Shown: positions 1 to 64,000 of the stretch, in pieces
Layout: each line of letters begins with the position of its first letter
How positions within the stretch are numbered: the stretch's first letter is position 1
Source of the DNA: Bacteroidota bacterium
GTDB lineage: Bacteria; Bacteroidota; Ignavibacteria; UBA10030; UBA6906
Reading direction: 5' to 3'
NCBI GenBank assembly: GCA_040756745.1
Contig: JBFLYO010000012.1
Location: 10,429-74,428, forward strand
DNA length: 64,000 bases
Position numbers and translations under genes: made by a program
Notes under the pieces: model-generated
Database searches by the model: none
Told to the model about the DNA's origin: nothing
The model's input: only the letters and a program-made list of their open reading frames with translations

Positions 1-462
1 GTCGTCGGACAACTTGCGACGTACATGATGGTTGCGCCCCCCCAACCAGGGGATGAAAGCTACGAGACGTATGTGCGGGAACGTGACGGCGTTCTGGCAG
101 ACCTGAAGGCGAAGGCGGAAATCCTGGGGTCGGGAATCAACAAGATTGAAGGTATGTCGGTCGACATCCCACGGGGGGCAATGTACGCGTTTGTCCGCAT
201 CGAGCTCCCCCAGGGGCAGGATACGTCATCCATGACTCCCGAAGAGCGGGCGGCGTACGAGGAGAAGCGTGACACCGCTTACTGCCTCGCGCTGCTCGAA
301 GAAACCGGCATCTGCGTTGTCCAGGGGAGCGGGTTCGGACAGGCGCCGGGGACGTTCCATTTCCGCACGACGTTCCTCCCTCCGAAGGAGGAGATCGAAG
401 AGCTCGTTGTGAAACTGAAGACGTTCCACGAACGCTACGTTCGTGAACTTGCGGAGGCATGA
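1..462 (+). CDS. PLP-dependent class I/II aminotransferase (AlaA-like), C-terminal fragment; the gene starts upstream of the window
   Basis: Open frame from position 1, in phase with the 25..462 ORF, to TGA at 460-462. The C-terminal region (…GMSVDIPRGAMYAFVRIELP…GICVVQGSGFG…) is typical of alanine/aspartate-type aminotransferases. Confidence 0.7.
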   Translation, partial: VVGQLATYMMVAPPQPGDESYETYVRERDGVLADLKAKAEILGSGINKIEGMSVDIPRGAMYAFVRIELPQGQDTSSMTPEERAAYEEKRDTAYCLALLEETGICVVQGSGFGQAPGTFHFRTTFLPPKEEIEELVVKLKTFHERYVRELAEA

Positions 463-474
463 CGGACAACAGGC

Positions 475-2163
475 ATGGCAAAAATCACCATAGACGGTCA
501 GACGCTCGAGGTTGAAGGTTCTCTGACGATCATTCAGGCGGCGCGGGAGCACGGGATCGAAATCCCTCATTTCTGCTGGCATCCCCGTCTGTCCGTCGCG
601 GGGAACTGCCGGATGTGCCTGGTGGAAGTGGAAAAGATGCCGAAGCTCGTCATCGCATGCTCGACCCAGGTTGCCGATGGGATGGTCGTGTATACGAAGA
701 AGGACCGCGTGATCAACGCGCGCCATGCGGTGATGGAATTCCTGCTTATCAACCATCCTCTCGACTGCCCGATCTGCGACGAAGCAGGGGAGTGCAAGCT
801 GCAGGACTACGCCTACGAGCACAGCATCGGCGTGAGCCGGTTCGACGAGGAGAAAGTCCACAAGCCCAAGCGGGTGGAGCTGGGTCCGCACGTGCTGCTC
901 GATACGGAGAGGTGCATCATGTGCTCGCGCTGCATCCGGTTCTGCGACGAGATCGCCCGCAAGCCGCAGTTAACATTCACGGAGCGCGGGGATCACGTCG
1001 AGCTGACTACCTTCCCCGGAGAGCAGTTGGACAATCCGTATTCAATGAACGTGATCGATCTCTGCCCGGTCGGCGCACTGACAAGCCGTGACTTCCGCTT
1101 CAGGGCGCGGGTCTGGGAGATGTCGGAGACCGATACGGTGTGTCCCGGTTGCGCCCGAGGTTGTAACATGATCTCCTGGGTGCGGAACAACGAGGTGCTC
1201 CGGCAGACGCCGCGATTCAACCCGGATGTGAATGATTACTGGATGTGCGACCGGGGACGCCTCGAGACCTTCCGTACGGTCAACAGCGATCAACGCATCA
1301 GATCTCCACTCATGCGGAAGGAACAGGGGACCGCCGAGGTGGGCTGGGATGAGGCGATTGCCCGCGTTGCGTCAGAATTTAAGTCATTCCGGCGCGGAGA
1401 AGTGGCGGTCATTGGCTCGGCGTACGAAACCAACGAAGACAACTATGCCCTCCAGAAGTTTGCGCGGGAAGTGCTGGGGACCAAGAACATCGATTTCAAA
1501 GGGCACATCGTTCCGGGTGACGAAGACGACCTGCTGATCCGGGCCGACAAAACCCCGAATGCGCGCGGGGCGGGGGAGGTGGGAATTCGCGCTGCAGACG
1601 GCGGTGCAACGTTTGATGCAATCACCAAGAGCATCAGGGAAGGATCCATCCGAGCGTTGTATCTGACTGATGAAAGCATTGCCGAGGTTCCTGCCGTCGC
1701 ACAGGCTCTTTCGCGGCTGGAATTCCTGGTCGTTCATGCCTGCCGTGAATCTGAAGCGACACGGCTGGCGGACGTGGTGCTCCCGGCCTCAACGTACGCA
1801 GAGAAGAACGGCACGTTCACGAACTTTCAGGGGCGGGTGCAGCGCCTCCGGCCTTCCGTGGCAACCCTGGAGCAGGATCGTGCCCTCGATGGTTTCGCAA
1901 TGAGCCGGCTGGATAAGTTCGGTTCGCAGTTCGACCGATGGGCGAAGGGAGCCAAACGGGATGCTCGGCCAACCTGGCGTATCATCGCGGGCGTGGCGTC
2001 ACTGATGGGGGCGAAGTTCAAGTTCCAGACCGCGGAAGATGTATTTAATGAGATCGCGAGCCGCGTCGAGTCATTCAAGGGGATGTCGTACCGCCGGCTC
2101 GGCAACAAGGGGCTCCCGCTGAAAACGCACGTCGGAGCAGCGGCCCCCGTCACTGCACGGTAG
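475..2163 (+). CDS. nuoG: NADH-quinone oxidoreductase subunit G (short form)
   Basis: N-terminal 2Fe-2S ferredoxin region (CWHPRLSVAGNCRMCLVEV), the His/Cys 4Fe-4S motif (HPLDCPICDEAGECKLQD) and CIMCSRCIRFC, followed by the start of a molybdopterin-like domain. At 562 aa it is shorter than E. coli NuoG. Confidence 0.9.
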   Translation: MAKITIDGQTLEVEGSLTIIQAAREHGIEIPHFCWHPRLSVAGNCRMCLVEVEKMPKLVIACSTQVADGMVVYTKKDRVINARHAVMEFLLINHPLDCPICDEAGECKLQDYAYEHSIGVSRFDEEKVHKPKRVELGPHVLLDTERCIMCSRCIRFCDEIARKPQLTFTERGDHVELTTFPGEQLDNPYSMNVIDLCPVGALTSRDFRFRARVWEMSETDTVCPGCARGCNMISWVRNNEVLRQTPRFNPDVNDYWMCDRGRLETFRTVNSDQRIRSPLMRKEQGTAEVGWDEAIARVASEFKSFRRGEVAVIGSAYETNEDNYALQKFAREVLGTKNIDFKGHIVPGDEDDLLIRADKTPNARGAGEVGIRAADGGATFDAITKSIREGSIRALYLTDESIAEVPAVAQALSRLEFLVVHACRESEATRLADVVLPASTYAEKNGTFTNFQGRVQRLRPSVATLEQDRALDGFAMSRLDKFGSQFDRWAKGAKRDARPTWRIIAGVASLMGAKFKFQTAEDVFNEIASRVESFKGMSYRRLGNKGLPLKTHVGAAAPVTAR

Positions 2164-2178
2164 ACTGGAATCGGCTCA

Positions 2179-3198
2179 ATGGAATTCCTCGTAATCTCCC
2201 TGATCAAGATTGTCCTCGTCCTGCTTGTCATCCTCACGACGGTGGCGAACCTCGTCTATGCCGAGCGCAGAATCAGCGCGTTCATTCAGAACCGGTTAGG
2301 GCCCAACCGGGTAGGCCCATGGGGGTTGTTGCAGGCGCCGGCCGATGTCCTGAAGCTCTTTATTAAGGAGGAGATCGTTCCGGCAAGCGCGAACCGCTTC
2401 ATTCATACACTGGCTCCCATCATCTCGATCACCGTTGCGATGACCACGTTTGCGGTGGTCCCCTTCGGGAACTCGATCACGGTATTCGGCAACGAGATTC
2501 GGCTGATTATTGCGGATGTGAACATCGGCGTGCTGTACATACTGGCCATGACGTCGATGGGTGTGTACGGCATCACGCTGAGCGGGTGGTCGTCGAACAA
2601 CAAGTACTCGCTCCTGGGGGGACTCCGTTCCTCAGCACAGATGATCAGCTACGAGCTCTCCATGGGGCTGTCGGTCGTTGGGGTGATCATGGTTGCCGGC
2701 TCGCTCCGGCTTGATCGGATCGTGGAGCTGCAGAGCGGGCTCGCCTGGAACGCCTTCCTGACCCCCATCGGATTCATCACCTTCGTAGTTGCATCCTTTG
2801 CCGAGACGAACCGGCTTCCGTTTGATTTGCCGGAAGCGGAGCCTGAACTTGTGGGGGGGTACCACACCGAGTACAGCGGAATGAAATTCGGCACGTTCTT
2901 TCTTGCAGAATATGCCAACATGATCACCTCCAGCGCGCTCATCGTCACGTTGTTTCTCGGCGGCTGGCAGGTGCCCTATCTGGAGTCGGCCGGGCTCCCG
3001 CAATTCTGGCTGAGCGTAATACAAATCCTGGCGTTTGTACTTAAAGTGGCGGTGGTCCTGTTCTTCTACATATGGATCCGGTGGACTATTCCGCGATTCC
3101 GCTACGACCAGCTCATGAGTCTGGGATGGAAGGTGATGATCCCTCTCGCACTGCTCAACATTGCAGTGACAGGAGGGTGGCTGCTGCTTGTGGAGTAG
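2179..3198 (+). CDS. nuoH: NADH-quinone oxidoreductase subunit H
   Basis: NuoH/ND1 signature (RISAFIQNRLGPNRVGPWGLLQAPADVLKLFIKE) in a polytopic membrane protein placed directly after nuoG. Confidence 0.92.
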   Translation: MEFLVISLIKIVLVLLVILTTVANLVYAERRISAFIQNRLGPNRVGPWGLLQAPADVLKLFIKEEIVPASANRFIHTLAPIISITVAMTTFAVVPFGNSITVFGNEIRLIIADVNIGVLYILAMTSMGVYGITLSGWSSNNKYSLLGGLRSSAQMISYELSMGLSVVGVIMVAGSLRLDRIVELQSGLAWNAFLTPIGFITFVVASFAETNRLPFDLPEAEPELVGGYHTEYSGMKFGTFFLAEYANMITSSALIVTLFLGGWQVPYLESAGLPQFWLSVIQILAFVLKVAVVLFFYIWIRWTIPRFRYDQLMSLGWKVMIPLALLNIAVTGGWLLLVE

Positions 3199-3237
3199 CT
3201 GCATCTGTGCGAGTGTTTCCCGAGGAGTGACGCAACG

Positions 3238-3750
3238 ATGTCGAATGCGAATGGAGATAAAGTGGTCCAGGTACGACGGAAGGATCTCACCTTCCTGCAG
3301 CGGACGTACATCCCGGAGATCGTGAAAGGGATGGTGCTGACGATGCGGCAGGTGTTTCGCCCCAAGTTTACACGTCAGTATCCGGAAGAGCGGTGGAATC
3401 CACCCGCATCGTTCCGCGGACGCCCCGTGCTCGTGGAAGAGGAAGGGGTCGAGCGTTGCGTTGCCTGCGGCCTTTGTGCCCGCGTCTGTCCGGCACTTGC
3501 CATCGAGGTGCAGGCCTCGGAGACGGAACTTGAAAAAGAGCGGTATCCGGTGAGGTTCGAGATCAACATGCTCCGTTGCATTTTCTGTGGTTTTTGTGAG
3601 GAGGCGTGCCCGGAAGAAGCCATCGTGATGAGCGATGAATACGAGCTTGTCTTTCAGAACGTTGACGACGCGGTGTTTGGGAAGGACGAGCTCCTGATGT
3701 CTGCCGACCGGCTGAAGCCGCGGCTGGAGTTTCTGCGGCGCTCACGCTGA
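3238..3750 (+). CDS. nuoI: NADH-quinone oxidoreductase subunit I (2x[4Fe-4S])
   Basis: Two CxxCxxCxxxCP ferredoxin motifs ([12 protein letters not shown] and [12 protein letters not shown]) and a typical NuoI N-terminus. Confidence 0.92.
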
Positions 3751-3778
3751 TAGTAATTGTTGCATATGTTAGTACCAC

Positions 3779-3810
3779 ACGGGCGGCTGAAGCCGCCCGT
3801 TGTGTTGTTT
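3779..3810 (+). terminator. Intrinsic terminator after nuoI
   Basis: A 9-bp GC-rich stem (ACGGGCGGC / GCCGCCCGT) with loop TGAA, followed by TGTGTTGTTT, about 30 nt after the nuoI stop. Confidence 0.6.
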
Positions 3811-3834
3811 GGAAATCATGTGGGAAATTGGTTT

Positions 3835-3858
3835 ATTTCAACTGTAAGTAGTTGAAAT
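3835..3858. promoter_or_regulatory. Perfect 9-6-9 inverted repeat (ATTTCAACT-GTAAGT-AGTTGAAAT), candidate operator upstream of the CorC/HlyC-family gene
   Basis: The arms are exact reverse complements. It sits 27 nt upstream of the ATG at 3885. A T-rich palindrome of this kind is typical of a dimeric transcription-factor site. Confidence 0.4.
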
Positions 3859-3884
3859 TTCCCCACTTTCGGCAGTTTCGGCCC

Positions 3885-5210
3885 ATGGGAACCCTCTGGA
3901 TTGAGATACTGGGCGTACTCTGTCTGATTACGCTCGTGGGGTTCTTTTCGGCCAGCGAGGTCGCGGTCCTCTCAAGCCGCAAGAGCCGGATGCGCGAGCT
4001 TGCCGAAGGGGGGAACAAGAAGGCGAACGGCGTGCTGGCGTTTCTTCGGGAGCCGGAGCGTTTCCTCGCCACGGTGCACGTCGGCGTCATCTTCTCGCTC
4101 ATCCTCGCCTCGGGCCTGGGTGGGATCATGGCCCTCCAGTACCTGGTCCCCACGCTTGATGCGAGTCCGTCGGCGTGGATCCGCGAATGGAGCAGCTGGC
4201 TTTCGCTCGGCATTATGGTAGCGGCGGTCGGGTTTGCGGTGGTCGTCTTCGGTGAGCTCGTACCAAAGTCTCTCGCCCTCCGTTACGCGGAAAAGGTGGC
4301 CCTCCGGGTTGTTGCTCCCCTCCAGGTGTTTGCGGCGGCCTTCAAGATTCCGGCGAAGATCCTGACGGCGGCGAGCAACCTGTTCCTCCGGCCGTTCAAG
4401 GATAGCACGACGTTCAGCGAAACGCGTATCTCGGAAGAGGAGTTCAAGCTCCTGCTCGAAGAGGGGACGAAAACGGGAGTGATCGACAAGACGGAGCAGG
4501 AGCTGATCCGCAGTATCTTTGAGTTTACCGACACGACAGCGAAAGAAGTCATGATCCCCCGGCCGGACGTGGTGGCGTTGAATGTCGACATGCCGAGGGA
4601 CCGGATCATCAAGACGGTCCTCGAGGAAGGGTACTCACGGATGCCGGTGTACCGCGGCACGATCGATACTATCCTCGGGATCGTCTACACAAAGGACCTG
4701 CTGGGGCTGATGGAGTATCGTGACCTGATTGTCCTGCAGGACGTGATTCGTCCCGCGTATCTTGTGCCGGAGACGATAAAGATCAGCCGCCTCATGCGCG
4801 AGCTGCAGCAGCGAAAGATGCACATGGCGGTGGTCATTGATGAATTTGGCGGCACGCAGGGCGTCGTGACGATGGAAGATATCCTCGAAGAAATCGTGGG
4901 AGAGATCCACGACGAATACGATGAAGAGCTCAAGGATGTGGAACAGGCGGCCGACGGTACCTTCCTCGTAAATGCTCGCATGGCCATCCGGGACTTCAAT
5001 GAACGGTTCAACACCGAGGTCCCGCTGGCGGGGGAATACGAGACCATCAGCGGTTTGCTGCACAAGCTTGCCGGCAGGATCCCGGACGTAAACGAGGAAA
5101 TCGTTTACGACAGGCTGGCGTTCACAATCATGAAAAAGAGCCAGCGGCGCATCCGGCTGGTCAAACTGCGAAGGAAAGAGGCTCCCCCGGTACCACCTCA
5201 ACATCCCTGA
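3885..5210 (+). CDS. HlyC/CorC-family transporter (DUF21 membrane domain + CBS pair + CorC_HlyC C-terminal domain)
   Basis: Four TM helices at the N-terminus, then CBS-pair-like regions, then a CorC/HlyC C-terminal transporter-associated domain (…MEDILEEIVGEIHDEYDE…). Start taken at the ATG at 3885; the track's TTG at 3852 lies inside the upstream palindrome. Confidence 0.8.
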   Translation: MGTLWIEILGVLCLITLVGFFSASEVAVLSSRKSRMRELAEGGNKKANGVLAFLREPERFLATVHVGVIFSLILASGLGGIMALQYLVPTLDASPSAWIREWSSWLSLGIMVAAVGFAVVVFGELVPKSLALRYAEKVALRVVAPLQVFAAAFKIPAKILTAASNLFLRPFKDSTTFSETRISEEEFKLLLEEGTKTGVIDKTEQELIRSIFEFTDTTAKEVMIPRPDVVALNVDMPRDRIIKTVLEEGYSRMPVYRGTIDTILGIVYTKDLLGLMEYRDLIVLQDVIRPAYLVPETIKISRLMRELQQRKMHMAVVIDEFGGTQGVVTMEDILEEIVGEIHDEYDEELKDVEQAADGTFLVNARMAIRDFNERFNTEVPLAGEYETISGLLHKLAGRIPDVNEEIVYDRLAFTIMKKSQRRIRLVKLRRKEAPPVPPQHP

Positions 5211-5219
5211 CCGGACAGC

Positions 5220-6344
5220 GTGAGCACCCAGAAGAAGATCCTCATCGTCTTCGGAACGAGGCCGGAGGCCATCAAGCTGGCCCCCGTGATTCAGGAGCTG
5301 CGGCGGTATCCTTCACAATTCCGCGCTCGGGTCTGCGTCACGGCCCAGCACCGGGAAATGCTGGACCAGGTGCTGTCCCTCTTCCGCATTCCTGTTCACC
5401 ACGATATGAACATCATGCAGCGGGGACAGTCGCTTGAGGAGGTGACCTCACGCGTCCTGCTGGGCATGAAAGCGATACTGGAGGATGAACGGCCGGATGT
5501 CATGATGATTCAGGGGGACACCACCACTGTCATGGCTGCTTCCCTCGCTGCATTCTATGCCGGCATTCCGGTAGCTCATGTTGAAGCAGGGCTTCGTACC
5601 TGGAACAAACGAAGCCCGTTTCCCGAAGAAATCAACCGTGTCATTGCCACGCACCTCTCGGACCTGCACTTCGCGCCGACGCAACAGGCCCGCGACAATC
5701 TCCTCCGTGAAGGGATCGACCCTCGAAGGATTCACGTCACGGGAAATACCGTCATCGATGCGCTTATGCATGTGCGAAAAGGCCTGCGGGTGCGGCGAGG
5801 ATACTTTGAGCGGATGTTCCACGACGTCGATTTTCGACGGAAAATGATCCTGGTGACGGGCCATCGGCGTGAGAACTTCGGGGAAGGTTTTCTCAATATT
5901 TGTGAGGCGATTCGCGACGTTGCGATCCGCCACCCGGAGCTGGAGATTGTTTACCCCGTACACTTGAACCCCAACGTTCAGAAACCGGTCCGGTCACTTC
6001 TCAACGGATATCCGAACATCCATCTGCTTGAACCTCAGCCCTATGCACCGTTCGTCTTCCTCATGGATCGGAGCGCGGTCATCCTCACGGACTCCGGCGG
6101 TGTGCAGGAGGAGGCGCCATCGCTCGGAAAGCCGGTGCTGGTGATGCGCAACCATACGGAACGGCCGGAAGCGGTGAAGGCGGGCACTGTCCGGCTGGTG
6201 GGCACCTCACGACGGCAGATTATCGCGGAGACCGAACGATTGCTGACCGACCGGCGGGCGTACCTTGCGATGAGCCGGGCACACAATCCATACGGCGACG
6301 GTACGGCGTCGCGGAGGATAGTGAGGATCCTTAGGAGAGCATGA
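5220..6344 (+). CDS. wecB: UDP-N-acetylglucosamine 2-epimerase (non-hydrolysing)
   Basis: Epimerase_2 family hallmarks (KILIVFGTRPEAIKLAPV…, HVEAGLRTWN, VTGNTVIDAL, LTDSGGVQEEAPSLGKPVLVMR). GTG start. Confidence 0.9.
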   Translation: MSTQKKILIVFGTRPEAIKLAPVIQELRRYPSQFRARVCVTAQHREMLDQVLSLFRIPVHHDMNIMQRGQSLEEVTSRVLLGMKAILEDERPDVMMIQGDTTTVMAASLAAFYAGIPVAHVEAGLRTWNKRSPFPEEINRVIATHLSDLHFAPTQQARDNLLREGIDPRRIHVTGNTVIDALMHVRKGLRVRRGYFERMFHDVDFRRKMILVTGHRRENFGEGFLNICEAIRDVAIRHPELEIVYPVHLNPNVQKPVRSLLNGYPNIHLLEPQPYAPFVFLMDRSAVILTDSGGVQEEAPSLGKPVLVMRNHTERPEAVKAGTVRLVGTSRRQIIAETERLLTDRRAYLAMSRAHNPYGDGTASRRIVRILRRA

Positions 6345-6345
6345 T

Positions 6346-6373
6346 GAGATTGAGATCAAGATTGAGATTGAGG
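6346..6373 (+). repeat. Hexanucleotide microsatellite (GAGATT GAGATC AAGATT GAGATT GAGGGT), 5 units
   Basis: Period-6 tandem repeat containing a GATC site. It begins 2 nt after the wecB stop codon. Confidence 0.85.
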
Positions 6374-6410
6374 GTGCGAAGCCTGAGCTACCGACGCGAT
6401 CCTCCTCAGC

Positions 6411-6461
6411 CTTGACCTTAACCTCAATCCTTAACCTTAACCTCGATCTCGATCTCCATCT
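6411..6461 (-). repeat. Second, longer period-6 tract, inverted relative to 6346-6373 (minus strand reads GGAGATCGAGATCGAGGTTAAGGTTAAGGATTGAGGTTAAGGTCAAGG)
   Basis: About 8 degenerate GAGATY/AAGGTT hexamers with two GATC sites. Together with the first tract it forms an imperfect inverted repeat across a 37-nt spacer, ending about 20 nt before the GT1 start codon. Confidence 0.8.
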
Positions 6462-6483
6462 TACTCTCGCTCTTTCCCGGCTA

Positions 6484-7776
6484 ATGCAAATCTTCATCTT
6501 TTCTCCCATCCCCTACTCTTTCCTCCACCAGCGTCCGCAGAAACTCGCCGACCAGTATGTCGAGAAGGGGCACCAGGTCACGTTCATCGAGCCGTGTGGG
6601 CTGACGGAATACCTCTCTGGACGAAAGAAGGGACTCCCGTTGCTCGTCATTCGCTCCGTCTGGTACTTCTTTCTTGGTCTCGCCGCCATAGTCATCCCGC
6701 GTATGCTCAGAAAGCCGGCTCTACGTGGAGACGGGGATGAACAAGGGGAGGGGCCGAAGATCGCCTCCATGCCTATCATTGTGCCGAACAACCGTGTCAA
6801 TTCAGCCATGATGGAGCGGCTCAACGCGTCAATTTACCGGCAGGCGATCAGGGGACTGTTCCGGCACATTGACCCCAACGAGGAAACATTGGCGATTGTC
6901 GAGAATCCCCTCTGGGGACTAGTGCTTCAACGAGGCGATTTCACGAGGCTCGCCTATGACTGCATCGACGAGATCAGTCTCTTTGCGGGCCGTGGTTCGG
7001 TTGAGCGCATGGAGTGCTACGAACGCCGGCTGATCGAAATGTCAGACGCAGTCTGTGTGACCGCAGAAAAGCTTGAAGAAACCCTTAGGCCGAAGGTCCT
7101 GGGACGGCCGCTTGTACGTCTTCCGAACGGCGTCGACTATGACTACTTCCAGCGGAGGATCCAGGAATGCGGCCCGCCGGATGCCCTTGCCGGCGTGCGC
7201 CGCCCGATCGTAGGGTATGTCGGCGTGCTGCGCAACTGGATGGACTACGCACTCGTCGAATACCTGGCCAGAACTCTGACGCAGGTATCGTTCGTTCTGG
7301 TCGGACCGGTTGATTTCGAAAACCGACTGGAGTCCATAAGGAAGATCCCGAACGTGATTCTTATGGGAAGGAGAGAATATCGCGACGTGCCTGCATTTAT
7401 CAATGCGTTTGATGTCTGCGTCATTCCGTTTCTGCCTGGACCGGTTTCGAACACGACAAACCCCGTTAAGCTCTTCGAATACTTTGCGCTCGGCAGGCCT
7501 GTGGTGTCAACGCGTCTGCGCGAGTTGGAAAAGTTTGCTGACCAGGGGCTCCTCCGAATGGCAGACAATCGGGAGGAATTCGCATCGGCCGTCACCGATG
7601 CGCTCGCCGAGCGCACGCCCGGGGTAAAGGAGATGAGGAAAGAGGTGGCGCGGGCGCATTCGTGGAAGTCGATTGCTGATCAATTGTTTGCCGTTGCGAT
7701 GTCACGCGAAGACTCACCGCCAAGGCGGAGAGGCGCAGAGGGAAAATCGAATTCGCACATCACGTCCAAAGGTTGA
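6484..7776 (+). CDS. Glycosyltransferase family 1 (GT4-like)
   Basis: C-terminal GT-B nucleotide-sugar binding fold (…VGYVGVLRNWMDYALVEYLA…FDVCVIPF…NPVKLFEYFALGRPVVST…). Start moved to the ATG at 6484 (MQIFIFSPIPY…); the track's upstream extension only translates the hexamer repeats (LNLNLDLDL). Confidence 0.8.
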   Translation: MQIFIFSPIPYSFLHQRPQKLADQYVEKGHQVTFIEPCGLTEYLSGRKKGLPLLVIRSVWYFFLGLAAIVIPRMLRKPALRGDGDEQGEGPKIASMPIIVPNNRVNSAMMERLNASIYRQAIRGLFRHIDPNEETLAIVENPLWGLVLQRGDFTRLAYDCIDEISLFAGRGSVERMECYERRLIEMSDAVCVTAEKLEETLRPKVLGRPLVRLPNGVDYDYFQRRIQECGPPDALAGVRRPIVGYVGVLRNWMDYALVEYLARTLTQVSFVLVGPVDFENRLESIRKIPNVILMGRREYRDVPAFINAFDVCVIPFLPGPVSNTTNPVKLFEYFALGRPVVSTRLRELEKFADQGLLRMADNREEFASAVTDALAERTPGVKEMRKEVARAHSWKSIADQLFAVAMSREDSPPRRRGAEGKSNSHITSKG

Positions 7777-7879
7777 TCCCTTGCATTCTGTGTTCCAACG
7801 GCTTGCCGGGCAGCTTCGCTTTCGGGAGCGGGTCGGAGTCTCTGTGCACCGGTTACTCCAATCCCGGACCGTCGGGAAT

Positions 7880-9118
7880 ATGGCGTGGGTGGGTGCGGCT
7901 TCCGCGGCCTCAGCCTTGCTCGGTGCAGTCTCGTCTGGGATCTACGGACGGACGCTGGGCGTTGCGGATTTCGGAATCCTGACGCTCATCGTCTCGCTCA
8001 TGACGATGATGGTCTCGTTCTCGGACCTCGGGATCAGCGGGTCAATCGTACGATTTGCCTCGGAAGCAATCGGCCGGAATGACACCAACCGAGTACGGTC
8101 CGTTCTGAGCGTTGCTCTCAAGGGGAAGGTGATGTTGTCGGCGGTCGTCGTCCTTGGCGCGCTCCTCTTTCTGAATCCGATCGTGTCGGCCGTGTTCTCG
8201 AGAGCCGATGAGCAGATCACTTCGTATTTCCTGCTTTCCCTTGTTGCAGTTGCCGCAGGGATGGCCGCCTCGTTCCTCCCCCCTATCTATCAGTCGTATC
8301 AGCGTTTTCGGACGCAGGCAATTATCGCCACGGTGCCGCCTCTTCTGAAAGTGGGTGCGGTTGCGATCTTTGCCTTTGGCATCTCCTCGCTCACCATCGG
8401 CATTGGGATTTGGATTGAAGTGGGCACTGCGGTGGTGTTGTTCACCCTCGGTTGGATGTGGTTGCCGGTGAGAGGGTTGCAGTGGGGGGGAGGGGACGGC
8501 GGGCTCCGCCGGCAGATGCTGTCATTTAACAAGTGGCTCTCGGTGTATTATGTACTCAATCTTGTGGGGGGAAGAGTGGATTTGTTCCTCGTCGGAGGGA
8601 TTCTGGACGCACATGCACTGGGATTATATGGTTCGGCGTCGAAGATCGCCTCCATGGTCCTCATTGCCTCGAACGCCTATCTGACTGTGCTCCTTCCGGA
8701 CCTCTCTTCTGCGCTGAACCCTGATCTGCTCAGGAAGAAAGTGGGGCAGGCATTCACGGTGGGCGCGTTCTTTGTCGCCGGTATAGCTGTCCTGGCCCTG
8801 TTGGCGGATCTTGTCATCCTGGTGATCTTCGGCGGCGCATTTGCCGGGGCAAGCGCGGTCTTGCGCATCATGTGCATAGGGTTGACGTTCACTGTTCTGG
8901 CGACGCCGCTGAACGCAGCGCTGTTCGCTCGGGGGGAGTCGTTTGCGTTCCCCGTTATGTCGGCCGCGGCAATCGCCGCACTGCTCCTCGGGAATGCCTT
9001 TCTCATCCCGCGATTTGGCGTGGAAGGGGGAGCAGCCGCCTATTCGCTCAGCGGCGCCGTTGGCTTTTTGACCTCAACCGTGATATATTTCGGTATTTCT
9101 CGCAGGCGCACCGCTTGA
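7880..9118 (+). CDS. Wzx-like oligosaccharide flippase (polysaccharide biosynthesis protein, MOP superfamily)
   Basis: About 12 TM helices with a Wzx-like N-terminus (…NMAWVGAASAASALLGAVSSGIYGRTLGVADFGILTLI…). ATG at 7880 is used; a GTG at 7844 is a possible alternative start. Confidence 0.75.
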   Translation: MAWVGAASAASALLGAVSSGIYGRTLGVADFGILTLIVSLMTMMVSFSDLGISGSIVRFASEAIGRNDTNRVRSVLSVALKGKVMLSAVVVLGALLFLNPIVSAVFSRADEQITSYFLLSLVAVAAGMAASFLPPIYQSYQRFRTQAIIATVPPLLKVGAVAIFAFGISSLTIGIGIWIEVGTAVVLFTLGWMWLPVRGLQWGGGDGGLRRQMLSFNKWLSVYYVLNLVGGRVDLFLVGGILDAHALGLYGSASKIASMVLIASNAYLTVLLPDLSSALNPDLLRKKVGQAFTVGAFFVAGIAVLALLADLVILVIFGGAFAGASAVLRIMCIGLTFTVLATPLNAALFARGESFAFPVMSAAAIAALLLGNAFLIPRFGVEGGAAAYSLSGAVGFLTSTVIYFGISRRRTA

Positions 9119-9192
9119 GTGGTGACCTGCTGAGTGTGCCTGACCTCCAGGGGGACCATGCTCCGACCGCCCTTCGTTGTTCGGCGCTGCCA

Positions 9193-10086
9193 ATGACTGC
9201 CTGTGGAATCTGCGGCGGCGACGGCCTGGTGCCAATGTTCCAGGCGAGGGACGAGAACTTCCATACGACCGATGAGCTCTTCACCATTGAGCGGTGCCCT
9301 GTGTGCGGAGCGGCACAGACGATACCCCCTGCCGCTGTGCACCAAGTCGGGAGCTACTATCCGCAGTCGTACTACCCGACGGTTGTTCTGGATGCGTCAC
9401 GGTATGAACGGAATATCGGAAGATTTCAGAAGGAGAAGCTTGATTTTGTCCGTCGCTTCCGGTCGGGAGGGAAATTGCTCGACATCGGGTGCGGGGCAGG
9501 CTACTTCCTGCGGGAGGTGGTGCGCGCCGGTTTCGACGCAGAGGGGGTAGAGCTCAGCCGTGAAGCCGCCGAGTTCGGGAGGACGCAATGGGGTCTCCGA
9601 ATTGCGGAAGGGGATGCCCTCAGCGTTTCACTTCCTGAGGCATCGTACGACGTGATCACGATGTGGCAGGTACTTGAACATGTGCTGAATGTGAGGGAAA
9701 CGCTCAACAAGGTCCATGCGCTCCTCCGTCCCGGCGGTATCCTGGTTGTTGCTGTGCCCAATATCGGGAGCTGGCAGGCCAGGCTGTTCCGCGGTCGGTG
9801 GTATCATCTCGATGTCCCCAGGCACCAGTTTCATTTCGATCCGAGCACACTCCGCACGTTGCTTGGGGAACACGGGTTCTCCGTTGTCGGTGAGAGCCGA
9901 CGGTCCGCCGAACACAACTGGGCAGGCATCATGGGGAGCATGATCGAATTCTCCCCTCCTCGCATCACGCAGGCGGGGAAGGCGTTCCGTCGCTTTATCG
10001 CACGCCCGCTCGCAGGAACGGCGTCCTGGATCGAGGAGATGCTCGGCAGCGGCGGAACGTTCACGCTCAGCGCCGAAAGACGCTGA
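9193..10086 (+). CDS. Class I SAM-dependent methyltransferase with an N-terminal CxxC…CxxC zinc-ribbon
   Basis: CGICGG…CPVCG zinc-ribbon followed by a methyltransferase motif I (LLDIGCGAGYFL) and a post-I acidic residue. ATG at 9193 follows the flippase stop at 9118. Confidence 0.75.
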   Translation: MTACGICGGDGLVPMFQARDENFHTTDELFTIERCPVCGAAQTIPPAAVHQVGSYYPQSYYPTVVLDASRYERNIGRFQKEKLDFVRRFRSGGKLLDIGCGAGYFLREVVRAGFDAEGVELSREAAEFGRTQWGLRIAEGDALSVSLPEASYDVITMWQVLEHVLNVRETLNKVHALLRPGGILVVAVPNIGSWQARLFRGRWYHLDVPRHQFHFDPSTLRTLLGEHGFSVVGESRRSAEHNWAGIMGSMIEFSPPRITQAGKAFRRFIARPLAGTASWIEEMLGSGGTFTLSAERR

Positions 10087-10095
10087 TCGGAACTC

Positions 10096-11052
10096 ATGAA
10101 CGCCGCCCGACGTCCGGATGTATCGATCGTCTTCACGCACTGGAACGTCCGTGACCTCCTCCGGAACTGCCTCATTTCGTTGAAGGAAAAAACTGTCGGT
10201 CTCACCTACGAGATCATCATCGTTGACGATGGCTCCACCGATGGGAGCGTTGAGATGATCAAGAGGGAGTTCCCGGAGGTGAGGCTCGTCGAGAATGGCA
10301 CGAACATCGGCGTGGCAAAGGCGTACAACAGGGGGGCAGCCCTGGTCACCGGCCGGTACATGCAGATGCTCAATACGGACATGGTGCTGGTGAACAATGC
10401 CATCAAGATTTTGATGGAGTTTCTTGAAACGCACCCTGAAGCAGGCGCGTGCGCAGGGAAATTACGGAACCCGGATCTCTCAACGCAGATCTCATACGGA
10501 TCCTTCCCGAGTCTTCTTCAGGGATTCGCGGATGCGTTCGGCCTCCGACATCTGCTCCCGTTCGTGCGCTGGCCGCTCGCCGGGGTCTGCCCCGACGACG
10601 CACAAACGGAACCGCTGGAAGTCGAGTACCTCTCCGGCGCGGATATGCTGATCCGAAGCGAAGTGATCGAACGGATCGGGTTCTTTGATGAACGGTATAC
10701 GAGCTATTGCGAGGAAACCGACTTCTGCTACCGCATCAGGCATGAGTCGCCGTGGAAGCTCTATTATGTGCCTCAGGCCGAAATCATCCACTTCGGGGGT
10801 CAATCCTTCAGCAAGGTTCCGGAATACCGTCTTCGTCTCATGTATTCTGGCTACGACAAATTTTTCACGAAGCATCATGGCGAGGCGTACTCGTTCCTGA
10901 CACGCTTCCTGTATGCTCTGCGGTTTGTGCGGCGGTGGATCGTGGCGCGAGTCGCTTATGCCTTCAGACCCGACGAGTCACACAAGTGGGCCGTGACGGA
11001 GGCGTCGTGGCATATCCGGTATGCGCTGTTCCCGCAAGAAGGGAGGACGTAG
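10096..11052 (+). CDS. Glycosyltransferase family 2
   Basis: GT-A fold with VSIVFTHWNVRDLLRNCLISL, the DxD-type motif IIIVDDGSTDGS, and …SGADMLIRSEV…. Confidence 0.85.
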   Translation: MNAARRPDVSIVFTHWNVRDLLRNCLISLKEKTVGLTYEIIIVDDGSTDGSVEMIKREFPEVRLVENGTNIGVAKAYNRGAALVTGRYMQMLNTDMVLVNNAIKILMEFLETHPEAGACAGKLRNPDLSTQISYGSFPSLLQGFADAFGLRHLLPFVRWPLAGVCPDDAQTEPLEVEYLSGADMLIRSEVIERIGFFDERYTSYCEETDFCYRIRHESPWKLYYVPQAEIIHFGGQSFSKVPEYRLRLMYSGYDKFFTKHHGEAYSFLTRFLYALRFVRRWIVARVAYAFRPDESHKWAVTEASWHIRYALFPQEGRT

Positions 11053-11083
11053 GTTGAGATCGAGATTGAGATCGAGATCAATC
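11053..11083 (+). repeat. Hexanucleotide microsatellite GTTGAG ATCGAG ATTGAG ATCGAG ATCAATC, i.e. (GAGATY)4 with three GATC sites
   Basis: Same repeat unit as 6346-6373. It begins 1 nt after the GT2 stop codon (TAG 11050-11052). Confidence 0.85.
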
Positions 11084-11112
11084 TTCCTATTGGATAAATG
11101 TAAGAGGGCCCA

Positions 11113-11544
11113 ATGTCCGGATCTTTCATCAAGCGACACCCGCTCAGGTTTCATGAGGATGACCGTGGCGTCAGATATAACGACATCTTCCCCATCGGGC
11201 AGGGAGACGTCAATGCGACGGTCGTTTATCCAGGCGCCCTCTCCGCTTGGCACCGTCACCAGCTGCAGGACGACTACCAGATCTGCGTGAAAGGGGCGCT
11301 CAAGTTCGGCTTCTGCGACAAGCCCGCCGCTCAGGGAGGGACGGTGGAATGGGTGTATTCCAGCGAACGGAGTGCGAAGGAAGGGGCTCTGTTCATCCCA
11401 CGGGGGATCTGGCATGGCTATTACAATTTCACCGATGAGATCGCGATCGTCCTCTACTGGCTGACAAGCAAGTACAACCCGAAGGACGAGGAGAGGATGA
11501 CGATCGAGAACATGGGCTTTGATTGGATGCGGCGTGCAAAGTAA
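11113..11544 (+). CDS. FdtA/WxcM-like cupin, a probable dTDP-4-keto-6-deoxyhexose 3,4-ketoisomerase
   Basis: A 143-aa cupin with the WHRH His motif and a …IPRGIWHGYYNF… β-barrel. The size and motifs match the FdtA/QdtA family; an RmlC-like epimerase cannot be excluded. Confidence 0.6.
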   Translation: MSGSFIKRHPLRFHEDDRGVRYNDIFPIGQGDVNATVVYPGALSAWHRHQLQDDYQICVKGALKFGFCDKPAAQGGTVEWVYSSERSAKEGALFIPRGIWHGYYNFTDEIAIVLYWLTSKYNPKDEERMTIENMGFDWMRRAK

Positions 11545-13516
11545 GCTTCTCATCACCGGTGGCAAGGGGCAGCTCGCCGGAGAAATCCTCAGGATCGATC
11601 CGGCGGCGCTCGCACCCTCCAGAGAGGAGATGGATGTCGGTTCCTATGAGGCGGTGGATTCGTACTGCTGCCTCCGTGGAATCGGGGTTATCATCCACGC
11701 CGCCGCAGTCACAAACAAATTCAACGAGAATGTGGATGAGGAGTACGTCCGGACCAACATCATCGGAACCGCAAATCTTGCGCTTTGGTGCATCCGGCAC
11801 GACGCCCGGCTTGTCTACGTTTCCTCCGACTACGTCTATCCGGGTGAGGCGGGGAACTTCTCTGAAGAGGCCCCGCTCTTCCCCGTGAACCGCTATGCGC
11901 TCTCAAAGCTCGGGGGAGAGTGTTCCGTACGACTTGTCGCAAACAGCCTGGTGATCCGAACCTCGTTCTACCGGGAGCTCACGTTTTCCAGAGCATGTGT
12001 CGACCAATTCACCTCGCGGATGCCCATCCGCGATGCGGCAGAAGCGATCCATGCCCTTGCGCTCCGGGAGGATGTCCGCGGGGTCATCAACGTGGGCAGA
12101 CCCGCAAAGCGGAATCTGCATGAGATCGTGACGAAGGAATTCAATCGCTCCGCTGAGCCGGTCCGCCGGCGTGATCTTTCCGTCCCGTACCATATTCCGC
12201 ACGACTCCTCACTCAACGTCACTCGCTTCATGAACCTGATGACGCAACTGGCGGCATCGTCGAAGAGCCAAAGGATATGCCGCATCTGCGGCACGGCCAC
12301 TCTCCGTCGCTATCTTGATCTGGGCGCCACACCGTTGGCAAACTCCTACGTGAAGAAGGAAGAGCTCTCCGCACCGGAATACAAAGAAGAGCTTGCCCTG
12401 CAGGTCTGCACAACCTGCGGCTTGTCGCAGCTTACGAAGGTAGTGCACCCCGACTTGATGTTCAAGAACTACCTCTACGTCAGCTCCACGACTGAAACAT
12501 TTCGGAAACACTGCGAGGAAATGTCTGTCACAACTTCGCGCGTTGCGGGTGCACGGGAGGGTGACCTGGTCCTCGACATTGCGAGCAACGACGGATGCCT
12601 CCTTTCCCGGTATCAGTCGATCGGCATGCGTGTTGTGGGAGTCGATCCCGCTGAGAACCTCGCGAGGGAGGCGAACGCGGCTGGGATTCCGACGATCAAT
12701 GCCTACTGGTCATCGTCGATTGGCAACGACATCGCCTCGCGGTTCGGACGGCCGAGAATCATCACGGCCACGAATGTCTTCGCACATGTTGACGACATGC
12801 ACGAGTTTGTGAACGGCGTGCAGGCCTGTCTCGCCCGCCAGGGGATCTTCGTGATCGAGTGCCCCTACGTTCTCGATTTTGTTGAGAAGAATGAGTTCGA
12901 CACTGCCTACCATGAGCATCTCTCATACATCGGCATCACGCCGCTTGTCCGCCTGATGGCGATGCATGGAATGGAAGTGTTCGACGTGGAGTATTTTTCC
13001 GACCTTCACGGCGGGACCATACGGACATACGTCTGCGCAAAGGGGGACTATGCTCGGGGTCCACGCGTCCGGGAATTCCTTGAGAGGGAAAAGGTCTTCG
13101 GCATCACCGCGGAGGCTCCGTACCAGGCCTTTGGCGAACGGGTGCAGTTGAACAAGCGACAGTTGATCGAGTTGATACGGAAGAAACGAAACGATGGCAG
13201 CGTGATCTGGTCCTACGGCGCGAGCGCGAAGGGAAATACGCTTGTGAATTTCTTCGAGCTGACGGCTGCGGACGTCCCTGTGGCCATCGACGATAATCCG
13301 AAGAAGTGGGAGTATTACACGCCCGGTGCTCACATGCGAATCACGGGCATCGATGAACTCTCAACATCGAAGGTGGATTACCTGCTCCTCCTTGCCTGGA
13401 ATTTCCAGAAGGAAATCATCGCGCGGTGCGCTGCTGTGCACTACCGGGGGGCGTTCATCGTTCCCGTCCCCGTGCCGACGATCCTTGCCCAAAACACAGG
13501 AGAACGGAAATCATGA
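11519..13516 (+). CDS. Fusion protein: N-terminal RmlD-like NAD(P)H sugar 4-ketoreductase domain + C-terminal TylC3-like NDP-hexose C-methyltransferase
   Basis: Residues ~1-230 carry ITGGKGQLAG… and a YxxxK motif (NRYALSKLGGE), as in the dTDP-4-dehydrorhamnose reductase family. Residues ~240-665 carry a zinc-binding CRICG…CTTCG module, a SAM-binding fold (LDIASNDGCLLS) and a C-terminal C-methyltransferase domain. Single uninterrupted frame; the N-terminal start is uncertain because it overlaps the upstream gene by 26 nt. Confidence 0.7.
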   Translation: MIGCGVQSKLLITGGKGQLAGEILRIDPAALAPSREEMDVGSYEAVDSYCCLRGIGVIIHAAAVTNKFNENVDEEYVRTNIIGTANLALWCIRHDARLVYVSSDYVYPGEAGNFSEEAPLFPVNRYALSKLGGECSVRLVANSLVIRTSFYRELTFSRACVDQFTSRMPIRDAAEAIHALALREDVRGVINVGRPAKRNLHEIVTKEFNRSAEPVRRRDLSVPYHIPHDSSLNVTRFMNLMTQLAASSKSQRICRICGTATLRRYLDLGATPLANSYVKKEELSAPEYKEELALQVCTTCGLSQLTKVVHPDLMFKNYLYVSSTTETFRKHCEEMSVTTSRVAGAREGDLVLDIASNDGCLLSRYQSIGMRVVGVDPAENLAREANAAGIPTINAYWSSSIGNDIASRFGRPRIITATNVFAHVDDMHEFVNGVQACLARQGIFVIECPYVLDFVEKNEFDTAYHEHLSYIGITPLVRLMAMHGMEVFDVEYFSDLHGGTIRTYVCAKGDYARGPRVREFLEREKVFGITAEAPYQAFGERVQLNKRQLIELIRKKRNDGSVIWSYGASAKGNTLVNFFELTAADVPVAIDDNPKKWEYYTPGAHMRITGIDELSTSKVDYLLLLAWNFQKEIIARCAAVHYRGAFIVPVPVPTILAQNTGERKS

Positions 13517-14457
13517 AAGTCGTTGCGGTAACAGGCTGCCTTGGATTCATGGGATCTCATTTTACCCGCGCATGCCTGGAGAAGGGTTGGCGGGTCTGGG
13601 GGATCGACAAGATGACCTATGCCGCCCGCGCGGAGCATCTTGAGTCATTCCGGAAGTACAAGACATTCAAATTCCTCGAAGCTGACATCGCGACCATGGA
13701 CCACCTGTACGAGGTGGACTACGTATTCAACTTTGCGGCGGAGACCCACGTCGACAACAGCATCGTGGACAGCCGGAGGTTTCTTGACACGAATATCCGG
13801 GGGGTGGAAAACCTCCTGGAGCTGATCCGGGCCAAACGCAACTATGAGATGCCCGTGATGTTCCAGCTCAGCACTGACGAAGTCTATGGCGACCTCGTGC
13901 ATGGGAACCACAAAGAGACCGACCCGCTCCGACCGAGTAACCCGTATTCTGCCAGCAAGGCATCCGCTGACATGCTGATCCTGGCCTGGTACAGGACGCA
14001 TGGGGTTCCGTTCAACATTATCCGCCCTACGAACAATTACGGGATCGACCAGTACCCCGAGAAACTCATCCCCAAGGCGGTGAAGTACCTCTCGCTCGGC
14101 AAGAAGATTCCGCTTCACGGCGACGGCTCGTTCGTGCGGAACTGGCTGCATGCCGACGACACGTCGTCGGCGATCTTCCACATCGTCGAGCATGGCGAGC
14201 GGAACGCGGTCTACAACGTCTCAGGCAATTACGAGGCGCCTAACCGTGAGGTCGTCGCCAAAGTCATCCGGCTGTATTTTGGGAAAGAGGTGCCCATTGA
14301 CGAGCACGTCGAGTTCAACTATGTCAGGATGGGGGAGGATGTGCGGTATTCGCTCGACGATAGCCGGATCCGGTCGCTCGGATGGAAGAATGGCAAGAAT
14401 TTCGATGACGAACTCCGGCTTATGGTGGACTACTACAAGAACAAGTTCACCTGGTGA
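13513..14457 (+). CDS. rmlB: dTDP-glucose 4,6-dehydratase
   Basis: VTGCLGFMGSHF Rossmann motif, YSASKASAD (YxxxK) and an extended SDR fold. ATGA overlap with the preceding gene. Confidence 0.88.
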   Translation: MKVVAVTGCLGFMGSHFTRACLEKGWRVWGIDKMTYAARAEHLESFRKYKTFKFLEADIATMDHLYEVDYVFNFAAETHVDNSIVDSRRFLDTNIRGVENLLELIRAKRNYEMPVMFQLSTDEVYGDLVHGNHKETDPLRPSNPYSASKASADMLILAWYRTHGVPFNIIRPTNNYGIDQYPEKLIPKAVKYLSLGKKIPLHGDGSFVRNWLHADDTSSAIFHIVEHGERNAVYNVSGNYEAPNREVVAKVIRLYFGKEVPIDEHVEFNYVRMGEDVRYSLDDSRIRSLGWKNGKNFDDELRLMVDYYKNKFTW

Positions 14458-14466
14458 TATTCTGCG

Positions 14467-15504
14467 GTGGACCACGCTTCCCCCCTCTGTTCGGTTGTAG
14501 TTCTGAATTACAACGGCCGGCATCTTCTCGATTCCTGTCTGGAATCGGTTTTCCTCCAATCGGGACTCTCCTTCGAAGTCATACTGGTGGATAACGGATC
14601 GAGTGACGGAAGCGTGCGTCACGTGGCGGAGCGGTTTCCGACGGTCCGCATCGTCGCCTCCGATGTCAACCTCGGATACGCGGGAGGAAATAACCTGGGG
14701 GTGGAACACGCCCGAGGCCGTCTCGTGGTTCTCCTGAACAACGACACGGTCGTCGAGCCCGGATGGCTTGTGTCGCTGGTGGACGTGGGAAACCGGGAAG
14801 ACGTCGGGGTTGCCTCATCGCTCGTGCTCACCGAAGGGATCCCCGCGCGGTATTACGAGAAGAACGGCTCGCTTAATTTCGTCTGTCATAACATCATGAG
14901 GATATTTGAACGGAAAGAGGACATCTTTTACGGGGGCGGGGCCTCGCTCCTGTTCAAAAAAGATCTCTTCGCGCTGCCCTTTGATGGTGAGTATTTTGCG
15001 TACTGCGAGGACATCTACCTTGGGTTTCGGGCACGGTTTATTGGATTTCGTGTCGTCCATGCCGACGATTCGGTGGTGCACCACAAGGGAAGTGCAACTG
15101 CGGGTAAACAGAAGAGCGCCTTCACTTCGTATCTCCAGGAACGGAACAGGCTGTTGACCATGTTAATCTTCTTTTCGTGGTGGACGCTGGTCAGAATAGC
15201 CCCATACTTCGTGTTCAACCTGGTTGCCAAGCTTATGCTCGGTGCTCTCACACGCCGACATTCGCTTCCCGGGCTCCTTCGTGCATACTGGTGGCTCGTC
15301 GCTCACCCGGTCGAGATCGCTCAGAAGCGCAGGCGTATGCGGGCGGAACGGCGTGTCAACGAGCGTGAGGTCATTTCGTGGATGACAGGTAAGCTGACAA
15401 ACGGTGAAACCCTTCCGGGAAGGATATTGAATGCGGTTGCGCTCGCATGGTGTCGGTTGGTGAGGCTCAAGACCGTGGAGTCTCTCCCGGCAGGGCTGCG
15501 ATGA
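14467..15504 (+). CDS. Glycosyltransferase family 2
   Basis: VVVLNYNGRHLLDSCLESV…ILVDNGSSDGS… and …GGGASLLFKKDL…. Confidence 0.85.
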   Translation: MDHASPLCSVVVLNYNGRHLLDSCLESVFLQSGLSFEVILVDNGSSDGSVRHVAERFPTVRIVASDVNLGYAGGNNLGVEHARGRLVVLLNNDTVVEPGWLVSLVDVGNREDVGVASSLVLTEGIPARYYEKNGSLNFVCHNIMRIFERKEDIFYGGGASLLFKKDLFALPFDGEYFAYCEDIYLGFRARFIGFRVVHADDSVVHHKGSATAGKQKSAFTSYLQERNRLLTMLIFFSWWTLVRIAPYFVFNLVAKLMLGALTRRHSLPGLLRAYWWLVAHPVEIAQKRRRMRAERRVNEREVISWMTGKLTNGETLPGRILNAVALAWCRLVRLKTVESLPAGLR

Positions 15505-16319
15505 TCTCCGTCATCCTTGTCCAATTCAATAACGGCGGACTGACGGTTGAAGCGGTCCGCACATTGCGTGCATTTCATCGTGAAGCGTATGAGATTATTG
15601 TGGTCGACAATGGCTCCGACGATGGATCATCTGAAATCCTCCGAAAGGAACTGAGCGATATCCGGATCATTGTCAATGAACGCAATGAAGGATTTGGCGC
15701 GGCGAACAATCGGGCAGCCGCGGAAGCCAGCGGAGACATACTCCTGTTCCTAAACAACGACACTGTTTCGACATCCGATTACCTGAGCAGGGCGGCGCAG
15801 ATATTCCGTTCCGATGCTTCTCTCGGGGTCCTTGGGCCGAGATTGCTCTTCCCCGATAACACATTCCAGCTTTCCGCGGGGGCATTGCCCACGTTTTGGA
15901 ACGAGGCCCGGGAGAAGGCGCTCTATGCCCTGGAGCGCAGGAACGTCTCCGTCGTCCGCCGTGCAGCGGAGAAGTACTTTTCTCAGCGAAGGGATGTGGG
16001 TTGGGTGACGGGGGCAGCGCTGTTGATCCGCAGGGATCTGTTTCAGCAGATCGGGGGTTATGATCCCTTGATGTTCATGTACTTTGAGGACAAAGACCTG
16101 TGTGCCCGCGTCTCCCGGCTGGGAAAACGGGTAGTGTACGATCCTTCCATGAGCGTTGTTCATCTGAAAGGAGGAAGCTCGTCGGGTCCGGCACGATTGA
16201 CTGCTCGCACCGCCTACCGGCGCAGCCAGATCCGGTACTACGAGATGCATCGCCCGGGGTACGAGCAATGGCTGTTGCGGTTATATCTGAGACTCACCGG
16301 TCGACTCCCCCATGCCTGA
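15501..16319 (+). CDS. Glycosyltransferase family 2
   Basis: ISVILVQFNNGGLTVEAVRTL…IIVVDNGSDDGS… and …GAALLIRRDLF…. ATGA overlap with the upstream GT2. Confidence 0.85.
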   Translation: MISVILVQFNNGGLTVEAVRTLRAFHREAYEIIVVDNGSDDGSSEILRKELSDIRIIVNERNEGFGAANNRAAAEASGDILLFLNNDTVSTSDYLSRAAQIFRSDASLGVLGPRLLFPDNTFQLSAGALPTFWNEAREKALYALERRNVSVVRRAAEKYFSQRRDVGWVTGAALLIRRDLFQQIGGYDPLMFMYFEDKDLCARVSRLGKRVVYDPSMSVVHLKGGSSSGPARLTARTAYRRSQIRYYEMHRPGYEQWLLRLYLRLTGRLPHA

Positions 16320-17418
16320 TTCGCCCCTGCGCGTCCTGCTGATGATCGATGAGGCCTCCGTGGGAGGAGGACAGCGCCACGTTCTGTGGCTCGCCGAGGG
16401 GCTGAACAAGAAGCGATTTGTTGCCGCGGTGGCATGCGAGCCAAGAGGGTTTCTCGTCGATGAGCTGGCGAAGCGGAGAATTCCGCACTTCCCGATCCGC
16501 ATGACCAATATCCCGAGTCCGCGGGCACTGCTGGCGTGCAGGGATACGTTCCGGAAGTTTCGGCCGGATATCGTGCACACGCATGGCGGAACAGCCGGAG
16601 TCACAGGGCGAATCGCAGCGAAATTCTGGACGAAGGCTATCTGTGTTCATACGTACCACGGCCATCATTACCTGCACATCCCGAACCTGCTCAAACGCCG
16701 CATATTTGCATTGAGCGAGGCAGCGCTCCTCCGTTACACAGACCGTCTGATCTGCGTTGCCAGGCCTGATGTCGACACGGGGGCAAAGGCAGGCATCGTC
16801 GATCCGTCAATGACGATCGTAATATACAACGGCATAGACCTTACAGCGTTCAGGGGCCGGCGTTCAAGGAGAAGGAAGGGGGAGAAGGTTATCGGCACGG
16901 TGGGGCGGTTGCACCCGCAAAAGGGGCACCGCGTCCTGATTGCGGCAGCCGCGGAACTGCTCCGATCAGTGCCGAAGGTGAAATTTCTCATTATCGGTGA
17001 AGGGGAATTGCGCGGCGAGCTTGAAGCGTATGCGACGGAACTGGGGATCGCCGATCACATCATCTTCATGGGAGCCCGGACGGATGTTGTTCCGCTTCTC
17101 GGCACCATGGACATCTTTGTTCTCCCATCTCTGTGGGAAGGGCATCCGCTTGTATTGATGGAAGCCATGGCGGCAGGACTTCCTATTGTCGCGTCGGCAG
17201 TGGACGGAGTTACGGAGATCGTGCGGGACGGGAAAGACGCGTTGTTGGTGCCGCCGGGAGATCCCCTCCGGCTGGCCGGGGCAATTCAGCGGCTTCTGAC
17301 GAGCGCCTCGCTTCGGCAGCGGCTCGGGAGTAAGGGGAGAGAAGTGGCCAGAGAGCGATTCTCAGTGAAGAGGATGGTGAAAGAAACCGAGGACCTCTAC
17401 ATGAGCTTGCGAAGATGA
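16312..17418 (+). CDS. Glycosyltransferase family 1
   Basis: GT-B C-terminal domain (…FVLPSLWEGHPLVLMEAMAAGLPIVASAVDGVTEIV…). Start overlaps the previous stop. Confidence 0.85.
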   Translation: MPDSPLRVLLMIDEASVGGGQRHVLWLAEGLNKKRFVAAVACEPRGFLVDELAKRRIPHFPIRMTNIPSPRALLACRDTFRKFRPDIVHTHGGTAGVTGRIAAKFWTKAICVHTYHGHHYLHIPNLLKRRIFALSEAALLRYTDRLICVARPDVDTGAKAGIVDPSMTIVIYNGIDLTAFRGRRSRRRKGEKVIGTVGRLHPQKGHRVLIAAAAELLRSVPKVKFLIIGEGELRGELEAYATELGIADHIIFMGARTDVVPLLGTMDIFVLPSLWEGHPLVLMEAMAAGLPIVASAVDGVTEIVRDGKDALLVPPGDPLRLAGAIQRLLTSASLRQRLGSKGREVARERFSVKRMVKETEDLYMSLRR

Positions 17419-18005
17419 AACTGGGAATCTTCGGCGGCACGTTTGATCCCGTTCATCATGGACACCTCATTGTTGCTGAGTATGTGCGGGAAAAGGTGGG
17501 GCTCGATCGAGTGTTGTTGGTGCCAAGTTTCATCTCTCCCCACAAACAGGAGGAGGCGGTGAGCGAGGTGGAGGACCGTCTCGCCATGCTTCGCGAGGCC
17601 GTCGGGCCGAAGTCACGGCTTGAAATCTCGGAGATTGAACTCCGCAGAGGAGGGGTGTCGTATACCGTCGATACACTCAGGGAGCTGTCAGCGTCACATC
17701 CCGCTGATCGGTTGTTCCTTCTCCTGGGATCTGACAATGTCCGAGAATTTCACACTTGGAAGGACCCGGCGGAGATAGGCCGACTGGCAAGACTCATCGT
17801 ACTGACCCGTCCCGGTCACGAATGGATTCCGTCCGAGTCGTCCCTGCTCGTCGGGGCGATATTCTGTGATGTGCCGGGGATTGATATTTCATCGACGGAG
17901 ATTCGGAGGAGGGTTTCGCTGGGACTTCCGATTGCCTTGATGGTCCCGCCGGGCGTTGAGCGATACATTGTGGAGCACCGTTTGTATACAAGGCCGGCGC
18001 AGTAA
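17415..18005 (+). CDS. nadD: Nicotinate-nucleotide adenylyltransferase
   Basis: GIFGGTFDPVHHGH (HxGH) together with …SxTxIR… (ISSTEIRRR). ATGA overlap with the GT1 stop. Confidence 0.88.
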   Translation: MKLGIFGGTFDPVHHGHLIVAEYVREKVGLDRVLLVPSFISPHKQEEAVSEVEDRLAMLREAVGPKSRLEISEIELRRGGVSYTVDTLRELSASHPADRLFLLLGSDNVREFHTWKDPAEIGRLARLIVLTRPGHEWIPSESSLLVGAIFCDVPGIDISSTEIRRRVSLGLPIALMVPPGVERYIVEHRLYTRPAQ

Positions 18006-18025
18006 AGCAATGTTGATGTCTCATT

Positions 18026-18244
18026 ATGCTGAAAGAGATAGACATGGATATTGACGAAATCAAGTCTGCAATTGCATCGCTCCCGACCGACCAGCGGAGG
18101 AAGGTTGCGATGTATATTTTGGAACTCGAGAAGAAGCATCTCGAAGAGACAGTGGGCCCGCAGATCAAGGAAGACATCCAGGGGGTGTCGAAGGTCCTTC
18201 AGGAAGCATTGGAGAAACTGAAGCGGTTTGCGGGGAAATCGTAA
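18026..18244 (+). CDS. Hypothetical small acidic protein (72 aa)
   Basis: ORF with a Lys/Glu-rich predicted helical sequence and no recognisable motif. Confidence 0.4.
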   Translation: MLKEIDMDIDEIKSAIASLPTDQRRKVAMYILELEKKHLEETVGPQIKEDIQGVSKVLQEALEKLKRFAGKS

Positions 18245-18336
18245 CGGCGGCAGTTGACTTCGGTCCGGTCTTGTTGCAGAACCCGGACTCATCTTGCTTT
18301 CCCAACCGTTGCTGCTTATCTTTACGGTTGTCAAAA

Positions 18337-18365
18337 GTCAATTGTCCATCGTCAATTGTCAATTG
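18337..18365 (+). repeat. Three tandem copies of GTCAATTG(TC) immediately upstream of tRNA-Arg
   Basis: GTCAATTGTCcatcGTCAATTGTCAATTG. Each unit contains the CAATTG palindrome, and the array ends 3 nt before the mature tRNA 5' end. Confidence 0.7.
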
Positions 18366-18368
18366 CAC

Positions 18369-18443
18369 GCCCTCGTAGCTCAGTATGGATAGAGCGACGG
18401 TTTCCTAAACCGCAGGTCGGCAGTTCGACTCTGCCCGAGGGCA
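18369..18443 (+). tRNA. tRNA-Arg (anticodon CCT)
   Basis: Cloverleaf by manual folding: acceptor GCCCTCG/CGAGGGC, D-stem GCTC/GAGC, anticodon loop TTCCTAA (U33, CCT, A37), T-loop TTCGACT, discriminator A. CCA is not encoded. Confidence 0.85.
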
Positions 18444-18447
18444 CACA

Positions 18448-18545
18448 GAATTTCGAAATGCGGATTGCGGATTGCGGAATTGGTTTTGCATGACGCATAA
18501 GTGAGATTCACCTAAGGTAGGCTGGAAGGCCCGAGGCGAGGGGCC
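18448..18545 (+). repeat. Copy A of a duplicated ~95-bp element beginning with a heptamer array (GAATTTCG AAATGCG GATTGCG GATTGCG GAATTGG)
   Basis: About 75% identity to copy B, with shared blocks TGCGGATTGCGGAAT, GGTGAGATT and GGCCCGA. Confidence 0.7.
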
Positions 18546-18598
18546 GCCCGACCTGTCCACCGTAGCTCGCTCCTCAGAGCGAAGGGGGAGGGCACTCA

Positions 18599-18690
18599 GG
18601 AATTCGGAATGCGAATTGCGGATTGCGGAATAGGCTTTGAATGATGCATTGGTGAGATTGTCCTGAGCGAGGCCCGAAGGGCCGAGTGCA
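18599..18690 (+). repeat. Copy B of the duplicated element (GAATTCG GAATGCG AATTGCG GATTGCG GAATAGG …)
   Basis: Direct repeat of 18448-18545 with the same heptamer array and downstream conserved blocks. Confidence 0.7.
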
Positions 18691-18775
18691 CAAATGGCGC
18701 CCGCAAAATCTGGCGGATGCAAGCCGTGACGAACACGCTCCCAGGTCGTTCGAAGCAAGCCACGAAAGTTTTCGC

Positions 18776-18804
18776 TTGACTTTTGTGACCGTTTGCTGTA
18801 CTCT
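18776..18804 (+). promoter_or_regulatory. Sigma70-like promoter (TTGACT, 17 nt spacer, TACTCT)
   Basis: Sequence match only. It would give a long (~290 nt) 5' leader for the gene at 19100, or a separate small RNA. Confidence 0.4.
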
Positions 18805-18846
18805 GTCCCACCTTTTTTCCCGTTCTTTGAATATCGCTTCGCGACA

Positions 18847-18878
18847 GATACTCCCTCACTCGTAAAGTGGGGAGTATC
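18847..18878 (+). promoter_or_regulatory. Stem-loop GATACTCCC-(14 nt)-GGGAGTATC within the putative leader
   Basis: Perfect 9-bp inverted repeat downstream of the candidate promoter. Confidence 0.4.
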
Positions 18879-19099
18879 AGTAGCAATTGGAGGTCAGTGA
18901 AACCTGTATCCCTCTGCTCTGACCGCTCGCCCCTTGCTCAGCGCCCCCCTCGCGCCTTTATTGCCTTTCGATCCTGCTTATACACCCATAAGAATTTCTC
19001 CCTGCGCCCGGATACTCACTCTCTGGGGTATAATCGCAGCTGCTTTGTAAACCGATTTTCCACTCAATTCACCATCACACTCATCGTTAGGAGCATCGC

Positions 19100-19831
19100 A
19101 TGAAACGTTCCCTTGGTATGATTGTCCTCGCTGGCTTTCTTTCCTGCACGCTGCTCCAGGCGCAGGAAAAATCCACGCTCAGCACGTACCGGGTCTTCCC
19201 AAAGCCGGGGAAGGATTCGGCATTGAGGAAGGCGATCGCAGACCATGTGGCAAGATTCCATACGGGAAGCTGGAAGTGGCGCGCCTTCAGAGTGCTCTCA
19301 GGGGCTGACGAAGGGTCCTACCAGTTAAACGAAGGGCTGAACTCCTGGACTGAGCTTGAAGGTCGGAAGGATATCAGTGACGAGCACACGCGCGACTATG
19401 AGACGAATGTCCTCCCCCTGACTGAGAAGGCGACCCCAAATGCGTATTTTCTCTTCCGGAGGGAGTTCAGTAGCGATTCAGTAGGGAATACATTCAAGAA
19501 AGCGCTTCTCCGACATTTCTATCCAAGGCCGGGCCGCGGCGTCAGGCTCATGGAAACGCTCGGGACCTGGAAAAAAGTGTGGGAGAAACTGGGCATGAAG
19601 GTGACGGTCTGGTCAAGCTTTTTCTCGGGAGAACCGCAGTGGGTTGTCGCTGCCAGGCTGCCGAAAGGGTTCGTCGACCTCGAGCAGCCCATGGGGAAAG
19701 CTATGGCTGACACCTACGAAGCAGTGGCGGGTCCTGGGGCGTACGGCCGATTCCTGGACGACCTCAACATGAACGTCGCCAGGATCGACGAAGAAATCAT
19801 TGAGTGGGTGCCGGAGCTGAGTTCCAAATAA
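19100..19831 (+). CDS. Hypothetical secreted protein (signal peptide)
   Basis: N-terminal signal peptide (MKRSLGMIVLAGFLSCTLLQAQE) and an RBS AGGAG 8 nt upstream. No recognisable domain. Confidence 0.6.
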   Translation: MKRSLGMIVLAGFLSCTLLQAQEKSTLSTYRVFPKPGKDSALRKAIADHVARFHTGSWKWRAFRVLSGADEGSYQLNEGLNSWTELEGRKDISDEHTRDYETNVLPLTEKATPNAYFLFRREFSSDSVGNTFKKALLRHFYPRPGRGVRLMETLGTWKKVWEKLGMKVTVWSSFFSGEPQWVVAARLPKGFVDLEQPMGKAMADTYEAVAGPGAYGRFLDDLNMNVARIDEEIIEWVPELSSK

Positions 19832-19861
19832 CAGTTGATGTAATCGGCAAGTTTCTTAGCG

Positions 19862-19893
19862 AATCCGCATCCCGGTCCGCCGGGATGCGGATT
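19862..19893. terminator. Bidirectional hairpin terminator between convergent genes
   Basis: 14-bp perfect stem AATCCGCATCCCGG / CCGGGATGCGGATT with loop TCCG, lying between the 19100..19831 (+) gene and mlaD (-). Confidence 0.55.
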
Positions 19894-19954
19894 GTGCTTC
19901 TGGACCTGCCATGCACTTACGAAGCGTGCAGGTCCTCTCCGATCACGATCTGCT

Positions 19955-20866
19955 CTAGAAGAGGCTTATCCTTACGTACCGTTCCGGATTCGTGCGGAGA
20001 TCGTGGATAAGCGCTTCAAGCGTTACGGCAAGGCTGTCAACGTCGTTATACAGCTTCTCCTCGTGCACGAGCTTCCCCAACGTTCCCTCTCCCTTTCTGA
20101 TCTTGCCGAGCACGAGGTTGAGCGATTCTGTCGTATACTCCAGTCGCTCAGAAACCCTGTCCAGCTTCTGGGCGACGCTCCGGAAGGTGGTAATCCCTGT
20201 GTCGAGGTTCCCGCGCTGCGTGAGGGCAAGCGTGTCCAGTGTCCGCGCAAAGCGCGCGAGGTCGTGAGAGAACACCGAAAAATCAGTGAAGGCGCGGTCT
20301 GCGCTGAGTCCGCCCGATTGCACGACCTGATTGAGCCGCGCCGCGGACCGGGCCAGGTCTTGCACAATCTCCTGAATCCGCCTCCTCGTTGCCTCGTCGA
20401 ATGTCGTATTCACATTCTCAAGAATTCCCAGAACATTGGACGAGATCGGTGCGAGCGTCGCTGTCAATTCCGAAAGGGCGGCCTCATACGAGCCTGTCAA
20501 TGTATCACCGTTGCGGAGCAGGAGGGAGTCGGCTCCCGGCGTGATCTCAATGAATTTTCCCCCCATAATGGTCTCACTCTTGAGCACGGCCCGCGAATCG
20601 CGAGGGATATGGACATTCGTTTGAATCGAAAGGTCGACGGCGATGCGGCGCCCCGCCAGCGACATCCCCTCTACCCGGCCGATGGCCAGCCCCGAGACCG
20701 TGACGATGTCACCGTCCTTGAGGCCGTTCACGTTGTCGTAGAAAACGGTGAGCGCGTATTGTTTTGAACGCAGGTCGATCCCCCGCAGGTAGATCACGCC
20801 CACGACAAAGATGATGGCTGCGGCAAACACAGCGATCCCAATTCGTGCCTCATTGCTCAGTTTCAT
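19955..20866 (-). CDS. mlaD: MCE-family outer-membrane lipid asymmetry protein MlaD
   Basis: N-terminal TM helix followed by an MCE domain (…TVFYDNVNGLKDGDIVTVSGLAIGRVEGMSL…) and a long C-terminal helical region. It lies downstream of mlaF and mlaE. Confidence 0.85.
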   Translation of the reverse strand: MKLSNEARIGIAVFAAAIIFVVGVIYLRGIDLRSKQYALTVFYDNVNGLKDGDIVTVSGLAIGRVEGMSLAGRRIAVDLSIQTNVHIPRDSRAVLKSETIMGGKFIEITPGADSLLLRNGDTLTGSYEAALSELTATLAPISSNVLGILENVNTTFDEATRRRIQEIVQDLARSAARLNQVVQSGGLSADRAFTDFSVFSHDLARFARTLDTLALTQRGNLDTGITTFRSVAQKLDRVSERLEYTTESLNLVLGKIRKGEGTLGKLVHEEKLYNDVDSLAVTLEALIHDLRTNPERYVRISLF

Positions 20867-21612
20867 GGGGGATTCACCCTTCCGGCTGAGAGGGAACTGT
20901 TGATGTACTTCCGGACATCCTCGTCCCTGCTTGACTCAATCTCCTTTCGGGTGCCACTGATCAGGACGACACCTTCGTCGAGCACCACGAATCGGTCGCC
21001 GACCACAAAAGCGCTGTGGATGTCATGCGTGACGACGATCGATGTCACCCCGAGCTTCGCGCGGAGCTCGTTGATCAGGAGATTGATCCCGTCCGCCGTT
21101 TCCATGTCGAGCCCGGTCGTCGGTTCATCGTACAGGATATATCGTGGATTGGGGGCGATAGCGCGGGCCAACCCAACGCGTTTCTTCATGCCGCCGCTCA
21201 GACTGGCCGGGAGCTCCCGTTCGACCCCTTCCAGCCCAACCATCGAGAGTGCGAAGGTCACGCGCTCGTCAAGCTCGTGCTCCGTGTATTTCGCCCGGCG
21301 GCGGAGGGCGAGGGCAATGTTGTCCCGGACGGTCAGGGAGTCAAACAGGGCAGCTCCCTGGAACAGGAACCCGAAGTTTGACCGGACCCGCTGCAACTGC
21401 CGGTAATCCATCGTGACAACATCATGCCCGTCAATGACAATGGAGCCGTCATCCGGGCGGAGGAGTCCAACGATCAGCTTGAGGAGGATGCTCTTTCCGC
21501 CTCCACTCTTGCCGAGGACGACAAGCGTCTCTCCGCTTAAAACGTCGAAGCTCACACCCCGAAGTACCAGGTGCTCGCCAAACCGTTTCCAGATGTCGCG
21601 TACAGCGATCAT
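20863..21612 (-). CDS. mlaF: ABC transporter ATP-binding protein MlaF
   Basis: Walker A (GKSGGGKS), ABC signature (LSGGMKKRVGLARA) and Walker B (ILYDEPTTGLD). Confidence 0.9.
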   Translation of the reverse strand: MIAVRDIWKRFGEHLVLRGVSFDVLSGETLVVLGKSGGGKSILLKLIVGLLRPDDGSIVIDGHDVVTMDYRQLQRVRSNFGFLFQGAALFDSLTVRDNIALALRRRAKYTEHELDERVTFALSMVGLEGVERELPASLSGGMKKRVGLARAIAPNPRYILYDEPTTGLDMETADGINLLINELRAKLGVTSIVVTHDIHSAFVVGDRFVVLDEGVVLISGTRKEIESSRDEDVRKYINSSLSAGRVNPP

Positions 21613-22461
21613 TCAGAGAAGCACCGACGCAAGGACAAAGTCGAGGACAACGACGGTCAGGCACGTTAGCACCACCGTGCTCATAGTGGCCTTGCCGACC
21701 CCGGCGGAGCCTCCTTGCACAACGTAGCCCTGGTAGCACGCAATCGAGGTGATCGCGTAGCCGAATATCGTGGCTTTGATCAGGCCGAACACGGCGTCCC
21801 AGGTGGCGAAGGCATCCTTCAAGCCGGTTACGAACGCCACGCCCGGGACGTGGGCAACGACCGAGGCGCCAAAGAGACCTCCAATCACAGCGACAAGATC
21901 GCCGAACACCACCAGGACGGGAAACATGACAACGCCGGACAGGACTCTGGGAGTGACAAGAAAAGCAATTGAATCATAGCCCATGGCTTCCAGCGCATCG
22001 ATCTGCTCCGTGACCCGCATGGTGCCGAGTTCGGCCGTGATGGTAGCGCCGACCTTCCCGGCGAGCACGAGGGCGGTCAGCAACGGAGTCAGCTCCAGGA
22101 GGACCGATTTGATCACCAGGCCGCCAACCACCGTACGCGGGATCCAATCGTACAGCTGGTACGCCGACTGCACGGCCGTGACCATGCCGACAAACGTCGA
22201 GACGAATACCACGATGGGAATGGAGTCGTTGCCGATCTGGACCATCTGAGGGAGGATATTCCTTGCGTATTCTCTCCCGTATCGCAAGGTGCGGAGGACC
22301 CACCAGACGAGGCCTGCGTAGCTGCCCAGATGTTCGAACGACGCAAGCGCAACGCGGCCGATGTGGGCGAAAAATGGGGGTTGGCGCTTCGAGGAAGGGG
22401 ACTCGCTCTGTGCGGCGATTTCCATCGGGGCTGGTAACTTCAGGGAATTGGACGGGTACAC
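21613..22461 (-). CDS. mlaE: ABC transporter permease MlaE
   Basis: MlaE/Ttg2B-like polytopic permease in operon context with mlaF and mlaD. Confidence 0.8.
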   Translation of the reverse strand: MYPSNSLKLPAPMEIAAQSESPSSKRQPPFFAHIGRVALASFEHLGSYAGLVWWVLRTLRYGREYARNILPQMVQIGNDSIPIVVFVSTFVGMVTAVQSAYQLYDWIPRTVVGGLVIKSVLLELTPLLTALVLAGKVGATITAELGTMRVTEQIDALEAMGYDSIAFLVTPRVLSGVVMFPVLVVFGDLVAVIGGLFGASVVAHVPGVAFVTGLKDAFATWDAVFGLIKATIFGYAITSIACYQGYVVQGGSAGVGKATMSTVVLTCLTVVVLDFVLASVLL

Positions 22462-22538
22462 CCGCGAGCGACCGTTCAGCTGGGTGCAATATTCAAAACG
22501 CTCCCGTGAGAATCAACCCCTGCATGAACGAAGGGAAG

Positions 22539-22919
22539 TTACTGCGGTCCCGAAATCTGCACCTTGATCCACTCGGCCTCACCGCCATCGCTGCGGGCGT
22601 TGTTGACATACTTCACTTCGATAGTGCGGCCGATGGAACAATCGGCGAACGTCCCAATCTGGTTGGGTTGCTTGATCCCACTCTTGTCCAGCCAGATTAT
22701 GGTGCGGGGGGTCACCTTGATCTCTATGCTGTCGGCGCCGTATGTGCAGGTGACCATTTTCGCTGGAACGTTGACCGACGTGACCTTCCCGAGCGTGGTG
22801 AATTTTCCTGAGAGCCCGGGAGAATGTCCGATGGGAATGTACATCTCGGTCATTTTCTGAGCGGACACCGAGCCGGCGATAAACAACAGCGTACTCACCA
22901 CGACGATCGCACGATTCAT
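22539..22919 (-). CDS. Hypothetical small secreted protein (126 aa)
   Basis: Signal peptide (MNRAIVVVSTLLFIAGSVSAQ) followed by a predicted β-rich domain. Confidence 0.5.
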   Translation of the reverse strand: MNRAIVVVSTLLFIAGSVSAQKMTEMYIPIGHSPGLSGKFTTLGKVTSVNVPAKMVTCTYGADSIEIKVTPRTIIWLDKSGIKQPNQIGTFADCSIGRTIEVKYVNNARSDGGEAEWIKVQISGPQ

Positions 22920-22940
22920 GACAATCCTCCTCCTTATTCT

Positions 22941-24302
22941 CTATGGCTCGATCATGTCAGAGCGGGCCTGATTGGCTTCATCCAATGCTTTCTTGATCAG
23001 ATCCTTGTCATGCCCATGCTCAAGGGCAGCAAGCACTATTTGTGTTGCCTTCAGTAGCGATTGCACGGCATTCGGGTGCAGCCTTCCCTCGGAGAGCACC
23101 CGGACACCGGTTTGCAGTTGACTGACGGCTGTCCGGAGCAGCTCTTTCGCTTGTTCCTTTGTGCGAACTTTGTCCGAAATACTTGCTTTCAGTGCATCGG
23201 TTGCAAGACGGACGGACTCCAGTGCGTTCAGGACCCGCAGGAATGCCGCGATCTCCACGATTTGAGTCCCGTCGAGCTCGATTCCTGCCCCTTCCGGATC
23301 GATGTTCCTGAGGAACCGGCCGGCGGGCGAGTTGTTGAACGATTCGCCGTCATAGAAGGCAACAGCCCCCTCAATGGTTTCGATGGCATTGTTGTGAAAG
23401 AATGGGCCGGTGGAGGCGGCTTCAACAAGCGGGGGGACGTTGAACGTGCTATCGCCCGGCCGGCCAAACCCGTCATCGGTAGGGACGTTCTCCGGCGTGA
23501 GCCGCGCGGGCTGATCAGGCAGGGCTTCAACGCCGGTGTTGAAATTTGCATTCCCCAGGCTGTTGCCTCCAAAGAGCGCTGTTGGTCCCGCATTGACATG
23601 GCAAAGGTTGCACTTGCCGACCGTGCTGTCCATGAACAGTTCCTGGCCGCGCCGGGCGATCGTTCCCTTCAGTCGGAGCGGAAGCGTAAGCTCGCTCTGT
23701 CTGCCAAGGGAGAGCTGAAACGCCTCCAGGGCATCCAGTTCATCGTCGGTGGGAAGGCGGAAATCGACTCCCGGGATCCTGTTGAGCGTTTTGGTGAAGT
23801 GCTGTATGACGGCACCAGTGGCAAATGAGCGGAGCGAGCCATCGCCCGGCGATCCGTCCCCCGACCATCCCGTGCGTGGTCCCTTCGGGCTCGCCACCGA
23901 AGTGCTCAGGCTGACCGTGTGCGGTATGCCGCGCATGACGAACTCGTTCGCCAGATCGTCGAACCCATCCAGGTTTTCGAGGATCAGGCCGAATTCACGC
24001 ATGAGCCGCGGATTCTCAAAATTCTCCTTCAGGGCAGGGTTGAACTCTGCGACGAAGAGCGGATTGTCCCTCGGAAGTGAGCCGATAAAGGTGGCATCGA
24101 GCGTGAAGTTGTTTTCTGCAGGATGGCACGTACCGCAGGTGCGACCGTTTCCGTTGAATGTTTCAGTGAAGAAGATATCCCTCCCCTTTTCGATGAGGGC
24201 ATCGCGAGGATCGACGGGGGGAGGAGGGGGGGTATGACAGGAGGGGAATGATGCCAGGAGCAATGCCATCAGGAATGCAAATGCGTACGTCGACCGTCCC
24301 AT
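22941..24302 (-). CDS. Di-heme cytochrome c peroxidase family protein (CCP/MauG-like)
   Basis: Signal peptide plus two CxxCH heme-binding motifs (CGTCH and CNLCH) in a CCP-like arrangement. Confidence 0.75.
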   Translation of the reverse strand: MGRSTYAFAFLMALLLASFPSCHTPPPPPVDPRDALIEKGRDIFFTETFNGNGRTCGTCHPAENNFTLDATFIGSLPRDNPLFVAEFNPALKENFENPRLMREFGLILENLDGFDDLANEFVMRGIPHTVSLSTSVASPKGPRTGWSGDGSPGDGSLRSFATGAVIQHFTKTLNRIPGVDFRLPTDDELDALEAFQLSLGRQSELTLPLRLKGTIARRGQELFMDSTVGKCNLCHVNAGPTALFGGNSLGNANFNTGVEALPDQPARLTPENVPTDDGFGRPGDSTFNVPPLVEAASTGPFFHNNAIETIEGAVAFYDGESFNNSPAGRFLRNIDPEGAGIELDGTQIVEIAAFLRVLNALESVRLATDALKASISDKVRTKEQAKELLRTAVSQLQTGVRVLSEGRLHPNAVQSLLKATQIVLAALEHGHDKDLIKKALDEANQARSDMIEP

Positions 24303-24532
24303 GGTATGCCTCCTTTTTCGAATCGAAGCAAAGGCAGTGGATCAGAGAAGAATCTCGACGAGATCGCCTGGCAAAGAACAGGAAGTTCCGCGACGTGAGG
24401 CGGTGCGATGCCATGAATATACGTAGCCCCGCGGCCGATTTCAAGTTGCCCCCCTCTAATGTGGATTCTGTGCGGTTTCTTTGCTATCTTTGCAGGTTAA
24501 AACCTCGACACCAAGCCCCCAGATATGTTCCA

Positions 24533-26224
24533 ATGCGTTTAAGCAAAGGGTTCATCCCGACCGTGAAGGAAACGCCGGCCGACGCCGTCATCCCCAGCCA
24601 TCAGCTTATGATCAGAGCGGGAATGATCCGGGCTCTCGCTGCGGGGGTGTATACATTTCTCCCTCTTGGCCATCGCGTGATGATGAAGGTTGCTCAGATC
24701 GTGCGAGAGGAAATGGACGCAATCGGGGGCCAGGAGTTCCACCTTCCCGCCCTGAGTCCTGTGGAACTGTGGCAGGAGACCGGCCGGGTGGAGGCGTTCG
24801 GCGATACCCTCTTTCACCTGAAAAACCGCCCCCTTGTGCTCGCCCCGACGCACGAGGAGGTAATTTGCTGGCTTGCGAAGAATCATATCTCTTCGTATAA
24901 GGACATGCCGCAGATCTGGTACCAGATCCAGACGAAGTTCCGAAACGAGCCCCGTCCACGGTCCGGCGTTCTTCGCGGCAGGCAGTTCCTGATGAAGGAC
25001 AGCTACAGTCTTGACCGCTCCATGGAGGCACTCGATGTCTCATACGACCTCCACGCCAAGGCATATAGAAAGATCTTTGCCCGCTGTGGACTCAGGTTCT
25101 TCGTTGTGGGAGCGTCAAGCGGGACGATGGGAGGCACCGGCTCACAGGAGTTCATGATGGAGTCGGATGCCGGCGAAGATGTGATCGCGCTATCGGAAGA
25201 CGGGACATACGCGGCAAACGTAGAGGTGGCCACGTCCCGCGTTCCTGCTGTCGGACGAGTCGCACACACTAAGCCGGTTGAGGAAATCCATACCCCCAGC
25301 GTGAGGACAATCGACGAGCTTGCGCAATTCCTGAAGGTGGACGAGCAACGCCTCGCGAAGTCTGTGGTGTACTGGGGAGGTGATAAGCCTCTCCTCGTGC
25401 TGATGGCGGGGAACGATGAACTCAATGAATCGAAGCTGCTGGCCGCCATCGGTGGCAATGTCCGCCCCATGGAGGCGGAAAGATTGATGGCACTGACGGG
25501 GGCGGATGGAGGATCTATCGGCCCGATCGGCTTAAGGGGATTCACGATTCTTGCAGACAAGCGGCTTGAGGGGGCCAACGGGCTGATCAGCGGCGCCAAC
25601 AGGAACGACTATCACCTGGCCAACATCGATCTTGCGCGTGACTGTTCAATCGACGGGTACCATGACCTGCGCACCGTGCAAGCCGGCGAGGACGCTCCCT
25701 ATGGCGGCGGTAAGCTCAGGGTCGTAAAGGGGATAGAACTGGGACATATCTTTAAGCTGGGGACAAAGTATTCTGATGCGCTAAGGGCAAACTTCCTCGA
25801 CGAAAACGGGCGTGAAGCCCCTATCGTGATGGGGAGCTACGGTATCGGGATCGAGAGGATTGTTGCCTGCCACATCGAGCAGAACCACGACGCGAACGGC
25901 ATCTTCTGGGACAAGACCATTGCGCCGTTTCACGTCCACCTGGTGGCCGTGACGGCACGAAGCAAGGAAGTCGTGGAAACCGCCGATGCACTGTACCGCG
26001 AGTTGCAGTCCGCCGGTCTTGAAGTGCTGTATGACGACCGCGTCGAAATCAGTCCGGGAGTCAAGTTTAAGGATGCGGACCTCCTCGGTATGCCCTATCA
26101 GGTCATTGTGGGCGAGAAGAACCTTGCGAACGGAAAGATCGAAATCAAGACGAGGAAAACCGGTGAGCGGACGCTTGTGGACAGGACGGGTCTTGTGGCC
26201 TCTGTCAGTTCGCTGCTTGCATGA
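24533..26224 (+). CDS. proS: Proline--tRNA ligase (archaeal/eukaryotic-like short form)
   Basis: N-terminus MRLSKGFIPTVKETPADAVIPSHQLMIRAGMIR and class II aaRS motifs. Start set at the ATG at 24533; the track's upstream extension lacks homology. Confidence 0.9.
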   Translation: MRLSKGFIPTVKETPADAVIPSHQLMIRAGMIRALAAGVYTFLPLGHRVMMKVAQIVREEMDAIGGQEFHLPALSPVELWQETGRVEAFGDTLFHLKNRPLVLAPTHEEVICWLAKNHISSYKDMPQIWYQIQTKFRNEPRPRSGVLRGRQFLMKDSYSLDRSMEALDVSYDLHAKAYRKIFARCGLRFFVVGASSGTMGGTGSQEFMMESDAGEDVIALSEDGTYAANVEVATSRVPAVGRVAHTKPVEEIHTPSVRTIDELAQFLKVDEQRLAKSVVYWGGDKPLLVLMAGNDELNESKLLAAIGGNVRPMEAERLMALTGADGGSIGPIGLRGFTILADKRLEGANGLISGANRNDYHLANIDLARDCSIDGYHDLRTVQAGEDAPYGGGKLRVVKGIELGHIFKLGTKYSDALRANFLDENGREAPIVMGSYGIGIERIVACHIEQNHDANGIFWDKTIAPFHVHLVAVTARSKEVVETADALYRELQSAGLEVLYDDRVEISPGVKFKDADLLGMPYQVIVGEKNLANGKIEIKTRKTGERTLVDRTGLVASVSSLLA

Positions 26225-27657
26225 AAGGACATCACATGACTTCTGCAAAATTCCTTGTCGGCGGCGAATGGAGAGGGTCAACGATCAAGCGGCAGGTCTT
26301 CAATCCGTACCAGGGTGCGCCGGTGCACGAGGTATGCCAGGCGTCGTCGAAAGATATCGACGATGCCATTACCGCCGCCGAGGAGGCTTTCCATGAAACG
26401 CGCCGGCTCACATCGCACGAACGTTCGTCGGTTCTTGCCCAGTGCGCACGCAAGGTTGAGGAGCGGAAAGAGGATTTTGCGCAAATGATCACGCGCGAGA
26501 CCGGGAAACCCATTTCCTTCTCGCGGGCAGAAGTCGCCAGGGCAGTCTTCACGTTGACGACCTCGGCTGAGGAGGCCAAGAGGATAGAAGGGAGCATGAT
26601 CCCTCTCGATGTCGCCCCCGACAATGCCGGCCGGACGGCGCTCGTCCGGCGTTTTCCCCTTGGAGTGATCGGCGCGATCACACCGTTCAACTTCCCACTG
26701 AACCTGGTCGTTCATAAGCTCGGGCCGGCCGTTGCATCGGGCAATACGGTGGTGCTGAAACCATCATCCAGTGCGCCGGTGACAGCCCTCCTCCTGGGAG
26801 AGATTCTTGACTCAACGTCCTTCCCCAAGGGTGGTGTTAATATTGTACCCTGTCTTGGAAGTGAGGCGGAACAACTCATTACGGATAAAAGAGTTAAGCT
26901 GCTCAGTTTCACGGGAAGTCCGGTTGTCGGCTGGGGCATGAAGGCAAGGGCGACACGGAAACGCGTTGTGCTTGAGCTGGGCGGGAACGCGGGAGTGATC
27001 GTGGCAGGCGACGCGAATCTGGACCACGCCCTGAGGCGCATCGTTCAGGGAGCATTCGGCAATGCGGGACAGTCGTGCATCTCGGTTCAGCGCATCTACG
27101 TTCATGAATCGGTTGCCGACAGCTTCACCGAAAAACTGGTCAAGATGACAAAATCCCTCGCGGTGGGCGATCCGATGAATGACCGCACAATCGTGGGGCC
27201 CATGATTGACGAACAGGCCGCTCGCCGGGCCGAGACGTGGGTCCGGGAAGCGGTGGAGGCCGGTGCGGAGCTCCTTTGCGGAGGAGGACGCAATGGAGCA
27301 GTCCTTGAGCCTACAATCCTTTCTGGAGTTGATCCGGCTCAGAAAGTGAGCTGCCAGGAGGTTTTCGCACCCGTGGTCACACTCGATCGTTACACAGATT
27401 TTCAAGAGGCGGTGGAGAGAATCAACGCGTCGGCCTTCGGACTCCAGGCGGGGATCTTCACGAGCAATGCGGCAGACATCTTTTATGCATATCGGGAGCT
27501 TGAGGTGGGAGGAGTCATTGTGAACGACTCGTCGTCGTACCGGATGGACAACATGCCGTACGGTGGAGTAAAGGAGTCCGGTCTCGGTCGTGAGGGCGTT
27601 CGATCAGCAATTGAGGAGATGATGGAGCTGAAACTCCTCGCATTGAACTTCGGTTGA
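26221..27657 (+). CDS. NAD(P)-dependent aldehyde dehydrogenase family protein
   Basis: ALDH fold with LELGGNAG, the catalytic Cys region FGNAGQSCISVQR, and EEPFAPV-like VFAPVV. Confidence 0.85.
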   Translation: MKGHHMTSAKFLVGGEWRGSTIKRQVFNPYQGAPVHEVCQASSKDIDDAITAAEEAFHETRRLTSHERSSVLAQCARKVEERKEDFAQMITRETGKPISFSRAEVARAVFTLTTSAEEAKRIEGSMIPLDVAPDNAGRTALVRRFPLGVIGAITPFNFPLNLVVHKLGPAVASGNTVVLKPSSSAPVTALLLGEILDSTSFPKGGVNIVPCLGSEAEQLITDKRVKLLSFTGSPVVGWGMKARATRKRVVLELGGNAGVIVAGDANLDHALRRIVQGAFGNAGQSCISVQRIYVHESVADSFTEKLVKMTKSLAVGDPMNDRTIVGPMIDEQAARRAETWVREAVEAGAELLCGGGRNGAVLEPTILSGVDPAQKVSCQEVFAPVVTLDRYTDFQEAVERINASAFGLQAGIFTSNAADIFYAYRELEVGGVIVNDSSSYRMDNMPYGGVKESGLGREGVRSAIEEMMELKLLALNFG

Positions 27658-27824
27658 ATCTGCGCAATGTTTCCTCTCATTCACAATCGATAAGCGACTT
27701 CAGTTCAGCTGAACTCTGGGGGAAGCGGTCCGCTCGTTGCACAAATTGTTCATAAGTTTGTGATTTCCCCCCTTGATTTTCGGCGGCCGCGTGTCTACCA
27801 TACCCCGTTTCCGATCACGACGCA

Positions 27825-30800
27825 ATGTCCCGCTTCGTCCATCTCCATAATCATTCCCACTACAGCCTGCTCGATGCTGCGTGTACCGTGGACGACCTCG
27901 TCCAGGCGGCGGTGGAGAACAACATGCCCGCTGTGGCGCTCACTGACCACGGTGTGCTTTTCGGCGCAATCGAATTCTTCAAGAAAGCAACGAGGGCCGG
28001 CATTAAACCGATCGTGGGCATGGAGGCGTACGTTGTCACGAAAGGGAGCCGCCTCGACCGTTCCCGGCAAGAGACGGAATCAGGAGGAAGCCGGGCGAGC
28101 TATCACCATCTGGTACTCCTGGCAAAGGATGAGACAGGGTACCGCAATCTGATGAAGCTCTGCACGATCGGCCATCTCGAGGGCTTCTATTCCAAGCCGC
28201 GGATCGACACAGACGTGCTCCGGGAGCATCGCGAAGGACTTGTGGCGCTCTCCGCATGTGCAGGAGGGGTAGTGTCGGCACACCTGGCGGCCGGGAGGGA
28301 CGCGGACGCCCATGAAGCAGCGCAGATTTACAAGGAGATCTTTGGCGAGGATTTCTACGTTGAAATCCAGAATCACGGGATCGACAGGGAACGCGTCGTG
28401 CGCGAGAAGGCTCCTCCCCTTGCACGGGAACTCGGACTGAAACTGATCTGCACGAACGACGTTCACTACATCAGGCATGAGCATGCGATGGCGCATAATA
28501 TCATGCTCTTCATCCCGGATGCGAGCAGCACGGTGACGCCGGATTACACCCAGCTGAGATATCAGACCGACCAGGCCTACTTCAAGTCGGAGCGTGAAAT
28601 GGTCGCCCTCTTCAAGGATTACCCCGAGGCGATCGAATCGACGCTTGAGGTGGCGTCGAAGTGTAATCTGAAGCTGGATCTGAAGACCAACCATATGCCG
28701 CAATTCCCGATCCCACAGGATGCGGGAGTGGCGACATTGAATGAATACTTTGAAAACCTGGCGCGTAAGGGCTTTGCGCGGCGCTATCCGAATGCCGACC
28801 AGGCGCTGATCGATCGCCTGGAGCATGAAATAGGCGTGATCAAGGGGATGGGGTATGCGGGGTATTTCCTGATCGTGCAGGATTTCATCAGGGCTGCCAG
28901 GGAGATGGGGGTCTTTGTGGGTCCCGGGCGCGGGAGCGCAGCCGGCAGCGTGGTGTCGTATGCGCTGCAGATCACCAATGTTGACCCGATCAAATACGGG
29001 CTGCTGTTCGAACGCTTCCTGAATCCTGACCGGATCAGCATGCCCGACATAGACGTGGATTTCTCCGATACCAAGCGAGACCTGGTTATCAAGTACGTGC
29101 GGGACAAGTACGGGGAAGAATCCGTCTCCCAGATCATCACCTTTGGGACACTCTCGTCGCGCGCCGTGCTGAAAGATGTCGGTCGGGTGCTGGGAATTCC
29201 GCTCCCGACTCTCGAATCGATCACAAAGTTGATCCCCGTGGAACAGGGGAAGGTGCGCCCGCTTGCGGATGCCCTGGAGAAGATCCCCGAACTGCGCTGG
29301 GTCCGCGAGAGCACCGACCCAAGGTTTAAGACCCTCGTTGAGGCGTCTCTCGTCCTGGAAGGGATGAACCGGAACGCAGGGATGCATGCCGCGGGCGTCG
29401 TGATTGCCCCGGGGAACATCAGCGACTACGTCCCGCTGTACAAGACTCCCGCCACCGAGGTCATGACACAGTACAACATGAAGGACCTCGAGACGGTCGG
29501 GTTGTTGAAAATGGACTTCCTCGGCCTCCGGACGCTTTCCGTCATCGAACGGTGTCTGAGGATGGTGAAAGAAAACCACGGCATTGTTGTCGATCTCGAC
29601 GCCATTCCGGAGGATGATGCAAAGACCTTTGAAGTCTTTGCGCGCGGCGACACTGTTGGCGTCTTCCAGTTTGAAAGCTCCGGTATGGCCGACTGGCTGC
29701 GCCGGCTGCGCCCCAACAGCATCTCCGACCTCGTGGCGATGAATGCCCTCTATCGCCCGGGGCCGATGGAGATGATCGGCGACTTCATCGCGCGGAAACT
29801 CGGCACCCAGCCCATCACATATGTCCATCCCGGTCTTGAACCCATCCTGAAAGAGACCTACGGCGTCATCGTCTATCAGGAGCAGGTCATGAGGATTGCG
29901 AGCGAGGTGGCCGGACTGACGCTTGCGAAGGCGGACCTCATGCGCCGCGCGATGGGGAAGAAGGACAAGCGCCTGATGGCAGAGATGAAGAAGGAATTCA
30001 TCGAAGGCGCGGCCGCACGCGGCACGGCACGGGGAACGGCGGGGGAGATCTTTGATCTCATTGAGAAATTTGCCTCCTACGGCTTCAACAAATCCCACAG
30101 CGTCGCCTATTCAGTTATCGCCTATCAGACCGCATACCTGAAGGCGCATTATCCGGCGGAGTTCATGGCGGCAAATCTCTCGTCTGAAATCGGAAACACG
30201 GACAAGATCGTCAAACTGATCGATGAGTGCCGTCGCATGGGGATCGATGTCCTGCCCCCTGATGTCAACGAGAGTGCCAGTGATTTCAACGTCGTGGGGG
30301 AGAGAATCCGGTTCGGCCTGTGCGCTATCAAGAACGTGGGAGAGAGCGCCATCGAGACCGTGATCCGGGGACGAGTGGAGAAGGGAGGATTTGACAATCT
30401 GTTCGATTTCTGCAGGCGGGTGGACCTCCGGCTGGTGAACAAGAAGTGCCTGGAGAGTCTTGTTCAGGCGGGAGCGTTTGACTCGATGGGGACGAACAGA
30501 GCCATGTTCATGGAGAACCTCGAGCGAGCTGCAGCGTACGGCCAGGCAGCGCAGCAGAGCGAAAGCAGCGGACAATCCACGCTGTTCGACAGCGGCACCT
30601 CGGCGACACGTGCACCTACGATCTATCCCACCATGACTCCGGTCGAGCCGTGGGCAGAATTCGAAAAACTGACCCGCGAGAAGGCGGTGCTTGGCTTCTA
30701 TGTCTCGGGGCACCCGCTCCTGAAGTTCGAGGAGGAGATCCGTCAGTACTCGACGGTTCGGCTGGGTGACCCGTCGACGTTTGCCACCGCTGCGACTGTC

Positions 30801-31289
30801 CGCGCAGCCGGCATCGTGACGAGCGTGAAGAAAAAGGTCGACAAGAGAAACAACATGATGGCGTTCGTCGGCCTCGAAGATTTTACGGGAAAAGGGGAGT
30901 GCGTTGTCTTTGCCGACCCCTACGCGAAATACCAGGACCTCCTTCGCCCGGATGCCATGGTAATGGTGGTGGGAAGGGGGGAACCGAATGGCGAATCGCT
31001 GAAGATCCTGGTGAACGACGTCGTGCCGATGGACAAGGCGAGGGAAAAGTTTACGAAAAGCGTTATCTTGTCCATCGATGTCAGCGCGATCCGGGAACAG
31101 ACGATCGTTCGGCTCAGAGAGATAATCGAGGAACATACGGGCACCTGCCCGTGTTATTTCAGCGTACGGAACGCGCAGTCCACGACGATGTTTCAGACCC
31201 GGCGGTTCAGCGTGGAACCGTCCGGACAGTTTGTCGAGGAGATCCGGCAAGCACTTGGGCCGGACTGCATCCGGTTCGTCAGCCAGTAG
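27825..31289 (+). CDS. dnaE: DNA polymerase III alpha subunit
   Basis: N-terminal PHP domain (FVHLHNHSHYSLLDAA), polymerase core and OB-fold over 1154 aa. Confidence 0.95.
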   Translation: MSRFVHLHNHSHYSLLDAACTVDDLVQAAVENNMPAVALTDHGVLFGAIEFFKKATRAGIKPIVGMEAYVVTKGSRLDRSRQETESGGSRASYHHLVLLAKDETGYRNLMKLCTIGHLEGFYSKPRIDTDVLREHREGLVALSACAGGVVSAHLAAGRDADAHEAAQIYKEIFGEDFYVEIQNHGIDRERVVREKAPPLARELGLKLICTNDVHYIRHEHAMAHNIMLFIPDASSTVTPDYTQLRYQTDQAYFKSEREMVALFKDYPEAIESTLEVASKCNLKLDLKTNHMPQFPIPQDAGVATLNEYFENLARKGFARRYPNADQALIDRLEHEIGVIKGMGYAGYFLIVQDFIRAAREMGVFVGPGRGSAAGSVVSYALQITNVDPIKYGLLFERFLNPDRISMPDIDVDFSDTKRDLVIKYVRDKYGEESVSQIITFGTLSSRAVLKDVGRVLGIPLPTLESITKLIPVEQGKVRPLADALEKIPELRWVRESTDPRFKTLVEASLVLEGMNRNAGMHAAGVVIAPGNISDYVPLYKTPATEVMTQYNMKDLETVGLLKMDFLGLRTLSVIERCLRMVKENHGIVVDLDAIPEDDAKTFEVFARGDTVGVFQFESSGMADWLRRLRPNSISDLVAMNALYRPGPMEMIGDFIARKLGTQPITYVHPGLEPILKETYGVIVYQEQVMRIASEVAGLTLAKADLMRRAMGKKDKRLMAEMKKEFIEGAAARGTARGTAGEIFDLIEKFASYGFNKSHSVAYSVIAYQTAYLKAHYPAEFMAANLSSEIGNTDKIVKLIDECRRMGIDVLPPDVNESASDFNVVGERIRFGLCAIKNVGESAIETVIRGRVEKGGFDNLFDFCRRVDLRLVNKKCLESLVQAGAFDSMGTNRAMFMENLERAAAYGQAAQQSESSGQSTLFDSGTSATRAPTIYPTMTPVEPWAEFEKLTREKAVLGFYVSGHPLLKFEEEIRQYSTVRLGDPSTFATAATVRAAGIVTSVKKKVDKRNNMMAFVGLEDFTGKGECVVFADPYAKYQDLLRPDAMVMVVGRGEPNGESLKILVNDVVPMDKAREKFTKSVILSIDVSAIREQTIVRLREIIEEHTGTCPCYFSVRNAQSTTMFQTRRFSVEPSGQFVEEIRQALGPDCIRFVSQ

Positions 31290-31353
31290 TCATTCACGCG
31301 TATACCGTTCACCCCAGCGCGCATTCCAGTCGCGCAGCGAGGAAGGAGAATGC

Positions 31354-31683
31354 ATGAAACCAATTGAAATCACCGACGCAAATTTCCAGAAAGAGGTGAT
31401 CGAGTCCACCGTGCCTGTCCTGGTGGATTTCTGGGCAGTGTGGTGTGGCCCGTGCAAAATGATCGCCCCCGTTGTGGAGGAGATCGCGTCGGAGTATCAG
31501 GGGAAGCTCAAGGTTGGCAAATTCGACGTGGACAACAATCCCGAAATGCCCATGAAGTTCGGCATCAGGAGCATTCCGACCCTGATGGTCTTCAAAGGAG
31601 GAAAAGTGGTCGAACAGATTATCGGCGCCATGCCCAAACGTAGCTTGCTCGATAAAGTGACTCCGCATATCACCGTCAACTAA
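31354..31683 (+). CDS. trxA: Thioredoxin
   Basis: WAVWCGPCKM active site in a 109-aa protein, with RBS GGAAGGAGA upstream. Confidence 0.92.
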   Translation: MKPIEITDANFQKEVIESTVPVLVDFWAVWCGPCKMIAPVVEEIASEYQGKLKVGKFDVDNNPEMPMKFGIRSIPTLMVFKGGKVVEQIIGAMPKRSLLDKVTPHITVN

Positions 31684-32226
31684 GTGAGTCGATTTCAGCG
31701 TCATAAACGGAGGCCCGGATGCCATCGGCAGCCGGGCCTCACTCATTTTGTCACCGCGCTTCTTGCCGTTATCGTGTTGTCGCAAGGTCCGGGGTGTTCC
31801 AGCAAGCCGCCCCTCGTCCCCGAGCAGATCGCCGGTCTCCACCGCGTGTCGTTGACCTCCGGCGAGGCGGCGCGCCAGATTGTCGACAGAATGCACGGCA
31901 AGGATGTGACTCCGTCGGAGAACTATATCGCGCAGTATGAAGGCGAAGGTGGCAGGAAGGGAACCCTGTACTGCTCGGTGTACGCTGACGAGGCGAAGGC
32001 CGAGCGGGTGCGGAAGCTGATGCGCGACCTGATTGGGAAGGGAGAGTCACCCTTCAGAGCATCGCAGGCATTTCTTGTGGAAGGAACCGAAGTGAGCCGG
32101 TGCGAGGGTCTCGGCGAGTATCATTGCTTCTTCGCCACGGGGAGGTTACTCTACTGGACCGCGGCTCCACAGGGAGATGCCGCTCGGATGGCTCAGGAGA
32201 TCATCGACCGTCTGCGGCGGCGTTAG
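31684..32226 (+). CDS. Hypothetical protein, possibly an exported lipoprotein; start uncertain
   Basis: The ORF begins with GTG directly after the trxA stop and reads through the terminator-like hairpin. A signal-like segment (LTHFVTALLAVIVLSQGPGC) follows. No known motif. Confidence 0.4.
   Translation: MSRFQRHKRRPGCHRQPGLTHFVTALLAVIVLSQGPGCSSKPPLVPEQIAGLHRVSLTSGEAARQIVDRMHGKDVTPSENYIAQYEGEGGRKGTLYCSVYADEAKAERVRKLMRDLIGKGESPFRASQAFLVEGTEVSRCEGLGEYHCFFATGRLLYWTAAPQGDAARMAQEIIDRLRRR
31710..31748 (+). terminator. Terminator-like hairpin after trxA
   Basis: GAGGCCCGG-(13 nt)-CCGGGCCTC followed by ACTCATTTTG. The T-tract is weak. Confidence 0.45.
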
Positions 32227-32998
32227 CGACGGCAGGGTGTGGTGGGAAGGCGTCAACCGCGGCGGCCTCAACCCCCCGGAGCTCTGCAACCTGGCGTACA
32301 ATCATGTTGCGGATCCGGGCGCACAGCTGCGGCGTATCTGCTGTTGTCAGCCCGGCAGTTTCCACAGGCGGAAGCACGCGCAGCCTGATGTCGAGCGCGG
32401 GCCCGAATCTCCAGCTCTTTTTCGGCAGGCAATTACTCGACCCTTCAACAACCAGAGGGAGGACCGGTACTCCTGCCGTGATGGCAAGATGAAATGCCCC
32501 TTCGTTGAATCGACCCACACGGCCGTCAGGCGAACGCGTACCCTCGGGAAAGAACATCACGGAGCACCGTTCCTGAAGGAATCGGTTCGCCGCAAGCAAC
32601 ATCCGGGCTCCGCTCCGCCTGTCGGCGCGGTCCACCGGAATATCGCCCGCCAACCGCATCAACCACCCGACCACCGGCAACTGGAAGAGTTCCACCTTTG
32701 CCACCCACTTCATTTCCCAGGGGAGGTGGGCAATGATCGGGATGTCTGCCATTGACTGGTGGTTGCTCACGACGACATACGGTCGCCGGGGATCGGAAAT
32801 TGCCACCCCGTCACGATGCACCTTCCACGACGGATTGACCTTCGTCATCGCAACGCCAAGCAGTCGGAACCAGCGACCGGTCCTGTATCGGACGGGGTCC
32901 CTGTCGGTGAGCCGAATGATCGCGAGGAGCGGAAGCCAGAGAAGGATGAGAAGAGCGACCGCGCCCCACACCCACAGTGATCGGAGAGTCGCCGCCAT
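32201..32998 (-). CDS. 1-acyl-sn-glycerol-3-phosphate acyltransferase (PlsC family)
   Basis: HX4D motif (NHQSMADIPI) and FPEGTRS motif. Start placed at the ATG at 32998 (MAATLRSLWVW…), which gives a typical 265-aa PlsC with an N-terminal TM helix. Confidence 0.8.
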   Translation of the reverse strand: MAATLRSLWVWGAVALLILLWLPLLAIIRLTDRDPVRYRTGRWFRLLGVAMTKVNPSWKVHRDGVAISDPRRPYVVVSNHQSMADIPIIAHLPWEMKWVAKVELFQLPVVGWLMRLAGDIPVDRADRRSGARMLLAANRFLQERCSVMFFPEGTRSPDGRVGRFNEGAFHLAITAGVPVLPLVVEGSSNCLPKKSWRFGPALDIRLRVLPPVETAGLTTADTPQLCARIRNMIVRQVAELRGVEAAAVDAFPPHPAVANAAADGR

Positions 32999-33179
32999 GA
33001 CACCAGAAGGTAGGCACTTTTTGTGTCCGGTTCCAGCTTGAATCCCGTCCCTGTACGCTCCGCGAACACTGAAACTGTCGCTGAATGGAACTTTACCTCG
33101 CAGTTGGAAGTTTAACCTGCACACGCCGAATCCCGGCGCCCGCTGGAGCAGATCAACTCATGGTACAAGGAAGATTGAC

Positions 33180-33764
33180 ATGGTGCATCAGTTGGCACTC
33201 TGGGTTGCCGCAGCGGTCGCCGCGGCAACCCCGGCATCGAGCCAGATCGTCTGGAAGCTCGATAAAGCGCACAGCAGCATTAAATTCTCCGTGGCCCACC
33301 TGGTCATTTCGGAGGTCACGGGGGTGTTCAGAGATTTTGATGTTTCGCTGACCGCGGGAGCCGAAGATTTCTCGGATGCGACGCTTACGGTCACAGTCAA
33401 GGCGGCAAGCATCTCGACCGACAATGAGCGAAGAGACAACCACCTGAAGTCGGAGGACTTCCTGGACGCGGAGCATTTCCCTGAAATCACCTTCAAGAGC
33501 ACGTCGGTGGAAAAGACCGGAGAGAACATATACCGCATTCCCGGCGACCTTACCATCCGTGGAATAACCCGACCGGTGGTGCTGACAGCAGAGCGAAAAG
33601 GTATCGTCGAAATGCGCGGGCGTACGATCGTTGCATTCTCCGCCTCGACGGAGATCAATCGCTTCGACTACGACGTACGATGGGACGCGAAAATCGAGAC
33701 CGGGGGGCTCATCGCAGGCGACAAAGTGAAGATCGAAATCACCTACGAAGGGATCAGACAATAA
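33180..33764 (+). CDS. YceI-family periplasmic protein
   Basis: Signal peptide plus the YceI-like domain (…WKLDKAHSSIKFSVAHLVISEVTGVFRDFD…). Confidence 0.8.
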   Translation: MVHQLALWVAAAVAAATPASSQIVWKLDKAHSSIKFSVAHLVISEVTGVFRDFDVSLTAGAEDFSDATLTVTVKAASISTDNERRDNHLKSEDFLDAEHFPEITFKSTSVEKTGENIYRIPGDLTIRGITRPVVLTAERKGIVEMRGRTIVAFSASTEINRFDYDVRWDAKIETGGLIAGDKVKIEITYEGIRQ

Positions 33765-33783
33765 CGTGAGGTGGTGATCCTGC

Positions 33784-34662
33784 ATGTCGTTGCCGCTCGG
33801 GACAGGCATTGAAAGCGTCCGGCTGAGAGTCGCTGACCTCCGCCGGACGTTGCGCTTCTACCATGACATTCTGGGTTTTGTGGAGACTTCCCGCCCAGAG
33901 CACCATCGCGGCCTCTCCGCGAGGATTGACAGTCCGCCACTGCTCATTTTGGAAGAGTCACGCGATGCGTCACGTCCGCCCCGTCCCACGGCAGGTTTGT
34001 ATCACGCTGCGATAAGGTTTCCGAGTCGTGGCGCCCTTGGTGCGGCCGTTCGCCGGGTGATCAGGGCCGAGCACCCGCTGCATGGCGCGGCCGATCATCT
34101 CGTCAGCGAAGCCGTGTACATGACGGACCCGGAGGGAAACGGCATCGAGCTCTATGTGGACAGACCACGAGAAGAGTGGCGATGGGACGGTGAGCAAATC
34201 GCGATGGCGACGGATCCTCTGGACCTTCAAAGTCTGCTGGATGAGCCGGACGCCATCGCGCTGGAGCGGGAATCGATCTCCGACGGGACCGACATTGGAC
34301 ACATTCATCTCCAGGTCTCAGACCTCCGACAGTCTGAAGAGTTCTATTCAGGAATCCTCGGCTTCGAAGTCATGCAGCGTTCGTATCCCGGTGCCCTCTT
34401 CCTCTCGGCGGGGCGATACCATCACCATATCGGCCTGAACATCTGGGGAGGGCGCGGCATCCTCCCGCTGCCCACCGGTGCGTTGGGCCTTGTATCCTTC
34501 CGCGTCAGAATTCCCGGCGGCGAAGAATGGCGGGCGCTATGCGAGCGATCAGACACTTTGAGGGTCAGACAGCCCGCAGAGAGAGCGGCCGGGGATCCCC
34601 CGATTCTTTCACTTACAGATCCAAACGGCATCGCCATCGAACTACTCGCAGCACCGCGCTGA
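33784..34662 (+). CDS. VOC-family (glyoxalase/extradiol dioxygenase-like) two-domain protein
   Basis: Two tandem βαβββ VOC modules, each starting with an H-[IV]-x-L-x-V motif (VRLRVADLRRTLRFY… and HIHLQVSDLRQSEEFY…). Confidence 0.7.
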   Translation: MSLPLGTGIESVRLRVADLRRTLRFYHDILGFVETSRPEHHRGLSARIDSPPLLILEESRDASRPPRPTAGLYHAAIRFPSRGALGAAVRRVIRAEHPLHGAADHLVSEAVYMTDPEGNGIELYVDRPREEWRWDGEQIAMATDPLDLQSLLDEPDAIALERESISDGTDIGHIHLQVSDLRQSEEFYSGILGFEVMQRSYPGALFLSAGRYHHHIGLNIWGGRGILPLPTGALGLVSFRVRIPGGEEWRALCERSDTLRVRQPAERAAGDPPILSLTDPNGIAIELLAAPR

Positions 34663-34749
34663 GGCATCAGCGGGCCCCCCTTTTGGATTTCACTCCATCC
34701 ATCCCTATATTGTCGCGATCTGTTCTCCTTAACGAACGCAATCACCGCA

Positions 34750-36204
34750 ATGCCTACTCAACAGGAAAGCATCCTCGTTGCCGTGGGAGCGACGCCGCTG
34801 CATCTTCTCCCCGGCATGGCGAACCGTCATGGGCTCATCGCCGGTGCCACCGGCACGGGAAAGACGGTCACGCTTCAGGTCATTGCCGAACAGTTTAGCC
34901 GGCTCGGGGTACCGATATTCATGGCCGACGTCAAGGGAGACCTGGCAGGCATCAGCCAACCTGGGTCCGCCAAGCCGAGAATAGTTGAGCGCATCCAGCA
35001 GCTACGCCTCGAAGGGTTTTCCTACGACGGATCGCCGGTCACGTTTTGGGACGTGTTCGGTGAGCAGGGACATCCAGTCAGAAGCACGGTTTCGGAAATG
35101 GGCCCGCTTCTGTTCAGTCGGCTCCTCAATCTGAATGAAACCCAGGCCGGCGTCCTGACCGCCGTGTTCAGAATCGCGGATGAGCATGGTCTGCTTCTGC
35201 TTGACCTTAAGGATCTCAGGGCAATCCTGGACTATGCAGGGACGAACGCCGCATCGTTCCGCACCCAGTACGGCAACATCTCAACGGCCAGCATCGGAGC
35301 CATCCAGCGGGGATTGTTGACGCTTGAAGACCAGGGTGGGGACAAATTCTTCGGCGAGCCCGCACTTGATCTCGACGACTTGATGCAGACGGACGCACAG
35401 GGGAGAGGGATGGTCAATATCCTCGCCTCCGACCGCCTCCTGCAATCCCCCAAAGTCTATGCGACCTTTCTCCTCTGGCTGCTGGCCGAGTTGTTTGAGC
35501 GTCTGCCTGAGGTGGGTGATCTTGAAAAACCAAAGCTTGTTTTCTTCTTCGACGAGGCCCACCTGCTTTTCGCCAAAGCCCCCAAACCGTTACTGGAGAA
35601 GATCGAGCAGGTCGTGCGACTAATACGTTCCAAAGGGGTCGGCGTATTCTTTGTTACACAAAACCCATTGGATATCCCTGACATCGTCCTCGGTCAGCTC
35701 GGCAACCGCGTACAGCATGCGCTCCGCGCATTCACGCCCCGCGACCAGAAGGCCGTCGCGGCGGCGGCGCAAACGTTCCGGACCAACCCGCGGCTGAAAG
35801 TGGAGAAAGCAATCACCGAGCTGGGAGTCGGTGAAGCACTCGTGTCTTTTCTTGGCGCCGACGGCACGCCGGGTATCGTCGAGCGTGCCTGGGTCTGCCC
35901 GCCGCACAGTCAGATTGGACCTATCGCGCCAGACCAGCGAAAAACCATCATGCGGGGATCACTGGTCGCGGGGCATTATGAGTCGGTAGTGGATCGTGAG
36001 TCCGCGTACGAGAAGCTCTCCGCCCGTGTCCCCGAACGGCAGGCGCAGATTCCCATTCCAGGTGGTGCACCTCCTCGTGCACGCACGGCAGAGACGATGT
36101 TCGAGGCGATGGCGAAGAGCGCAGTACGCGCTGCGGGCTCGCAGATTGGCCGTCAGATCATCCGCGGAGTGCTTGGCTCGATTCTCGGGGGCTCAAGGAG
36201 GTAG
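34750..36204 (+). CDS. HerA-like helicase/NTPase, DUF853 family (YjgR-like)
   Basis: Walker A (GATGTGKT), Walker B ([12 protein letters not shown]) and a conserved C-terminal DUF853-like region. Confidence 0.75.
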
Positions 36205-36293
36205 CTATCCCGGTGGTGGGGGGTGTTCCGCGTGTCTTTGAAGACAGCCACGCTTATCCTCATTCATCGAACCCACAGCGCAAAGGAGGAAGC

Positions 36294-36896
36294 ATGTCCC
36301 AAACGGCGATTCGGATCGGGCTGTTGGCAGTGCTGTGTGCTCCGGCCTTTGTCGGAGGTTCCGCAGCGGGTTTCGCTCAAGAGCAGCGGAGACACTTCAC
36401 TTCCCGCGGGAGTGTGGAACTGGGGGGGAGCATTTCGTTCCAGGCGACCCAGCCGGTGGCCAATGACAGGACTTCTGACGTCATTTATGATCTTACCGTT
36501 CTCCCCTACGTCGGGTACTTCATATTGGACGGCTTTGAGCTCGGTGTCAATCCTGCCGGGCTCGTTCTGACCAGTGCAGGAAGCACGACGATCACCTCCC
36601 TGCGCATTCTTGCAGCCCCTTCGTACAACTTCAGGACAAGCACCATCGCCACTCCCTTTGTTGAGGGGCTTGCAGGGCTTACGACGATGACGACAAGCGT
36701 CTCGGGGGGTGGAACCTCGACGGCATCGGGGTTTACCTGGGGGGGACGGGCGGGCGTAAAGGTGGGAGTGGTTGAACGGGGTCTGCTGAACCTGGGGATT
36801 CAGTACCTGCGCATCACAGTGAATCCCTCCGGTGCACCGGGGCGGAACGGGTCGAACGATTTTTCCGTGACGGCGGGGTGGACCGTCTGGTTATGA
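36294..36896 (+). CDS. Outer-membrane β-barrel protein (OmpW/OmpA-like porin family)
   Basis: Signal peptide followed by alternating amphipathic β-strands with a C-terminal aromatic residue (…VTAGWTVWL). RBS AAAGGAGGAAG upstream. Confidence 0.6.
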   Translation: MSQTAIRIGLLAVLCAPAFVGGSAAGFAQEQRRHFTSRGSVELGGSISFQATQPVANDRTSDVIYDLTVLPYVGYFILDGFELGVNPAGLVLTSAGSTTITSLRILAAPSYNFRTSTIATPFVEGLAGLTTMTTSVSGGGTSTASGFTWGGRAGVKVGVVERGLLNLGIQYLRITVNPSGAPGRNGSNDFSVTAGWTVWL

Positions 36897-38534
36897 TCGA
36901 AGGGGCCCCGCGTTCCTCACCTCGACAGGGCAGCCCGACTCGAACTTCTTGAAGTTCTCAATGAACCGCGAGGCAAGCTCGCGATATCGTTGCATATAGC
37001 CGTCGCGGTCAGGCCACGACGCGGCCGGATTGAGGATGTGCGCAGGAACGTCAGCGCACTCCTGCGGGACGTCGAAGCCGAAGACCGGGTCGGCCGCGTA
37101 CGGCACCTTCAGCAGTTCGCCGTTCAGCGCCGCGTTGAGCAGCGCGCGGGTGTACCGGATGCTGATCCGTTTCCCGATCCCGTACGGTCCCCCGATCCAT
37201 CCCGTGTTGACCAGCCAGCAATGCACTCCATATTTCAGGATCTTCCGTTTCAGGAGGTCAGCATAGAACGATGGGTGATGCACCATGAACGGCGCGCCGA
37301 AGCAGGTGCTAAAGGTCATCTCCGGTTCCTTCCCCAGCCCCACCTCGGTGCCTGCAATCTTCGAGGTATACCCCGAGATGAACTGATACAATGCCTGGTC
37401 AGGGGTGAGTCGGGCGATCGGCGGCATGACTCCCGATGCGTCGCAGGTAAGGAGGATGATGTTCTTGGGGTGTCCCCCCATCTTCTCCGGCACAGCATTT
37501 TCGATGTAGCTCAGTGGGTAGGACGCACGTGTGTTCTCCGTGATCGATTCATCATCCAGATCGATCAGGCGTGTCACAGGATCGTAGACGACGTTTTCAA
37601 GGATCGTTCCGAACTTCTGCGTGCAGGCATAGATCTGGGGCTCCGCCGAGGCTGAAAGCTGGATTACCTTCGCGTAGCACCCCCCCTCAAAATTGAACAC
37701 CCCTTCGTCGCTCCATCCATGCTCGTCGTCGCCGATCAGCCGCCGGTGCGGATCTGCAGAAAGCGTTGTCTTTCCGGTTCCTGAGAGCCCGAAGAAGATC
37801 GCGGCATCTCCGTCGTTGCCGGTGTTGGCGGAGCAATGCATCGGCATCACGCCGTTGAGAGGGAGCAGGTAATTCAGGATTGTGAAGATCGACTTCTTGA
37901 TCTCGCCAGCGTAGGCAGTGTTCCCGATGATGCACATCTTCGCCGCAAAATTGAGCACAATGAACGTGCCGCTGGAGGTGCCGTCGATCTGCGGGAGCCC
38001 TTTGAACGATGGCACGCACAGGACGGTGAACTCGGGCACATGACGGCGATACTCTTCGGCGGTTTGAGGGAGGATGAACATATTCCGCGCAAAGTGGCTG
38101 TGCCATGCGAGCTCGCTCACGATTCGGATGGGCATCCGGTATGCGGGATCTGCGCCGGCATAGCAATCCTGGACGAATACATCCCTCCCCTGCATGAACC
38201 CCTGCAGGCGGTTGAACAGGTCGTTGAACTTTTCCGTGCTGAAAGGTCTGTTATACTCTCCCCACCAGACATGCCTCTCCGTCGATGGTTCCCGCACGAT
38301 AAACTTGTCATTGGCGGAACGGGCCGTATGTGCACCGGTGTTTGCCACGAGGGGTCCCATGTGCGTAATGCGTGCCTCCCTGCGGAAACTGATTTCCTCG
38401 TAGAGTGATTCCGTCGGAAGGTTCCAATACGCCATCCGGAGGTTGGACAGGCCATGGTTGTCGAGACCGAAGTCGCTGCGCAGGGCCTGCGCCTCCCCCT
38501 GGGCGGGGGTCCTGATGTCCAGGATATTGTTCAT
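36891..38534 (-). CDS. pckA: Phosphoenolpyruvate carboxykinase (ATP)
   Basis: PEPCK-ATP kinase-1a motif (GLSGTGKTTLS) and a characteristic N-terminus (…GLSNLRMAYWNLPTESLYEE…). Confidence 0.93.
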   Translation of the reverse strand: MNNILDIRTPAQGEAQALRSDFGLDNHGLSNLRMAYWNLPTESLYEEISFRREARITHMGPLVANTGAHTARSANDKFIVREPSTERHVWWGEYNRPFSTEKFNDLFNRLQGFMQGRDVFVQDCYAGADPAYRMPIRIVSELAWHSHFARNMFILPQTAEEYRRHVPEFTVLCVPSFKGLPQIDGTSSGTFIVLNFAAKMCIIGNTAYAGEIKKSIFTILNYLLPLNGVMPMHCSANTGNDGDAAIFFGLSGTGKTTLSADPHRRLIGDDEHGWSDEGVFNFEGGCYAKVIQLSASAEPQIYACTQKFGTILENVVYDPVTRLIDLDDESITENTRASYPLSYIENAVPEKMGGHPKNIILLTCDASGVMPPIARLTPDQALYQFISGYTSKIAGTEVGLGKEPEMTFSTCFGAPFMVHHPSFYADLLKRKILKYGVHCWLVNTGWIGGPYGIGKRISIRYTRALLNAALNGELLKVPYAADPVFGFDVPQECADVPAHILNPAASWPDRDGYMQRYRELASRFIENFKKFESGCPVEVRNAGPLRS

Positions 38535-39751
38535 AGCCAGTCTCGCACCAGTTTCCGTTCGCCGATGTAAATCTCGTTGGGGGATGAAGGATCAAGGGCC
38601 CACTTGATCCGCTCGATTCCCTGCTTCACGTCCTTCACCGTCGTCGCATAGCTGAGCCGGAGATGCCCTTCCATCCCAAACTCCTTGCCGGGGACGGTCA
38701 CCACGAGGGCTGTGCGCAGCAGAAACCGGGAGAGCTCGACAGAGTTAGCGTTGTAGGCGCGGAAATCCGGAAGACAGTAGTACGTGCCGTTGGGTTTCAC
38801 GGTCCTGACGCCGTTGAACGACTCGAGCTCCTGCATCATCACATTACGATTGTTCTCGAGCGTCAGGCGAAGCGTCTCGACGGCGCTCTGAAGACCTGTG
38901 AGCGCCCCCTCCGCGGCGGCCTGCAGGAGGAGGGAGGTGCACGAGGTCGTCTGCGCCTGCACGTTAATCATCACTTCGGTGAGCGCTTTGCTTGCGATGA
39001 CCCAGCCGATTCTGAACCCGGTCATGCCGTAGAGCTTGGAAATGCCGTTGATGCTGATGACGCGTGTCGATTCGATATCTTTGGTGGTGAAACGGTATGC
39101 AGGTACGGCGGTCGTTCCATCGAACACAAGCTTATGGTAGATATCGTCCATAATCAAATAGATCCCCTTGCGCTCGCAGAACTCCACCAGTTCGGCAATG
39201 AGCGCCTCGGGGTAGACGACTCCGGAAGGATTGTTGGGGCTGTTGACGATGATCGCCCTCGTGTAGGAGCTGACGGCCTGCTCGATGTCCTTCAACCGCG
39301 GAACGAATCTCCCATCCTCCGGGGTGACAATAACGGGGCGGCCGTACACCATCTTGATCATTTCGGGGTAGCTGACCCAGTAGGGGGCAATGACGATCAC
39401 TTCATCTTGCGGGTTCAGGATTGTGAAGAGGAGATTGTACAGGGCCTGCTTTGCGCCGCCTGAGACGATCACGTTTTCGGGTGCAACGACGCGGTCGTAG
39501 TTCTCTTCTGTGTAGCGGATGATGGCCTTCTTGAGCGAAGGGATGCCGTCCGTCGGGGTATACTTGATATCCCCCGCATTCAGCTTCGCAGCGGCCGTCA
39601 GGATGGCATTGATCGGGGCCTTGTTCTTGGGCTCGCCGGCCCCCAGATGGATGACCGCCTCCCCTTTTTCGCGCAGGATGCGCGCCTGTTCGTTCAGGCT
39701 GAGGGTCGGCGACTCGGCAATCGACCGCGCTAGTTGACTGATGGTGCTCAT
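38531..39751 (-). CDS. Class I/II PLP-dependent aminotransferase (aspartate aminotransferase-like)
   Basis: PLP-lysine region (SINGISKLYGMTGFRIGW) within an aminotransferase fold. It overlaps the pckA start by 4 nt, suggesting an operon. Confidence 0.85.
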   Translation of the reverse strand: MSTISQLARSIAESPTLSLNEQARILREKGEAVIHLGAGEPKNKAPINAILTAAAKLNAGDIKYTPTDGIPSLKKAIIRYTEENYDRVVAPENVIVSGGAKQALYNLLFTILNPQDEVIVIAPYWVSYPEMIKMVYGRPVIVTPEDGRFVPRLKDIEQAVSSYTRAIIVNSPNNPSGVVYPEALIAELVEFCERKGIYLIMDDIYHKLVFDGTTAVPAYRFTTKDIESTRVISINGISKLYGMTGFRIGWVIASKALTEVMINVQAQTTSCTSLLLQAAAEGALTGLQSAVETLRLTLENNRNVMMQELESFNGVRTVKPNGTYYCLPDFRAYNANSVELSRFLLRTALVVTVPGKEFGMEGHLRLSYATTVKDVKQGIERIKWALDPSSPNEIYIGERKLVRDWL

Positions 39752-40229
39752 GGACGTGGATACCTCTCTGCGGGCAATCCCCTAATCGCTTCGGTGGGAA
39801 TCCTGCTTCCTCGCGACGCCGGGGCCAATGGAGTTCGAGACGATGTGAAGAACGACGTGAGAAGAACGAATGCCGGATCTCTGATGGGCACGGGAACGCG
39901 GGAGATTTCTCGGCGTACTCTGGCAAATGGTACACAAAATCGCCGGCGAAAGCAAGAAACTGATGTTTGACGCAGCTCTCATCAGCGGAGTGACGTGCCT
40001 CACAGGTTGGAGAACACTGCTTGATTCTCCATGAATCTCTTGCTAGCATGATGCGGGCATATCACACCTTCACCGTTCTTTCCGCATCAGTCGTTCATAC
40101 GCTCCCCCGGATCATTTCCCCTCCCTGCGCGTCGCCGCGAGCGCGGTGTTCGCTTGGAAATACACCGGGAATGCGGATGCTGGTCTGGTGAGGGGTATTA
40201 TTCACACCATCTGTAAGGAAGGATTACAC

Positions 40230-41240
40230 ATGAGAAAACTCCTCAGCACGCTTCTGGCGGGGTCACTGCTTGCGGCCCTGGTCACACTCGATTACGGCTG
40301 CAAGAAGGATGACGGCACAACGAATCCGATACAGACAGTGCCCACGTATCCCGTTGCGATGACTGTGCAGAGCCCGTCCGGTCAGCCGCAGGGGGGGGCA
40401 CTGGTGTCGCTGAAGAACCCTCCCTACGCCGATCCGACGTTCCAGGCCTATACGGACACGGCAGGGAAGGCGACCATCATGGCTCCCGAAGGACCACAGA
40501 CGATCGTGGCAAAGATGGGTACCATCTTCCAGACCGAAGTCAACGTGACGGTTGTGAAGTCTACCTCGCCCCTTGTCGTTCCGCCGGTCCGGCTGGTGCA
40601 GAATACGGCATTGAAGGTCCTCGTGGTGAAGGCCAGTGCGGAACAGTTGGAGGACGTGCTGCGGGTGATCGGATTCACAACGTTCGATTCGACGACGATC
40701 TACGCTCTACGTGACTCTGCCAACCTTGACTCTGCGCGCACGCTGAACAGCCTGAGGCAGTACTCGTTGATCTTCTCGGATTGCGATGGCGGAAGCGAGG
40801 GCTCCAGCAATTATGCCGCCCTCTCCAGAGTCTACGGGCGGTACGTGCAGGGTGGTGGAAAAATGTATGGCGGCCATTACAACTACTACCATCTGCAGCG
40901 GGTCTGGACCACGTACTTTGATGCGTATGATTATCAAGGGAATTCGTCAACGGACACGCTGAGGATCATCGACCAGAATCTGTCGAGTTACGTTGGATAC
41001 TCGATTGCGCGATGGAACTCCATCGATTCCCGTAACTTGTCAGGATACGAGAAATTCAGCGACCTTCCTGCAACGTCGAAAGTCTATGCGGTCATCAAGA
41101 ATACCTCTCCCCAGGTCGGGGTCATCGTTGAGAACTACGTCGGCACGGGAAAGTATCTTTGGACCGACTACCACAACCAGGACATCAAGGACGACCCGAA
41201 CCTGGTCAAACTCGTGAAATATTTCCTCTATTCGCTGTAA
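40230..41240 (+). CDS. Hypothetical lipoprotein
   Basis: Lipoprotein signal (MRKLLSTLLAGSLLAALVTLDYGCKKDDG) with RBS AAGGAAGGA upstream. No recognisable catalytic motif. Confidence 0.6.
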   Translation: MRKLLSTLLAGSLLAALVTLDYGCKKDDGTTNPIQTVPTYPVAMTVQSPSGQPQGGALVSLKNPPYADPTFQAYTDTAGKATIMAPEGPQTIVAKMGTIFQTEVNVTVVKSTSPLVVPPVRLVQNTALKVLVVKASAEQLEDVLRVIGFTTFDSTTIYALRDSANLDSARTLNSLRQYSLIFSDCDGGSEGSSNYAALSRVYGRYVQGGGKMYGGHYNYYHLQRVWTTYFDAYDYQGNSSTDTLRIIDQNLSSYVGYSIARWNSIDSRNLSGYEKFSDLPATSKVYAVIKNTSPQVGVIVENYVGTGKYLWTDYHNQDIKDDPNLVKLVKYFLYSL

Positions 41241-41262
41241 TGACGATGCGGGTCTGACCGGA

Positions 41263-41295
41263 GCCGACCCGCCGTGCGCGGGTCGGCTTTTTTTT
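41263..41295 (+). terminator. Strong intrinsic terminator
   Basis: 10-bp stem GCCGACCCGC / GCGGGTCGGC followed by T8. Confidence 0.75.
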
Positions 41296-41310
41296 GTATA
41301 CTGGTCGGCG

Positions 41311-42207
41311 ATGAAATCTTCCGTACATCGTGCGACCACCGCCGCCGGATTGCGGACTGCATTGACCGGTGTCGTGGCAAACATGTTCCTCGCGGCAGTG
41401 AAGGCGATCGCCGGTATTGCAGGCAATTCCTACGCGCTCATCGCGGACGCGATCGAATCGACGTCCGACATCGCCAGCTCCCTCATCGTCCTGGGCGGGC
41501 TCAAGATCGCCGCGATCCCCGCCGACGAGGATCACCCGTACGGCCACGGCAAGGCAGAGCCGATCGCTGCAGTGGTGGTATCAATGGCCCTGATGACCGC
41601 GGCCGTCGGCATTGCCATCGAGAGCATCCGGGAGATTGCAACGCCCCATCACGCACCGGCACCGTTCACACTCGCCGTTCTGACGGGAGTCGTGATCGTG
41701 AAAGAGACGCTCTTCCGATACGTGTTCCGCGTCGGTCAATCCAGCAACAGCACGGCGCTGAAGACCGAGGCGTGGCACCACCGCGGCGATGCCATCACAT
41801 CTTCCGCCGCGTTTATCGGCATTGCGATCGCGCTTGTCGGCGGGGAGGGGTATGAAAGTGCCGATGACTATGCAGCGCTCTTTGCCTCTTGCATCATCGT
41901 CTGGAACGGCGTGCGCCTCTTCAGACCGGCGTTCGGAGAACTCATGGACGTAGCCCCGCCGCCGGAGATCGAGCAGCAGATCCGGACCGCGGCGGCAGCG
42001 GTATCAGGCGTCTCAACGCTCGACAAATGCTTCGTGCGGAAAATGGGACTTGAATACTACGTGGACCTCCACGTGGTCGTGAACGGTGATATGCCTGTGA
42101 GGCAGGGGCATCAGATTGCGCATGAAGTAAAAGATGCCATCCGGCAGGCAAACCCCAAGGTGTCGGACGTCCTTGTCCACATCGAACCGGCGGGAGAATT
42201 GATCTGA
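41311..42207 (+). CDS. Cation diffusion facilitator (CDF) family transporter
   Basis: Six TM helices with conserved Asp/His-containing TM2 and TM5 (…ADAIESTSDIASS…, …AWHHRGDAITSS…) and a C-terminal cytoplasmic domain. Confidence 0.85.
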   Translation: MKSSVHRATTAAGLRTALTGVVANMFLAAVKAIAGIAGNSYALIADAIESTSDIASSLIVLGGLKIAAIPADEDHPYGHGKAEPIAAVVVSMALMTAAVGIAIESIREIATPHHAPAPFTLAVLTGVVIVKETLFRYVFRVGQSSNSTALKTEAWHHRGDAITSSAAFIGIAIALVGGEGYESADDYAALFASCIIVWNGVRLFRPAFGELMDVAPPPEIEQQIRTAAAAVSGVSTLDKCFVRKMGLEYYVDLHVVVNGDMPVRQGHQIAHEVKDAIRQANPKVSDVLVHIEPAGELI

Positions 42208-42308
42208 GCCTGTCGGTCACTTCGGTCGTTCTCCAACATTTCACTGAAACCACCCCGCTCGGGCGGGGTTGATGTCTGTGCTCGCGACTCAATCTGGAGT
42301 AAGACTCA

Positions 42309-43193
42309 ATGCGGCAGAATGTGGTGCTCTGGATCGTTTCCTTGCTGATCACAACAGGTACGGCGTACTATCAGCGAGTGACCGGTCCGACCTACCCGCT
42401 CGAAGGGAAAGCGGTCGTGGACGGCAAGCCAATCGCGTACCGATTTGAGCGAAGTCAGAGTGGGGGGGAGAAGGCGCGTGTCTGCCTTTCGGTGCCGGGG
42501 CACGATGTCGAGGGGGTCCTTATCTGGAGACTATTCCGATCGGGGGACCCGTGGACGAGTGTTCCCATGATGCGCCACGGAGACACGCTGTCGGCGTGCC
42601 TTCCCCCACAGCTCGCGGCCGTCAAGCTGGAGTACGTCGTCCGTCTCACCTCATTGCACGAAGACGCCGTGCTCCCCGCCGGACCTCCGGTGATCATCCG
42701 GTTCAAGGGAGAAGTGCCACTGGGAATCCTTGTCGCCCATGTGATCGCGATGTTCGGCGCGATGCTGTGTTCTACACGGGCTGGGTTGGAGATTTTCCGG
42801 CGTGAGCGCCGCTACTTCAGCCTCACGCTCTGGACCGTGGGCTTCCTTGTCGTGGGGGGACTGATCCTCGGCCCGATTGTCCAGCGCTACGCATTCGGGG
42901 CGTACTGGACGGGCTGGCCTGTGGGGACTGATCTGACGGACAATAAGACGCTCATTGCGCTCATCGCGTGGGCTGGCGCGGTCGTTGCGTTGAAAACTGT
43001 GCCGCGTCCGGGTATGTGGGTGACTCTCGCTGCATTGATTTTGATCGGCGTCTTCCTGATCCCCCATAGTCTGAGAGGGTCTGAACTCAGGCCAGAAAAG
43101 TCCGGGACCGGCTCCGGCATCGTCGTTTCGGACACCACGACCACGGATCAGGAAGACTCTGCGGGGGGTGATGAGCTCCCCGCGTTCTACTAG
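42309..43193 (+). CDS. Hypothetical membrane protein
   Basis: N-terminal TM helix, a soluble segment, then about 4 TM helices. No motif recognised. Confidence 0.5.
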   Translation: MRQNVVLWIVSLLITTGTAYYQRVTGPTYPLEGKAVVDGKPIAYRFERSQSGGEKARVCLSVPGHDVEGVLIWRLFRSGDPWTSVPMMRHGDTLSACLPPQLAAVKLEYVVRLTSLHEDAVLPAGPPVIIRFKGEVPLGILVAHVIAMFGAMLCSTRAGLEIFRRERRYFSLTLWTVGFLVVGGLILGPIVQRYAFGAYWTGWPVGTDLTDNKTLIALIAWAGAVVALKTVPRPGMWVTLAALILIGVFLIPHSLRGSELRPEKSGTGSGIVVSDTTTTDQEDSAGGDELPAFY

Positions 43194-43223
43194 TCCGGCT
43201 CTGATCTTCTCCCCGAAGGCAGG

Positions 43224-43817
43224 ATGAAAACAACGGAACGGGAACCGTTACCCCGGCAGGATCTTCGAAGCGCAACGGCACAACCGACGCGGCTCCTTAC
43301 GCTGACCGGGCTGCCTGGGATCCTCGCCGGTTTGATCGGCACCGGGGGAGCGGCCGGAGCACATGCCGTAGTCACCTCCGAGGGCGGAGAGGCATCAAAG
43401 ATCGGGTTCATCGCCCTCATCGGTGCGGGAGCTGCACTCCTGACGATCGGATGTTCAGCGTTCCACTCCGCACGGCGCCTCTCCCACTGGGGAAAAACCG
43501 CCTGGAGCGCCGCCGACAGGGAAGTTGTCCGGGAAATGGCAACCCCTCTCCTTGCCGGGCTGATGTTCACTGCGGTGCTTGTGATGCACCGGATGTTCAT
43601 GGCGATTCCGGGAAGTCTTCTTGTCTTCTACGGTCTCTCGCTCGATGCTGCCGCGAAAGCAACCCGCCCGGAAGTGCGATGGCTTGCCTGGATTGAAATC
43701 GCCCTCGGCATGATCGCCTTCGTTTTCACGGAACATGCGCTGACGTACTGGGCGGTCGGATTCGGGATCTCTCACATCCTGTACGGCGGCCTCATGTACT
43801 TCAAGGACGAGGTGTAG
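43224..43817 (+). CDS. Hypothetical membrane protein
   Basis: About 5 predicted TM helices. No motif recognised. Confidence 0.5.
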   Translation: MKTTEREPLPRQDLRSATAQPTRLLTLTGLPGILAGLIGTGGAAGAHAVVTSEGGEASKIGFIALIGAGAALLTIGCSAFHSARRLSHWGKTAWSAADREVVREMATPLLAGLMFTAVLVMHRMFMAIPGSLLVFYGLSLDAAAKATRPEVRWLAWIEIALGMIAFVFTEHALTYWAVGFGISHILYGGLMYFKDEV

Positions 43818-43828
43818 AATCCCAACCC

Positions 43829-46288
43829 TCACTCATCGTCCTTCCTACCGTCAGGCCTTAACCGCACGAACGCGCTTCTGACCGGTGCTGGCATCGGCGA
43901 GTCTCCCCCTCGCACGGAACGCCAGACGATTTCGCTGAGCTCAATATCAGGGATCGCATCCTGGGTCGAGAAATCCATCAGCTCGCTCCTCCCCTGGCCG
44001 TAAGCTCCAGGCGGGTTTTTCTCCTCAAGATCGACGCGGGCAGGCCGGTGGTCATAAGGTGCCAGGTCAGCCTTCGCAGTGAACGACGCGAACATGGGGG
44101 TGGCGCTTGCGTCGAACTGCGAAAGGGGCGGGAGGCCAAGAATGAGCTCCATGGTTCGCACCATGCTGCTCGTGGAGTAGAGCTCGCTGTCGATGTGGCC
44201 GTGGCGCACGTACGGACTGATGAGCAGCGCCACCGTGCGATGCGCATCGACATGATCGGGGCCGTTCTGGGCATCGTCTTCAATGACGAAAATCGCCGAG
44301 CTGGCCCAGTAGCGGCTGTGGGAAATCCTATCCACGATCATCCCAAGGGCAAGATCGTTTTGGGCCACGTACGCTCGGGGCGTTGGTTTCCCTCTGCGCG
44401 TCCCCTCCGTGTGGTCGTTCGGCAACTTGATAGTCTGGAACTGCGGCAAACCCCCTTCCCGTTCGTACCGTTCAAACTCGACCTCCCAGTCCTTGACGCG
44501 CTGCAGATCCGAGTAGTCCAGATCCCATCCGCGGTAGTGGGGGGCGACGTGCCCCTCAAGCGAGGGGAGCAGGGCGCGGGCGCTGTCACCGGGAGTTTCT
44601 GCATTTCGTGCAAACTCCCCGTACGTCCTGTACGTTACTCCATGTCTGTTACAGAGATCCCAGAGATAGCCGCCCGAAGGGTACACAATCGGGGTCCCTC
44701 CTTCATACACGTACTCTCCGCCCCTCCCGCCGTACGAGGTTGGCCAGGTTTTCTCTGTGTAATCGGTCGCATAGGCGCCCATCGTCCAGTTGTGCCCGTC
44801 GGCGCTCACCTCGGCATCCGCATAGAAATTGTCCAGGAGGACAAATTGCCTTGCCAATGCATGATGGTTCGGTGTCACCGATTCGCCGAACAGGCAGAGC
44901 GCCGGGTCGCTGTTTCCGCGTCCCATATCACCGAAGACCTGATCGTAGGTTCGGTTTTCCTTGATGATGTAGAAGACATGCTTGATCGGCGAAGACTGCC
45001 CAGGGCGGTGAGGTATGGGATTCGATTCATCGGGCGGGGGAGGAGGCGAAGTGGTGCGGGAATTCTCATACACGGCCCTGGAATACGCTGCGAGCGCTTG
45101 AGCGTCCGGCGGTTCAATCCGGGAGAGCGATCCCGTGAAGAGCGAGCCGATATATTGCATCGATCGACGTGCCGCTTCGGGATTCGGACCACCGGGGTTC
45201 GGCATGCTCTGTCCTCCCTTCCCGTTAGCGACGATGATGCGGCCCGAGGAGGGGAGAACCTTCACGCACGTCGGATACCATCCCGTGGGAATGAAGCCGG
45301 CGGCCCGCGACTGACCCGACCTGCTGACGTCCATGACCGCGAGATAATTGTTGTCCGCGTTCGCGACATACAGGGTCTTCCCGTCGGGGCTGATTGCCAG
45401 GCCGTTCGGTGTGCTCCCGTAGGGAAGAGTGGGAGAAAGGGCGGAAGAGATCGTCTCCGTGACCCGGTTGGACACGAGATCAATGACGGAGACGGTATTC
45501 GTGTTCGCGTTGGCGACGAACAGCCGGTCGCCATCAGGCGTTTCGAGCATGTCGCAGGGATGGTCACCAACCGGAATCGTTCGGACGATCCGGTGCGAGG
45601 CCCGGTCCACGCATGCCACGGCTGCACCTCCCCAGAGCGACACATACGTGAATGGGTGCCGACGCGATACAAGGCAGGTGTAGGGCGTCGCCGGAAGAGT
45701 AAGGGAGGTGAGCACCTTCCTGTCGGAGAGCCGTATGACGTTCAGCGACCTGTTCTCCTTCCCGGCGGCATACACGGTCCCACGCTCCTCATCAATGTCG
45801 ATCCCGGCAACCCACACGCTTGCGGCGGGAAGTGGGGGAGCAATGATAAGCGAGTCGACGCGGTGGAGATCTCCGCCGGAGAATTCGTAGATGTCGACCC
45901 GGTTATCGTTCCCTCCCGACAGCAGCAGGCGCTTGCCGCCGTCGAAGAGCCGGAGACCGACCCAGGCCTTTGCCACCGGCACAGTACTGATGCGCTTCCA
46001 GGTCGAAACGTCAACAACGCTGATCGAGTGCGCGGCAGTGCCGTTATCTGTCGTAATCACATAGCGTTCGTCGGGCGTGACGACCATGTTCAGGGGGAGT
46101 TCGCCGACCTGTACCTGGAGCCCGGCAGGGGAGAGAAACCACCCGTTCGGAAGCCGCACGCGTCCGTCAGGCAGTCTGCCCGGCAGGGTGCGGGTGGGAG
46201 CAGGAACGCACCCGGTGAGGAAGGCAAGCTGCGCGACAATGATCGCGGCCAGGGACGCCTGGCGTGCGCTTTTCGATCTTTCGGTCAT
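43829..46288 (-). CDS. Lipoprotein fusing an N-terminal YVTN/YncE-type β-propeller to a C-terminal phosphoesterase (PlcC/AcpA-like) domain
   Basis: Lipobox (LAFLTGC) and repeated YVTN-like blades (…YVITTDNGTA…SISVVDV…, …LYVANADNNYLAVMDV…). The C-terminal domain carries phosphoesterase-family motifs (IKHVFYIIKENRTYDQVFGDM, LLDNFYADAEVSADGHNW). Confidence 0.75.
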   Translation of the reverse strand: MTERSKSARQASLAAIIVAQLAFLTGCVPAPTRTLPGRLPDGRVRLPNGWFLSPAGLQVQVGELPLNMVVTPDERYVITTDNGTAAHSISVVDVSTWKRISTVPVAKAWVGLRLFDGGKRLLLSGGNDNRVDIYEFSGGDLHRVDSLIIAPPLPAASVWVAGIDIDEERGTVYAAGKENRSLNVIRLSDRKVLTSLTLPATPYTCLVSRRHPFTYVSLWGGAAVACVDRASHRIVRTIPVGDHPCDMLETPDGDRLFVANANTNTVSVIDLVSNRVTETISSALSPTLPYGSTPNGLAISPDGKTLYVANADNNYLAVMDVSRSGQSRAAGFIPTGWYPTCVKVLPSSGRIIVANGKGGQSMPNPGGPNPEAARRSMQYIGSLFTGSLSRIEPPDAQALAAYSRAVYENSRTTSPPPPPDESNPIPHRPGQSSPIKHVFYIIKENRTYDQVFGDMGRGNSDPALCLFGESVTPNHHALARQFVLLDNFYADAEVSADGHNWTMGAYATDYTEKTWPTSYGGRGGEYVYEGGTPIVYPSGGYLWDLCNRHGVTYRTYGEFARNAETPGDSARALLPSLEGHVAPHYRGWDLDYSDLQRVKDWEVEFERYEREGGLPQFQTIKLPNDHTEGTRRGKPTPRAYVAQNDLALGMIVDRISHSRYWASSAIFVIEDDAQNGPDHVDAHRTVALLISPYVRHGHIDSELYSTSSMVRTMELILGLPPLSQFDASATPMFASFTAKADLAPYDHRPARVDLEEKNPPGAYGQGRSELMDFSTQDAIPDIELSEIVWRSVRGGDSPMPAPVRSAFVRLRPDGRKDDE

Positions 46289-46419
46289 ATGAAGGCCTCG
46301 GGGTCTATGGTAAGGAGCGGGGGTGCCAGAAAGTCCTCCGCGGTGCTGGTGTTTTACCGTTCCGTTTCATACCTTTCCGCGTCACCCCAAACCCACCAAC
46401 CACTTCGGAGGTACCCCCC

Positions 46420-46896
46420 ATGGAACAGTCGCAGCCGACGTACGCCGGGTTCTGGATGAGGTTCCTGGCATACATCATCGATGCAGTCGTGATGAGCATC
46501 GTGAGCTTGATCATTCTCATCCCATTCTTCGGAATACTCGGGGTGACAGCGGCCTCGAATCTGGAATCCGACCTCGAAGATGGCGGAGCCGGGCTGATGG
46601 TCGCCTTGATGGGCACGTACCTCATCAGCGTGGTCATCATCGTCGTCGTCCAGTGGCTGTACTTCGCCCTGATGGAATCGTCCGCCAAGCGGGCGACCCT
46701 CGGCAAGCTTGCTCTCGGCATCGTGGTCACCGACATGGCAGGGAACCGGGTCAGTTTCGGTCGCGCAACGGGCCGGTACTTTGGCAAAATCGTTTCTGGA
46801 CTGATCCTGTGCATCGGCTACATCATGGCAGGGTTCACGCAACAGAAACAGGCACTGCACGATATCATGGCAGGCTGTCTGGTCGTGCGGAAGTAG
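46420..46896 (+). CDS. RDD-family membrane protein
   Basis: RDD-domain-like pattern (WMRFLAYIIDAVVMSIV…) with three TM helices. Confidence 0.6.
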   Translation: MEQSQPTYAGFWMRFLAYIIDAVVMSIVSLIILIPFFGILGVTAASNLESDLEDGGAGLMVALMGTYLISVVIIVVVQWLYFALMESSAKRATLGKLALGIVVTDMAGNRVSFGRATGRYFGKIVSGLILCIGYIMAGFTQQKQALHDIMAGCLVVRK

Positions 46897-46927
46897 TACA
46901 GCAACAACTTCTCGGGTCTCCCATGTA

Positions 46928-46961
46928 TTCCCTCCCTCTGCGATCGCGCAGAGGGAGGGAA
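46928..46961. terminator. Bidirectional hairpin terminator (perfect 15-bp stem)
   Basis: TTCCCTCCCTCTGCG-ATCG-CGCAGAGGGAGGGAA, lying between the convergent RDD (+) and HEAT-PPIase (-) genes. Confidence 0.6.
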
Positions 46962-47010
46962 GTGTGCAATTGCGCGTCACCCTCGCTGCTCTCGATCGCT
47001 GCCCCCTCCC

Positions 47011-49110
47011 TCACTGAACAATCGTGAGATCGTACATCCGGTCGTCCGCCTCTATGCGATCCACGACCTCCATCCCGGAGGTCACTTTCCCAATGATAGT
47101 ATATCTTCCATCCAGATGCGGCTGGGGAGAATGGGTGATAAAGAATTGGGATCCTTCAGTGTCTTTTCCGGCGCTCGCTAACCCCACGGTCCCCGTTTCG
47201 TATGTGAGCATGGAAAATTCTGAGCGGATCGCATAACCAGGCCCTCCCCAACCGTCGCCCTGTGGATCGCCTCCCTGGATTACAAAGTTGGCTACGACCC
47301 GATGGAACACCAACCCGCGGTAGAACCCTCGCTGGGTCGCGAGTTTCAGAACGCTCATGACGGAGAATGGAGCAATGCGGGGGAAGAGGTCGACGAACAC
47401 GTCGCCCCGGGCCGTTTCAAACCTCACACGTACAACGGAAGGGAGAGAGCGGAGATACGCAAAATCCAGATCGACAAAGAGAGGTTCCGCCCGTTGCTGT
47501 CGCCTTCCTCCATAGTCGTTCCCCGTGATATCGTGCAGCGCTGAAGCAGCGGCAAGCGTAAGTGAGGGATCCGGACTCCCCAGCAGAGCAATGAGCGGTT
47601 CGACGGCTGCGCTGCTGCCGATGGCTCCGAGGGTGCCGATGATTTCCTGCATCGCTTCGGTGTCGTGCGGAGGGCGCATCGCGGCGAGGGCGCTGAGCAA
47701 GGGGGCGACCCACTGCTGACTCCTGAAGAGCGTATCGCGGAGAAGCGAGGCGGCGGTGGCGGCCGTCGCAATATGCCCGGACGAGAGAAGCCCGGCACCC
47801 CGTGCAGCAACTGTGTCACGCAGATCCCGGTCGCGGGGATTGCGGTGAACGAGCGATTGGAGGCCATCGAGGGCTGCACATGCCACAACCGGATCGGTAT
47901 CACAGGTAGCGTCGAGGAGGACTCGTCTCGCATCAGGTTCCCGCGAAGCCGAGAGGGCCGCGAGGAGCCGTGCGCGCGGCTTGGGCTGCATCCGGCTGAG
48001 CTTATCCACCCAACCCCACGACATGCGACCTGTCACTCGCGCAAGCACGAGGGCCGCCTCGGTCTCCGTCTGCCAGTTGAATCCGCCGGACCTGTTCTCG
48101 GCGATCGTGCGCAACTGCCGCAGAGCTTCGTCGGCCGCTGAGGTGGTGTCGGAGCTGTCCACGCCGGCGGTCGCGAATCCCGATAATGCGGTCAGCCGGA
48201 CATGAATATTCCCATCGAAGAAAGCCCGGCGGAAAGCATCGATAACGCGGGTGTTTCCCTTCCACTCAAATCCTCCCAGCACCCGGAACGCATTGACCCG
48301 TACCCGCCAGTCGGGATCGAACTCCGCCAGACGCAGTACCACGTCTGAGACGCCGGTGGAGTCCCGTAAGCGCCCAAGAAGCGCAGCTAAGTTCATTCTA
48401 AGAAGCGGATCCTCGTGCGTGTAAAGCCGTCGAAGGCGGTCCAGATGCGATTGGGTCTCCCTCTGGAACCCCGCTCGCTGGAGGGCATAGACCACCTGCC
48501 ATGGAGTGTTCACACCGGGTTGCACATAACGGAGGAGGAACCGGAGAGCATCGTCGCTGACAACCCCCCTGATGGCGAACCGAGCGACGCACATGATCAG
48601 ATGCTCCTGGTCGGCGACCGGCGAAGGGGTGCCAAACCTGAGGATGAGGTCATTCAGCGACGATTTTGTGCCAAATTTACCGATCTCTTCCAGCAGCCGG
48701 GCGGTTGCCGTGGTGAGAGAGAACCTTTTCCAGATCAGGTCATACGCCAGCTCTTCGCGCCCTTGTTCGCTCATCATGGTCGCGGTTTGCCCGATGGCAA
48801 ACGCTGCCGCCTCCTGAGTCAGCGGATCCGCCTCGGTCAGGTTCCGGACGAGGAGTGAAATGACCGTTGTGTCCTGCAGGGTTCCATATGCGAGCGTGGC
48901 TTCGCGACGGACGGCATTGTCTCCGTCGGACAACAGCGCAAGCAGCTTGTTGCGGTACGGCGTCCGGAGGTCCTTGAGCCGGAGGATTTCCTCGATCTTC
49001 TGTTGACGCACCCGTTCCTCTTCCGACCCGAACTGTTGCTGTCCGGGGGAACGATTTACGATAAGCAGGACGACGAGGAAAGGGAGAGCCGCGCGCGGGG
49101 TCGTGTTCAT
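47011..49110 (-). CDS. Secreted HEAT-repeat protein with a C-terminal cyclophilin-type peptidyl-prolyl cis-trans isomerase domain
   Basis: Signal peptide, multiple PBS-lyase/HEAT-like repeats (…DPxxVRxxAxxALG… pattern), and a C-terminal cyclophilin domain (…FHRVVANFVIQGGDPQGDGWGGPGY…GTVGLASAGKDTEGSQFFIT…). Confidence 0.8.
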   Translation of the reverse strand: MNTTPRAALPFLVVLLIVNRSPGQQQFGSEEERVRQQKIEEILRLKDLRTPYRNKLLALLSDGDNAVRREATLAYGTLQDTTVISLLVRNLTEADPLTQEAAAFAIGQTATMMSEQGREELAYDLIWKRFSLTTATARLLEEIGKFGTKSSLNDLILRFGTPSPVADQEHLIMCVARFAIRGVVSDDALRFLLRYVQPGVNTPWQVVYALQRAGFQRETQSHLDRLRRLYTHEDPLLRMNLAALLGRLRDSTGVSDVVLRLAEFDPDWRVRVNAFRVLGGFEWKGNTRVIDAFRRAFFDGNIHVRLTALSGFATAGVDSSDTTSAADEALRQLRTIAENRSGGFNWQTETEAALVLARVTGRMSWGWVDKLSRMQPKPRARLLAALSASREPDARRVLLDATCDTDPVVACAALDGLQSLVHRNPRDRDLRDTVAARGAGLLSSGHIATAATAASLLRDTLFRSQQWVAPLLSALAAMRPPHDTEAMQEIIGTLGAIGSSAAVEPLIALLGSPDPSLTLAAASALHDITGNDYGGRRQQRAEPLFVDLDFAYLRSLPSVVRVRFETARGDVFVDLFPRIAPFSVMSVLKLATQRGFYRGLVFHRVVANFVIQGGDPQGDGWGGPGYAIRSEFSMLTYETGTVGLASAGKDTEGSQFFITHSPQPHLDGRYTIIGKVTSGMEVVDRIEADDRMYDLTIVQ

Positions 49111-49194
49111 CCTTGGAGTACAGAGTACTGGTCATTCGAAGGTAGCAATACTCCACCGCATGCACAAATACAAAATTGCCTGGCGAAGCGTTCA

Positions 49195-49223
49195 TTGATA
49201 ATCTCCCGCGCATTCCGTATTAT
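49195..49223 (+). promoter_or_regulatory. Sigma70-like promoter upstream of aspS (TTGATA, 17 nt spacer, TATTAT)
   Basis: Near-consensus -35 and -10 elements with optimal spacing. The predicted TSS (~49230) is downstream of the track's TTG start at 49176, which argues for a later start codon. Confidence 0.5.
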
Positions 49224-49259
49224 ACAGAGTTGTGCATCAACCTCTACTCTGAGAACCCG

Positions 49260-51026
49260 GTGACATCCTTTCGGAAGCGGACTCATACATGCGGGCAACT
49301 GCGCCAGACCGATATCGGGGCTTCTGTCACACTCAACGGCTGGGTCGACACACGGAGGGATCTCGGCGGGGTCATCTTCATCGACCTGCGCGACAGGTAC
49401 GGGAAGACGCAGGTCGTGTTCAACCCTCAGCGCGCCCCGGAGGCACACGCTCTCGCCAAAGACCTGCGGAGCGAGTACGTGATTTCCATGACGGGTCGTG
49501 TGGAACGACGTCCTGAAGGAACGGACAATCCGGAACTCCCAACCGGAACTGTGGACGTCATGGCGACTGAGCTTTCGATCCTGAACAGGGCGGAGACGCC
49601 GCCGTTCCCGATCGAAGACTCTGTGCAGACCAGTGAAGACATCCGGCTGAAATACCGGTACCTTGATCTACGCCGGCCACTCCTGCAGAAAACCCTGCTG
49701 ACCCGCCACAGGATGTATAAGCTGACGCACGATTACTTCGATGCGCGCGGTTTCGTCGAGGTCGAAACCCCGGTGCTCATGAAGAGCACCCCCGAGGGGG
49801 CGCGCGATTACCTTGTCCCGAGCCGGATCCACCGTGGCAAGTTCTATGCGCTCCCCCAGTCACCGCAGACGTACAAGCAGATCCTCATGGTTTCGGGGCT
49901 CGACCGCTACGTGCAGATCGTCAAATGTTTCCGGGACGAAGACAACAGGGCCGACAGGCAGCCGGAGTTCACGCAGATCGACGTGGAGATGTCGTTCGTG
50001 GACGAGCGTGACATCCAGGAGGTTGCAGAGGGACTGATCGCCCTGCTGTTCAAAGAAATCAAGGGGATGGACATCACGCTCCCGCTTAGGCGCCTCACGT
50101 ACAGGGAGGCAATGGAGACATACGGCACAGACCGACCGGATACGCGGTTTGGCCTCACCATGAACTGCGTGAATGACCTTGTCAGGGCATGCGGCTTCAA
50201 GGTCTTCGCCGACACAGTGTCGCGTGGAGGAGTTGTCGCTGGATTCGTTGTTCCGGGTGCGGCCGCTTTCACACGAAACCAGATGGATAACCTCGTCGAT
50301 CTGGCGAAGGAACTAGGTGCGGCCGGGTTGGTGTACTTCAAGTGGACCGATGAAGGAGTCGAGACCGCGGTCGAGAAATTCCTGGGCAAACCGCTTGTGG
50401 AATCGATTGCGCGGACGATGAAGGCGGGCCCGGGCGATCTCGTGTTGCTGGTCGCTGACGAGTGGCAGAATGCCTACTCCGTGCTCGGCTCGCTCCGGCT
50501 CGAGCTCGGCCGTCGACTCAAGATGATCGACGAGACCACCGACGATCTCTTCTGGGTAACGGATTTTCCGCTCGTGGAGTTCAGCAGGGAAGAGCAGCGG
50601 TTCGCCGCGGTGCATCACCCTTTCACCTCTCCACACCCGGACGACATCGAGAGGCTGGAGAGCGCTCCCGCATCGGTGCGCGCGCGTGCCTATGACCTCG
50701 TCCTCAACGGGAATGAGATCGCCGGTGGGAGCATTAGAATCCATGACCGGGAGCTTCAGGAGAAGGTGTTCTCCCTTCTCGGGATTTCGCCGGAGGAGGC
50801 GCAGAAGAAATTCGGCTTCCTGCTCAATGCGTTCCGCTATGGCGCGCCACCACATGGAGGGATCGCCTTCGGGTTTGACAGGATGGTCATGCTGCTGACA
50901 GGGATGAAATCGATTCGCGACGTCATCGCGTTTCCCAAGACCGCCAGCGCAGTCTCGCTGATGGATGAGGCACCCAACGACGTGGACGAGAAACAGCTTA
51001 GAGAGCTGCACATCCGGATCGTCTGA
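49260..51026 (+). CDS. aspS: Aspartate--tRNA ligase
   Basis: Class IIb aaRS with N-terminus (V/M)TSFRKRTHTCGQLR… matching the AspS consensus MRTHYCGELR, an anticodon-binding OB-fold and motifs 1-3. GTG 49260 is chosen over TTG 49176 because of the promoter position; the result is 589 aa, as in E. coli AspS. Confidence 0.85.
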   Translation: MTSFRKRTHTCGQLRQTDIGASVTLNGWVDTRRDLGGVIFIDLRDRYGKTQVVFNPQRAPEAHALAKDLRSEYVISMTGRVERRPEGTDNPELPTGTVDVMATELSILNRAETPPFPIEDSVQTSEDIRLKYRYLDLRRPLLQKTLLTRHRMYKLTHDYFDARGFVEVETPVLMKSTPEGARDYLVPSRIHRGKFYALPQSPQTYKQILMVSGLDRYVQIVKCFRDEDNRADRQPEFTQIDVEMSFVDERDIQEVAEGLIALLFKEIKGMDITLPLRRLTYREAMETYGTDRPDTRFGLTMNCVNDLVRACGFKVFADTVSRGGVVAGFVVPGAAAFTRNQMDNLVDLAKELGAAGLVYFKWTDEGVETAVEKFLGKPLVESIARTMKAGPGDLVLLVADEWQNAYSVLGSLRLELGRRLKMIDETTDDLFWVTDFPLVEFSREEQRFAAVHHPFTSPHPDDIERLESAPASVRARAYDLVLNGNEIAGGSIRIHDRELQEKVFSLLGISPEEAQKKFGFLLNAFRYGAPPHGGIAFGFDRMVMLLTGMKSIRDVIAFPKTASAVSLMDEAPNDVDEKQLRELHIRIV

Positions 51027-52387
51027 TGAAGGATCGGATCCGCATCGCCAGCGGCCAGGGGTTCTGGGGGGATCTTCTTCGTGCCCCCCTCGATCAGGTC
51101 ACCAAAGGGCAGGTGGATTACCTTGTGATGGACTACCTCGCAGAGGTCACAATGTCCATCATGCAAAAGCAGAAGCAAAAGAACCCCGCCCTCGGCTACG
51201 CCAAAGACCTCATCCCGCTCATGGATGAGCTTCTGCCGGTCATTACCCGGAACGGGGTGAAGGTGATCACCAACGGTGGAGGAGTGAACCCGGAGGCGTG
51301 CCGCGATGCGATCTTCGCCTCGGCCCGGCGGCTCGGCATCACAGGACTGGCCGTCGGCATTGTGCTGGGCGACGACATTCTCGACCGGCTCGATGAGCTC
51401 CGGCTGCGAGGAGTCTACCTCAGCAACATGGAGACAGGGGAGAAGCTGGACACGGTAATCGACCGGGTCACGAGTGCAAACGTCTATTTTGGTGCAGCGC
51501 CTGTTGTCCGTGCTTTGCGGGAAGGGGCGCAGATTGTCGTCACCGGCCGAACAACCGATACCGGTCTTACGCTCGCGCCGATGATCCATGAGTTTGGTTG
51601 GAACGAGGACGATTGGGATCTCCTTGCAGCGGGGACCGTTGCAGGACATATCCTGGAATGCGGCGGACAGGCAAGCGGCGGGAACTTCTCGGCGGACTGG
51701 CGCGCTGTGCCGGACCTTGCACGCATCGGGTTTCCTATCGCAGAAGCATCGCCTGATGGAACGATCGTCATCACGAAACATGCAGGGACAGGAGGGCTCG
51801 TCTCCGTACAGACTGTGAAGGAGCAGCTTCTCTATGAAATCGGAAATCCGGCGAACTATATCACCCCGGATTGCATCGCCGACTTCACCACGATCAGGCT
51901 GTCCGACGAGGGACCAAACAGAGTGCGTATGACCGGTGTACAGGGGCGTCCGGCTACCGACAGTTACAAAGTCTCGATGTCGTACCTTGACGGTTATACC
52001 GCGGTCGGGACGCTCACCTATGCATGGCCCGATGCGTTGGAAAAGGCACAGTTGGCGGACCGTGTACTGCGGCAACGCCTGACGGATCTGGGACTGACGT
52101 TCGAAGAGATCCGGACGGAATATGTGGGCGTTGACTCCTGCCATGGCCCCCTCTCCACTGCGCCGGACATACTCAATGAAGTCGTCTTCCGTATCGGGGT
52201 CAGAGGGAAAGACTACGCGGCGGTTGAACGGTTCGGGAAGGAGCTGGCCCCTCTGATCCTGACCGGCCCTCCCGCAGTGACGGGGTTTGCGGGCGGTCGG
52301 CCAAAGCCCAGCGAGGTGATTGCGTACTGGCCTGCACTGATACCGAAATCGGCCGTACAGCCCTCGGTCGCTGTCGATCGCGTATGA
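51026..52387 (+). CDS. AtuA-like (DUF1446) protein
   Basis: N-terminal region (MKDRIRIASGQGFWGDLLRAPLDQV…VDYLVMDYLAEVTMSIMQ…) matches the acyclic-terpene-utilisation AtuA N-terminal family. Confidence 0.65.
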   Translation: MKDRIRIASGQGFWGDLLRAPLDQVTKGQVDYLVMDYLAEVTMSIMQKQKQKNPALGYAKDLIPLMDELLPVITRNGVKVITNGGGVNPEACRDAIFASARRLGITGLAVGIVLGDDILDRLDELRLRGVYLSNMETGEKLDTVIDRVTSANVYFGAAPVVRALREGAQIVVTGRTTDTGLTLAPMIHEFGWNEDDWDLLAAGTVAGHILECGGQASGGNFSADWRAVPDLARIGFPIAEASPDGTIVITKHAGTGGLVSVQTVKEQLLYEIGNPANYITPDCIADFTTIRLSDEGPNRVRMTGVQGRPATDSYKVSMSYLDGYTAVGTLTYAWPDALEKAQLADRVLRQRLTDLGLTFEEIRTEYVGVDSCHGPLSTAPDILNEVVFRIGVRGKDYAAVERFGKELAPLILTGPPAVTGFAGGRPKPSEVIAYWPALIPKSAVQPSVAVDRV

Positions 52388-52743
52388 GCGGAACAATGAA
52401 GATTCGACTCATTGATATCGCCCATGCGCGTTCCGGGGACAAGGGGGACACAGCCAACGTCGGAGTCATTGCGCGGCGCGACGAATATTATCCGCTGCTC
52501 GTGAAGTACCTGACGGTGGAACGCGTCCGGCGTCATTTTGCCGGGATCGTCCAGGGAGGGGTTGAACGCTTCGAACTCCCCAATCTCGGAGCTCTGAATT
52601 TCCTGCTCCATGGCGCGCTGGGTGGAGGCGGGACTCGTTCACTGAAAAACGACGCCCAGGGAAAGACCCTGAGCAGCGCCATGCTCAGATTGGAACTTGA
52701 AATCGACGAAGAACTCACACTACCGGAAACAGGCCATGTTTGA
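52384..52743 (+). CDS. DUF4387-like small protein (AtuA partner)
   Basis: The 119-aa sequence (…RLIDIAHARSGDKGDTANVGVIAR…) matches the small protein usually encoded 3' of DUF1446 genes. Its stop overlaps the prfB start. Confidence 0.55.
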   Translation: MSGTMKIRLIDIAHARSGDKGDTANVGVIARRDEYYPLLVKYLTVERVRRHFAGIVQGGVERFELPNLGALNFLLHGALGGGGTRSLKNDAQGKTLSSAMLRLELEIDEELTLPETGHV

Positions 52744-53849
52744 ACCGCAGAAGGAACGGATCAAGGAGCTGAAGGAACGACTGCAGGCACTCCGGGGGTA
52801 TCTTTGACATCGATCTGAAGGAAAAAGAGGTCGGTGAGCTCGAAAAGAAGACGGAGGCCGCCGATTTCTGGAATGACAACGCCGGCGCGCAGAAAGTGAT
52901 GCAACAGATCGCCTCGCGGAAGGAGTGGGTGGAGGGATGGGGGCGGGTGCACCGGACGCTTGACGATGCGGCCTCGCTGACCGAGCTCGCGGAAGAGTCG
53001 CTCGACGAGTCGCTGGCGAAGGATATCGATGCAGACCTGGCAGTGGTCGCCCAGGGGATCGATGACCTCGAATTCCGGAACATGCTGAGCGGCGAGGATG
53101 ACGAGCGCAATGCAATCCTGACGATTCATGCCGGCGCGGGCGGCACCGAAGCGCAGGACTGGGGTGAGATGCTCCTGCGCATGTATCTCCGGTGGTGTGA
53201 GGCAAAAGGATACGCGGCGGTTCTCGTCGACCGCCAGGACGGCGACGGAGCAGGCATCAAGAGCGCCACGGTGGAGGTGGCCGGTAAATATGCGTACGGG
53301 TACCTCAAGGCGGAGAACGGCGTGCACCGGCTGGTACGTATTTCCCCGTTCGACGCCAACGCGCGACGGCACACGTCGTTCGCTTCGGTGTTTGTGTATC
53401 CGGAACTGGACGACGACGTCGAGATCGAAATCAATCCCGCCGATCTCAAGGTCGATACCTTCCGTTCCGGCGGCAAGGGGGGACAGAACGTCAATAAGGT
53501 GGAGACCGCGGTGCGGATCACCCACCTCCCGACCGGCATCGTCGTGGCATGTCAGCAGGAACGGTCGCAGTTCCAGAATAAGGAACGGGCAATGAAGATG
53601 CTGAAATCACAACTGTATCAGCGGCGTAAGGATGAAGAGGAGGCCCGTCTCAACGCAATCGAAAGCACGAAGAAAAAGATTGAATGGGGGAGCCAGATCC
53701 GATCCTACGTCTTCCATCCGTACAATCTCGTGAAGGATCATCGAACCGACGTCGAAACCAGCAATGTCCATGCAGTCATGGACGGCGACCTGGACGAATT
53801 CATCAAAGCCTACCTCATGGAATCCAGCGGTAAGGGATCGGCCACCTGA
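52736..53849 (+). CDS. prfB: Peptide chain release factor 2, with programmed +1 ribosomal frameshift at CTT TGA C (52802-52808)
   Basis: Frame 0 (ATG 52736) runs [23 protein letters not shown] to TGA at 52805-52807. The +1 frame continues [15 protein letters not shown]…. Canonical autoregulatory site (SD-like GGGGG, then TAT CTT TGA C). Downstream RF2 motifs are the SPF tripeptide (VRISPFDAN) and GGQ ([13 protein letters not shown]). Confidence 0.92.
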
Positions 53850-53856
53850 CAGGCGC

Positions 53857-55074
53857 ATGGCCTACGTCTCCTTCATCGCAGCGCGCTATCTTCGCTCCGG
53901 CCGTAACAACAGCTTTTTCTCCTTCATTACGGCCATTGCCATCCTCGGTGTCATGCTGGGGTCCGCGACGCTGATCGTGGCCCTCTCGGTGCTGGGCGGG
54001 TTCGAGCGCGAGATCACGGAGAAGGTGGTGGGTTTCACCAGCCACGTGCAGATCCTTGGGTTTCAAAATCATCCCCTGCGAAACTTCCGCTGGAATTCCT
54101 CCCGCATCGAGCGCGCTTTTGCCGTCGTGACGTCCGTTGCTCCCTTCGTCGCCAGGGAGGCCCTCATCCGGTCGCGCGAGGGGGTTGACGGGATTCTGCT
54201 GAAGGGGATCGACCCGGAACACGACAATTCAACGACCCGGCGCTATATTGTGGCTGGGGCATACGATCTCGACCGCGAGCAGGGAGGGATCCCGAAACTT
54301 GTTGTAGGACGAAAACTCGCATCAAAGCTCTCGCTGGAAGTGGGCGACAGGGCCACCGTATTCGGCATCGGGAGGCTGGTGGAGCAGGGGCAGGCCCGGG
54401 TGATGCAATTCCGAATCACCGGTATCTACGAGAGCGGCATGGCGGAATATGATGATGTCTATGCCTTCACGGATCTTGAGGATGCGCAGACTCTTTTTCA
54501 GCTCGATGAGGCAGTCTCAGGGTACGACATTCTGCTCTCCAGAGTGGACAGCGCCGCCGTTGTGGCCGACGGGGTGCAGGAACTGCTCGGATACCCGCAC
54601 TACGGGCGGACAGTGTTTGAAACGTACCGCAACCTGTTCAGCTGGATCGACCTGCAAAAAAAGCCCGTCCCCATCATCCTGGGACTCATCATCATCGTGG
54701 CGACGGTCAACATCATCGGCACGCTGTTGATGATGGTTCTTGACAAAACCCGCGAGATCGGTGTATTGGCCACCCTGGGGGCGACACCATGGGGGATCTC
54801 GGGCATTTTCCTCCGCCAGGGGATGGTCATTGCGGTGATCGGCGCCGGACTCGGCAACCTCCTTGCGTTCGCGCTCTGTTACACGCAGCTGACGTTCAAA
54901 CCGTTTTCTCTCCCGAGCGACATCTATTTTATGACCTCCGTTCCCATCCTCCTACGATGGGAGTATTTCGCCCTGGTCACGCTCATCACCCTGGCACTCT
55001 GCCTTGTCAGCTCCCTTGTCCCGGCGCGTCTTGCGGCGAAGCTCCGTCCGGTCACAGCGATCAGGTTTTCCTGA
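53857..55074 (+). CDS. Lipoprotein-releasing system permease (LolC/LolE family, FtsX-like)
   Basis: MacB/Lol-type topology: TM1, a large periplasmic domain, then an FtsX C-terminal three-TM bundle. Typical N-terminus (MAYVSFIAARYLRSGRNNSFFS). Confidence 0.85.
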   Translation: MAYVSFIAARYLRSGRNNSFFSFITAIAILGVMLGSATLIVALSVLGGFEREITEKVVGFTSHVQILGFQNHPLRNFRWNSSRIERAFAVVTSVAPFVAREALIRSREGVDGILLKGIDPEHDNSTTRRYIVAGAYDLDREQGGIPKLVVGRKLASKLSLEVGDRATVFGIGRLVEQGQARVMQFRITGIYESGMAEYDDVYAFTDLEDAQTLFQLDEAVSGYDILLSRVDSAAVVADGVQELLGYPHYGRTVFETYRNLFSWIDLQKKPVPIILGLIIIVATVNIIGTLLMMVLDKTREIGVLATLGATPWGISGIFLRQGMVIAVIGAGLGNLLAFALCYTQLTFKPFSLPSDIYFMTSVPILLRWEYFALVTLITLALCLVSSLVPARLAAKLRPVTAIRFS

Positions 55075-56303
55075 TGGCATACGAACGTTATATCGCCCGG
55101 CGGTATCTGCGGTCCAGGCGCGAGCTCCGGTTCATCAATATCATCATGCTGGTTTCGGTCGTCGGCATCACCGTCGGAGTGGCAGCGCTTGTGATCGTCC
55201 TTTCCGTCTTCAATGGATTCAACAGTGTCGTGACAAATGTCCTGGTGGGATTTGATCCCCACATTCGGATCGAGGCAGAGAAGGGGAGAGGGCTGACGGT
55301 GCCCGACAGTCTGGTGGAGGACGTCGCACGGGATCCGCGTGTTGCCGCGGCGGCTCCGTTCATCGCAAGCAAAGCCCTCCTCATCACTCCCCGGGTGAAC
55401 AGGGTTGTCATGGTGAAGGGTGTGGCGGATTCCACAGTCCAGAATGTCTCCGGCGTGACACAGAGCACCATCCTCGGCTCATTCAAATTCAACGATACGC
55501 CTGAATCGGGCGGAATCGTCCTCGGCCTTGCGCTCGCAGACCGGCTCGGCGTCATTGTGGGTTCTGATCTCACCATCGTGAGTCCAGTTGGCGTCGATGC
55601 GATGATGGTCCAGTTCGGGCAGCCGCTCATGCGGAAATGCAGCGTCGTCGGGATCTACGATTCCAACAACAAAGATTATGACGCACACTATGCCTTCATC
55701 TCGCTCGGATCCGCGAGACAACTGTTCCAGTTGCACGACAAAGTGACAGGAGTCGAAATCCGGCTCCACGCACTGGACGATGCCGACGCCGTGAAGCGCG
55801 ACCTCCAGGCCAGATTGGACGGGGGAATGAAGATTTCCACATGGTATGACCTCCACCGCGACCTTTACTCGGTCATGAAGGTCGAACGGTGGACCGCATA
55901 CGTCATCCTCTGCTTGATCGTCGGCGTTGCCTCCTTCAATGTGCTCGGCTCCCTGACCATGGGGGTCATCGAGAAGCGCCGGGACATCGGCGTGCTCAAG
56001 GCGCTGGGCGCAACAAAGACCAGCATTATCCGCATTTTCATGTTCGAGGGGATCCTCGTCGGAACAATCGGTACTCTGGCGGGCTTGCTCATCGGCGTCA
56101 TCGTCTGCTACCTGCAAATCACGTACAGCCTGTTCCCCCTCGACCCCACGGTGTACATCATATCGGCCATACCGGTGGAACTTCGGTGGTCTGACTTCGT
56201 TGCCGTCACCCTTGCTTCCATGACGCTCAGTGCGCTGGCCTCGTTGTCCCCCGCTCGTCGAGCGGCACGCCTGCTCCCCGTCGAAGCCATCAGATGGGAA
56301 TAG
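55074..56303 (+). CDS. Lipoprotein-releasing system permease (LolC/LolE family, second copy)
   Basis: Paralogue of the upstream gene (MAYERYIARRYLRSRRELRF…). TGATG start/stop overlap. Confidence 0.85.
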   Translation: MAYERYIARRYLRSRRELRFINIIMLVSVVGITVGVAALVIVLSVFNGFNSVVTNVLVGFDPHIRIEAEKGRGLTVPDSLVEDVARDPRVAAAAPFIASKALLITPRVNRVVMVKGVADSTVQNVSGVTQSTILGSFKFNDTPESGGIVLGLALADRLGVIVGSDLTIVSPVGVDAMMVQFGQPLMRKCSVVGIYDSNNKDYDAHYAFISLGSARQLFQLHDKVTGVEIRLHALDDADAVKRDLQARLDGGMKISTWYDLHRDLYSVMKVERWTAYVILCLIVGVASFNVLGSLTMGVIEKRRDIGVLKALGATKTSIIRIFMFEGILVGTIGTLAGLLIGVIVCYLQITYSLFPLDPTVYIISAIPVELRWSDFVAVTLASMTLSALASLSPARRAARLLPVEAIRWE

Positions 56304-56305
56304 CC

Positions 56306-57025
56306 ATGAAGTCCCGCGTACAATCGATTCTCCGCCTGGATCACATCACCAAGACGTTTCCCTCCGGGGAGGGGCGCAACGGCAAGCTGATTGTGCTGCG
56401 TGGAATCTCTCTCGAGGTCACCATGGGCGAAATCATTGCTGTGGTCGGCGCATCAGGCGCAGGGAAGAGTACCCTTCTCCATATCATCGGGACGCTGGAA
56501 AAGCCAACGTCGGGGAAAGTATTGTACGACGGGCTCGATGTCTTTTCGATGGGGGAGGAGGATCTGGCAAAGTTCCGCAACCAGCGCATCGGCTTTGTTT
56601 TCCAATTCCATCACCTTCTTCCGGAATTCACGGCGCTCGAAAACGTTGCCATGCCGGCACTTATCCAGGGACGGAGCCTTGGCGAAGTCAAGGGGCTCGC
56701 GCTTGACCTGCTGCGGGAGGTGGGTCTCGAAGACAGGGTGGACCAAAAGCCCCCGAAGTTGTCCGGCGGTGAGCAACAACGGGTCGCCGTGGCCAGGGCA
56801 CTGATGAATGCACCCAGGGTCGTGCTGGCCGACGAGCCCTCTGGCAACCTGGACAGCGAAAACGCCCGGAATCTCCACAATCTGATCTGGAACCTGAGCA
56901 GAACTCGGGGTCAAACCTTCATTATCGTGACCCACAATGAAAATCTGGCGGGGCAGGCCGACCGAATCGTCCATATTGCAGACGGCATTATACAGGGTCC
57001 GGGCCCCAGGAAAAGCAAGCCGTGA
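56306..57025 (+). CDS. lolD: Lipoprotein-releasing system ATP-binding protein
   Basis: Walker A (GASGAGKST), signature (LSGGEQQRVAVARAL) and Walker B (VLADEPSGNLD). ATG at 56306 is preferred over 56294 because it clears the upstream stop. Confidence 0.88.
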   Translation: MKSRVQSILRLDHITKTFPSGEGRNGKLIVLRGISLEVTMGEIIAVVGASGAGKSTLLHIIGTLEKPTSGKVLYDGLDVFSMGEEDLAKFRNQRIGFVFQFHHLLPEFTALENVAMPALIQGRSLGEVKGLALDLLREVGLEDRVDQKPPKLSGGEQQRVAVARALMNAPRVVLADEPSGNLDSENARNLHNLIWNLSRTRGQTFIIVTHNENLAGQADRIVHIADGIIQGPGPRKSKP

Positions 57026-57070
57026 TTGCCGTTGCAGGCCTGAAAAAGGGGGAAAGTGACAAAAAAGGGC

Positions 57071-57099
57071 TTGACAAATTCAAGGATTTGTCTAAATTA
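57071..57099 (+). promoter_or_regulatory. Consensus-like sigma70 promoter (TTGACA, 17 nt spacer, TAAATT)
   Basis: Perfect -35 hexamer with ideal spacing, located 46 nt after the lolD stop. Confidence 0.5.
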
Positions 57100-57153
57100 C
57101 CGATTGACCTTTACGACAGTTTCTCCCCTGACTGTTGTACGAAACATGGTCGA

Positions 57154-57187
57154 GCCCGGCGTTCCCCCCAACGCTGGGCTTTTTGTT
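57154..57187 (+). terminator. Intrinsic terminator within the leader of the 57220 gene (candidate attenuator or sRNA 3' end)
   Basis: 10-bp stem GCCCGGCGTT / AACGCTGGGC (one G·U pair), loop CCCCCC, followed by TTTTTGTT. It lies about 55 nt downstream of the promoter and 33 nt upstream of the ATG. Confidence 0.6.
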
Positions 57188-57219
57188 GAGACCCAACTCA
57201 ATCTGGAAGGGACCGAACA

Positions 57220-57510
57220 ATGGCAAAGCCATTGAGGTCGAGACGAGAACAGAAACACAAATCGTTTCACAATGAGCACCTCCCGCTGGCGCGGGAGAAC
57301 TTTCTCATCATTGGGGCCGGACTCCTCGTCATCATCACGGGATACCTGGCCATGCTCCAGGGCTCCGTCGAGGGTTTTCTTCCCCTGGTGGCAGCGCCGA
57401 TTCTACTGGTCCTCGGCTATTGTGTGATTATCCCGATCGGCATCCTCTACCGGAGGTCGATGTTCAGAAGGGGTGCCCGGGAGAAGGACGAAGGGAACGC
57501 CAACGTCTGA
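57220..57510 (+). CDS. Small two-TM membrane protein (96 aa)
   Basis: Basic N-terminus followed by two hydrophobic helices. RBS GGAAGGGA 12 nt upstream. Confidence 0.55.
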   Translation: MAKPLRSRREQKHKSFHNEHLPLARENFLIIGAGLLVIITGYLAMLQGSVEGFLPLVAAPILLVLGYCVIIPIGILYRRSMFRRGAREKDEGNANV

Positions 57511-57695
57511 CCTAGTGCTTTGTGCTCTCCTCTCAATCGTTCGACGCATTGCCGGATCCGAGCGGCGAACTCTATGCTTACGCGCTGACGGATGTCCACC
57601 GCATCACCTACCTCTTCACCGGCCGGCCCTACCGCCGGATCGTCGTCGAAACGCAGGAACCCGGTCGCTGACAGTCTGATCCCTCGAATCGACCC

Positions 57696-58412
57696 GTGCA
57701 ATCCGCCTTGAATATCAGCACGTGCTTTCGTACGTTTAGATATGCGGGTCACATATTCCCCACCGTCCTGCTGATCCTCTTGCGCACCTCACGGGGGTTG
57801 TGTTCGATCGTCTGTATGGGGATGCTCGCGGCAACCCCGGTGTCGGCGACGCTTCAGGATTCCGACCAGGCCGTCGCGTCAAACCTCGAGGTCTACCAGT
57901 CTTTAGCGGCGGAAATCGCCGATTCGCTTGCCGTCCCGCCTGCGGGGGAAGGGGGGAGGAACGTCCATGTCGCTGTCTCGCCGTCAGAGGCGCGATGGTT
58001 CCTGGAAGAACCGGTCAGGAGACGCTTTCTGGCGCGCGGGTGGCGGGTGCACCCGGCGGACACGGCAGAGTACCGGGCGGACGTCGGGGTGCTGCAAATG
58101 CGTGTTACCTATGCCAACGTACGTCGTCCCGGACTTTTCTCTGCTCGAGTGGCCGACCGCACCGTCCGTATGGTTGCCTTCGTGCGCCTCGCAAGCATAA
58201 AAGCGGGAGCCGTGCTCGCCGAAGGGGAGAAGGTGGCAAGTCGGATGGACACCGTAGATGTGGCACTCATCGAGTCACTTGAAAACCCGATGGTCGCCGT
58301 CACGCAAGGCAAAATGCCCGCCGAGAGCTTTCTGTCGGGATGGGCGGAACCGCTCGCAGTGATCGGGGCGGTGGCAATTGCGATCTACCTGCTCTTTACG
58401 GTTCGGAGTTGA
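57696..58412 (+). CDS. Hypothetical protein with a C-terminal TM anchor; start uncertain
   Basis: ORF is translationally coupled to the capA-like gene (ATGA overlap). An internal ATG at 57816 is also possible. No motif recognised. Confidence 0.4.
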   Translation: MQSALNISTCFRTFRYAGHIFPTVLLILLRTSRGLCSIVCMGMLAATPVSATLQDSDQAVASNLEVYQSLAAEIADSLAVPPAGEGGRNVHVAVSPSEARWFLEEPVRRRFLARGWRVHPADTAEYRADVGVLQMRVTYANVRRPGLFSARVADRTVRMVAFVRLASIKAGAVLAEGEKVASRMDTVDVALIESLENPMVAVTQGKMPAESFLSGWAEPLAVIGAVAIAIYLLFTVRS

Positions 58413-59479
58413 TGACGAGCGTGAGCGAACGCTGGTCGGGGGCCCTCCAACTGCTCGGCCTCCTTGCCACAGTGGTTCTTCTTGTGGCGGGATTGCGCAG
58501 GGGAGAGAGAAGTCCCGTGGGAACCAAGGCCCTTGCGACGACCGCTCGGGTTTCGCTCCTTGCCCTGGGCGACATCAACCTGGGGCGGAATGTGGGCCAG
58601 CGGATTCTGAACGGAGATACGCTGTACGCGTTCGCGCTGGCAATGGACACCCTGCGCGCGTACGATGTCGTCTTTGCGAATCTGGAGTCGAATATCTCTG
58701 ACCAGAAAGGTCGAACCGAGCATCCGCACAACAATATCATCTTCACGGCTCCACCGGCCGCCGCATACGCGTTGCGCCGCGCCGGGATAACGGTCGTTTC
58801 GACCGCGAATAATCATGCGCTCGATTTCGGACTGGCTGCCAAAGAGCAGACCATCGCGTACCTCGACGGTGCGGGCATCGCGCATGCCGGCACGGCGGCC
58901 CGGGGTGGCCCGCTATACGCTCCGGCCATTGTCACTGTACGAGGGATTCGGCTGGCCTTTTTCGCTGTAACCGACGTGATGAATTCCACCGGCAATGGAT
59001 GGCACAAGCATGTCGCCGCAGCGGACACCGCTGAGCTTCTCCCCGCTGTCCGAAGGGCGCGCGACAGCGTGGATGTGGTCATCGTCAGTTACCATGGCGG
59101 ACAGGAGTACGGCGAGAGGGTCACGGCGCGCACCGACTCGTTGTCCAGTGATCTGCTCCGAGGTGGTGTGGGCCTGGTGCTCGGGCATCATCCCCATGTC
59201 CCTTACGGGCTGGATGCCGTAGGATCGCGGATTGCAGTGCACTCGCTCGGGAATTTTGTGTTCAAACAGCCGGAACGGTACTGGACGAGATACAGTTATG
59301 CGCTCGCCGCGGTCGTTGCAAAGGACTCCGGGCGGGCGCGCATCGAGTCGATCCGGGTGCTCCCGCTGAAGGCGGACTACCAACCGGAATTTCTCAACGG
59401 CGGAACGGACGCTGCAAACGTCCGCGATCGCGTGCGCATGATGTCTGGCAAGGAAGCATTGGAGAGAGTTGCATGGTGA
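58412..59479 (+). CDS. CapA/PGA_cap-family metallophosphatase (poly-γ-glutamate capsule biosynthesis-like)
   Basis: CapA-family motifs: N-terminal TM helix, LLALGDINLGRNVG, …NLESNISDQKG…, …VSTANNHALDFG…. Confidence 0.75.
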   Translation: MTSVSERWSGALQLLGLLATVVLLVAGLRRGERSPVGTKALATTARVSLLALGDINLGRNVGQRILNGDTLYAFALAMDTLRAYDVVFANLESNISDQKGRTEHPHNNIIFTAPPAAAYALRRAGITVVSTANNHALDFGLAAKEQTIAYLDGAGIAHAGTAARGGPLYAPAIVTVRGIRLAFFAVTDVMNSTGNGWHKHVAAADTAELLPAVRRARDSVDVVIVSYHGGQEYGERVTARTDSLSSDLLRGGVGLVLGHHPHVPYGLDAVGSRIAVHSLGNFVFKQPERYWTRYSYALAAVVAKDSGRARIESIRVLPLKADYQPEFLNGGTDAANVRDRVRMMSGKEALERVAW

Positions 59480-60303
59480 TAAGAATAGTTTCAGCCGTCG
59501 CGTTCCTTGCAGTGCTGGTTGGGGCTGCGGGGTGCGGATCCGGAGAACAGGTGACAAACCTCTCTGTGGAAGATCGGTTCGCGCGGGCGAAAGCCATGTT
59601 CGAGAAGGAGGACTACCTCGACGCGATCAACGAGTTCACGGTCATCACCCTGCAGAACCAGGGAAGCCAGTTTGCAGCGGACGCGCAGTATTACCTCGGG
59701 GAGTGCAGGTATCAACGGGGGGAGTATCTGCTGGCTGCGTTTGAATTCGGAATCATGAAACGGAGCTACCCGACCAGTCCGCGCGCCGCCGAGGCACAAT
59801 ACAAGCTTGCGATGTCGTATTACCATCTTTCTCCAAAATCTTCTCTGGATCAACAGTATACGCGACGTGCCATCGATGAGTTCCAAACGTTTATTGAGTA
59901 CTACCCCTCCAATCCCCTCGCCGCGGACGCCGATGCAAAGATCAAAGAGCTGAACACAAAACTGGCGAAGAAGCTCTATGACGCAGCGAGACAGTATGTC
60001 ACCCTCGAGCGGTATAAGGCAGCGCTCCGCTACTTCGACGACGTGATCGAGCAGTACCATGACACCGACTATGCTCCCCTCGCGTACCTCGACAAAGCGG
60101 AACTGTTGCTGGAGCGAAAGCGGTACGCCGAGGCGGGCACCGAACTCTCGCGCTTCCTCCAGCGGTTCCCGAACAGCGTTCTGCGCGCCCGCGCCGATGC
60201 GCTCAAGCGCCGCCTCGAAGAGGAATCTCGACGCTCCCCCGCGTCCGGCCAATCGGGCGGCGGTCCGCTGACGTCAGGCTCGCTCACCGGATGGTCGCAC
60301 TGA
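59473..60303 (+). CDS. bamD: Outer-membrane protein assembly factor BamD (TPR lipoprotein)
   Basis: Lipobox (LVGAAGC) followed by TPR-like helices with a BamD-typical pattern (…YYLGECRYQRGEYLLAAFEF…, …YKLAMSYY…, …YVTLERYKAALRYFDDVIEQYHDTDYAPLAYL…). Confidence 0.8.
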   Translation: MVIRIVSAVAFLAVLVGAAGCGSGEQVTNLSVEDRFARAKAMFEKEDYLDAINEFTVITLQNQGSQFAADAQYYLGECRYQRGEYLLAAFEFGIMKRSYPTSPRAAEAQYKLAMSYYHLSPKSSLDQQYTRRAIDEFQTFIEYYPSNPLAADADAKIKELNTKLAKKLYDAARQYVTLERYKAALRYFDDVIEQYHDTDYAPLAYLDKAELLLERKRYAEAGTELSRFLQRFPNSVLRARADALKRRLEEESRRSPASGQSGGGPLTSGSLTGWSH

Positions 60304-60770
60304 TGTCCCCGAAGCGCGTTGCGGATTCCCAGGTGATCACGACGAACCTCGTGCTGCCCAATGATACGAATCAGCTCGGGAATCTCCTCGGGGGCACGCT
60401 GATGCACTGGATCGACATCACGGCTGCGATCGCGGCGCAGCGCCATTCGGAAAGAGTGTGCGTGACTGCCTCGGTTGACGAGTTGAATTTCCACCATCCG
60501 ATCAGGCTGGGCGATGTGGTAACGCTTCAGGCCTCGGTCAACCGGGCATTCAGAACTTCGATGGAGATAGGTGTGGTCGTGACTGCCCACTCCACGACCG
60601 GGGGATCTTCTCTTCGGGCAAACAATGCGTACCTCACGTTTGTTGCGATCGATGAAGGGGGGCACCCCGTCGAGGTTCCACAGGTGATCCCGGAATCGGC
60701 GGACGAACAGCGACGATTCGGAGAGGCGCTCGCACGGCGCGAGCTTCGGCTCCGGCACAGACGGCCGTAG
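60291..60770 (+). CDS. Acyl-CoA thioesterase (hotdog fold, YciA-like)
   Basis: …VLPNDTNQLGNLLGGTLMHWIDITAAIAA…VTASVDELNFHHPIRLGDVV… matches the YciA/BFIT family. Confidence 0.8.
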   Translation: MVALMSPKRVADSQVITTNLVLPNDTNQLGNLLGGTLMHWIDITAAIAAQRHSERVCVTASVDELNFHHPIRLGDVVTLQASVNRAFRTSMEIGVVVTAHSTTGGSSLRANNAYLTFVAIDEGGHPVEVPQVIPESADEQRRFGEALARRELRLRHRRP

Positions 60771-60786
60771 GAGGAACATCCTGAAG

Positions 60787-63006
60787 GTGCCCGGCCTTCC
60801 CTTCCCCGCATCAGTTCTCTTTCCCGTCCGGCATCCACACCGGCGAGTCGTGCTGAGCCTGTTCACGGTGAATCTCCTCTGGCTGCAGGCCACATTCGGC
60901 CAGCGACTCTTCAGCACGTTCGGTCCGGTGGCAGAACACCGACTCGGCTTCACACCGGCCGGTCTGGCGCTCCGCACCTCGGCGAGCGTTCCGCGTCCCG
61001 AGATCGCCGTCCTCTCCCAGGAACCAGCCTCCTTGTCCCTGTACGCACTGAGCGATTCAGGAACAATCGCGCGGTCGCTCACTTCTCCCCTCCAGGTGTC
61101 GTACACCGGACTCATCTCCGCCGACCTGAACCGCGACCGTGAGCCCGAATTCATATCCATCGCCAGCAACGCTCCCGCTGTCGGCGTCTTTCAGCGACGT
61201 GGAGGGAAATACACCGAGCGCCGCTTCGAAACCACCTCGCGGCCGCAGCACGTCGCGATCGCCGACATTAACACCGATGGCAGGGCGGATCTGTTGCTGT
61301 TCGGAAAAGGGATGGGGGGTGTCGCGACGCTCCTCGGGGACCGCGAGCAGGGGTTTCTCCCGGGTCCCGTCCTCTTCCCCGACATTTCTGTCAGCGCACT
61401 GCAGGCGCTCGACGTCAACGGTGACGGGATTCTGGACATCATCCTTTGCAACTGGCTTTCGAATCAGCTCGTGCTGTTCTACGGCATAAGCCGGATGGTG
61501 TTCTCTGAACAGGTGTCAGTAGACCTGCCCGGGGAACCCGATGCCCTTGCCTGTACGTGGCTCGTCGGCCGACGACGTCTCGGGATTGCCGCGACCATTC
61601 ATGCGGACAGCAAGGTCGTCTTCCTTCGTGGAACGCCCGATGGCGAGTTCACCATCGCCCAGATTGTTTCCATTCCCGGTCATCCCGTCGGAGTAACCTT
61701 CGCCACCGTCGATGACGACGCCTTCCCTGATCTTGTAGTCCCTGCCGATGAGGGAACAGCGGTAGCAAGGGGGACGGAGCGCCTCGATTTCTCACCTCCG
61801 GCGCTCCTGGGCCCGGGGGCTTCGCCGACGGGGTGGTGGGTCGCAGACCTGGATGCCGACAGGAGACCGGAGCTTATCGCAGCGGAGGGTCAATCCGGGC
61901 GGCTCGTAGTTCTCGGTAACGGATCACATCGAGGGAAGACGGCCTGGCCCCCCACGTATGCCGTCGGAAAACGCCCACGAGGAGTGGCGGTTGAGGACCT
62001 GGACGGCGACGGACGATTCGACATTGCGGTTGCGAACGCAGGCTCCTCGAGCGTCTCTTTCCTGATGAATGCCGGCAAAGGAACCTTCCGGGGACAATTC
62101 TCACTCCCGGTCCCTCAGGCGCCGGTGTCGATCACGTCAGGCGAGTCTCGTTCCGCAGCCACTCACGTTCTCGTCAGCTCCCATCCGTCGGTGGAGACCA
62201 TCGGTGTGGTCAGATGGGGGAGTGACGTGACGGCGGCCTCGATATTCGCCATCCCAACCGGGCCGCGACCTCATGTCCTTTATGCCTGGCAGGATTCCTC
62301 ATCCTTGCGCATCCTTGTGCGATACCTTCCCCTGCGTTCAGAACCGGTGTCGCTCTCGCTCTTCGAGCAGATCAGCGGAAAACAGTTTCTGGAGCACAGT
62401 CTGCAGGCGAGCCTGCCTGAGAGGATCTCTGCGGCTACAGTTGGCCGGATCGGTGCCACTTCATACAGCATAGCGATCGCGAGCCATGAGAAATCAACCC
62501 GGCAAACGTCTCTTGTGCTGGCTTACGCAGACCGGTCGCTGACGCTTGGCCCCCTGCACCAGATTCTTTCATTTGCGGATTCGGCGTCTGCGACGCGGGG
62601 AATAGCGACGGCATCCTTGTCCCGTCCTGGATCCAGGGATTTCCTCCTCTTTCTCGGGAAGCCGTCCAATGCCATCGGTGTGGCGTATGAAAGCGCTCCG
62701 GGCTCATACCGGGATACGCTGGAATGGATACGCAACGTGCGGGCGGATGGCGAGGATCATATCGTCGCCCTCGATGTTGATGGAGACGGCTGGCCAGACC
62801 TCACGGTGCGCAATGGCGTTACGGACGAGATTGTGACGTTTTATGGAGGACCCGGGGGATTCGGACCTGGCGAGAGCGTGTGCAATGCCCTTGGGGTCGA
62901 CTCGTTCGCCATCGCGCCGCTCATCGACCCCCGCAGGAAGGACCTCGTGCTCACCAGGCCTGCGGATGGCACGATTTCCCTCAAATTCCACCCATTCCGG
63001 CGGTGA
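60787..63006 (+). CDS. FG-GAP/VCBS-repeat β-propeller protein (secreted)
   Basis: At least 7 repeats of the D-x-[DN]-x-D-G-x-x-D calcium-binding loop (ADINTDGRADLL, LDVNGDGILDII, EDLDGDGRFDIA, LDVDGDGWPDLT …), typical of integrin-α-like FG-GAP blades. Confidence 0.7.
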   Translation: MPGLPFPASVLFPVRHPHRRVVLSLFTVNLLWLQATFGQRLFSTFGPVAEHRLGFTPAGLALRTSASVPRPEIAVLSQEPASLSLYALSDSGTIARSLTSPLQVSYTGLISADLNRDREPEFISIASNAPAVGVFQRRGGKYTERRFETTSRPQHVAIADINTDGRADLLLFGKGMGGVATLLGDREQGFLPGPVLFPDISVSALQALDVNGDGILDIILCNWLSNQLVLFYGISRMVFSEQVSVDLPGEPDALACTWLVGRRRLGIAATIHADSKVVFLRGTPDGEFTIAQIVSIPGHPVGVTFATVDDDAFPDLVVPADEGTAVARGTERLDFSPPALLGPGASPTGWWVADLDADRRPELIAAEGQSGRLVVLGNGSHRGKTAWPPTYAVGKRPRGVAVEDLDGDGRFDIAVANAGSSSVSFLMNAGKGTFRGQFSLPVPQAPVSITSGESRSAATHVLVSSHPSVETIGVVRWGSDVTAASIFAIPTGPRPHVLYAWQDSSSLRILVRYLPLRSEPVSLSLFEQISGKQFLEHSLQASLPERISAATVGRIGATSYSIAIASHEKSTRQTSLVLAYADRSLTLGPLHQILSFADSASATRGIATASLSRPGSRDFLLFLGKPSNAIGVAYESAPGSYRDTLEWIRNVRADGEDHIVALDVDGDGWPDLTVRNGVTDEIVTFYGGPGGFGPGESVCNALGVDSFAIAPLIDPRRKDLVLTRPADGTISLKFHPFRR

Positions 63007-63008
63007 CG

Positions 63009-64000
63009 ATGCGAACATCAACGGCATTCACGCTCTTCCTCGTGCTCCTCCTGCCGACGGTGGCATCAATCGATGGGCGGGCCCAGGGTCTTCCGTTGCC
63101 CTCCGGAGTGTACGCTCAGAGCGCTGCAACACTCGCCGGCCGCGCAGGATACACTGCGAATGAACCGATCAAGTGCGGCCTTGCCATCACTGCGGCAGCG
63201 GAGCGCGATCGCCCCTCTCTCTCCTCGGCGGAAGCAGAGGCCCTCCGTGTCCTTGATACTCGACCTCTCCATCAGACAAGTGTGCTGTCTAATGGATTCC
63301 GGATCCACTTCGACACCACTGGCGCGAACGCACCTGCCCTGCTCAATGACCAGCATCAACGGATTCCCGGGACTTCATATGCATACGTCGATTCTGTTGC
63401 CTCTATGTTGGCCTACGTAGCGGCGTACGAATCGTCTGTCCTGGGATTCCTCGCGCCTCCGCCGGACGATACGCTCGGGGGCGGGCCGGAATACGACATT
63501 TACATTGAGGAGCTCGGCAATCTCTATGGCCTCACGACGCCCGATCGCGCAACGGCAGAAGGAGAGACATCGCCGACCTTCATCGTGATAGACAACGATT
63601 TCATCTTTGTCTTTCCGGACAGTCTGAAAGGACTCCCTGGACTGCGCGTGACGCTTGCGCACGAGTATCATCATGCCATCCAGATCGGCAGGTATGGGTA
63701 CCGAATCAACGATCTCTGGTATCATGAGATCACCTCCGTGTGGATGGAGGACGTGGTCTACACTGGGGTGAACGACTATTACAGCTACCTTCGATCCTTC
63801 GACAGCCAATTCCGCACCCCGGAAGTCCCGCTGACGTCGAACGACTACATCATGTACAGCCGGGGAATCTGGGGGCAGTATTTTTCCAAGCAGTACGGCA
63901 GCAACGCCATGTTGCTCACCTGGCAGGGGATCGGGGCATCGCCTCCGGTCACGGCAATCGACAATGTCCTGCATGCCTACTTTCAATCGAACCTCCGGGC
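63009..64000 (+). CDS. Secreted HExxH-motif protein, putative zinc metallopeptidase-like; 3' end beyond the window
   Basis: This ORF is absent from the track because it has no stop within the window. ATG at 63009, signal peptide (MRTSTAFTLFLVLLLPTVASIDGRAQG), then an uninterrupted frame to position 64000 containing LAHEYHHAIQ. Confidence 0.6.
   Translation, partial: MRTSTAFTLFLVLLLPTVASIDGRAQGLPLPSGVYAQSAATLAGRAGYTANEPIKCGLAITAAAERDRPSLSSAEAEALRVLDTRPLHQTSVLSNGFRIHFDTTGANAPALLNDQHQRIPGTSYAYVDSVASMLAYVAAYESSVLGFLAPPPDDTLGGGPEYDIYIEELGNLYGLTTPDRATAEGETSPTFIVIDNDFIFVFPDSLKGLPGLRVTLAHEYHHAIQIGRYGYRINDLWYHEITSVWMEDVVYTGVNDYYSYLRSFDSQFRTPEVPLTSNDYIMYSRGIWGQYFSKQYGSNAMLLTWQGIGASPPVTAIDNVLHAYFQSNLR

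Follow-up and report, generated by a model that had tools for sequence, protein, structure and literature searches.

The two hexamer tracts studied here lie between wecB and the first glycosyltransferase (GT) gene of a polysaccharide gene string in a Bacteroidota bacterium MAG. Coordinates refer to the window, by which we mean the whole 64-kb stretch of DNA that was analysed. Between 3852 and 18005 every gene reads on the + strand, and neighbours are separated by very few bases or overlap; the order is corC-like gene, wecB, GT, flippase, methyltransferase, GT2, cupin-like gene and further sugar-modifying genes. The cupin-like gene was named by synteny with a related genome (L114), whose product matches dTDP_sugar_isom. 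A canonical terminator with a GC stem and a T run is located past nuoI at ~3780. Within the string, sizeable gaps are present only at 6345-6483, in the region past 7776 and at 11053-11113, and hexamers occupy two of them. The locus is a single public record: one NCBI MAG supplies the sole member of the GT cluster, and exact-protein look-up returned no second contig with the exact wecB (V or M start), GT or nuoI protein. The features of the locus are as follows.

5220-6344, + strand: wecB (UDP-GlcNAc 2-epimerase), the upstream gene (Pfam Epimerase_2, E 1.8e-123)
6335-6469, + strand: whole predicted hairpin, with an outer GAGAG/CUCUC stem (RNA fold)
6346-6375, + strand: purine-rich arm of five degenerate hexamers, GAGATT GAGATC AAGATT GAGATT GAGGGT (sequence reading, period-6 and inverted-repeat detection)
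6376-6403, no strand assigned: spacer and apical region of the predicted hairpin, GCGAAGCCTGAGCTACCGACGCGATCCT, holding one GATC (sequence reading, fold)
6404-6461, - strand: arm that is pyrimidine-rich on the + strand, about eight hexamers of GAGATC/GAGGTT/AAGGTT/AAGGTC type read on the - strand (sequence reading, repeat detection)
6484-7776, + strand: GT4-type glycosyltransferase, the downstream gene, starting at ATG 6484 (Pfam Glyco_trans_1_4; 100% match to MEW6510653.1, 430 aa)
7713-7745, + strand: remnant of an octamer-type purine arm, CACCGCCAAGGCGGAGAGGCGCAGAGGGAAAA, at the GT/flippase junction (repeat detection, comparison with relatives)
11054-11079, + strand: solo tract (GAGATY)4, with the hexamers GAGATC GAGATT GAGATC GAGATC at 11056-11079 (repeat and pattern scans)

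The wecB gene stops at TGA 6342-6344, followed by a second in-frame TGA, and the GT start at ATG 6484 is backed by the 100% identical 430-aa NCBI protein MEW6510653.1 from a Bacteroidota bacterium MAG. No obvious Shine-Dalgarno motif was seen upstream of this ATG. The gap between the two genes measures 139 bases. An earlier note on this DNA had described two inverted period-6 tracts filling the whole gap around a 37-nt spacer. Both tracts are present, on the + strand at 6346-6375 and on the - strand at 6404-6461, beyond shuffle expectation, and the first begins 2 nt past the wecB stop, just as described. The spacer, however, measures ~28 nt (6376-6403), and the tracts cover 116 of the 139 bases, leaving 22 nt (6462-6483) before the GT start.

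Both arms consist of degenerate RAGRTY hexamers, and the units are mixed across the arrays (GAGATT, GAGATC, AAGATT, GAGGGT, GAGGTT, AAGGTT, AAGGTC and AAGGCT). The reverse complement of 6404-6461 reads (AGATG) GAGATC GAGATC GAGGTT AAGGTT AAGGAT-T GAGGTT AAGGTC AAGGCT GAGG, which bears out the count of about eight hexamers on this strand, with one 1-nt phase slip among them (AAGGAT+T). Tandem Repeats Finder reported period-6 arrays at 6345-6372, 6410-6443 and 6442-6461, as well as a 19-nt super-repeat at 6410-6448, and a repeat finder identified inverted arms of 28 nt at 6346-6373 and 6429-6456 that are 79% complementary. The + strand of 6404-6483 is rich in C and poor in G (32 C and 7 G of 80), and the next 40 nt hold 19 C and 0 G.

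We then assessed the abundance of the hexamers in the window. The two-unit pattern GAGATYGAGATY, with at most 1 mismatch, had 10 matches compared to 2.25 +/- 1.55 in shuffles, a count reached by 0 of 100 shuffles, and 8 of the 10 matches sit in two places, the wecB/GT gap and 11056-11079. A stricter scan for three consecutive RAGRTY units found only three arrays in the 64 kb, two in the wecB/GT gap and one at 11056-11079. This solo tract has no inverted partner. It begins 3 nt past the stop of GT2 (gene 10096-11052), ends 34 nt before the next ATG (~11114), and lies 4.6 kb downstream of the wecB/GT tracts in the same gene string. The dispersed copies in the window thus amount to three arms at two loci within 5 kb, with 0 in the other ~53 kb. 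As the hexamers of the window are confined to the polysaccharide gene string, a role specific to this locus is conceivable. Further short tandem arrays were noted in non-coding DNA of the window, namely heptamer arrays (TTGTCAA, TGCGGAT) around a tRNA, and we take the presence of such arrays to mean that the lineage tolerates short tandem repeats.

Coding readings of the gap were examined and rejected. The GAG-ATT frame (EIEIKIEIEG...) continues into GT and is free of stops from 6325 on, with no ATG, GTG or TTG before 6412; an earlier GT start in this frame was rejected, the 430-aa NCBI protein beginning at 6484. A 24-codon ORF, MMRLRSRLRLRVRSLSYRRDPPQP, from an ATG overlapping the wecB stop has nothing comparable in relatives. 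A 100-aa ORF on the - strand (6207-6509) is antisense to the 3' end of wecB and built of the repeat.

The inverted arrangement had been suggested to form a long cruciform or an RNA hairpin. Folding of 6335-6490 as RNA predicted a long hairpin on either strand, at -48.2 kcal/mol (z -4.1) for the + strand and -59.3 kcal/mol (z -4.5) for the - strand, and no shuffle was as low in either case. In the predicted fold, the wecB stop is found at the base, and the stem closes ~15 nt short of the GT AUG at its 3' end. Given what extrusion requires, a DNA cruciform is unlikely for arms that match at 79% and lie 55 nt apart. On the + strand, the 28 aligned arm positions comprise 22 Watson-Crick pairs, 3 G.U and 3 A.C, and the - strand is the mirror image, indicating no strand preference. 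Between the arms, agreement is complete at the 14 fixed hexamer positions but limited to 8 of 14 at the variable ones. These findings indicate that the arms are complementary because they share the motif, rather than through a recent inverted duplication or pairing that has been maintained, and the variable positions, together with 3 G.U and 3 A.C on either strand, give no sign of selection for RNA pairing. Searching Rfam 15 at the gathering score returned only a tRNA in the whole window; at a permissive threshold, the gap gave only weak matches to plant miRNA-precursor hairpins, far below threshold.

The earlier note had also proposed that slipped-strand mispairing changes promoter spacing and that GATC sites couple this to Dam-type methylation. 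Perfect repetition at period 6 extends over no more than 14-15 nt (2.3-2.5 copies), and at period 12 it reaches 25 nt (2.1 copies), in the tract at 11056-11079. A long, perfect, homogeneous tract apt for frequent slippage is therefore absent, with at most 2.5 perfect copies of any hexamer. Consensus scans, which an unusual promoter could escape, covered both strands of 5900-6900 for sigma-70-like promoters and the surroundings of the gap for the Bacteroidota -7 motif (TAnnTTTG), and found neither. The tracts lie outside both flanking ORFs and outside any promoter motif found. No intrinsic terminator with a GC-rich stem and a T run was detected in 5900-6900, and terminators of this form occur elsewhere in the window, for example after 3750, 41240 and 57025. 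The four GATC sites were all located (6354, 6398, 6445 and 6451), that at 6398 lying in the spacer, outside the hexamers. Four sites in 116 nt exceed the ~0.9 expected from the window density, but over the 64 kb GATC occurs 499 times (1 per 128 nt), a count that is twice the composition expectation and level with the Markov expectation of 514, so the four sites are best seen as a by-product of the repeat unit. Neither the change of promoter spacing nor the Dam-type coupling is supported by these results.

To place the gap in an evolutionary context, GT homologues were collected (177 at E <= 1e-20) and the surrounding contigs were compared. Ten more distant relatives (L119-L128; 52-56% identity, with L128 partial at 71% over 41 residues) have no wecB/GT gap: wecB ends in overlap with the GT start or directly beside it (..GGCTGATG.., ..GTTGACG..). 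In the closest clade (59-66% identity), by contrast, every member has a gap, and the wecB C-terminus of the gap clade, the window included, is ~4-6 aa shorter than in the no-gap relatives. The contents of the gap differ among members, being 139 nt of hexamers in the window. L114, which is fully syntenic with the window from nuoG onward, carries a 100-nt octamer-type hairpin, CACCGCGGAGACGCAGAGGCGCAGAG / CCTCTGCGTCTCCGCGGTG, at -41.7 kcal/mol, with the purine arm ACCGCAGAGGCGCAGAGAG and the pyrimidine arm CCTCTGCGTCTCCGCGGTG; the gap sequences of this octamer-type family are identical in three independent samples (L114-L116). L118 has a nested double hairpin of ~200 nt from the same family (CACCGCGGAGACGCAGAGGCGCAGAG / CCTCTGCGTCTCCGCGGTG; -93 kcal/mol), while only a purine arm is present in L129 (61 nt) and L130 (33 nt); the gap of L131 holds two GC-rich hairpins, and that of L117 a pyrimidine-rich stretch of 58 nt. 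No hexamer array was present in any relative examined, and no orthologous hexamer hairpin was found among them.

The same pattern extends to other junctions. In both the window and L114, repeats occur at the wecB/GT, GT/flippase and GT2/cupin junctions; the window has hexamers at the first and the last and an octamer remnant at GT/flippase. This remnant (7713-7745) belongs to the repeat family that fills junctions in relatives, and the last ~20 GT codons read through it as the C-terminal tail of the protein. Octamer-type copies were found at the GT/flippase junction of L114, L118, L129 and L130, and at GT2/cupin L114 has a full octamer-type hairpin where the window has the solo hexamer tract. 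Whether the hexamer arm is homologous to that of the octamer family was also considered, and the idea was rejected, since no alignment extends beyond purine richness.

At all seven junctions examined for the start of the purine arm, which are of the wecB/GT and GT2/cupin type (two in the window, two in L114 and one each in L118, L129 and L130), the arm begins 0-5 nt past the upstream stop. A hairpin is not required at these junctions, given that L129, L130 and the window tract at 11056-11079 have single purine arms. The position of the purine arm next to the stop, together with a wecB that is 4-6 aa shorter, is consistent with insertion into the extreme 3' end of wecB. The simplest history suggested by these sequences would be an insertion at this site in the clade ancestor, or repeated insertions, followed by turnover of the repeats. 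The abutment to the stop codon would then be a consequence of where insertion is tolerated and not a designed feature. A possible relic of the old wecB end was seen before the GT start (CCGGCTAATG, compared to CCGGCTGATG in the no-gap relatives), which is suggestive but too short.

We also investigated where the motif occurs outside this lineage. A scan with GAGATYGAGATYRAGATYGAGATY, using one genome per species, returned at least 113 stretches in many bacterial phyla and some archaea. The 117 tracts in 113 loci that were listed divide into 60 within long ORFs, 51 in intergenic DNA and 6 in partial overlap with an ORF, and the ORF-internal tracts are mostly GAGATC in GC-rich genomes. No rule of orientation or position emerged for (GAGATY)n among these matches, in which every arrangement of neighbours occurs. 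Also among the matches listed, three MAGs, from Bacteroidetes (L027), Chitinispirillaceae (L059) and Anaerosolibacter (L087), have inverted RAGRTY/RAYCTY pairs that fold into long hairpins. The genes around these pairs are arranged divergently, convergently or in tandem, which argues against a common intercistronic role. A rule that the purine arm comes first was tried and dropped, as five cases (the window, L027, L037, L059 and L087) against two (L049 and L110) are not significant. The idea that (GAGATY)n might be restricted to surface-polysaccharide loci thus held within the window, where the hexamers keep to the polysaccharide string, but failed outside it, where the listed matches span many phyla with about half in ORFs. 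As judged from these matches, the hexamer motif is a widespread microsatellite rather than a signature of polysaccharide loci in general. Literature searches by sequence, with hexamer dimers and with the octamer family, returned only primers or nothing.

Taken together, the tracts resemble an ordinary repeat insertion that has decayed, placed at a repeat-collecting junction, rather than a switchable promoter. We favour, with a probability of roughly 55%, the reading that they are a lineage-specific, self-complementary short tandem repeat insertion at a permissive junction, which forms a long imperfect RNA hairpin and resembles REP/BIME elements in its effect. In this lineage, wecB and the first glycosyltransferase would originally have overlapped and were probably translationally coupled. 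The few intercistronic junctions of the polysaccharide string would be the permissive sites of the clade, taking up hairpin-forming purine/pyrimidine repeat families that vary by genome, with hexamers in the window genome. As neither a promoter nor a terminator signature was found, the element is most likely transcribed by read-through within a corC-wecB-GT... transcript, which we infer from the gene arrangement. Once transcribed, it would fold into a long imperfect hairpin with its base at the wecB stop and its 3' end ~15 nt before the GT start, and such a hairpin could buffer or tune the relative expression of the flanking cistrons. It might do so as a barrier to 3' exonucleases or as an RNase III site separating the upstream and downstream parts of the transcript. 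Alternatively, ribosomes terminating at 6342-6344 could melt the base of the stem and free the stretch that precedes the GT start by 15-44 nt, which would retain wecB-GT coupling for a start without a visible Shine-Dalgarno motif. The element may equally be close to neutral, a status that is almost as likely as a tuning role. What the sequences show is the anatomy of the element, its predicted fold, its insertion history and the absence of switch features, whereas its transcription and any regulatory role are deduced from these.

Going further in that direction, the tracts may be purely neutral filler, that is, a decayed microsatellite without any RNA or expression effect that is tolerated at a permissive junction, a possible reading that we hold to be less probable. 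It accords with the turnover of gap content among close relatives, with the near-random rate at which variable positions match between the arms, with the other short arrays in non-coding DNA of the window, and with a motif that, among the matches listed, is scattered over many phyla, about half in ORFs and in any orientation. However, a hairpin of -48 to -59 kcal/mol between a stop and a start lacking a Shine-Dalgarno motif would be unlikely to remain invisible to ribosomes and RNases, and some insert has been kept at the wecB/GT junction in every member of the closest clade.

RNase III accepts stems of the size class of more than 20 nearly continuous pairs, to which the predicted stem belongs. 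It is conceivable, though unlikely, that the locus works as a post-transcriptional rheostat like that of hmw1A, with RNase III cleaving a hairpin in the GT leader and slow changes of repeat number shifting expression. A mechanistic precedent exists in H. influenzae, where the (ATCTTTC)n repeat in the hmw1A/hmw2A 5'-UTR forms one arm of an RNase III-processed hairpin (PMC12721329), and the outline here matches: a repeat arm pairs with a complementary arm in a predicted hairpin just upstream of a surface-structure gene, in a leader whose transcription the gene arrangement suggests. The hmw1A repeat, however, has 11-63 perfect, conserved heptamers in nature with documented length variation (PMC12721329), whereas the units here are few and degenerate, with at most 2.5 perfect copies compared to at least 11, and the gaps of relatives hold unrelated sequences or a single arm.

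More doubtful still is a broader version, according to which inverted RAGRTY arrays recur independently in distant phyla, as in the window MAG and the Bacteroidetes, Chitinispirillaceae and Anaerosolibacter MAGs. Within operons, these would form hairpins like that of the hmw leader, cut by RNase III or melted by ribosomes, and arm length, altered by rare slippage, would set the ratio of wecB to the downstream polysaccharide genes.

In a contingency locus, hexamer slippage would shift how a GT promoter is spaced or phased, with an added epigenetic layer from Dam-methylated GATC sites; we regard this as very improbable. Tandem hexamers do lie directly upstream of a surface-polysaccharide glycosyltransferase, the motif is restricted within the window to the polysaccharide gene string, and GATC is denser in the tracts than in the window. 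These points are outweighed by the low number of perfect copies, the lack of a sigma-70 or Bacteroidota promoter motif on either strand, and the by-product nature of the four GATC sites, GATC as a whole being at Markov expectation. In addition, the genes of the string are tightly spaced and point the same way, the ancestral state is a stop/start overlap, and the gap sequences of the three independent L114-type samples are identical, albeit with another repeat family.

Least probable of all are a protein-dependent attenuator (TRAP/HutP-like, reading GAG triplets), a Rho-dependent attenuator with a rut site masked by the 5' arm, and an invertible DNA segment. In their favour are the GAG/AAG triplets recurring every 6 nt, the C-rich, G-poor 3' stretch, and the fact that Bacteroidota invertons typically have inverted repeats ahead of polysaccharide genes. 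Against them, the triplets number only 4-5 per arm, no gene for a candidate binding protein or recombinase adjoins the locus, the 28-55 nt between the arms are too short for a promoter, with none predicted on either strand, and the relatives lack the hexamers.

If the reading of an ordinary insertion at a permissive junction is true, little changes: it would be one more case of gene-dense operons tolerating inserts only at cistron junctions, and mainly when these fold on themselves, with related genomes filling the same junctions with different repeat families. It also carries a caution, as GATC microsatellites beside surface-polysaccharide genes do not amount to a phase switch without perfect runs, a promoter and population data. 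If instead the cross-phylum hairpin reading were true, repeat-built RNA hairpins would tune operons more generally than the single Haemophilus case suggests.

We finally compared the element with known systems. Heterocystous cyanobacteria have heptamer arrays called STRRs (short tandemly repeated repetitive), a term used in PMC2670836 and others. STRRs are not known as inverted pairs flanking a spacer. The tracts share with them tandem arrays of 6-7 nt that lie largely in non-coding DNA, and the window has heptamer arrays too, but phylum, unit and period all differ. Contingency-locus promoters include those with TA repeats between -35 and -10 of hifA/hifB and those with the poly-G/poly-C of Neisseria porA/opc. 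Tandem repeats adjoining surface-structure genes are common to both, but the contingency repeats are long, perfect, homogeneous and placed in a defined promoter, whereas the tract here is degenerate and has no detectable promoter. The nearest analogue to have been dissected by experiment is hmw1A/hmw2A, where a simple repeat array likewise serves as a hairpin arm just upstream of a cell-surface gene and the route from repeat to expression is post-transcriptional; the element here differs in that its degenerate hexamer reaches at most 2.5 perfect copies and in lying between two cistrons instead of behind a mapped promoter.

REP/BIME elements and REPIN doublets of proteobacteria (PMC3116915, PMC3337134) also have features in common with the tracts. 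Like them, the wecB/GT element is an extragenic inverted doublet with a short spacer that folds into a hairpin, single copies occur as well, the solo tract at 11056 being the counterpart of a REP singlet, and the insertions occupy intercistronic gaps near stop codons with lineage-specific sequence families. Also shared are the effects to be expected, namely on how stable the mRNA is and how the flanking cistrons are translated. In contrast to REP, the arms here are tandem hexamer arrays instead of a unique palindromic unit of 20-40 nt, neither arm has the GTAG-type 5' end of REP/RAYT systems, the 64 kb hold only three arms, which all belong to a single gene string, and no arm is a copy of its partner, as 8 of 14 variable positions match. 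The element is therefore not a member of the REP/REPIN family, although we liken it to these elements in its effect.

Three cistron junctions of one operon (wecB with the glycosyltransferase gene, the glycosyltransferase with the flippase gene, and GT2 with cupin) were found to be filled by an octamer-type repeat family in several related metagenomic genomes. The repeat has the form (N-CAC-R-GAG)x3, for example CACCGCGGAGACGCAGAGGCGCAGAG, together with its complement, and the family occurs at the junctions either as full hairpins or as single arms. At the glycosyltransferase-flippase junction, the reading frame of the glycosyltransferase runs on through the repeat, which thereby forms the C-terminal tail of the protein. 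No match to the octamer-type sequences was found in the literature searched by sequence. The repeats were located as follows, L114, L118, L129 and L130 being related loci of the closest clade:

L114 5586-5670, 6931-6990 and 11140-11265, octamer-type repeats
L118 2600-2780 and 4028-4178, octamer-type repeats
L129 and L130, octamer-type repeats at the junctions
Window 7713-7745, remnant of an octamer-type repeat

The non-coding content of the window was also considered around the tRNA-Arg gene, which lies with heptamer arrays in a largely non-coding 1.1-kb stretch:

18328-18365, (TTGTCAA)x5 array immediately before the tRNA
18369-18444, tRNA-Arg(CCT) gene
18459-18478, (TGCGGAT)x3 array after the tRNA
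18600-18629, second TGCGGAT array, ~145 nt beyond the first

Both TGCGGAT arrays are followed by a similar segment of ~35 nt (..TTTGCATGACGCATAAGTGAGATT.. and ..TTTGAATGATGCATTGGTGAGATT..), and array and segment look like a duplicated unit 3' of the tRNA. A small putative ORF (MDIDEIKSAIASLPTDQRRKVAMYILELEKKH..., 18045-18240, plus strand) stands isolated in the interval that separates the last gene of the polysaccharide string from the tRNA.

Short-word composition was assessed across the whole window. CTAG was nearly missing (7 observed against 28 Markov-expected and 235 composition-expected), TTAA and TATA each fell below the composition expectation and agreed with the Markov expectation, and GCGATCGC occurred in 9 copies against 1.7 composition-expected.

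Inverted hexamer-array hairpins of the RAGRTY / RAYCTY type that the window carries were also present in other genomes:

L027 4923-5035, hairpin in a Bacteroidetes MAG
L059 2946-3065, hairpin in a Chitinispirillaceae MAG
L087 2542-2660, hairpin in an Anaerosolibacter MAG

In L087, two small hairpins lie between the hexamer arms, and one of these is terminator-like. Within the window, more than 120 nt of the plus strand (6404-6529), running from the 3' arm of the predicted wecB-glycosyltransferase hairpin into the start of the glycosyltransferase gene, are C-rich and G-poor, with 32 C and 7 G at 6404-6483 and 19 C and 0 G at 6490-6529. A base composition of this kind is linked to sites of Rho loading.

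Follow-up and report, generated by a model that had tools for sequence, protein, structure and literature searches.

A compact RmlD-like reductase domain fused to a TylC3-type sugar C-methyltransferase in a predicted surface-glycan locus

The 64-kb window (the whole stretch of 64,000 nucleotides analysed here) comes from an uncultured Bacteroidota/Ignavibacteriota bacterium and contains a glycan locus whose genes all lie on the forward strand (Table 1). The segment from the epimerase to the last of the GT2 genes (~5220-16319) is syntenic with two loci in Ignavibacteriae MAGs (L008 and L010), and the GT2 gene directly upstream of the cupin gene is kept beside the module in close relatives, being 70-72% identical in these two loci and 58% identical in a third (L013). 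The Methyltransf_23 gene, whose true start probably lies near 9200 judging from its sequence, recurs near most of the related modules examined and may encode an O-methyltransferase acting on a sugar or glycan. A motif scan in six frames of the window found no RmlA-type nucleotidyltransferase loop (G-x-G-T-R-L), and a cytidylyltransferase-like gene (17415-18005) was rejected as the missing sugar nucleotidyltransferase since it encodes NadD. Neither a 2,3-dehydratase nor an aminotransferase was found among the glycan-locus ORFs scanned, and promoter and terminator scans of positions 3000-20000 gave hits at chance level only.

Table 1. Features of the glycan locus and of the fused gene. Pfam coordinates of the fusion follow the 665-aa numbering.
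Feature	Position	Strand	Details
Glycan locus	5220-17418	+	all genes on + strand
UDP-GlcNAc 2-epimerase	5220-6344	+	
GT1	6412-7776	+	
Wzx-type flippase	7673-9118	+	
Class I SAM methyltransferase (Methyltransf_23)	8872-10086	+	homology begins near aa 105-111
GT2 glycosyltransferase	10096-11052	+	directly upstream of cupin
Cupin, probable NDP-4-ketohexose epimerase	11113-11544	+	143 aa; weak dTDP_sugar_isom/rmlC matches
Fused gene	11534-13516	+	660 aa from GTG 11534 (probable start); maximal ORF from TTG 11519, 665 aa; stop TGA 13514-13516
Compact RmlD-like SDR domain	11534-12244	+	aa 1-237; Pfam RmlD_sub_bind, PDB and Foldseek matches
Interdomain linker	12245-12277	+	~aa 238-248; sequence poorly conserved, length fixed; AF2 pLDDT 76-85
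Zn ribbon (Methyltransf_13)	12278-12463	+	Cys249, Cys252, Cys292, Cys295; Pfam aa 254-315, E 3.4e-19
SAM-binding Rossmann domain (Methyltransf_23)	12533-12979	+	H418, Y459-H-E461-H462; Pfam aa 339-487, E 2.6e-11
C-terminal domain (Methyltransf_14)	13004-13471	+	Pfam aa 496-651, E 2.9e-41
dTDP-glucose 4,6-dehydratase homologue (RmlB-like)	13513-14457	+	314 aa; STDEVYG and YSASK motifs
GT2	14467-15504	+	
GT2	15447-16319	+	
GT4	16312-17418	+	

Within this locus, positions 11519-13516 form one unbroken ORF of 665 codons, counted from the first TTG. The 660-residue product of the probable GTG start is identical to P0001 (GenBank MEW6510658.1) and contains, from amino to carboxy terminus, a compact RmlD-like SDR domain, a short linker and an NDP-hexose C-methyltransferase of the TylC3/TcaB9/MtmC type; the AF2 model has a pLDDT of 89 and a pTM of 0.85. 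The first 11 nt of the fused gene lie within the upstream cupin gene, and its stop codon overlaps the start of the dehydratase gene as ATGA. These overlaps suggest that the cupin, the fusion and the dehydratase are probably co-translated. An earlier note, made from the letters of the DNA, had proposed a reductase and a C-methyltransferase on a single polypeptide, and the unbroken ORF, the Pfam domains and the conserved frame and linker length (see below) bear this out. Also, the profile searches that it had proposed place RmlD_sub_bind at aa 9-150 (665-aa numbering) and the three methyltransferase domains as listed in Table 1.

The carboxy-terminal part looks like a complete C-methyltransferase, predicted to be competent. 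It has the three-domain architecture of the TylC3/TcaB9/MtmC type, with all Pfam matches above their cut-offs, and the four cysteines of the Zn ribbon are invariant in 83 sequences. Equally invariant are Y313, H418, Y459, E461 and H462, which in the HMMER alignment are identical to Y76, H181, Y222, E224 and H225 of TcaB9; these five are all the residues changed in the TcaB9 mutants with deposited structures, as named in the titles of those PDB entries, and their TcaB9 numbering allows for an offset of 2 residues relative to the deposited chain. The match to MtmC (E 1.1e-88) is stronger than that to TcaB9 (E 4.5e-57), and Foldseek aligns this part with MtmC, KijD1 and TcaB9 at target-normalised TM scores of 0.94-0.95. 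The TylC3-like enzyme with a zinc ribbon and a SAM domain that had been read from the sequence is thus present.

The three-part fold of the carboxy-terminal 415 residues is shared with MtmC from the mithramycin pathway of Streptomyces argillaceus (PDB 4RV9/4RVD), TcaB9 (3NDI) and KijD1 (5T64). MtmC is 37% identical to this part (target-normalised TM 0.94), and its Zn cysteines and catalytic Tyr, His and Glu are the same. A single MtmC chain carries out both 4-ketoreduction and C3-methylation (PMC10269268) and makes the precursors of D-olivose and D-mycarose. However, MtmC uses one domain for both reactions by swapping the cofactor, whereas the fusion described here has a separate SDR domain attached. 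In addition, MtmC, TcaB9 and KijD1 act on 2,6-dideoxy or 3-amino-2,3,6-trideoxy sugars in antibiotic pathways, whereas the fusion is found in a surface-glycan locus.

The amino-terminal domain has the glycine-rich dinucleotide loop (T8-G9-G10-x-G12-x-x-A15) and the catalytic residues S98 (11825-11827), Y121 (11894-11896) and K125 (11906-11908) of RmlD-like extended SDRs. Residue 98 (S or T), Y121, K125 and the TGGxGxLA loop are invariant among the 83 homologues, two N-terminally shorter sequences leaving the loop (aa 8-15) uncovered, and about 45 positions besides the catalytic residues are also invariant; some 20 further invariant residues lie in the C-terminal half. The motifs that the earlier note had named (TGGKGQLA and Y-A-L-S-K) are therefore in place, and the degenerate remnant that it had raised as a possibility is ruled out by the invariant catalytic and additional positions; the domain looks catalytically competent from these predicted features. 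PDB sequence matches are RmlD proteins (2ggs, 9gpi and 3sc6), as are the best fold matches (4wpg, 8g22 and 2ggs; target-normalised TM 0.69-0.74), and the S/T-Y-K, STDYV-type, RTSW-type and C-terminal 'DSSLxT' motifs are shared with RmlD (GacA 4WPG, 1KBZ and 2GGS).

Membership of the RmlD family, with catalytic residues intact, thus stands, but identity with RmlD itself does not. The Pfam RmlD_sub_bind match (E 6.5e-25; 88.2 bits against a cut-off of 27) is confined to positions 2-150 of the 287 in the profile, and the RmlD equivalog TIGR01214 reaches 79.8 bits against a curated cut-off of 224.05, over positions 1-151 of 285 only. RmlD has about 290 residues compared to about 235 here, and its sequence profile is matched over the first half only. 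By sequence the domain is a member of a distinct family of compact proteins (230-250 aa), separate from the RmlD equivalog; this family occurs end-to-end as stand-alone proteins and is also fused to RmlC (P0147 and P0149), to an aminotransferase, to a GT2 and to a Gfo/Idh/MocA oxidoreductase. The fusions to RmlC, a pairing expected for a 4-ketoreductase, together with the gene context suggest that it would reduce the C4 keto group of a dTDP-4-keto-6-deoxyhexose with NAD(P)H; against a firm assignment of substrate and regiochemistry, it is about 55 residues shorter than RmlD and scores far under the equivalog cut-off.

The cupin retains both canonical metal-cupin motifs (H47, H49, D53/D54 and H101) and the RmlC-type Tyr121. 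It scores 28.5 bits with Pfam dTDP_sugar_isom (cut-off 27) and 22.8 bits with the RmlC equivalog TIGR01221 (cut-off 155.75), and its PDB sequence matches include ChmJ (4hn0, E 6e-4) and Cap5F. His47 and Tyr121 align with the catalytic pair of ChmJ and RmlC, and the RmlC lysine is replaced by Asp. The best Foldseek match is the cupin domain of CapF, and NovW, ChmJ and RmlC are also among the best sequence or fold matches. The gene had been taken for an adjacent FdtA-like 3,4-ketoisomerase, an assignment that we reject: the FdtA family (which we take to be PF05523) gives no Pfam match in the cupin at E <= 0.001, FdtA and QdtA chains are absent from the PDB sequence matches up to E = 10 and from the top 50 Foldseek matches, and none of 38 cupin homologues carries the family among its precomputed Pfam domains. 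Since the cupin is closest to ChmJ, RmlC, NovW and the CapF cupin (C3-epimerase) domain and has no FdtA match, the pathway most likely includes an epimerase rather than a 3,4-ketoisomerase, as judged from sequence and predicted fold.

The best-scoring family of the dehydratase is TIGR01181 (306.5 bits, under the cut-off of 365.1), and its ten best PDB matches are all dTDP-glucose 4,6-dehydratases (2hun, E 1e-68). These matches, the T-D-E catalytic motif (in STDEVYG) and the YxxxK motif (YSASK) support an RmlB-like dehydratase homologue as the rmlB previously placed next door, with ATG 13513 as its true start.

Taken together, our analysis suggests, with a probability of roughly 0.62, that the fusion is a genuine enzyme of nucleotide-sugar biosynthesis with two domains and two functions, acting in a pathway of dehydration, methylation, epimerisation and 4-keto reduction. 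Around the observed architecture, intact catalytic motifs, conservation, synteny and recurrence of the fusion, we infer the substrates, the dTDP nucleotide, the site of methylation, the order of the steps and any channelling. The RmlB-like enzyme would convert dTDP-glucose to dTDP-4-keto-6-deoxyglucose, and the carboxy-terminal domain would then form an enolate via the 4-keto group and transfer the methyl group of SAM to an adjacent carbon; C3 is favoured over C5 by analogy with the closest characterised relatives, and the present data do not separate the two. The cupin would epimerise a centre beside the keto group (C3/C5 if its step precedes methylation, C5 if it follows), and the amino-terminal compact SDR domain would use NAD(P)H to reduce the 4-keto group. 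The product, most likely a dTDP-6-deoxy-C-methyl-hexose with 3-C-methyl favoured, would supply the neighbouring GT2 in the building of a surface polysaccharide exported by Wzx; O-methylation may be contributed by the co-conserved Methyltransf_23 protein. Given the dehydratase homologue and the flippase and glycosyltransferase genes of the glycan locus, a dTDP-C-methyl-6-deoxyhexose, as the earlier note had considered plausible, is the most economical reading. Direct channelling from methylation to reduction is conceivable; however, an intervening step by the cupin epimerase would mean that the fusion by itself does not imply simple intramolecular channelling.

The pathways to mycarose (TylC3/TylK/TylC2), noviose (NovT/W/U/S) and the virenose of Coxiella LPS (an in silico pathway, PMC3539893) draw on the same four activities, namely a 4,6-dehydratase, a C-methyltransferase, a cupin epimerase and a 4-ketoreductase. 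As far as is known, these are separate proteins there, whereas here the reductase and the C-methyltransferase are fused. In the novobiocin pathway the noviose set consists of NovT, NovW, NovU and NovS, and the 4,6-dehydratase, cupin epimerase, TylC3-family C-methyltransferase and 4-ketoreductase of the present locus match it exactly. By a noviose-like route, a NovW-like 3-epimerisation by the cupin would be followed by NovU-like methylation at C5 and NovS-like reduction, yielding a 5-C-methyl (gem-dimethyl) 6-deoxyhexose. We consider this unlikely: the 3-epimerases CapF cupin, NovW and ChmJ are indeed among the fold matches of the cupin, but their ranking does not tell 3- from 5-epimerases, and all solved relatives of the methyltransferase domain, in a comparison that is without NovU/CloU, are C3-methyltransferases (MtmC, TcaB9 and KijD1), with MtmC by far the closest.

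It is also rather improbable that the amino-terminal SDR is not the 4-ketoreductase of the pathway. It would then act at another position or intermediate, or its main role would be to bind NAD(P) and to support or regulate the methyltransferase, in the manner of MAT2B, the RmlD-like partner of MAT2A; reduction of the 4-keto group would fall to the methyltransferase domain (as in MtmC, which uses NADPH) or to the product of a gene elsewhere. MAT2B is among the fold matches of the domain, which is truncated relative to RmlD and under the equivalog threshold, and the closest solved relative of the methyltransferase is itself both a 4-ketoreductase and a C3-methyltransferase (PMC10269268). In addition, two loci with close stand-alone C-methyltransferases (L001 and L006) have no reductase nearby, suggesting that the reductase is locally dispensable or supplied from elsewhere; their dehydratase, GT2 and Methyltransf_23 genes are still present, as is a cupin only 33-34% identical. 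However, the invariance of S/T-Y-K, of the nucleotide-binding loop and of the further residues in the C-terminal half across 83 sequences argues for catalysis, and a compact family that occurs both alone and in fusions with RmlC, an aminotransferase and other enzymes of sugar pathways behaves as catalytic modules typically do.

Very unlikely, in our view, is a dual output in which both domains would compete for the 4-keto intermediate, so that the locus would yield an unbranched 6-deoxyhexose (rhamnose- or 6-deoxytalose-like) as well as the C-methylated form of it, the balance depending on how much SAM and NAD(P)H is available. Cofactor-dependent switching is documented for MtmC (PMC10269268) and the locus contains several GT2 genes, but the argument is one of analogy alone.

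Full-length fused homologues form 83 clusters at 53-84% identity with a fixed linker length, and a second, remote fused clade (31-39% identity in the methyltransferase domain) includes loci labelled Myxococcota, Woeseia and Pedobacter, with the fusion as single ORFs in L039, L040 and L041; the Pfam architecture of the fusion is also that of P0132 and P0143. Among the six fused loci compared, five retain the trio of cupin, fusion and dehydratase; the cupin is 74-85% identical in these five and absent from L013. In other phyla, an RmlD-like gene lies directly upstream of a separate C-methyltransferase gene (L031, L046, L047, L049 and L051), and the fusion probably arose from this widespread pair. 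That the gene merges two such separate, adjacent ORFs through an assembly or frameshift artefact can be ruled out with near certainty, because the same frame and linker length recur in the 83 clusters, from different samples and assemblers, with zero indels across the junction, the remote forms are also fused, no homopolymer run or anything else unusual marks the junction near 12210-12260, and the AF2 model is confident through it. MAGs from several phyla have homologous C-methyltransferases in glycan-type loci, as marked by a neighbouring flippase or by glycosyltransferases. Thus, by sequence comparison, the fusion is genuine: two branched-sugar pathway steps have merged in nature.

The joining of consecutive NDP-4-ketohexose steps is shared with RmlC-RmlD-type fusions and with CapF of the S. 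aureus capsule (PDB 3ST7), which combines an amino-terminal SDR 4-reductase with a carboxy-terminal cupin C3-epimerase (PMC3699295). In CapF the partner of the reductase is the cupin, whereas here the partner is the C-methyltransferase and the cupin is a separate, probably translationally coupled gene. Our search of the literature for this fusion returned no experimental study and nothing relevant, and the architecture is already in databases, under generic names such as 'sugar nucleotide-binding protein'. The fusion is not a rarity, and the earlier claim that such a case is rare outside antibiotic pathways was overstated: the fused form occurs in at least two clades, in several phyla and in many environmental bacteria.

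A more far-reaching reading, which we regard as possible but doubtful, is that the fused protein is dedicated to coupling methylation physically to 4-ketoreduction, its two domains having a defined geometry relative to each other. With the help of a CapF-like mini-cupin that depends on metal, it would make an undescribed C-methyl-branched 6-deoxyhexose common in the surface glycans of environmental Ignavibacteriota, Bacteroidota and Omnitrophota, and the ~235-aa SDR would represent a new 'minimal RmlD' family, recruited time and again into nucleotide-sugar enzymes.

Most known branched C-methyl deoxysugars come from actinomycete antibiotics, with a few from lipopolysaccharides. The locus and its many relatives suggest that C-methyl 6-deoxyhexoses may also be components of surface glycans in several phyla of uncultured bacteria from soil, fen and groundwater. 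The fused enzyme offers glyco-engineering a compact, naturally coupled catalyst of methylation and reduction, and provides a natural test of whether the joining of the two domains prevents premature reduction of the 4-keto group. Recognition of the compact RmlD-like module also helps the annotation of proteins that now carry only generic names. Current understanding is not overturned by these findings; rather, they show known enzymology in an architecture and an ecological setting that are both new.

The reading frame at 11519-13516 on the + strand is open throughout, without interruption, and its four Pfam domains confirm the make-up proposed in the earlier note, an RmlD-like short-chain dehydrogenase/reductase (SDR) joined to a sugar C-methyltransferase. 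The 660-aa product is identical in sequence to a GenBank entry (MEW6510658.1) titled 'sugar nucleotide-binding protein [Bacteroidota bacterium]', and AlphaFold yields a confident model of the full-length protein (pLDDT 89.2, pTM 0.85). Among 5.8 billion proteins searched, about 90 clusters, drawn from NCBI, JGI, ENA and Logan assemblies, share the fused domain set. Of these, 83 are 640-700 aa long and 53-84% identical to the window protein; several are already titled 'dTDP-4-dehydrorhamnose reductase/SAM-dependent methyltransferase' by JGI. When the 83 homologues are aligned, the linker (aa ~238-248) differs in sequence from one to the next but shows no indel, and no homopolymer was found in the DNA at the domain junction. 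The shared architecture, indel-free linker and clean junction rule out an assembly artefact.

Features of the fusion gene, its surroundings and related fused proteins (domain residues in 665-aa numbering)
Feature	Position or protein	Strand	Details
Glycan locus	5220-17418		UDP-GlcNAc 2-epimerase, GT1, Wzx-type flippase, Methyltransf_23, GT2, trio (cupin, fusion, dehydratase), GT2, GT2, GT4, in this order
Small cupin	11113-11544	+	143 aa; overlaps fusion start by 11 nt
Fusion, earliest in-frame start (TTG)	11519	+	665 aa
Fusion, GTG start	11534	+	660 aa; product identical to P0001
RmlD_sub_bind	residues 9-150		Pfam E 6.5e-25
Methyltransf_13 (Zn ribbon)	residues 254-315		Pfam E 3.4e-19
Methyltransf_23	residues 339-487		Pfam E 2.6e-11
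Methyltransf_14	residues 496-651		Pfam E 2.9e-41
RmlB-like dehydratase	start ATG 13513	+	314 aa; STDEVYG and YSASK motifs
Compact SDR + RmlC	P0147, P0149		
Compact SDR + C-methyltransferase	P0132, P0143		
Compact SDR + DegT-type aminotransferase	P0247		
Compact SDR + GT2	P0211		
Compact SDR + class I methyltransferase	P0258		
Compact SDR + Gfo/Idh/MocA oxidoreductase	P0237		
Compact SDR + second SDR	P0177		

By its domains and motifs, the C-terminal part is a complete TylC3/TcaB9/MtmC-type enzyme. The closest solved relatives are MtmC (E 1.1e-88), TcaB9 (E 4.5e-57) and KijD1 (E 8e-51), and the fold matches to such relatives reach a target-normalised TM of 0.94-0.95. The zinc cysteines (C249, C252, C292 and C295) and the counterparts of TcaB9 Y76, H181, Y222, E224 and H225 (Y313, H418, Y459, E461 and H462) are identical to those of the solved enzymes and invariant among the homologues.

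The N-terminal domain is less conserved (mean identity across 82 homologues 60%, against 68% for the C-terminal part) and is not a degenerate remnant, an outcome that the earlier note had allowed for. The dinucleotide loop T8-G9-G10-x-G12-x-x-A15, the catalytic S/T98, Y121 and K125 and an RTSF motif are invariant, as are many residues in the C-terminal half of the domain, such as Q158, S161, R162, N186 and Y219. After methyltransferases, the best PDB fold matches are RmlD enzymes (GacA 4wpg, 8g22, 3sc6 and 2ggs; target-normalised TM 0.69-0.74). Identity with the RmlD equivalog is ruled out: the score is 79.8 bits where the cut-off is 224, the profile match is confined to the first half, and the domain is ~55 residues shorter. 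The domain belongs instead to a large family of compact SDRs of 230-250 aa, many of them stand-alone proteins, which match end to end at 30-42% identity (HMMER, 1.8 billion cluster representatives). An RmlD-like SDR of ~235 aa recurs as a fusion module across nucleotide-sugar enzymes (see table). From sequence, we infer that this module acts as a 4-ketoreductase on 4-keto-6-deoxyhexoses, for which the RmlC fusions are the strongest argument, an indirect one.

The earlier note had also called such a locus rare outside antibiotic pathways, and the two activities normally separate enzymes. In a scan of one genome per GTDB species, the fused form is widespread, and MAGs bearing the labels Ignavibacteriota, Bacteroidota/Chitinophagales and Omnitrophota carry it. 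More distant homologues (37-38% identity) in MAGs of Myxococcota, Pedobacter and Woeseia (L039-L041) are likewise encoded by one ORF. MAG loci of Verrucomicrobia, Acidobacteria, Burkholderiales and Elusimicrobiota (L046, L047, L049, L051 and L031) show the unfused counterpart of the pair, an RmlD-like gene directly 5' of the C-methyltransferase gene in a different frame. In the Elusimicrobiota locus (L031, 6001-8209) the RmlD-like ORF, ~30% identical to the window's N-terminal domain, overlaps the start of the methyltransferase ORF, whose tblastn match reaches back to query residue 203, in the last part of the window protein's SDR domain. A recently split or frameshifted fusion, or an over-extended alignment, could explain this. 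In a crude neighbour-joining tree of methyltransferase domains the fused forms fall in two separate clades, and stand-alone methyltransferases are nested inside the window's clade; the fusion was therefore gained or lost more than once. Two loci of the stand-alone type (L001, 3608-8213; L006, 5513-10244) encode a C-methyltransferase 66-68% identical in that domain, alongside a dehydratase orthologue (75% identical), a GT2, a Methyltransf_23 homologue (31-35%) and a different cupin (33-34%). No reductase was found near the methyltransferase in either, which makes the reductase an accessory with more than one possible source. There, an enzyme encoded elsewhere in the genome may carry out 4-keto reduction, or conceivably, by analogy with MtmC, the methyltransferase itself. 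MtmC is described as bifunctional, performing 4-keto reduction with NADPH and C3 methylation with SAM on one substrate (PMC10269268); it likewise combines both activities in one protein, but manages with a single domain.

The adjoining rmlB of the earlier note is indeed a dTDP-glucose 4,6-dehydratase homologue: this is its top family (306.5 bits, under the cut-off of 365), and its ten best PDB matches are all such dehydratases (2hun, E 1e-68). The supposed FdtA-like 3,4-ketoisomerase, in contrast, is not borne out. The upstream cupin has only weak dTDP_sugar_isom/rmlC profile matches and PDB sequence hits to ChmJ (E 6e-4) and Cap5F (E 5e-3), and the top fold match of its predicted structure (pLDDT 84) is the C3-epimerase cupin domain of CapF, with NovW, ChmJ and RmlC lower and neither FdtA nor QdtA among the top 50. 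It keeps both canonical metal-cupin motifs, G41-x5-H47-x-H49-x3-D53/D54-x6-G61 and G91-x4-P96-x-G98-x2-H101-x3-N105, with H47, H49, D53/D54 and H101; RmlC-type epimerases are not known to require a metal. Its family is narrow (38 clusters, every one at least 63% identical), and between loci it is better conserved (74-85%) than the adjoining fusion protein. CapF itself combines an SDR and a cupin with C3-epimerase/C4-reductase chemistry (PMC3699295).

Six fused loci were compared; five, Omnitrophota included, retain the trio, the exception being L013, which has no cupin. The dehydratase ATG overlaps the fusion stop codon (ATGA), and the gene overlaps suggest co-translation and possibly a complex. 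Ignavibacteriae MAGs from fens show synteny with the region ~5220-16319, which spans the genes from the 2-epimerase through the second GT2 after the trio, and housekeeping genes flank the locus (nuoG/H, CNNM transporter, nadD, Mla-like ABC system, ProRS, DnaE, PEPCK and AspRS). The Methyltransf_23 protein recurs near most related modules examined; its ORF as listed (8872-10086) overlaps the flippase gene (7673-9118) by ~250 nt, and since similarity to relatives begins only at ~aa 105-111, the real start is probably near 9200. No RmlA-type motif was found anywhere within the 64-kb window, and the 'cytidylyltransferase-like' gene at the locus end (17415-18005) is nicotinate-nucleotide adenylyltransferase (NadD; 193.9 bits, above cut-off), not a sugar-activating enzyme. 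Just past the locus, on the opposite strand, lies a Mla-like lipid-transport operon (MlaD, ABC ATPase, MlaE; 19955-22461, -), which fits a diderm envelope. Four ORFs of 243-453 aa drew no match: 19100-19831 against Pfam and NCBIfam, 19892-20767 and 22941-24302 (-) against Pfam alone, and 42309-43193 against NCBIfam alone. The second of these overlaps the MlaD-family gene (19955-20866) on the opposite strand and is possibly not a genuine gene.

Alongside the observed domain identities, motif integrity, conservation and synteny, we infer a pathway, including its substrates, nucleotide, regiochemistry, step order and any channelling. The RmlB-like enzyme would turn dTDP-glucose into dTDP-4-keto-6-deoxyglucose, which would undergo SAM-dependent C-methylation beside the keto group. 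C3 is favoured as the site because all solved relatives are C3 enzymes, over C5, as in noviose. The cupin would then epimerise a neighbouring centre, the N-terminal SDR would reduce the 4-keto group with NAD(P)H, and the neighbouring GT2 would pass the sugar to a Wzx-exported glycan. If the cupin does act between methylation and reduction, the fusion does not imply simple intramolecular channelling.

Both activities and both folds are already well known, and other fusions, CapF and those of RmlC-RmlD type, likewise join consecutive nucleotide-sugar enzymes. Sequence databases already contain the reductase/C-methyltransferase fusion, filed under generic names; no publication describing it was found in the literature searched, whose coverage leaves out many subscription journals. 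The fused architecture is readily interpretable and widespread rather than rare, and offers a neat target for deoxysugar enzymology rather than a surprise.
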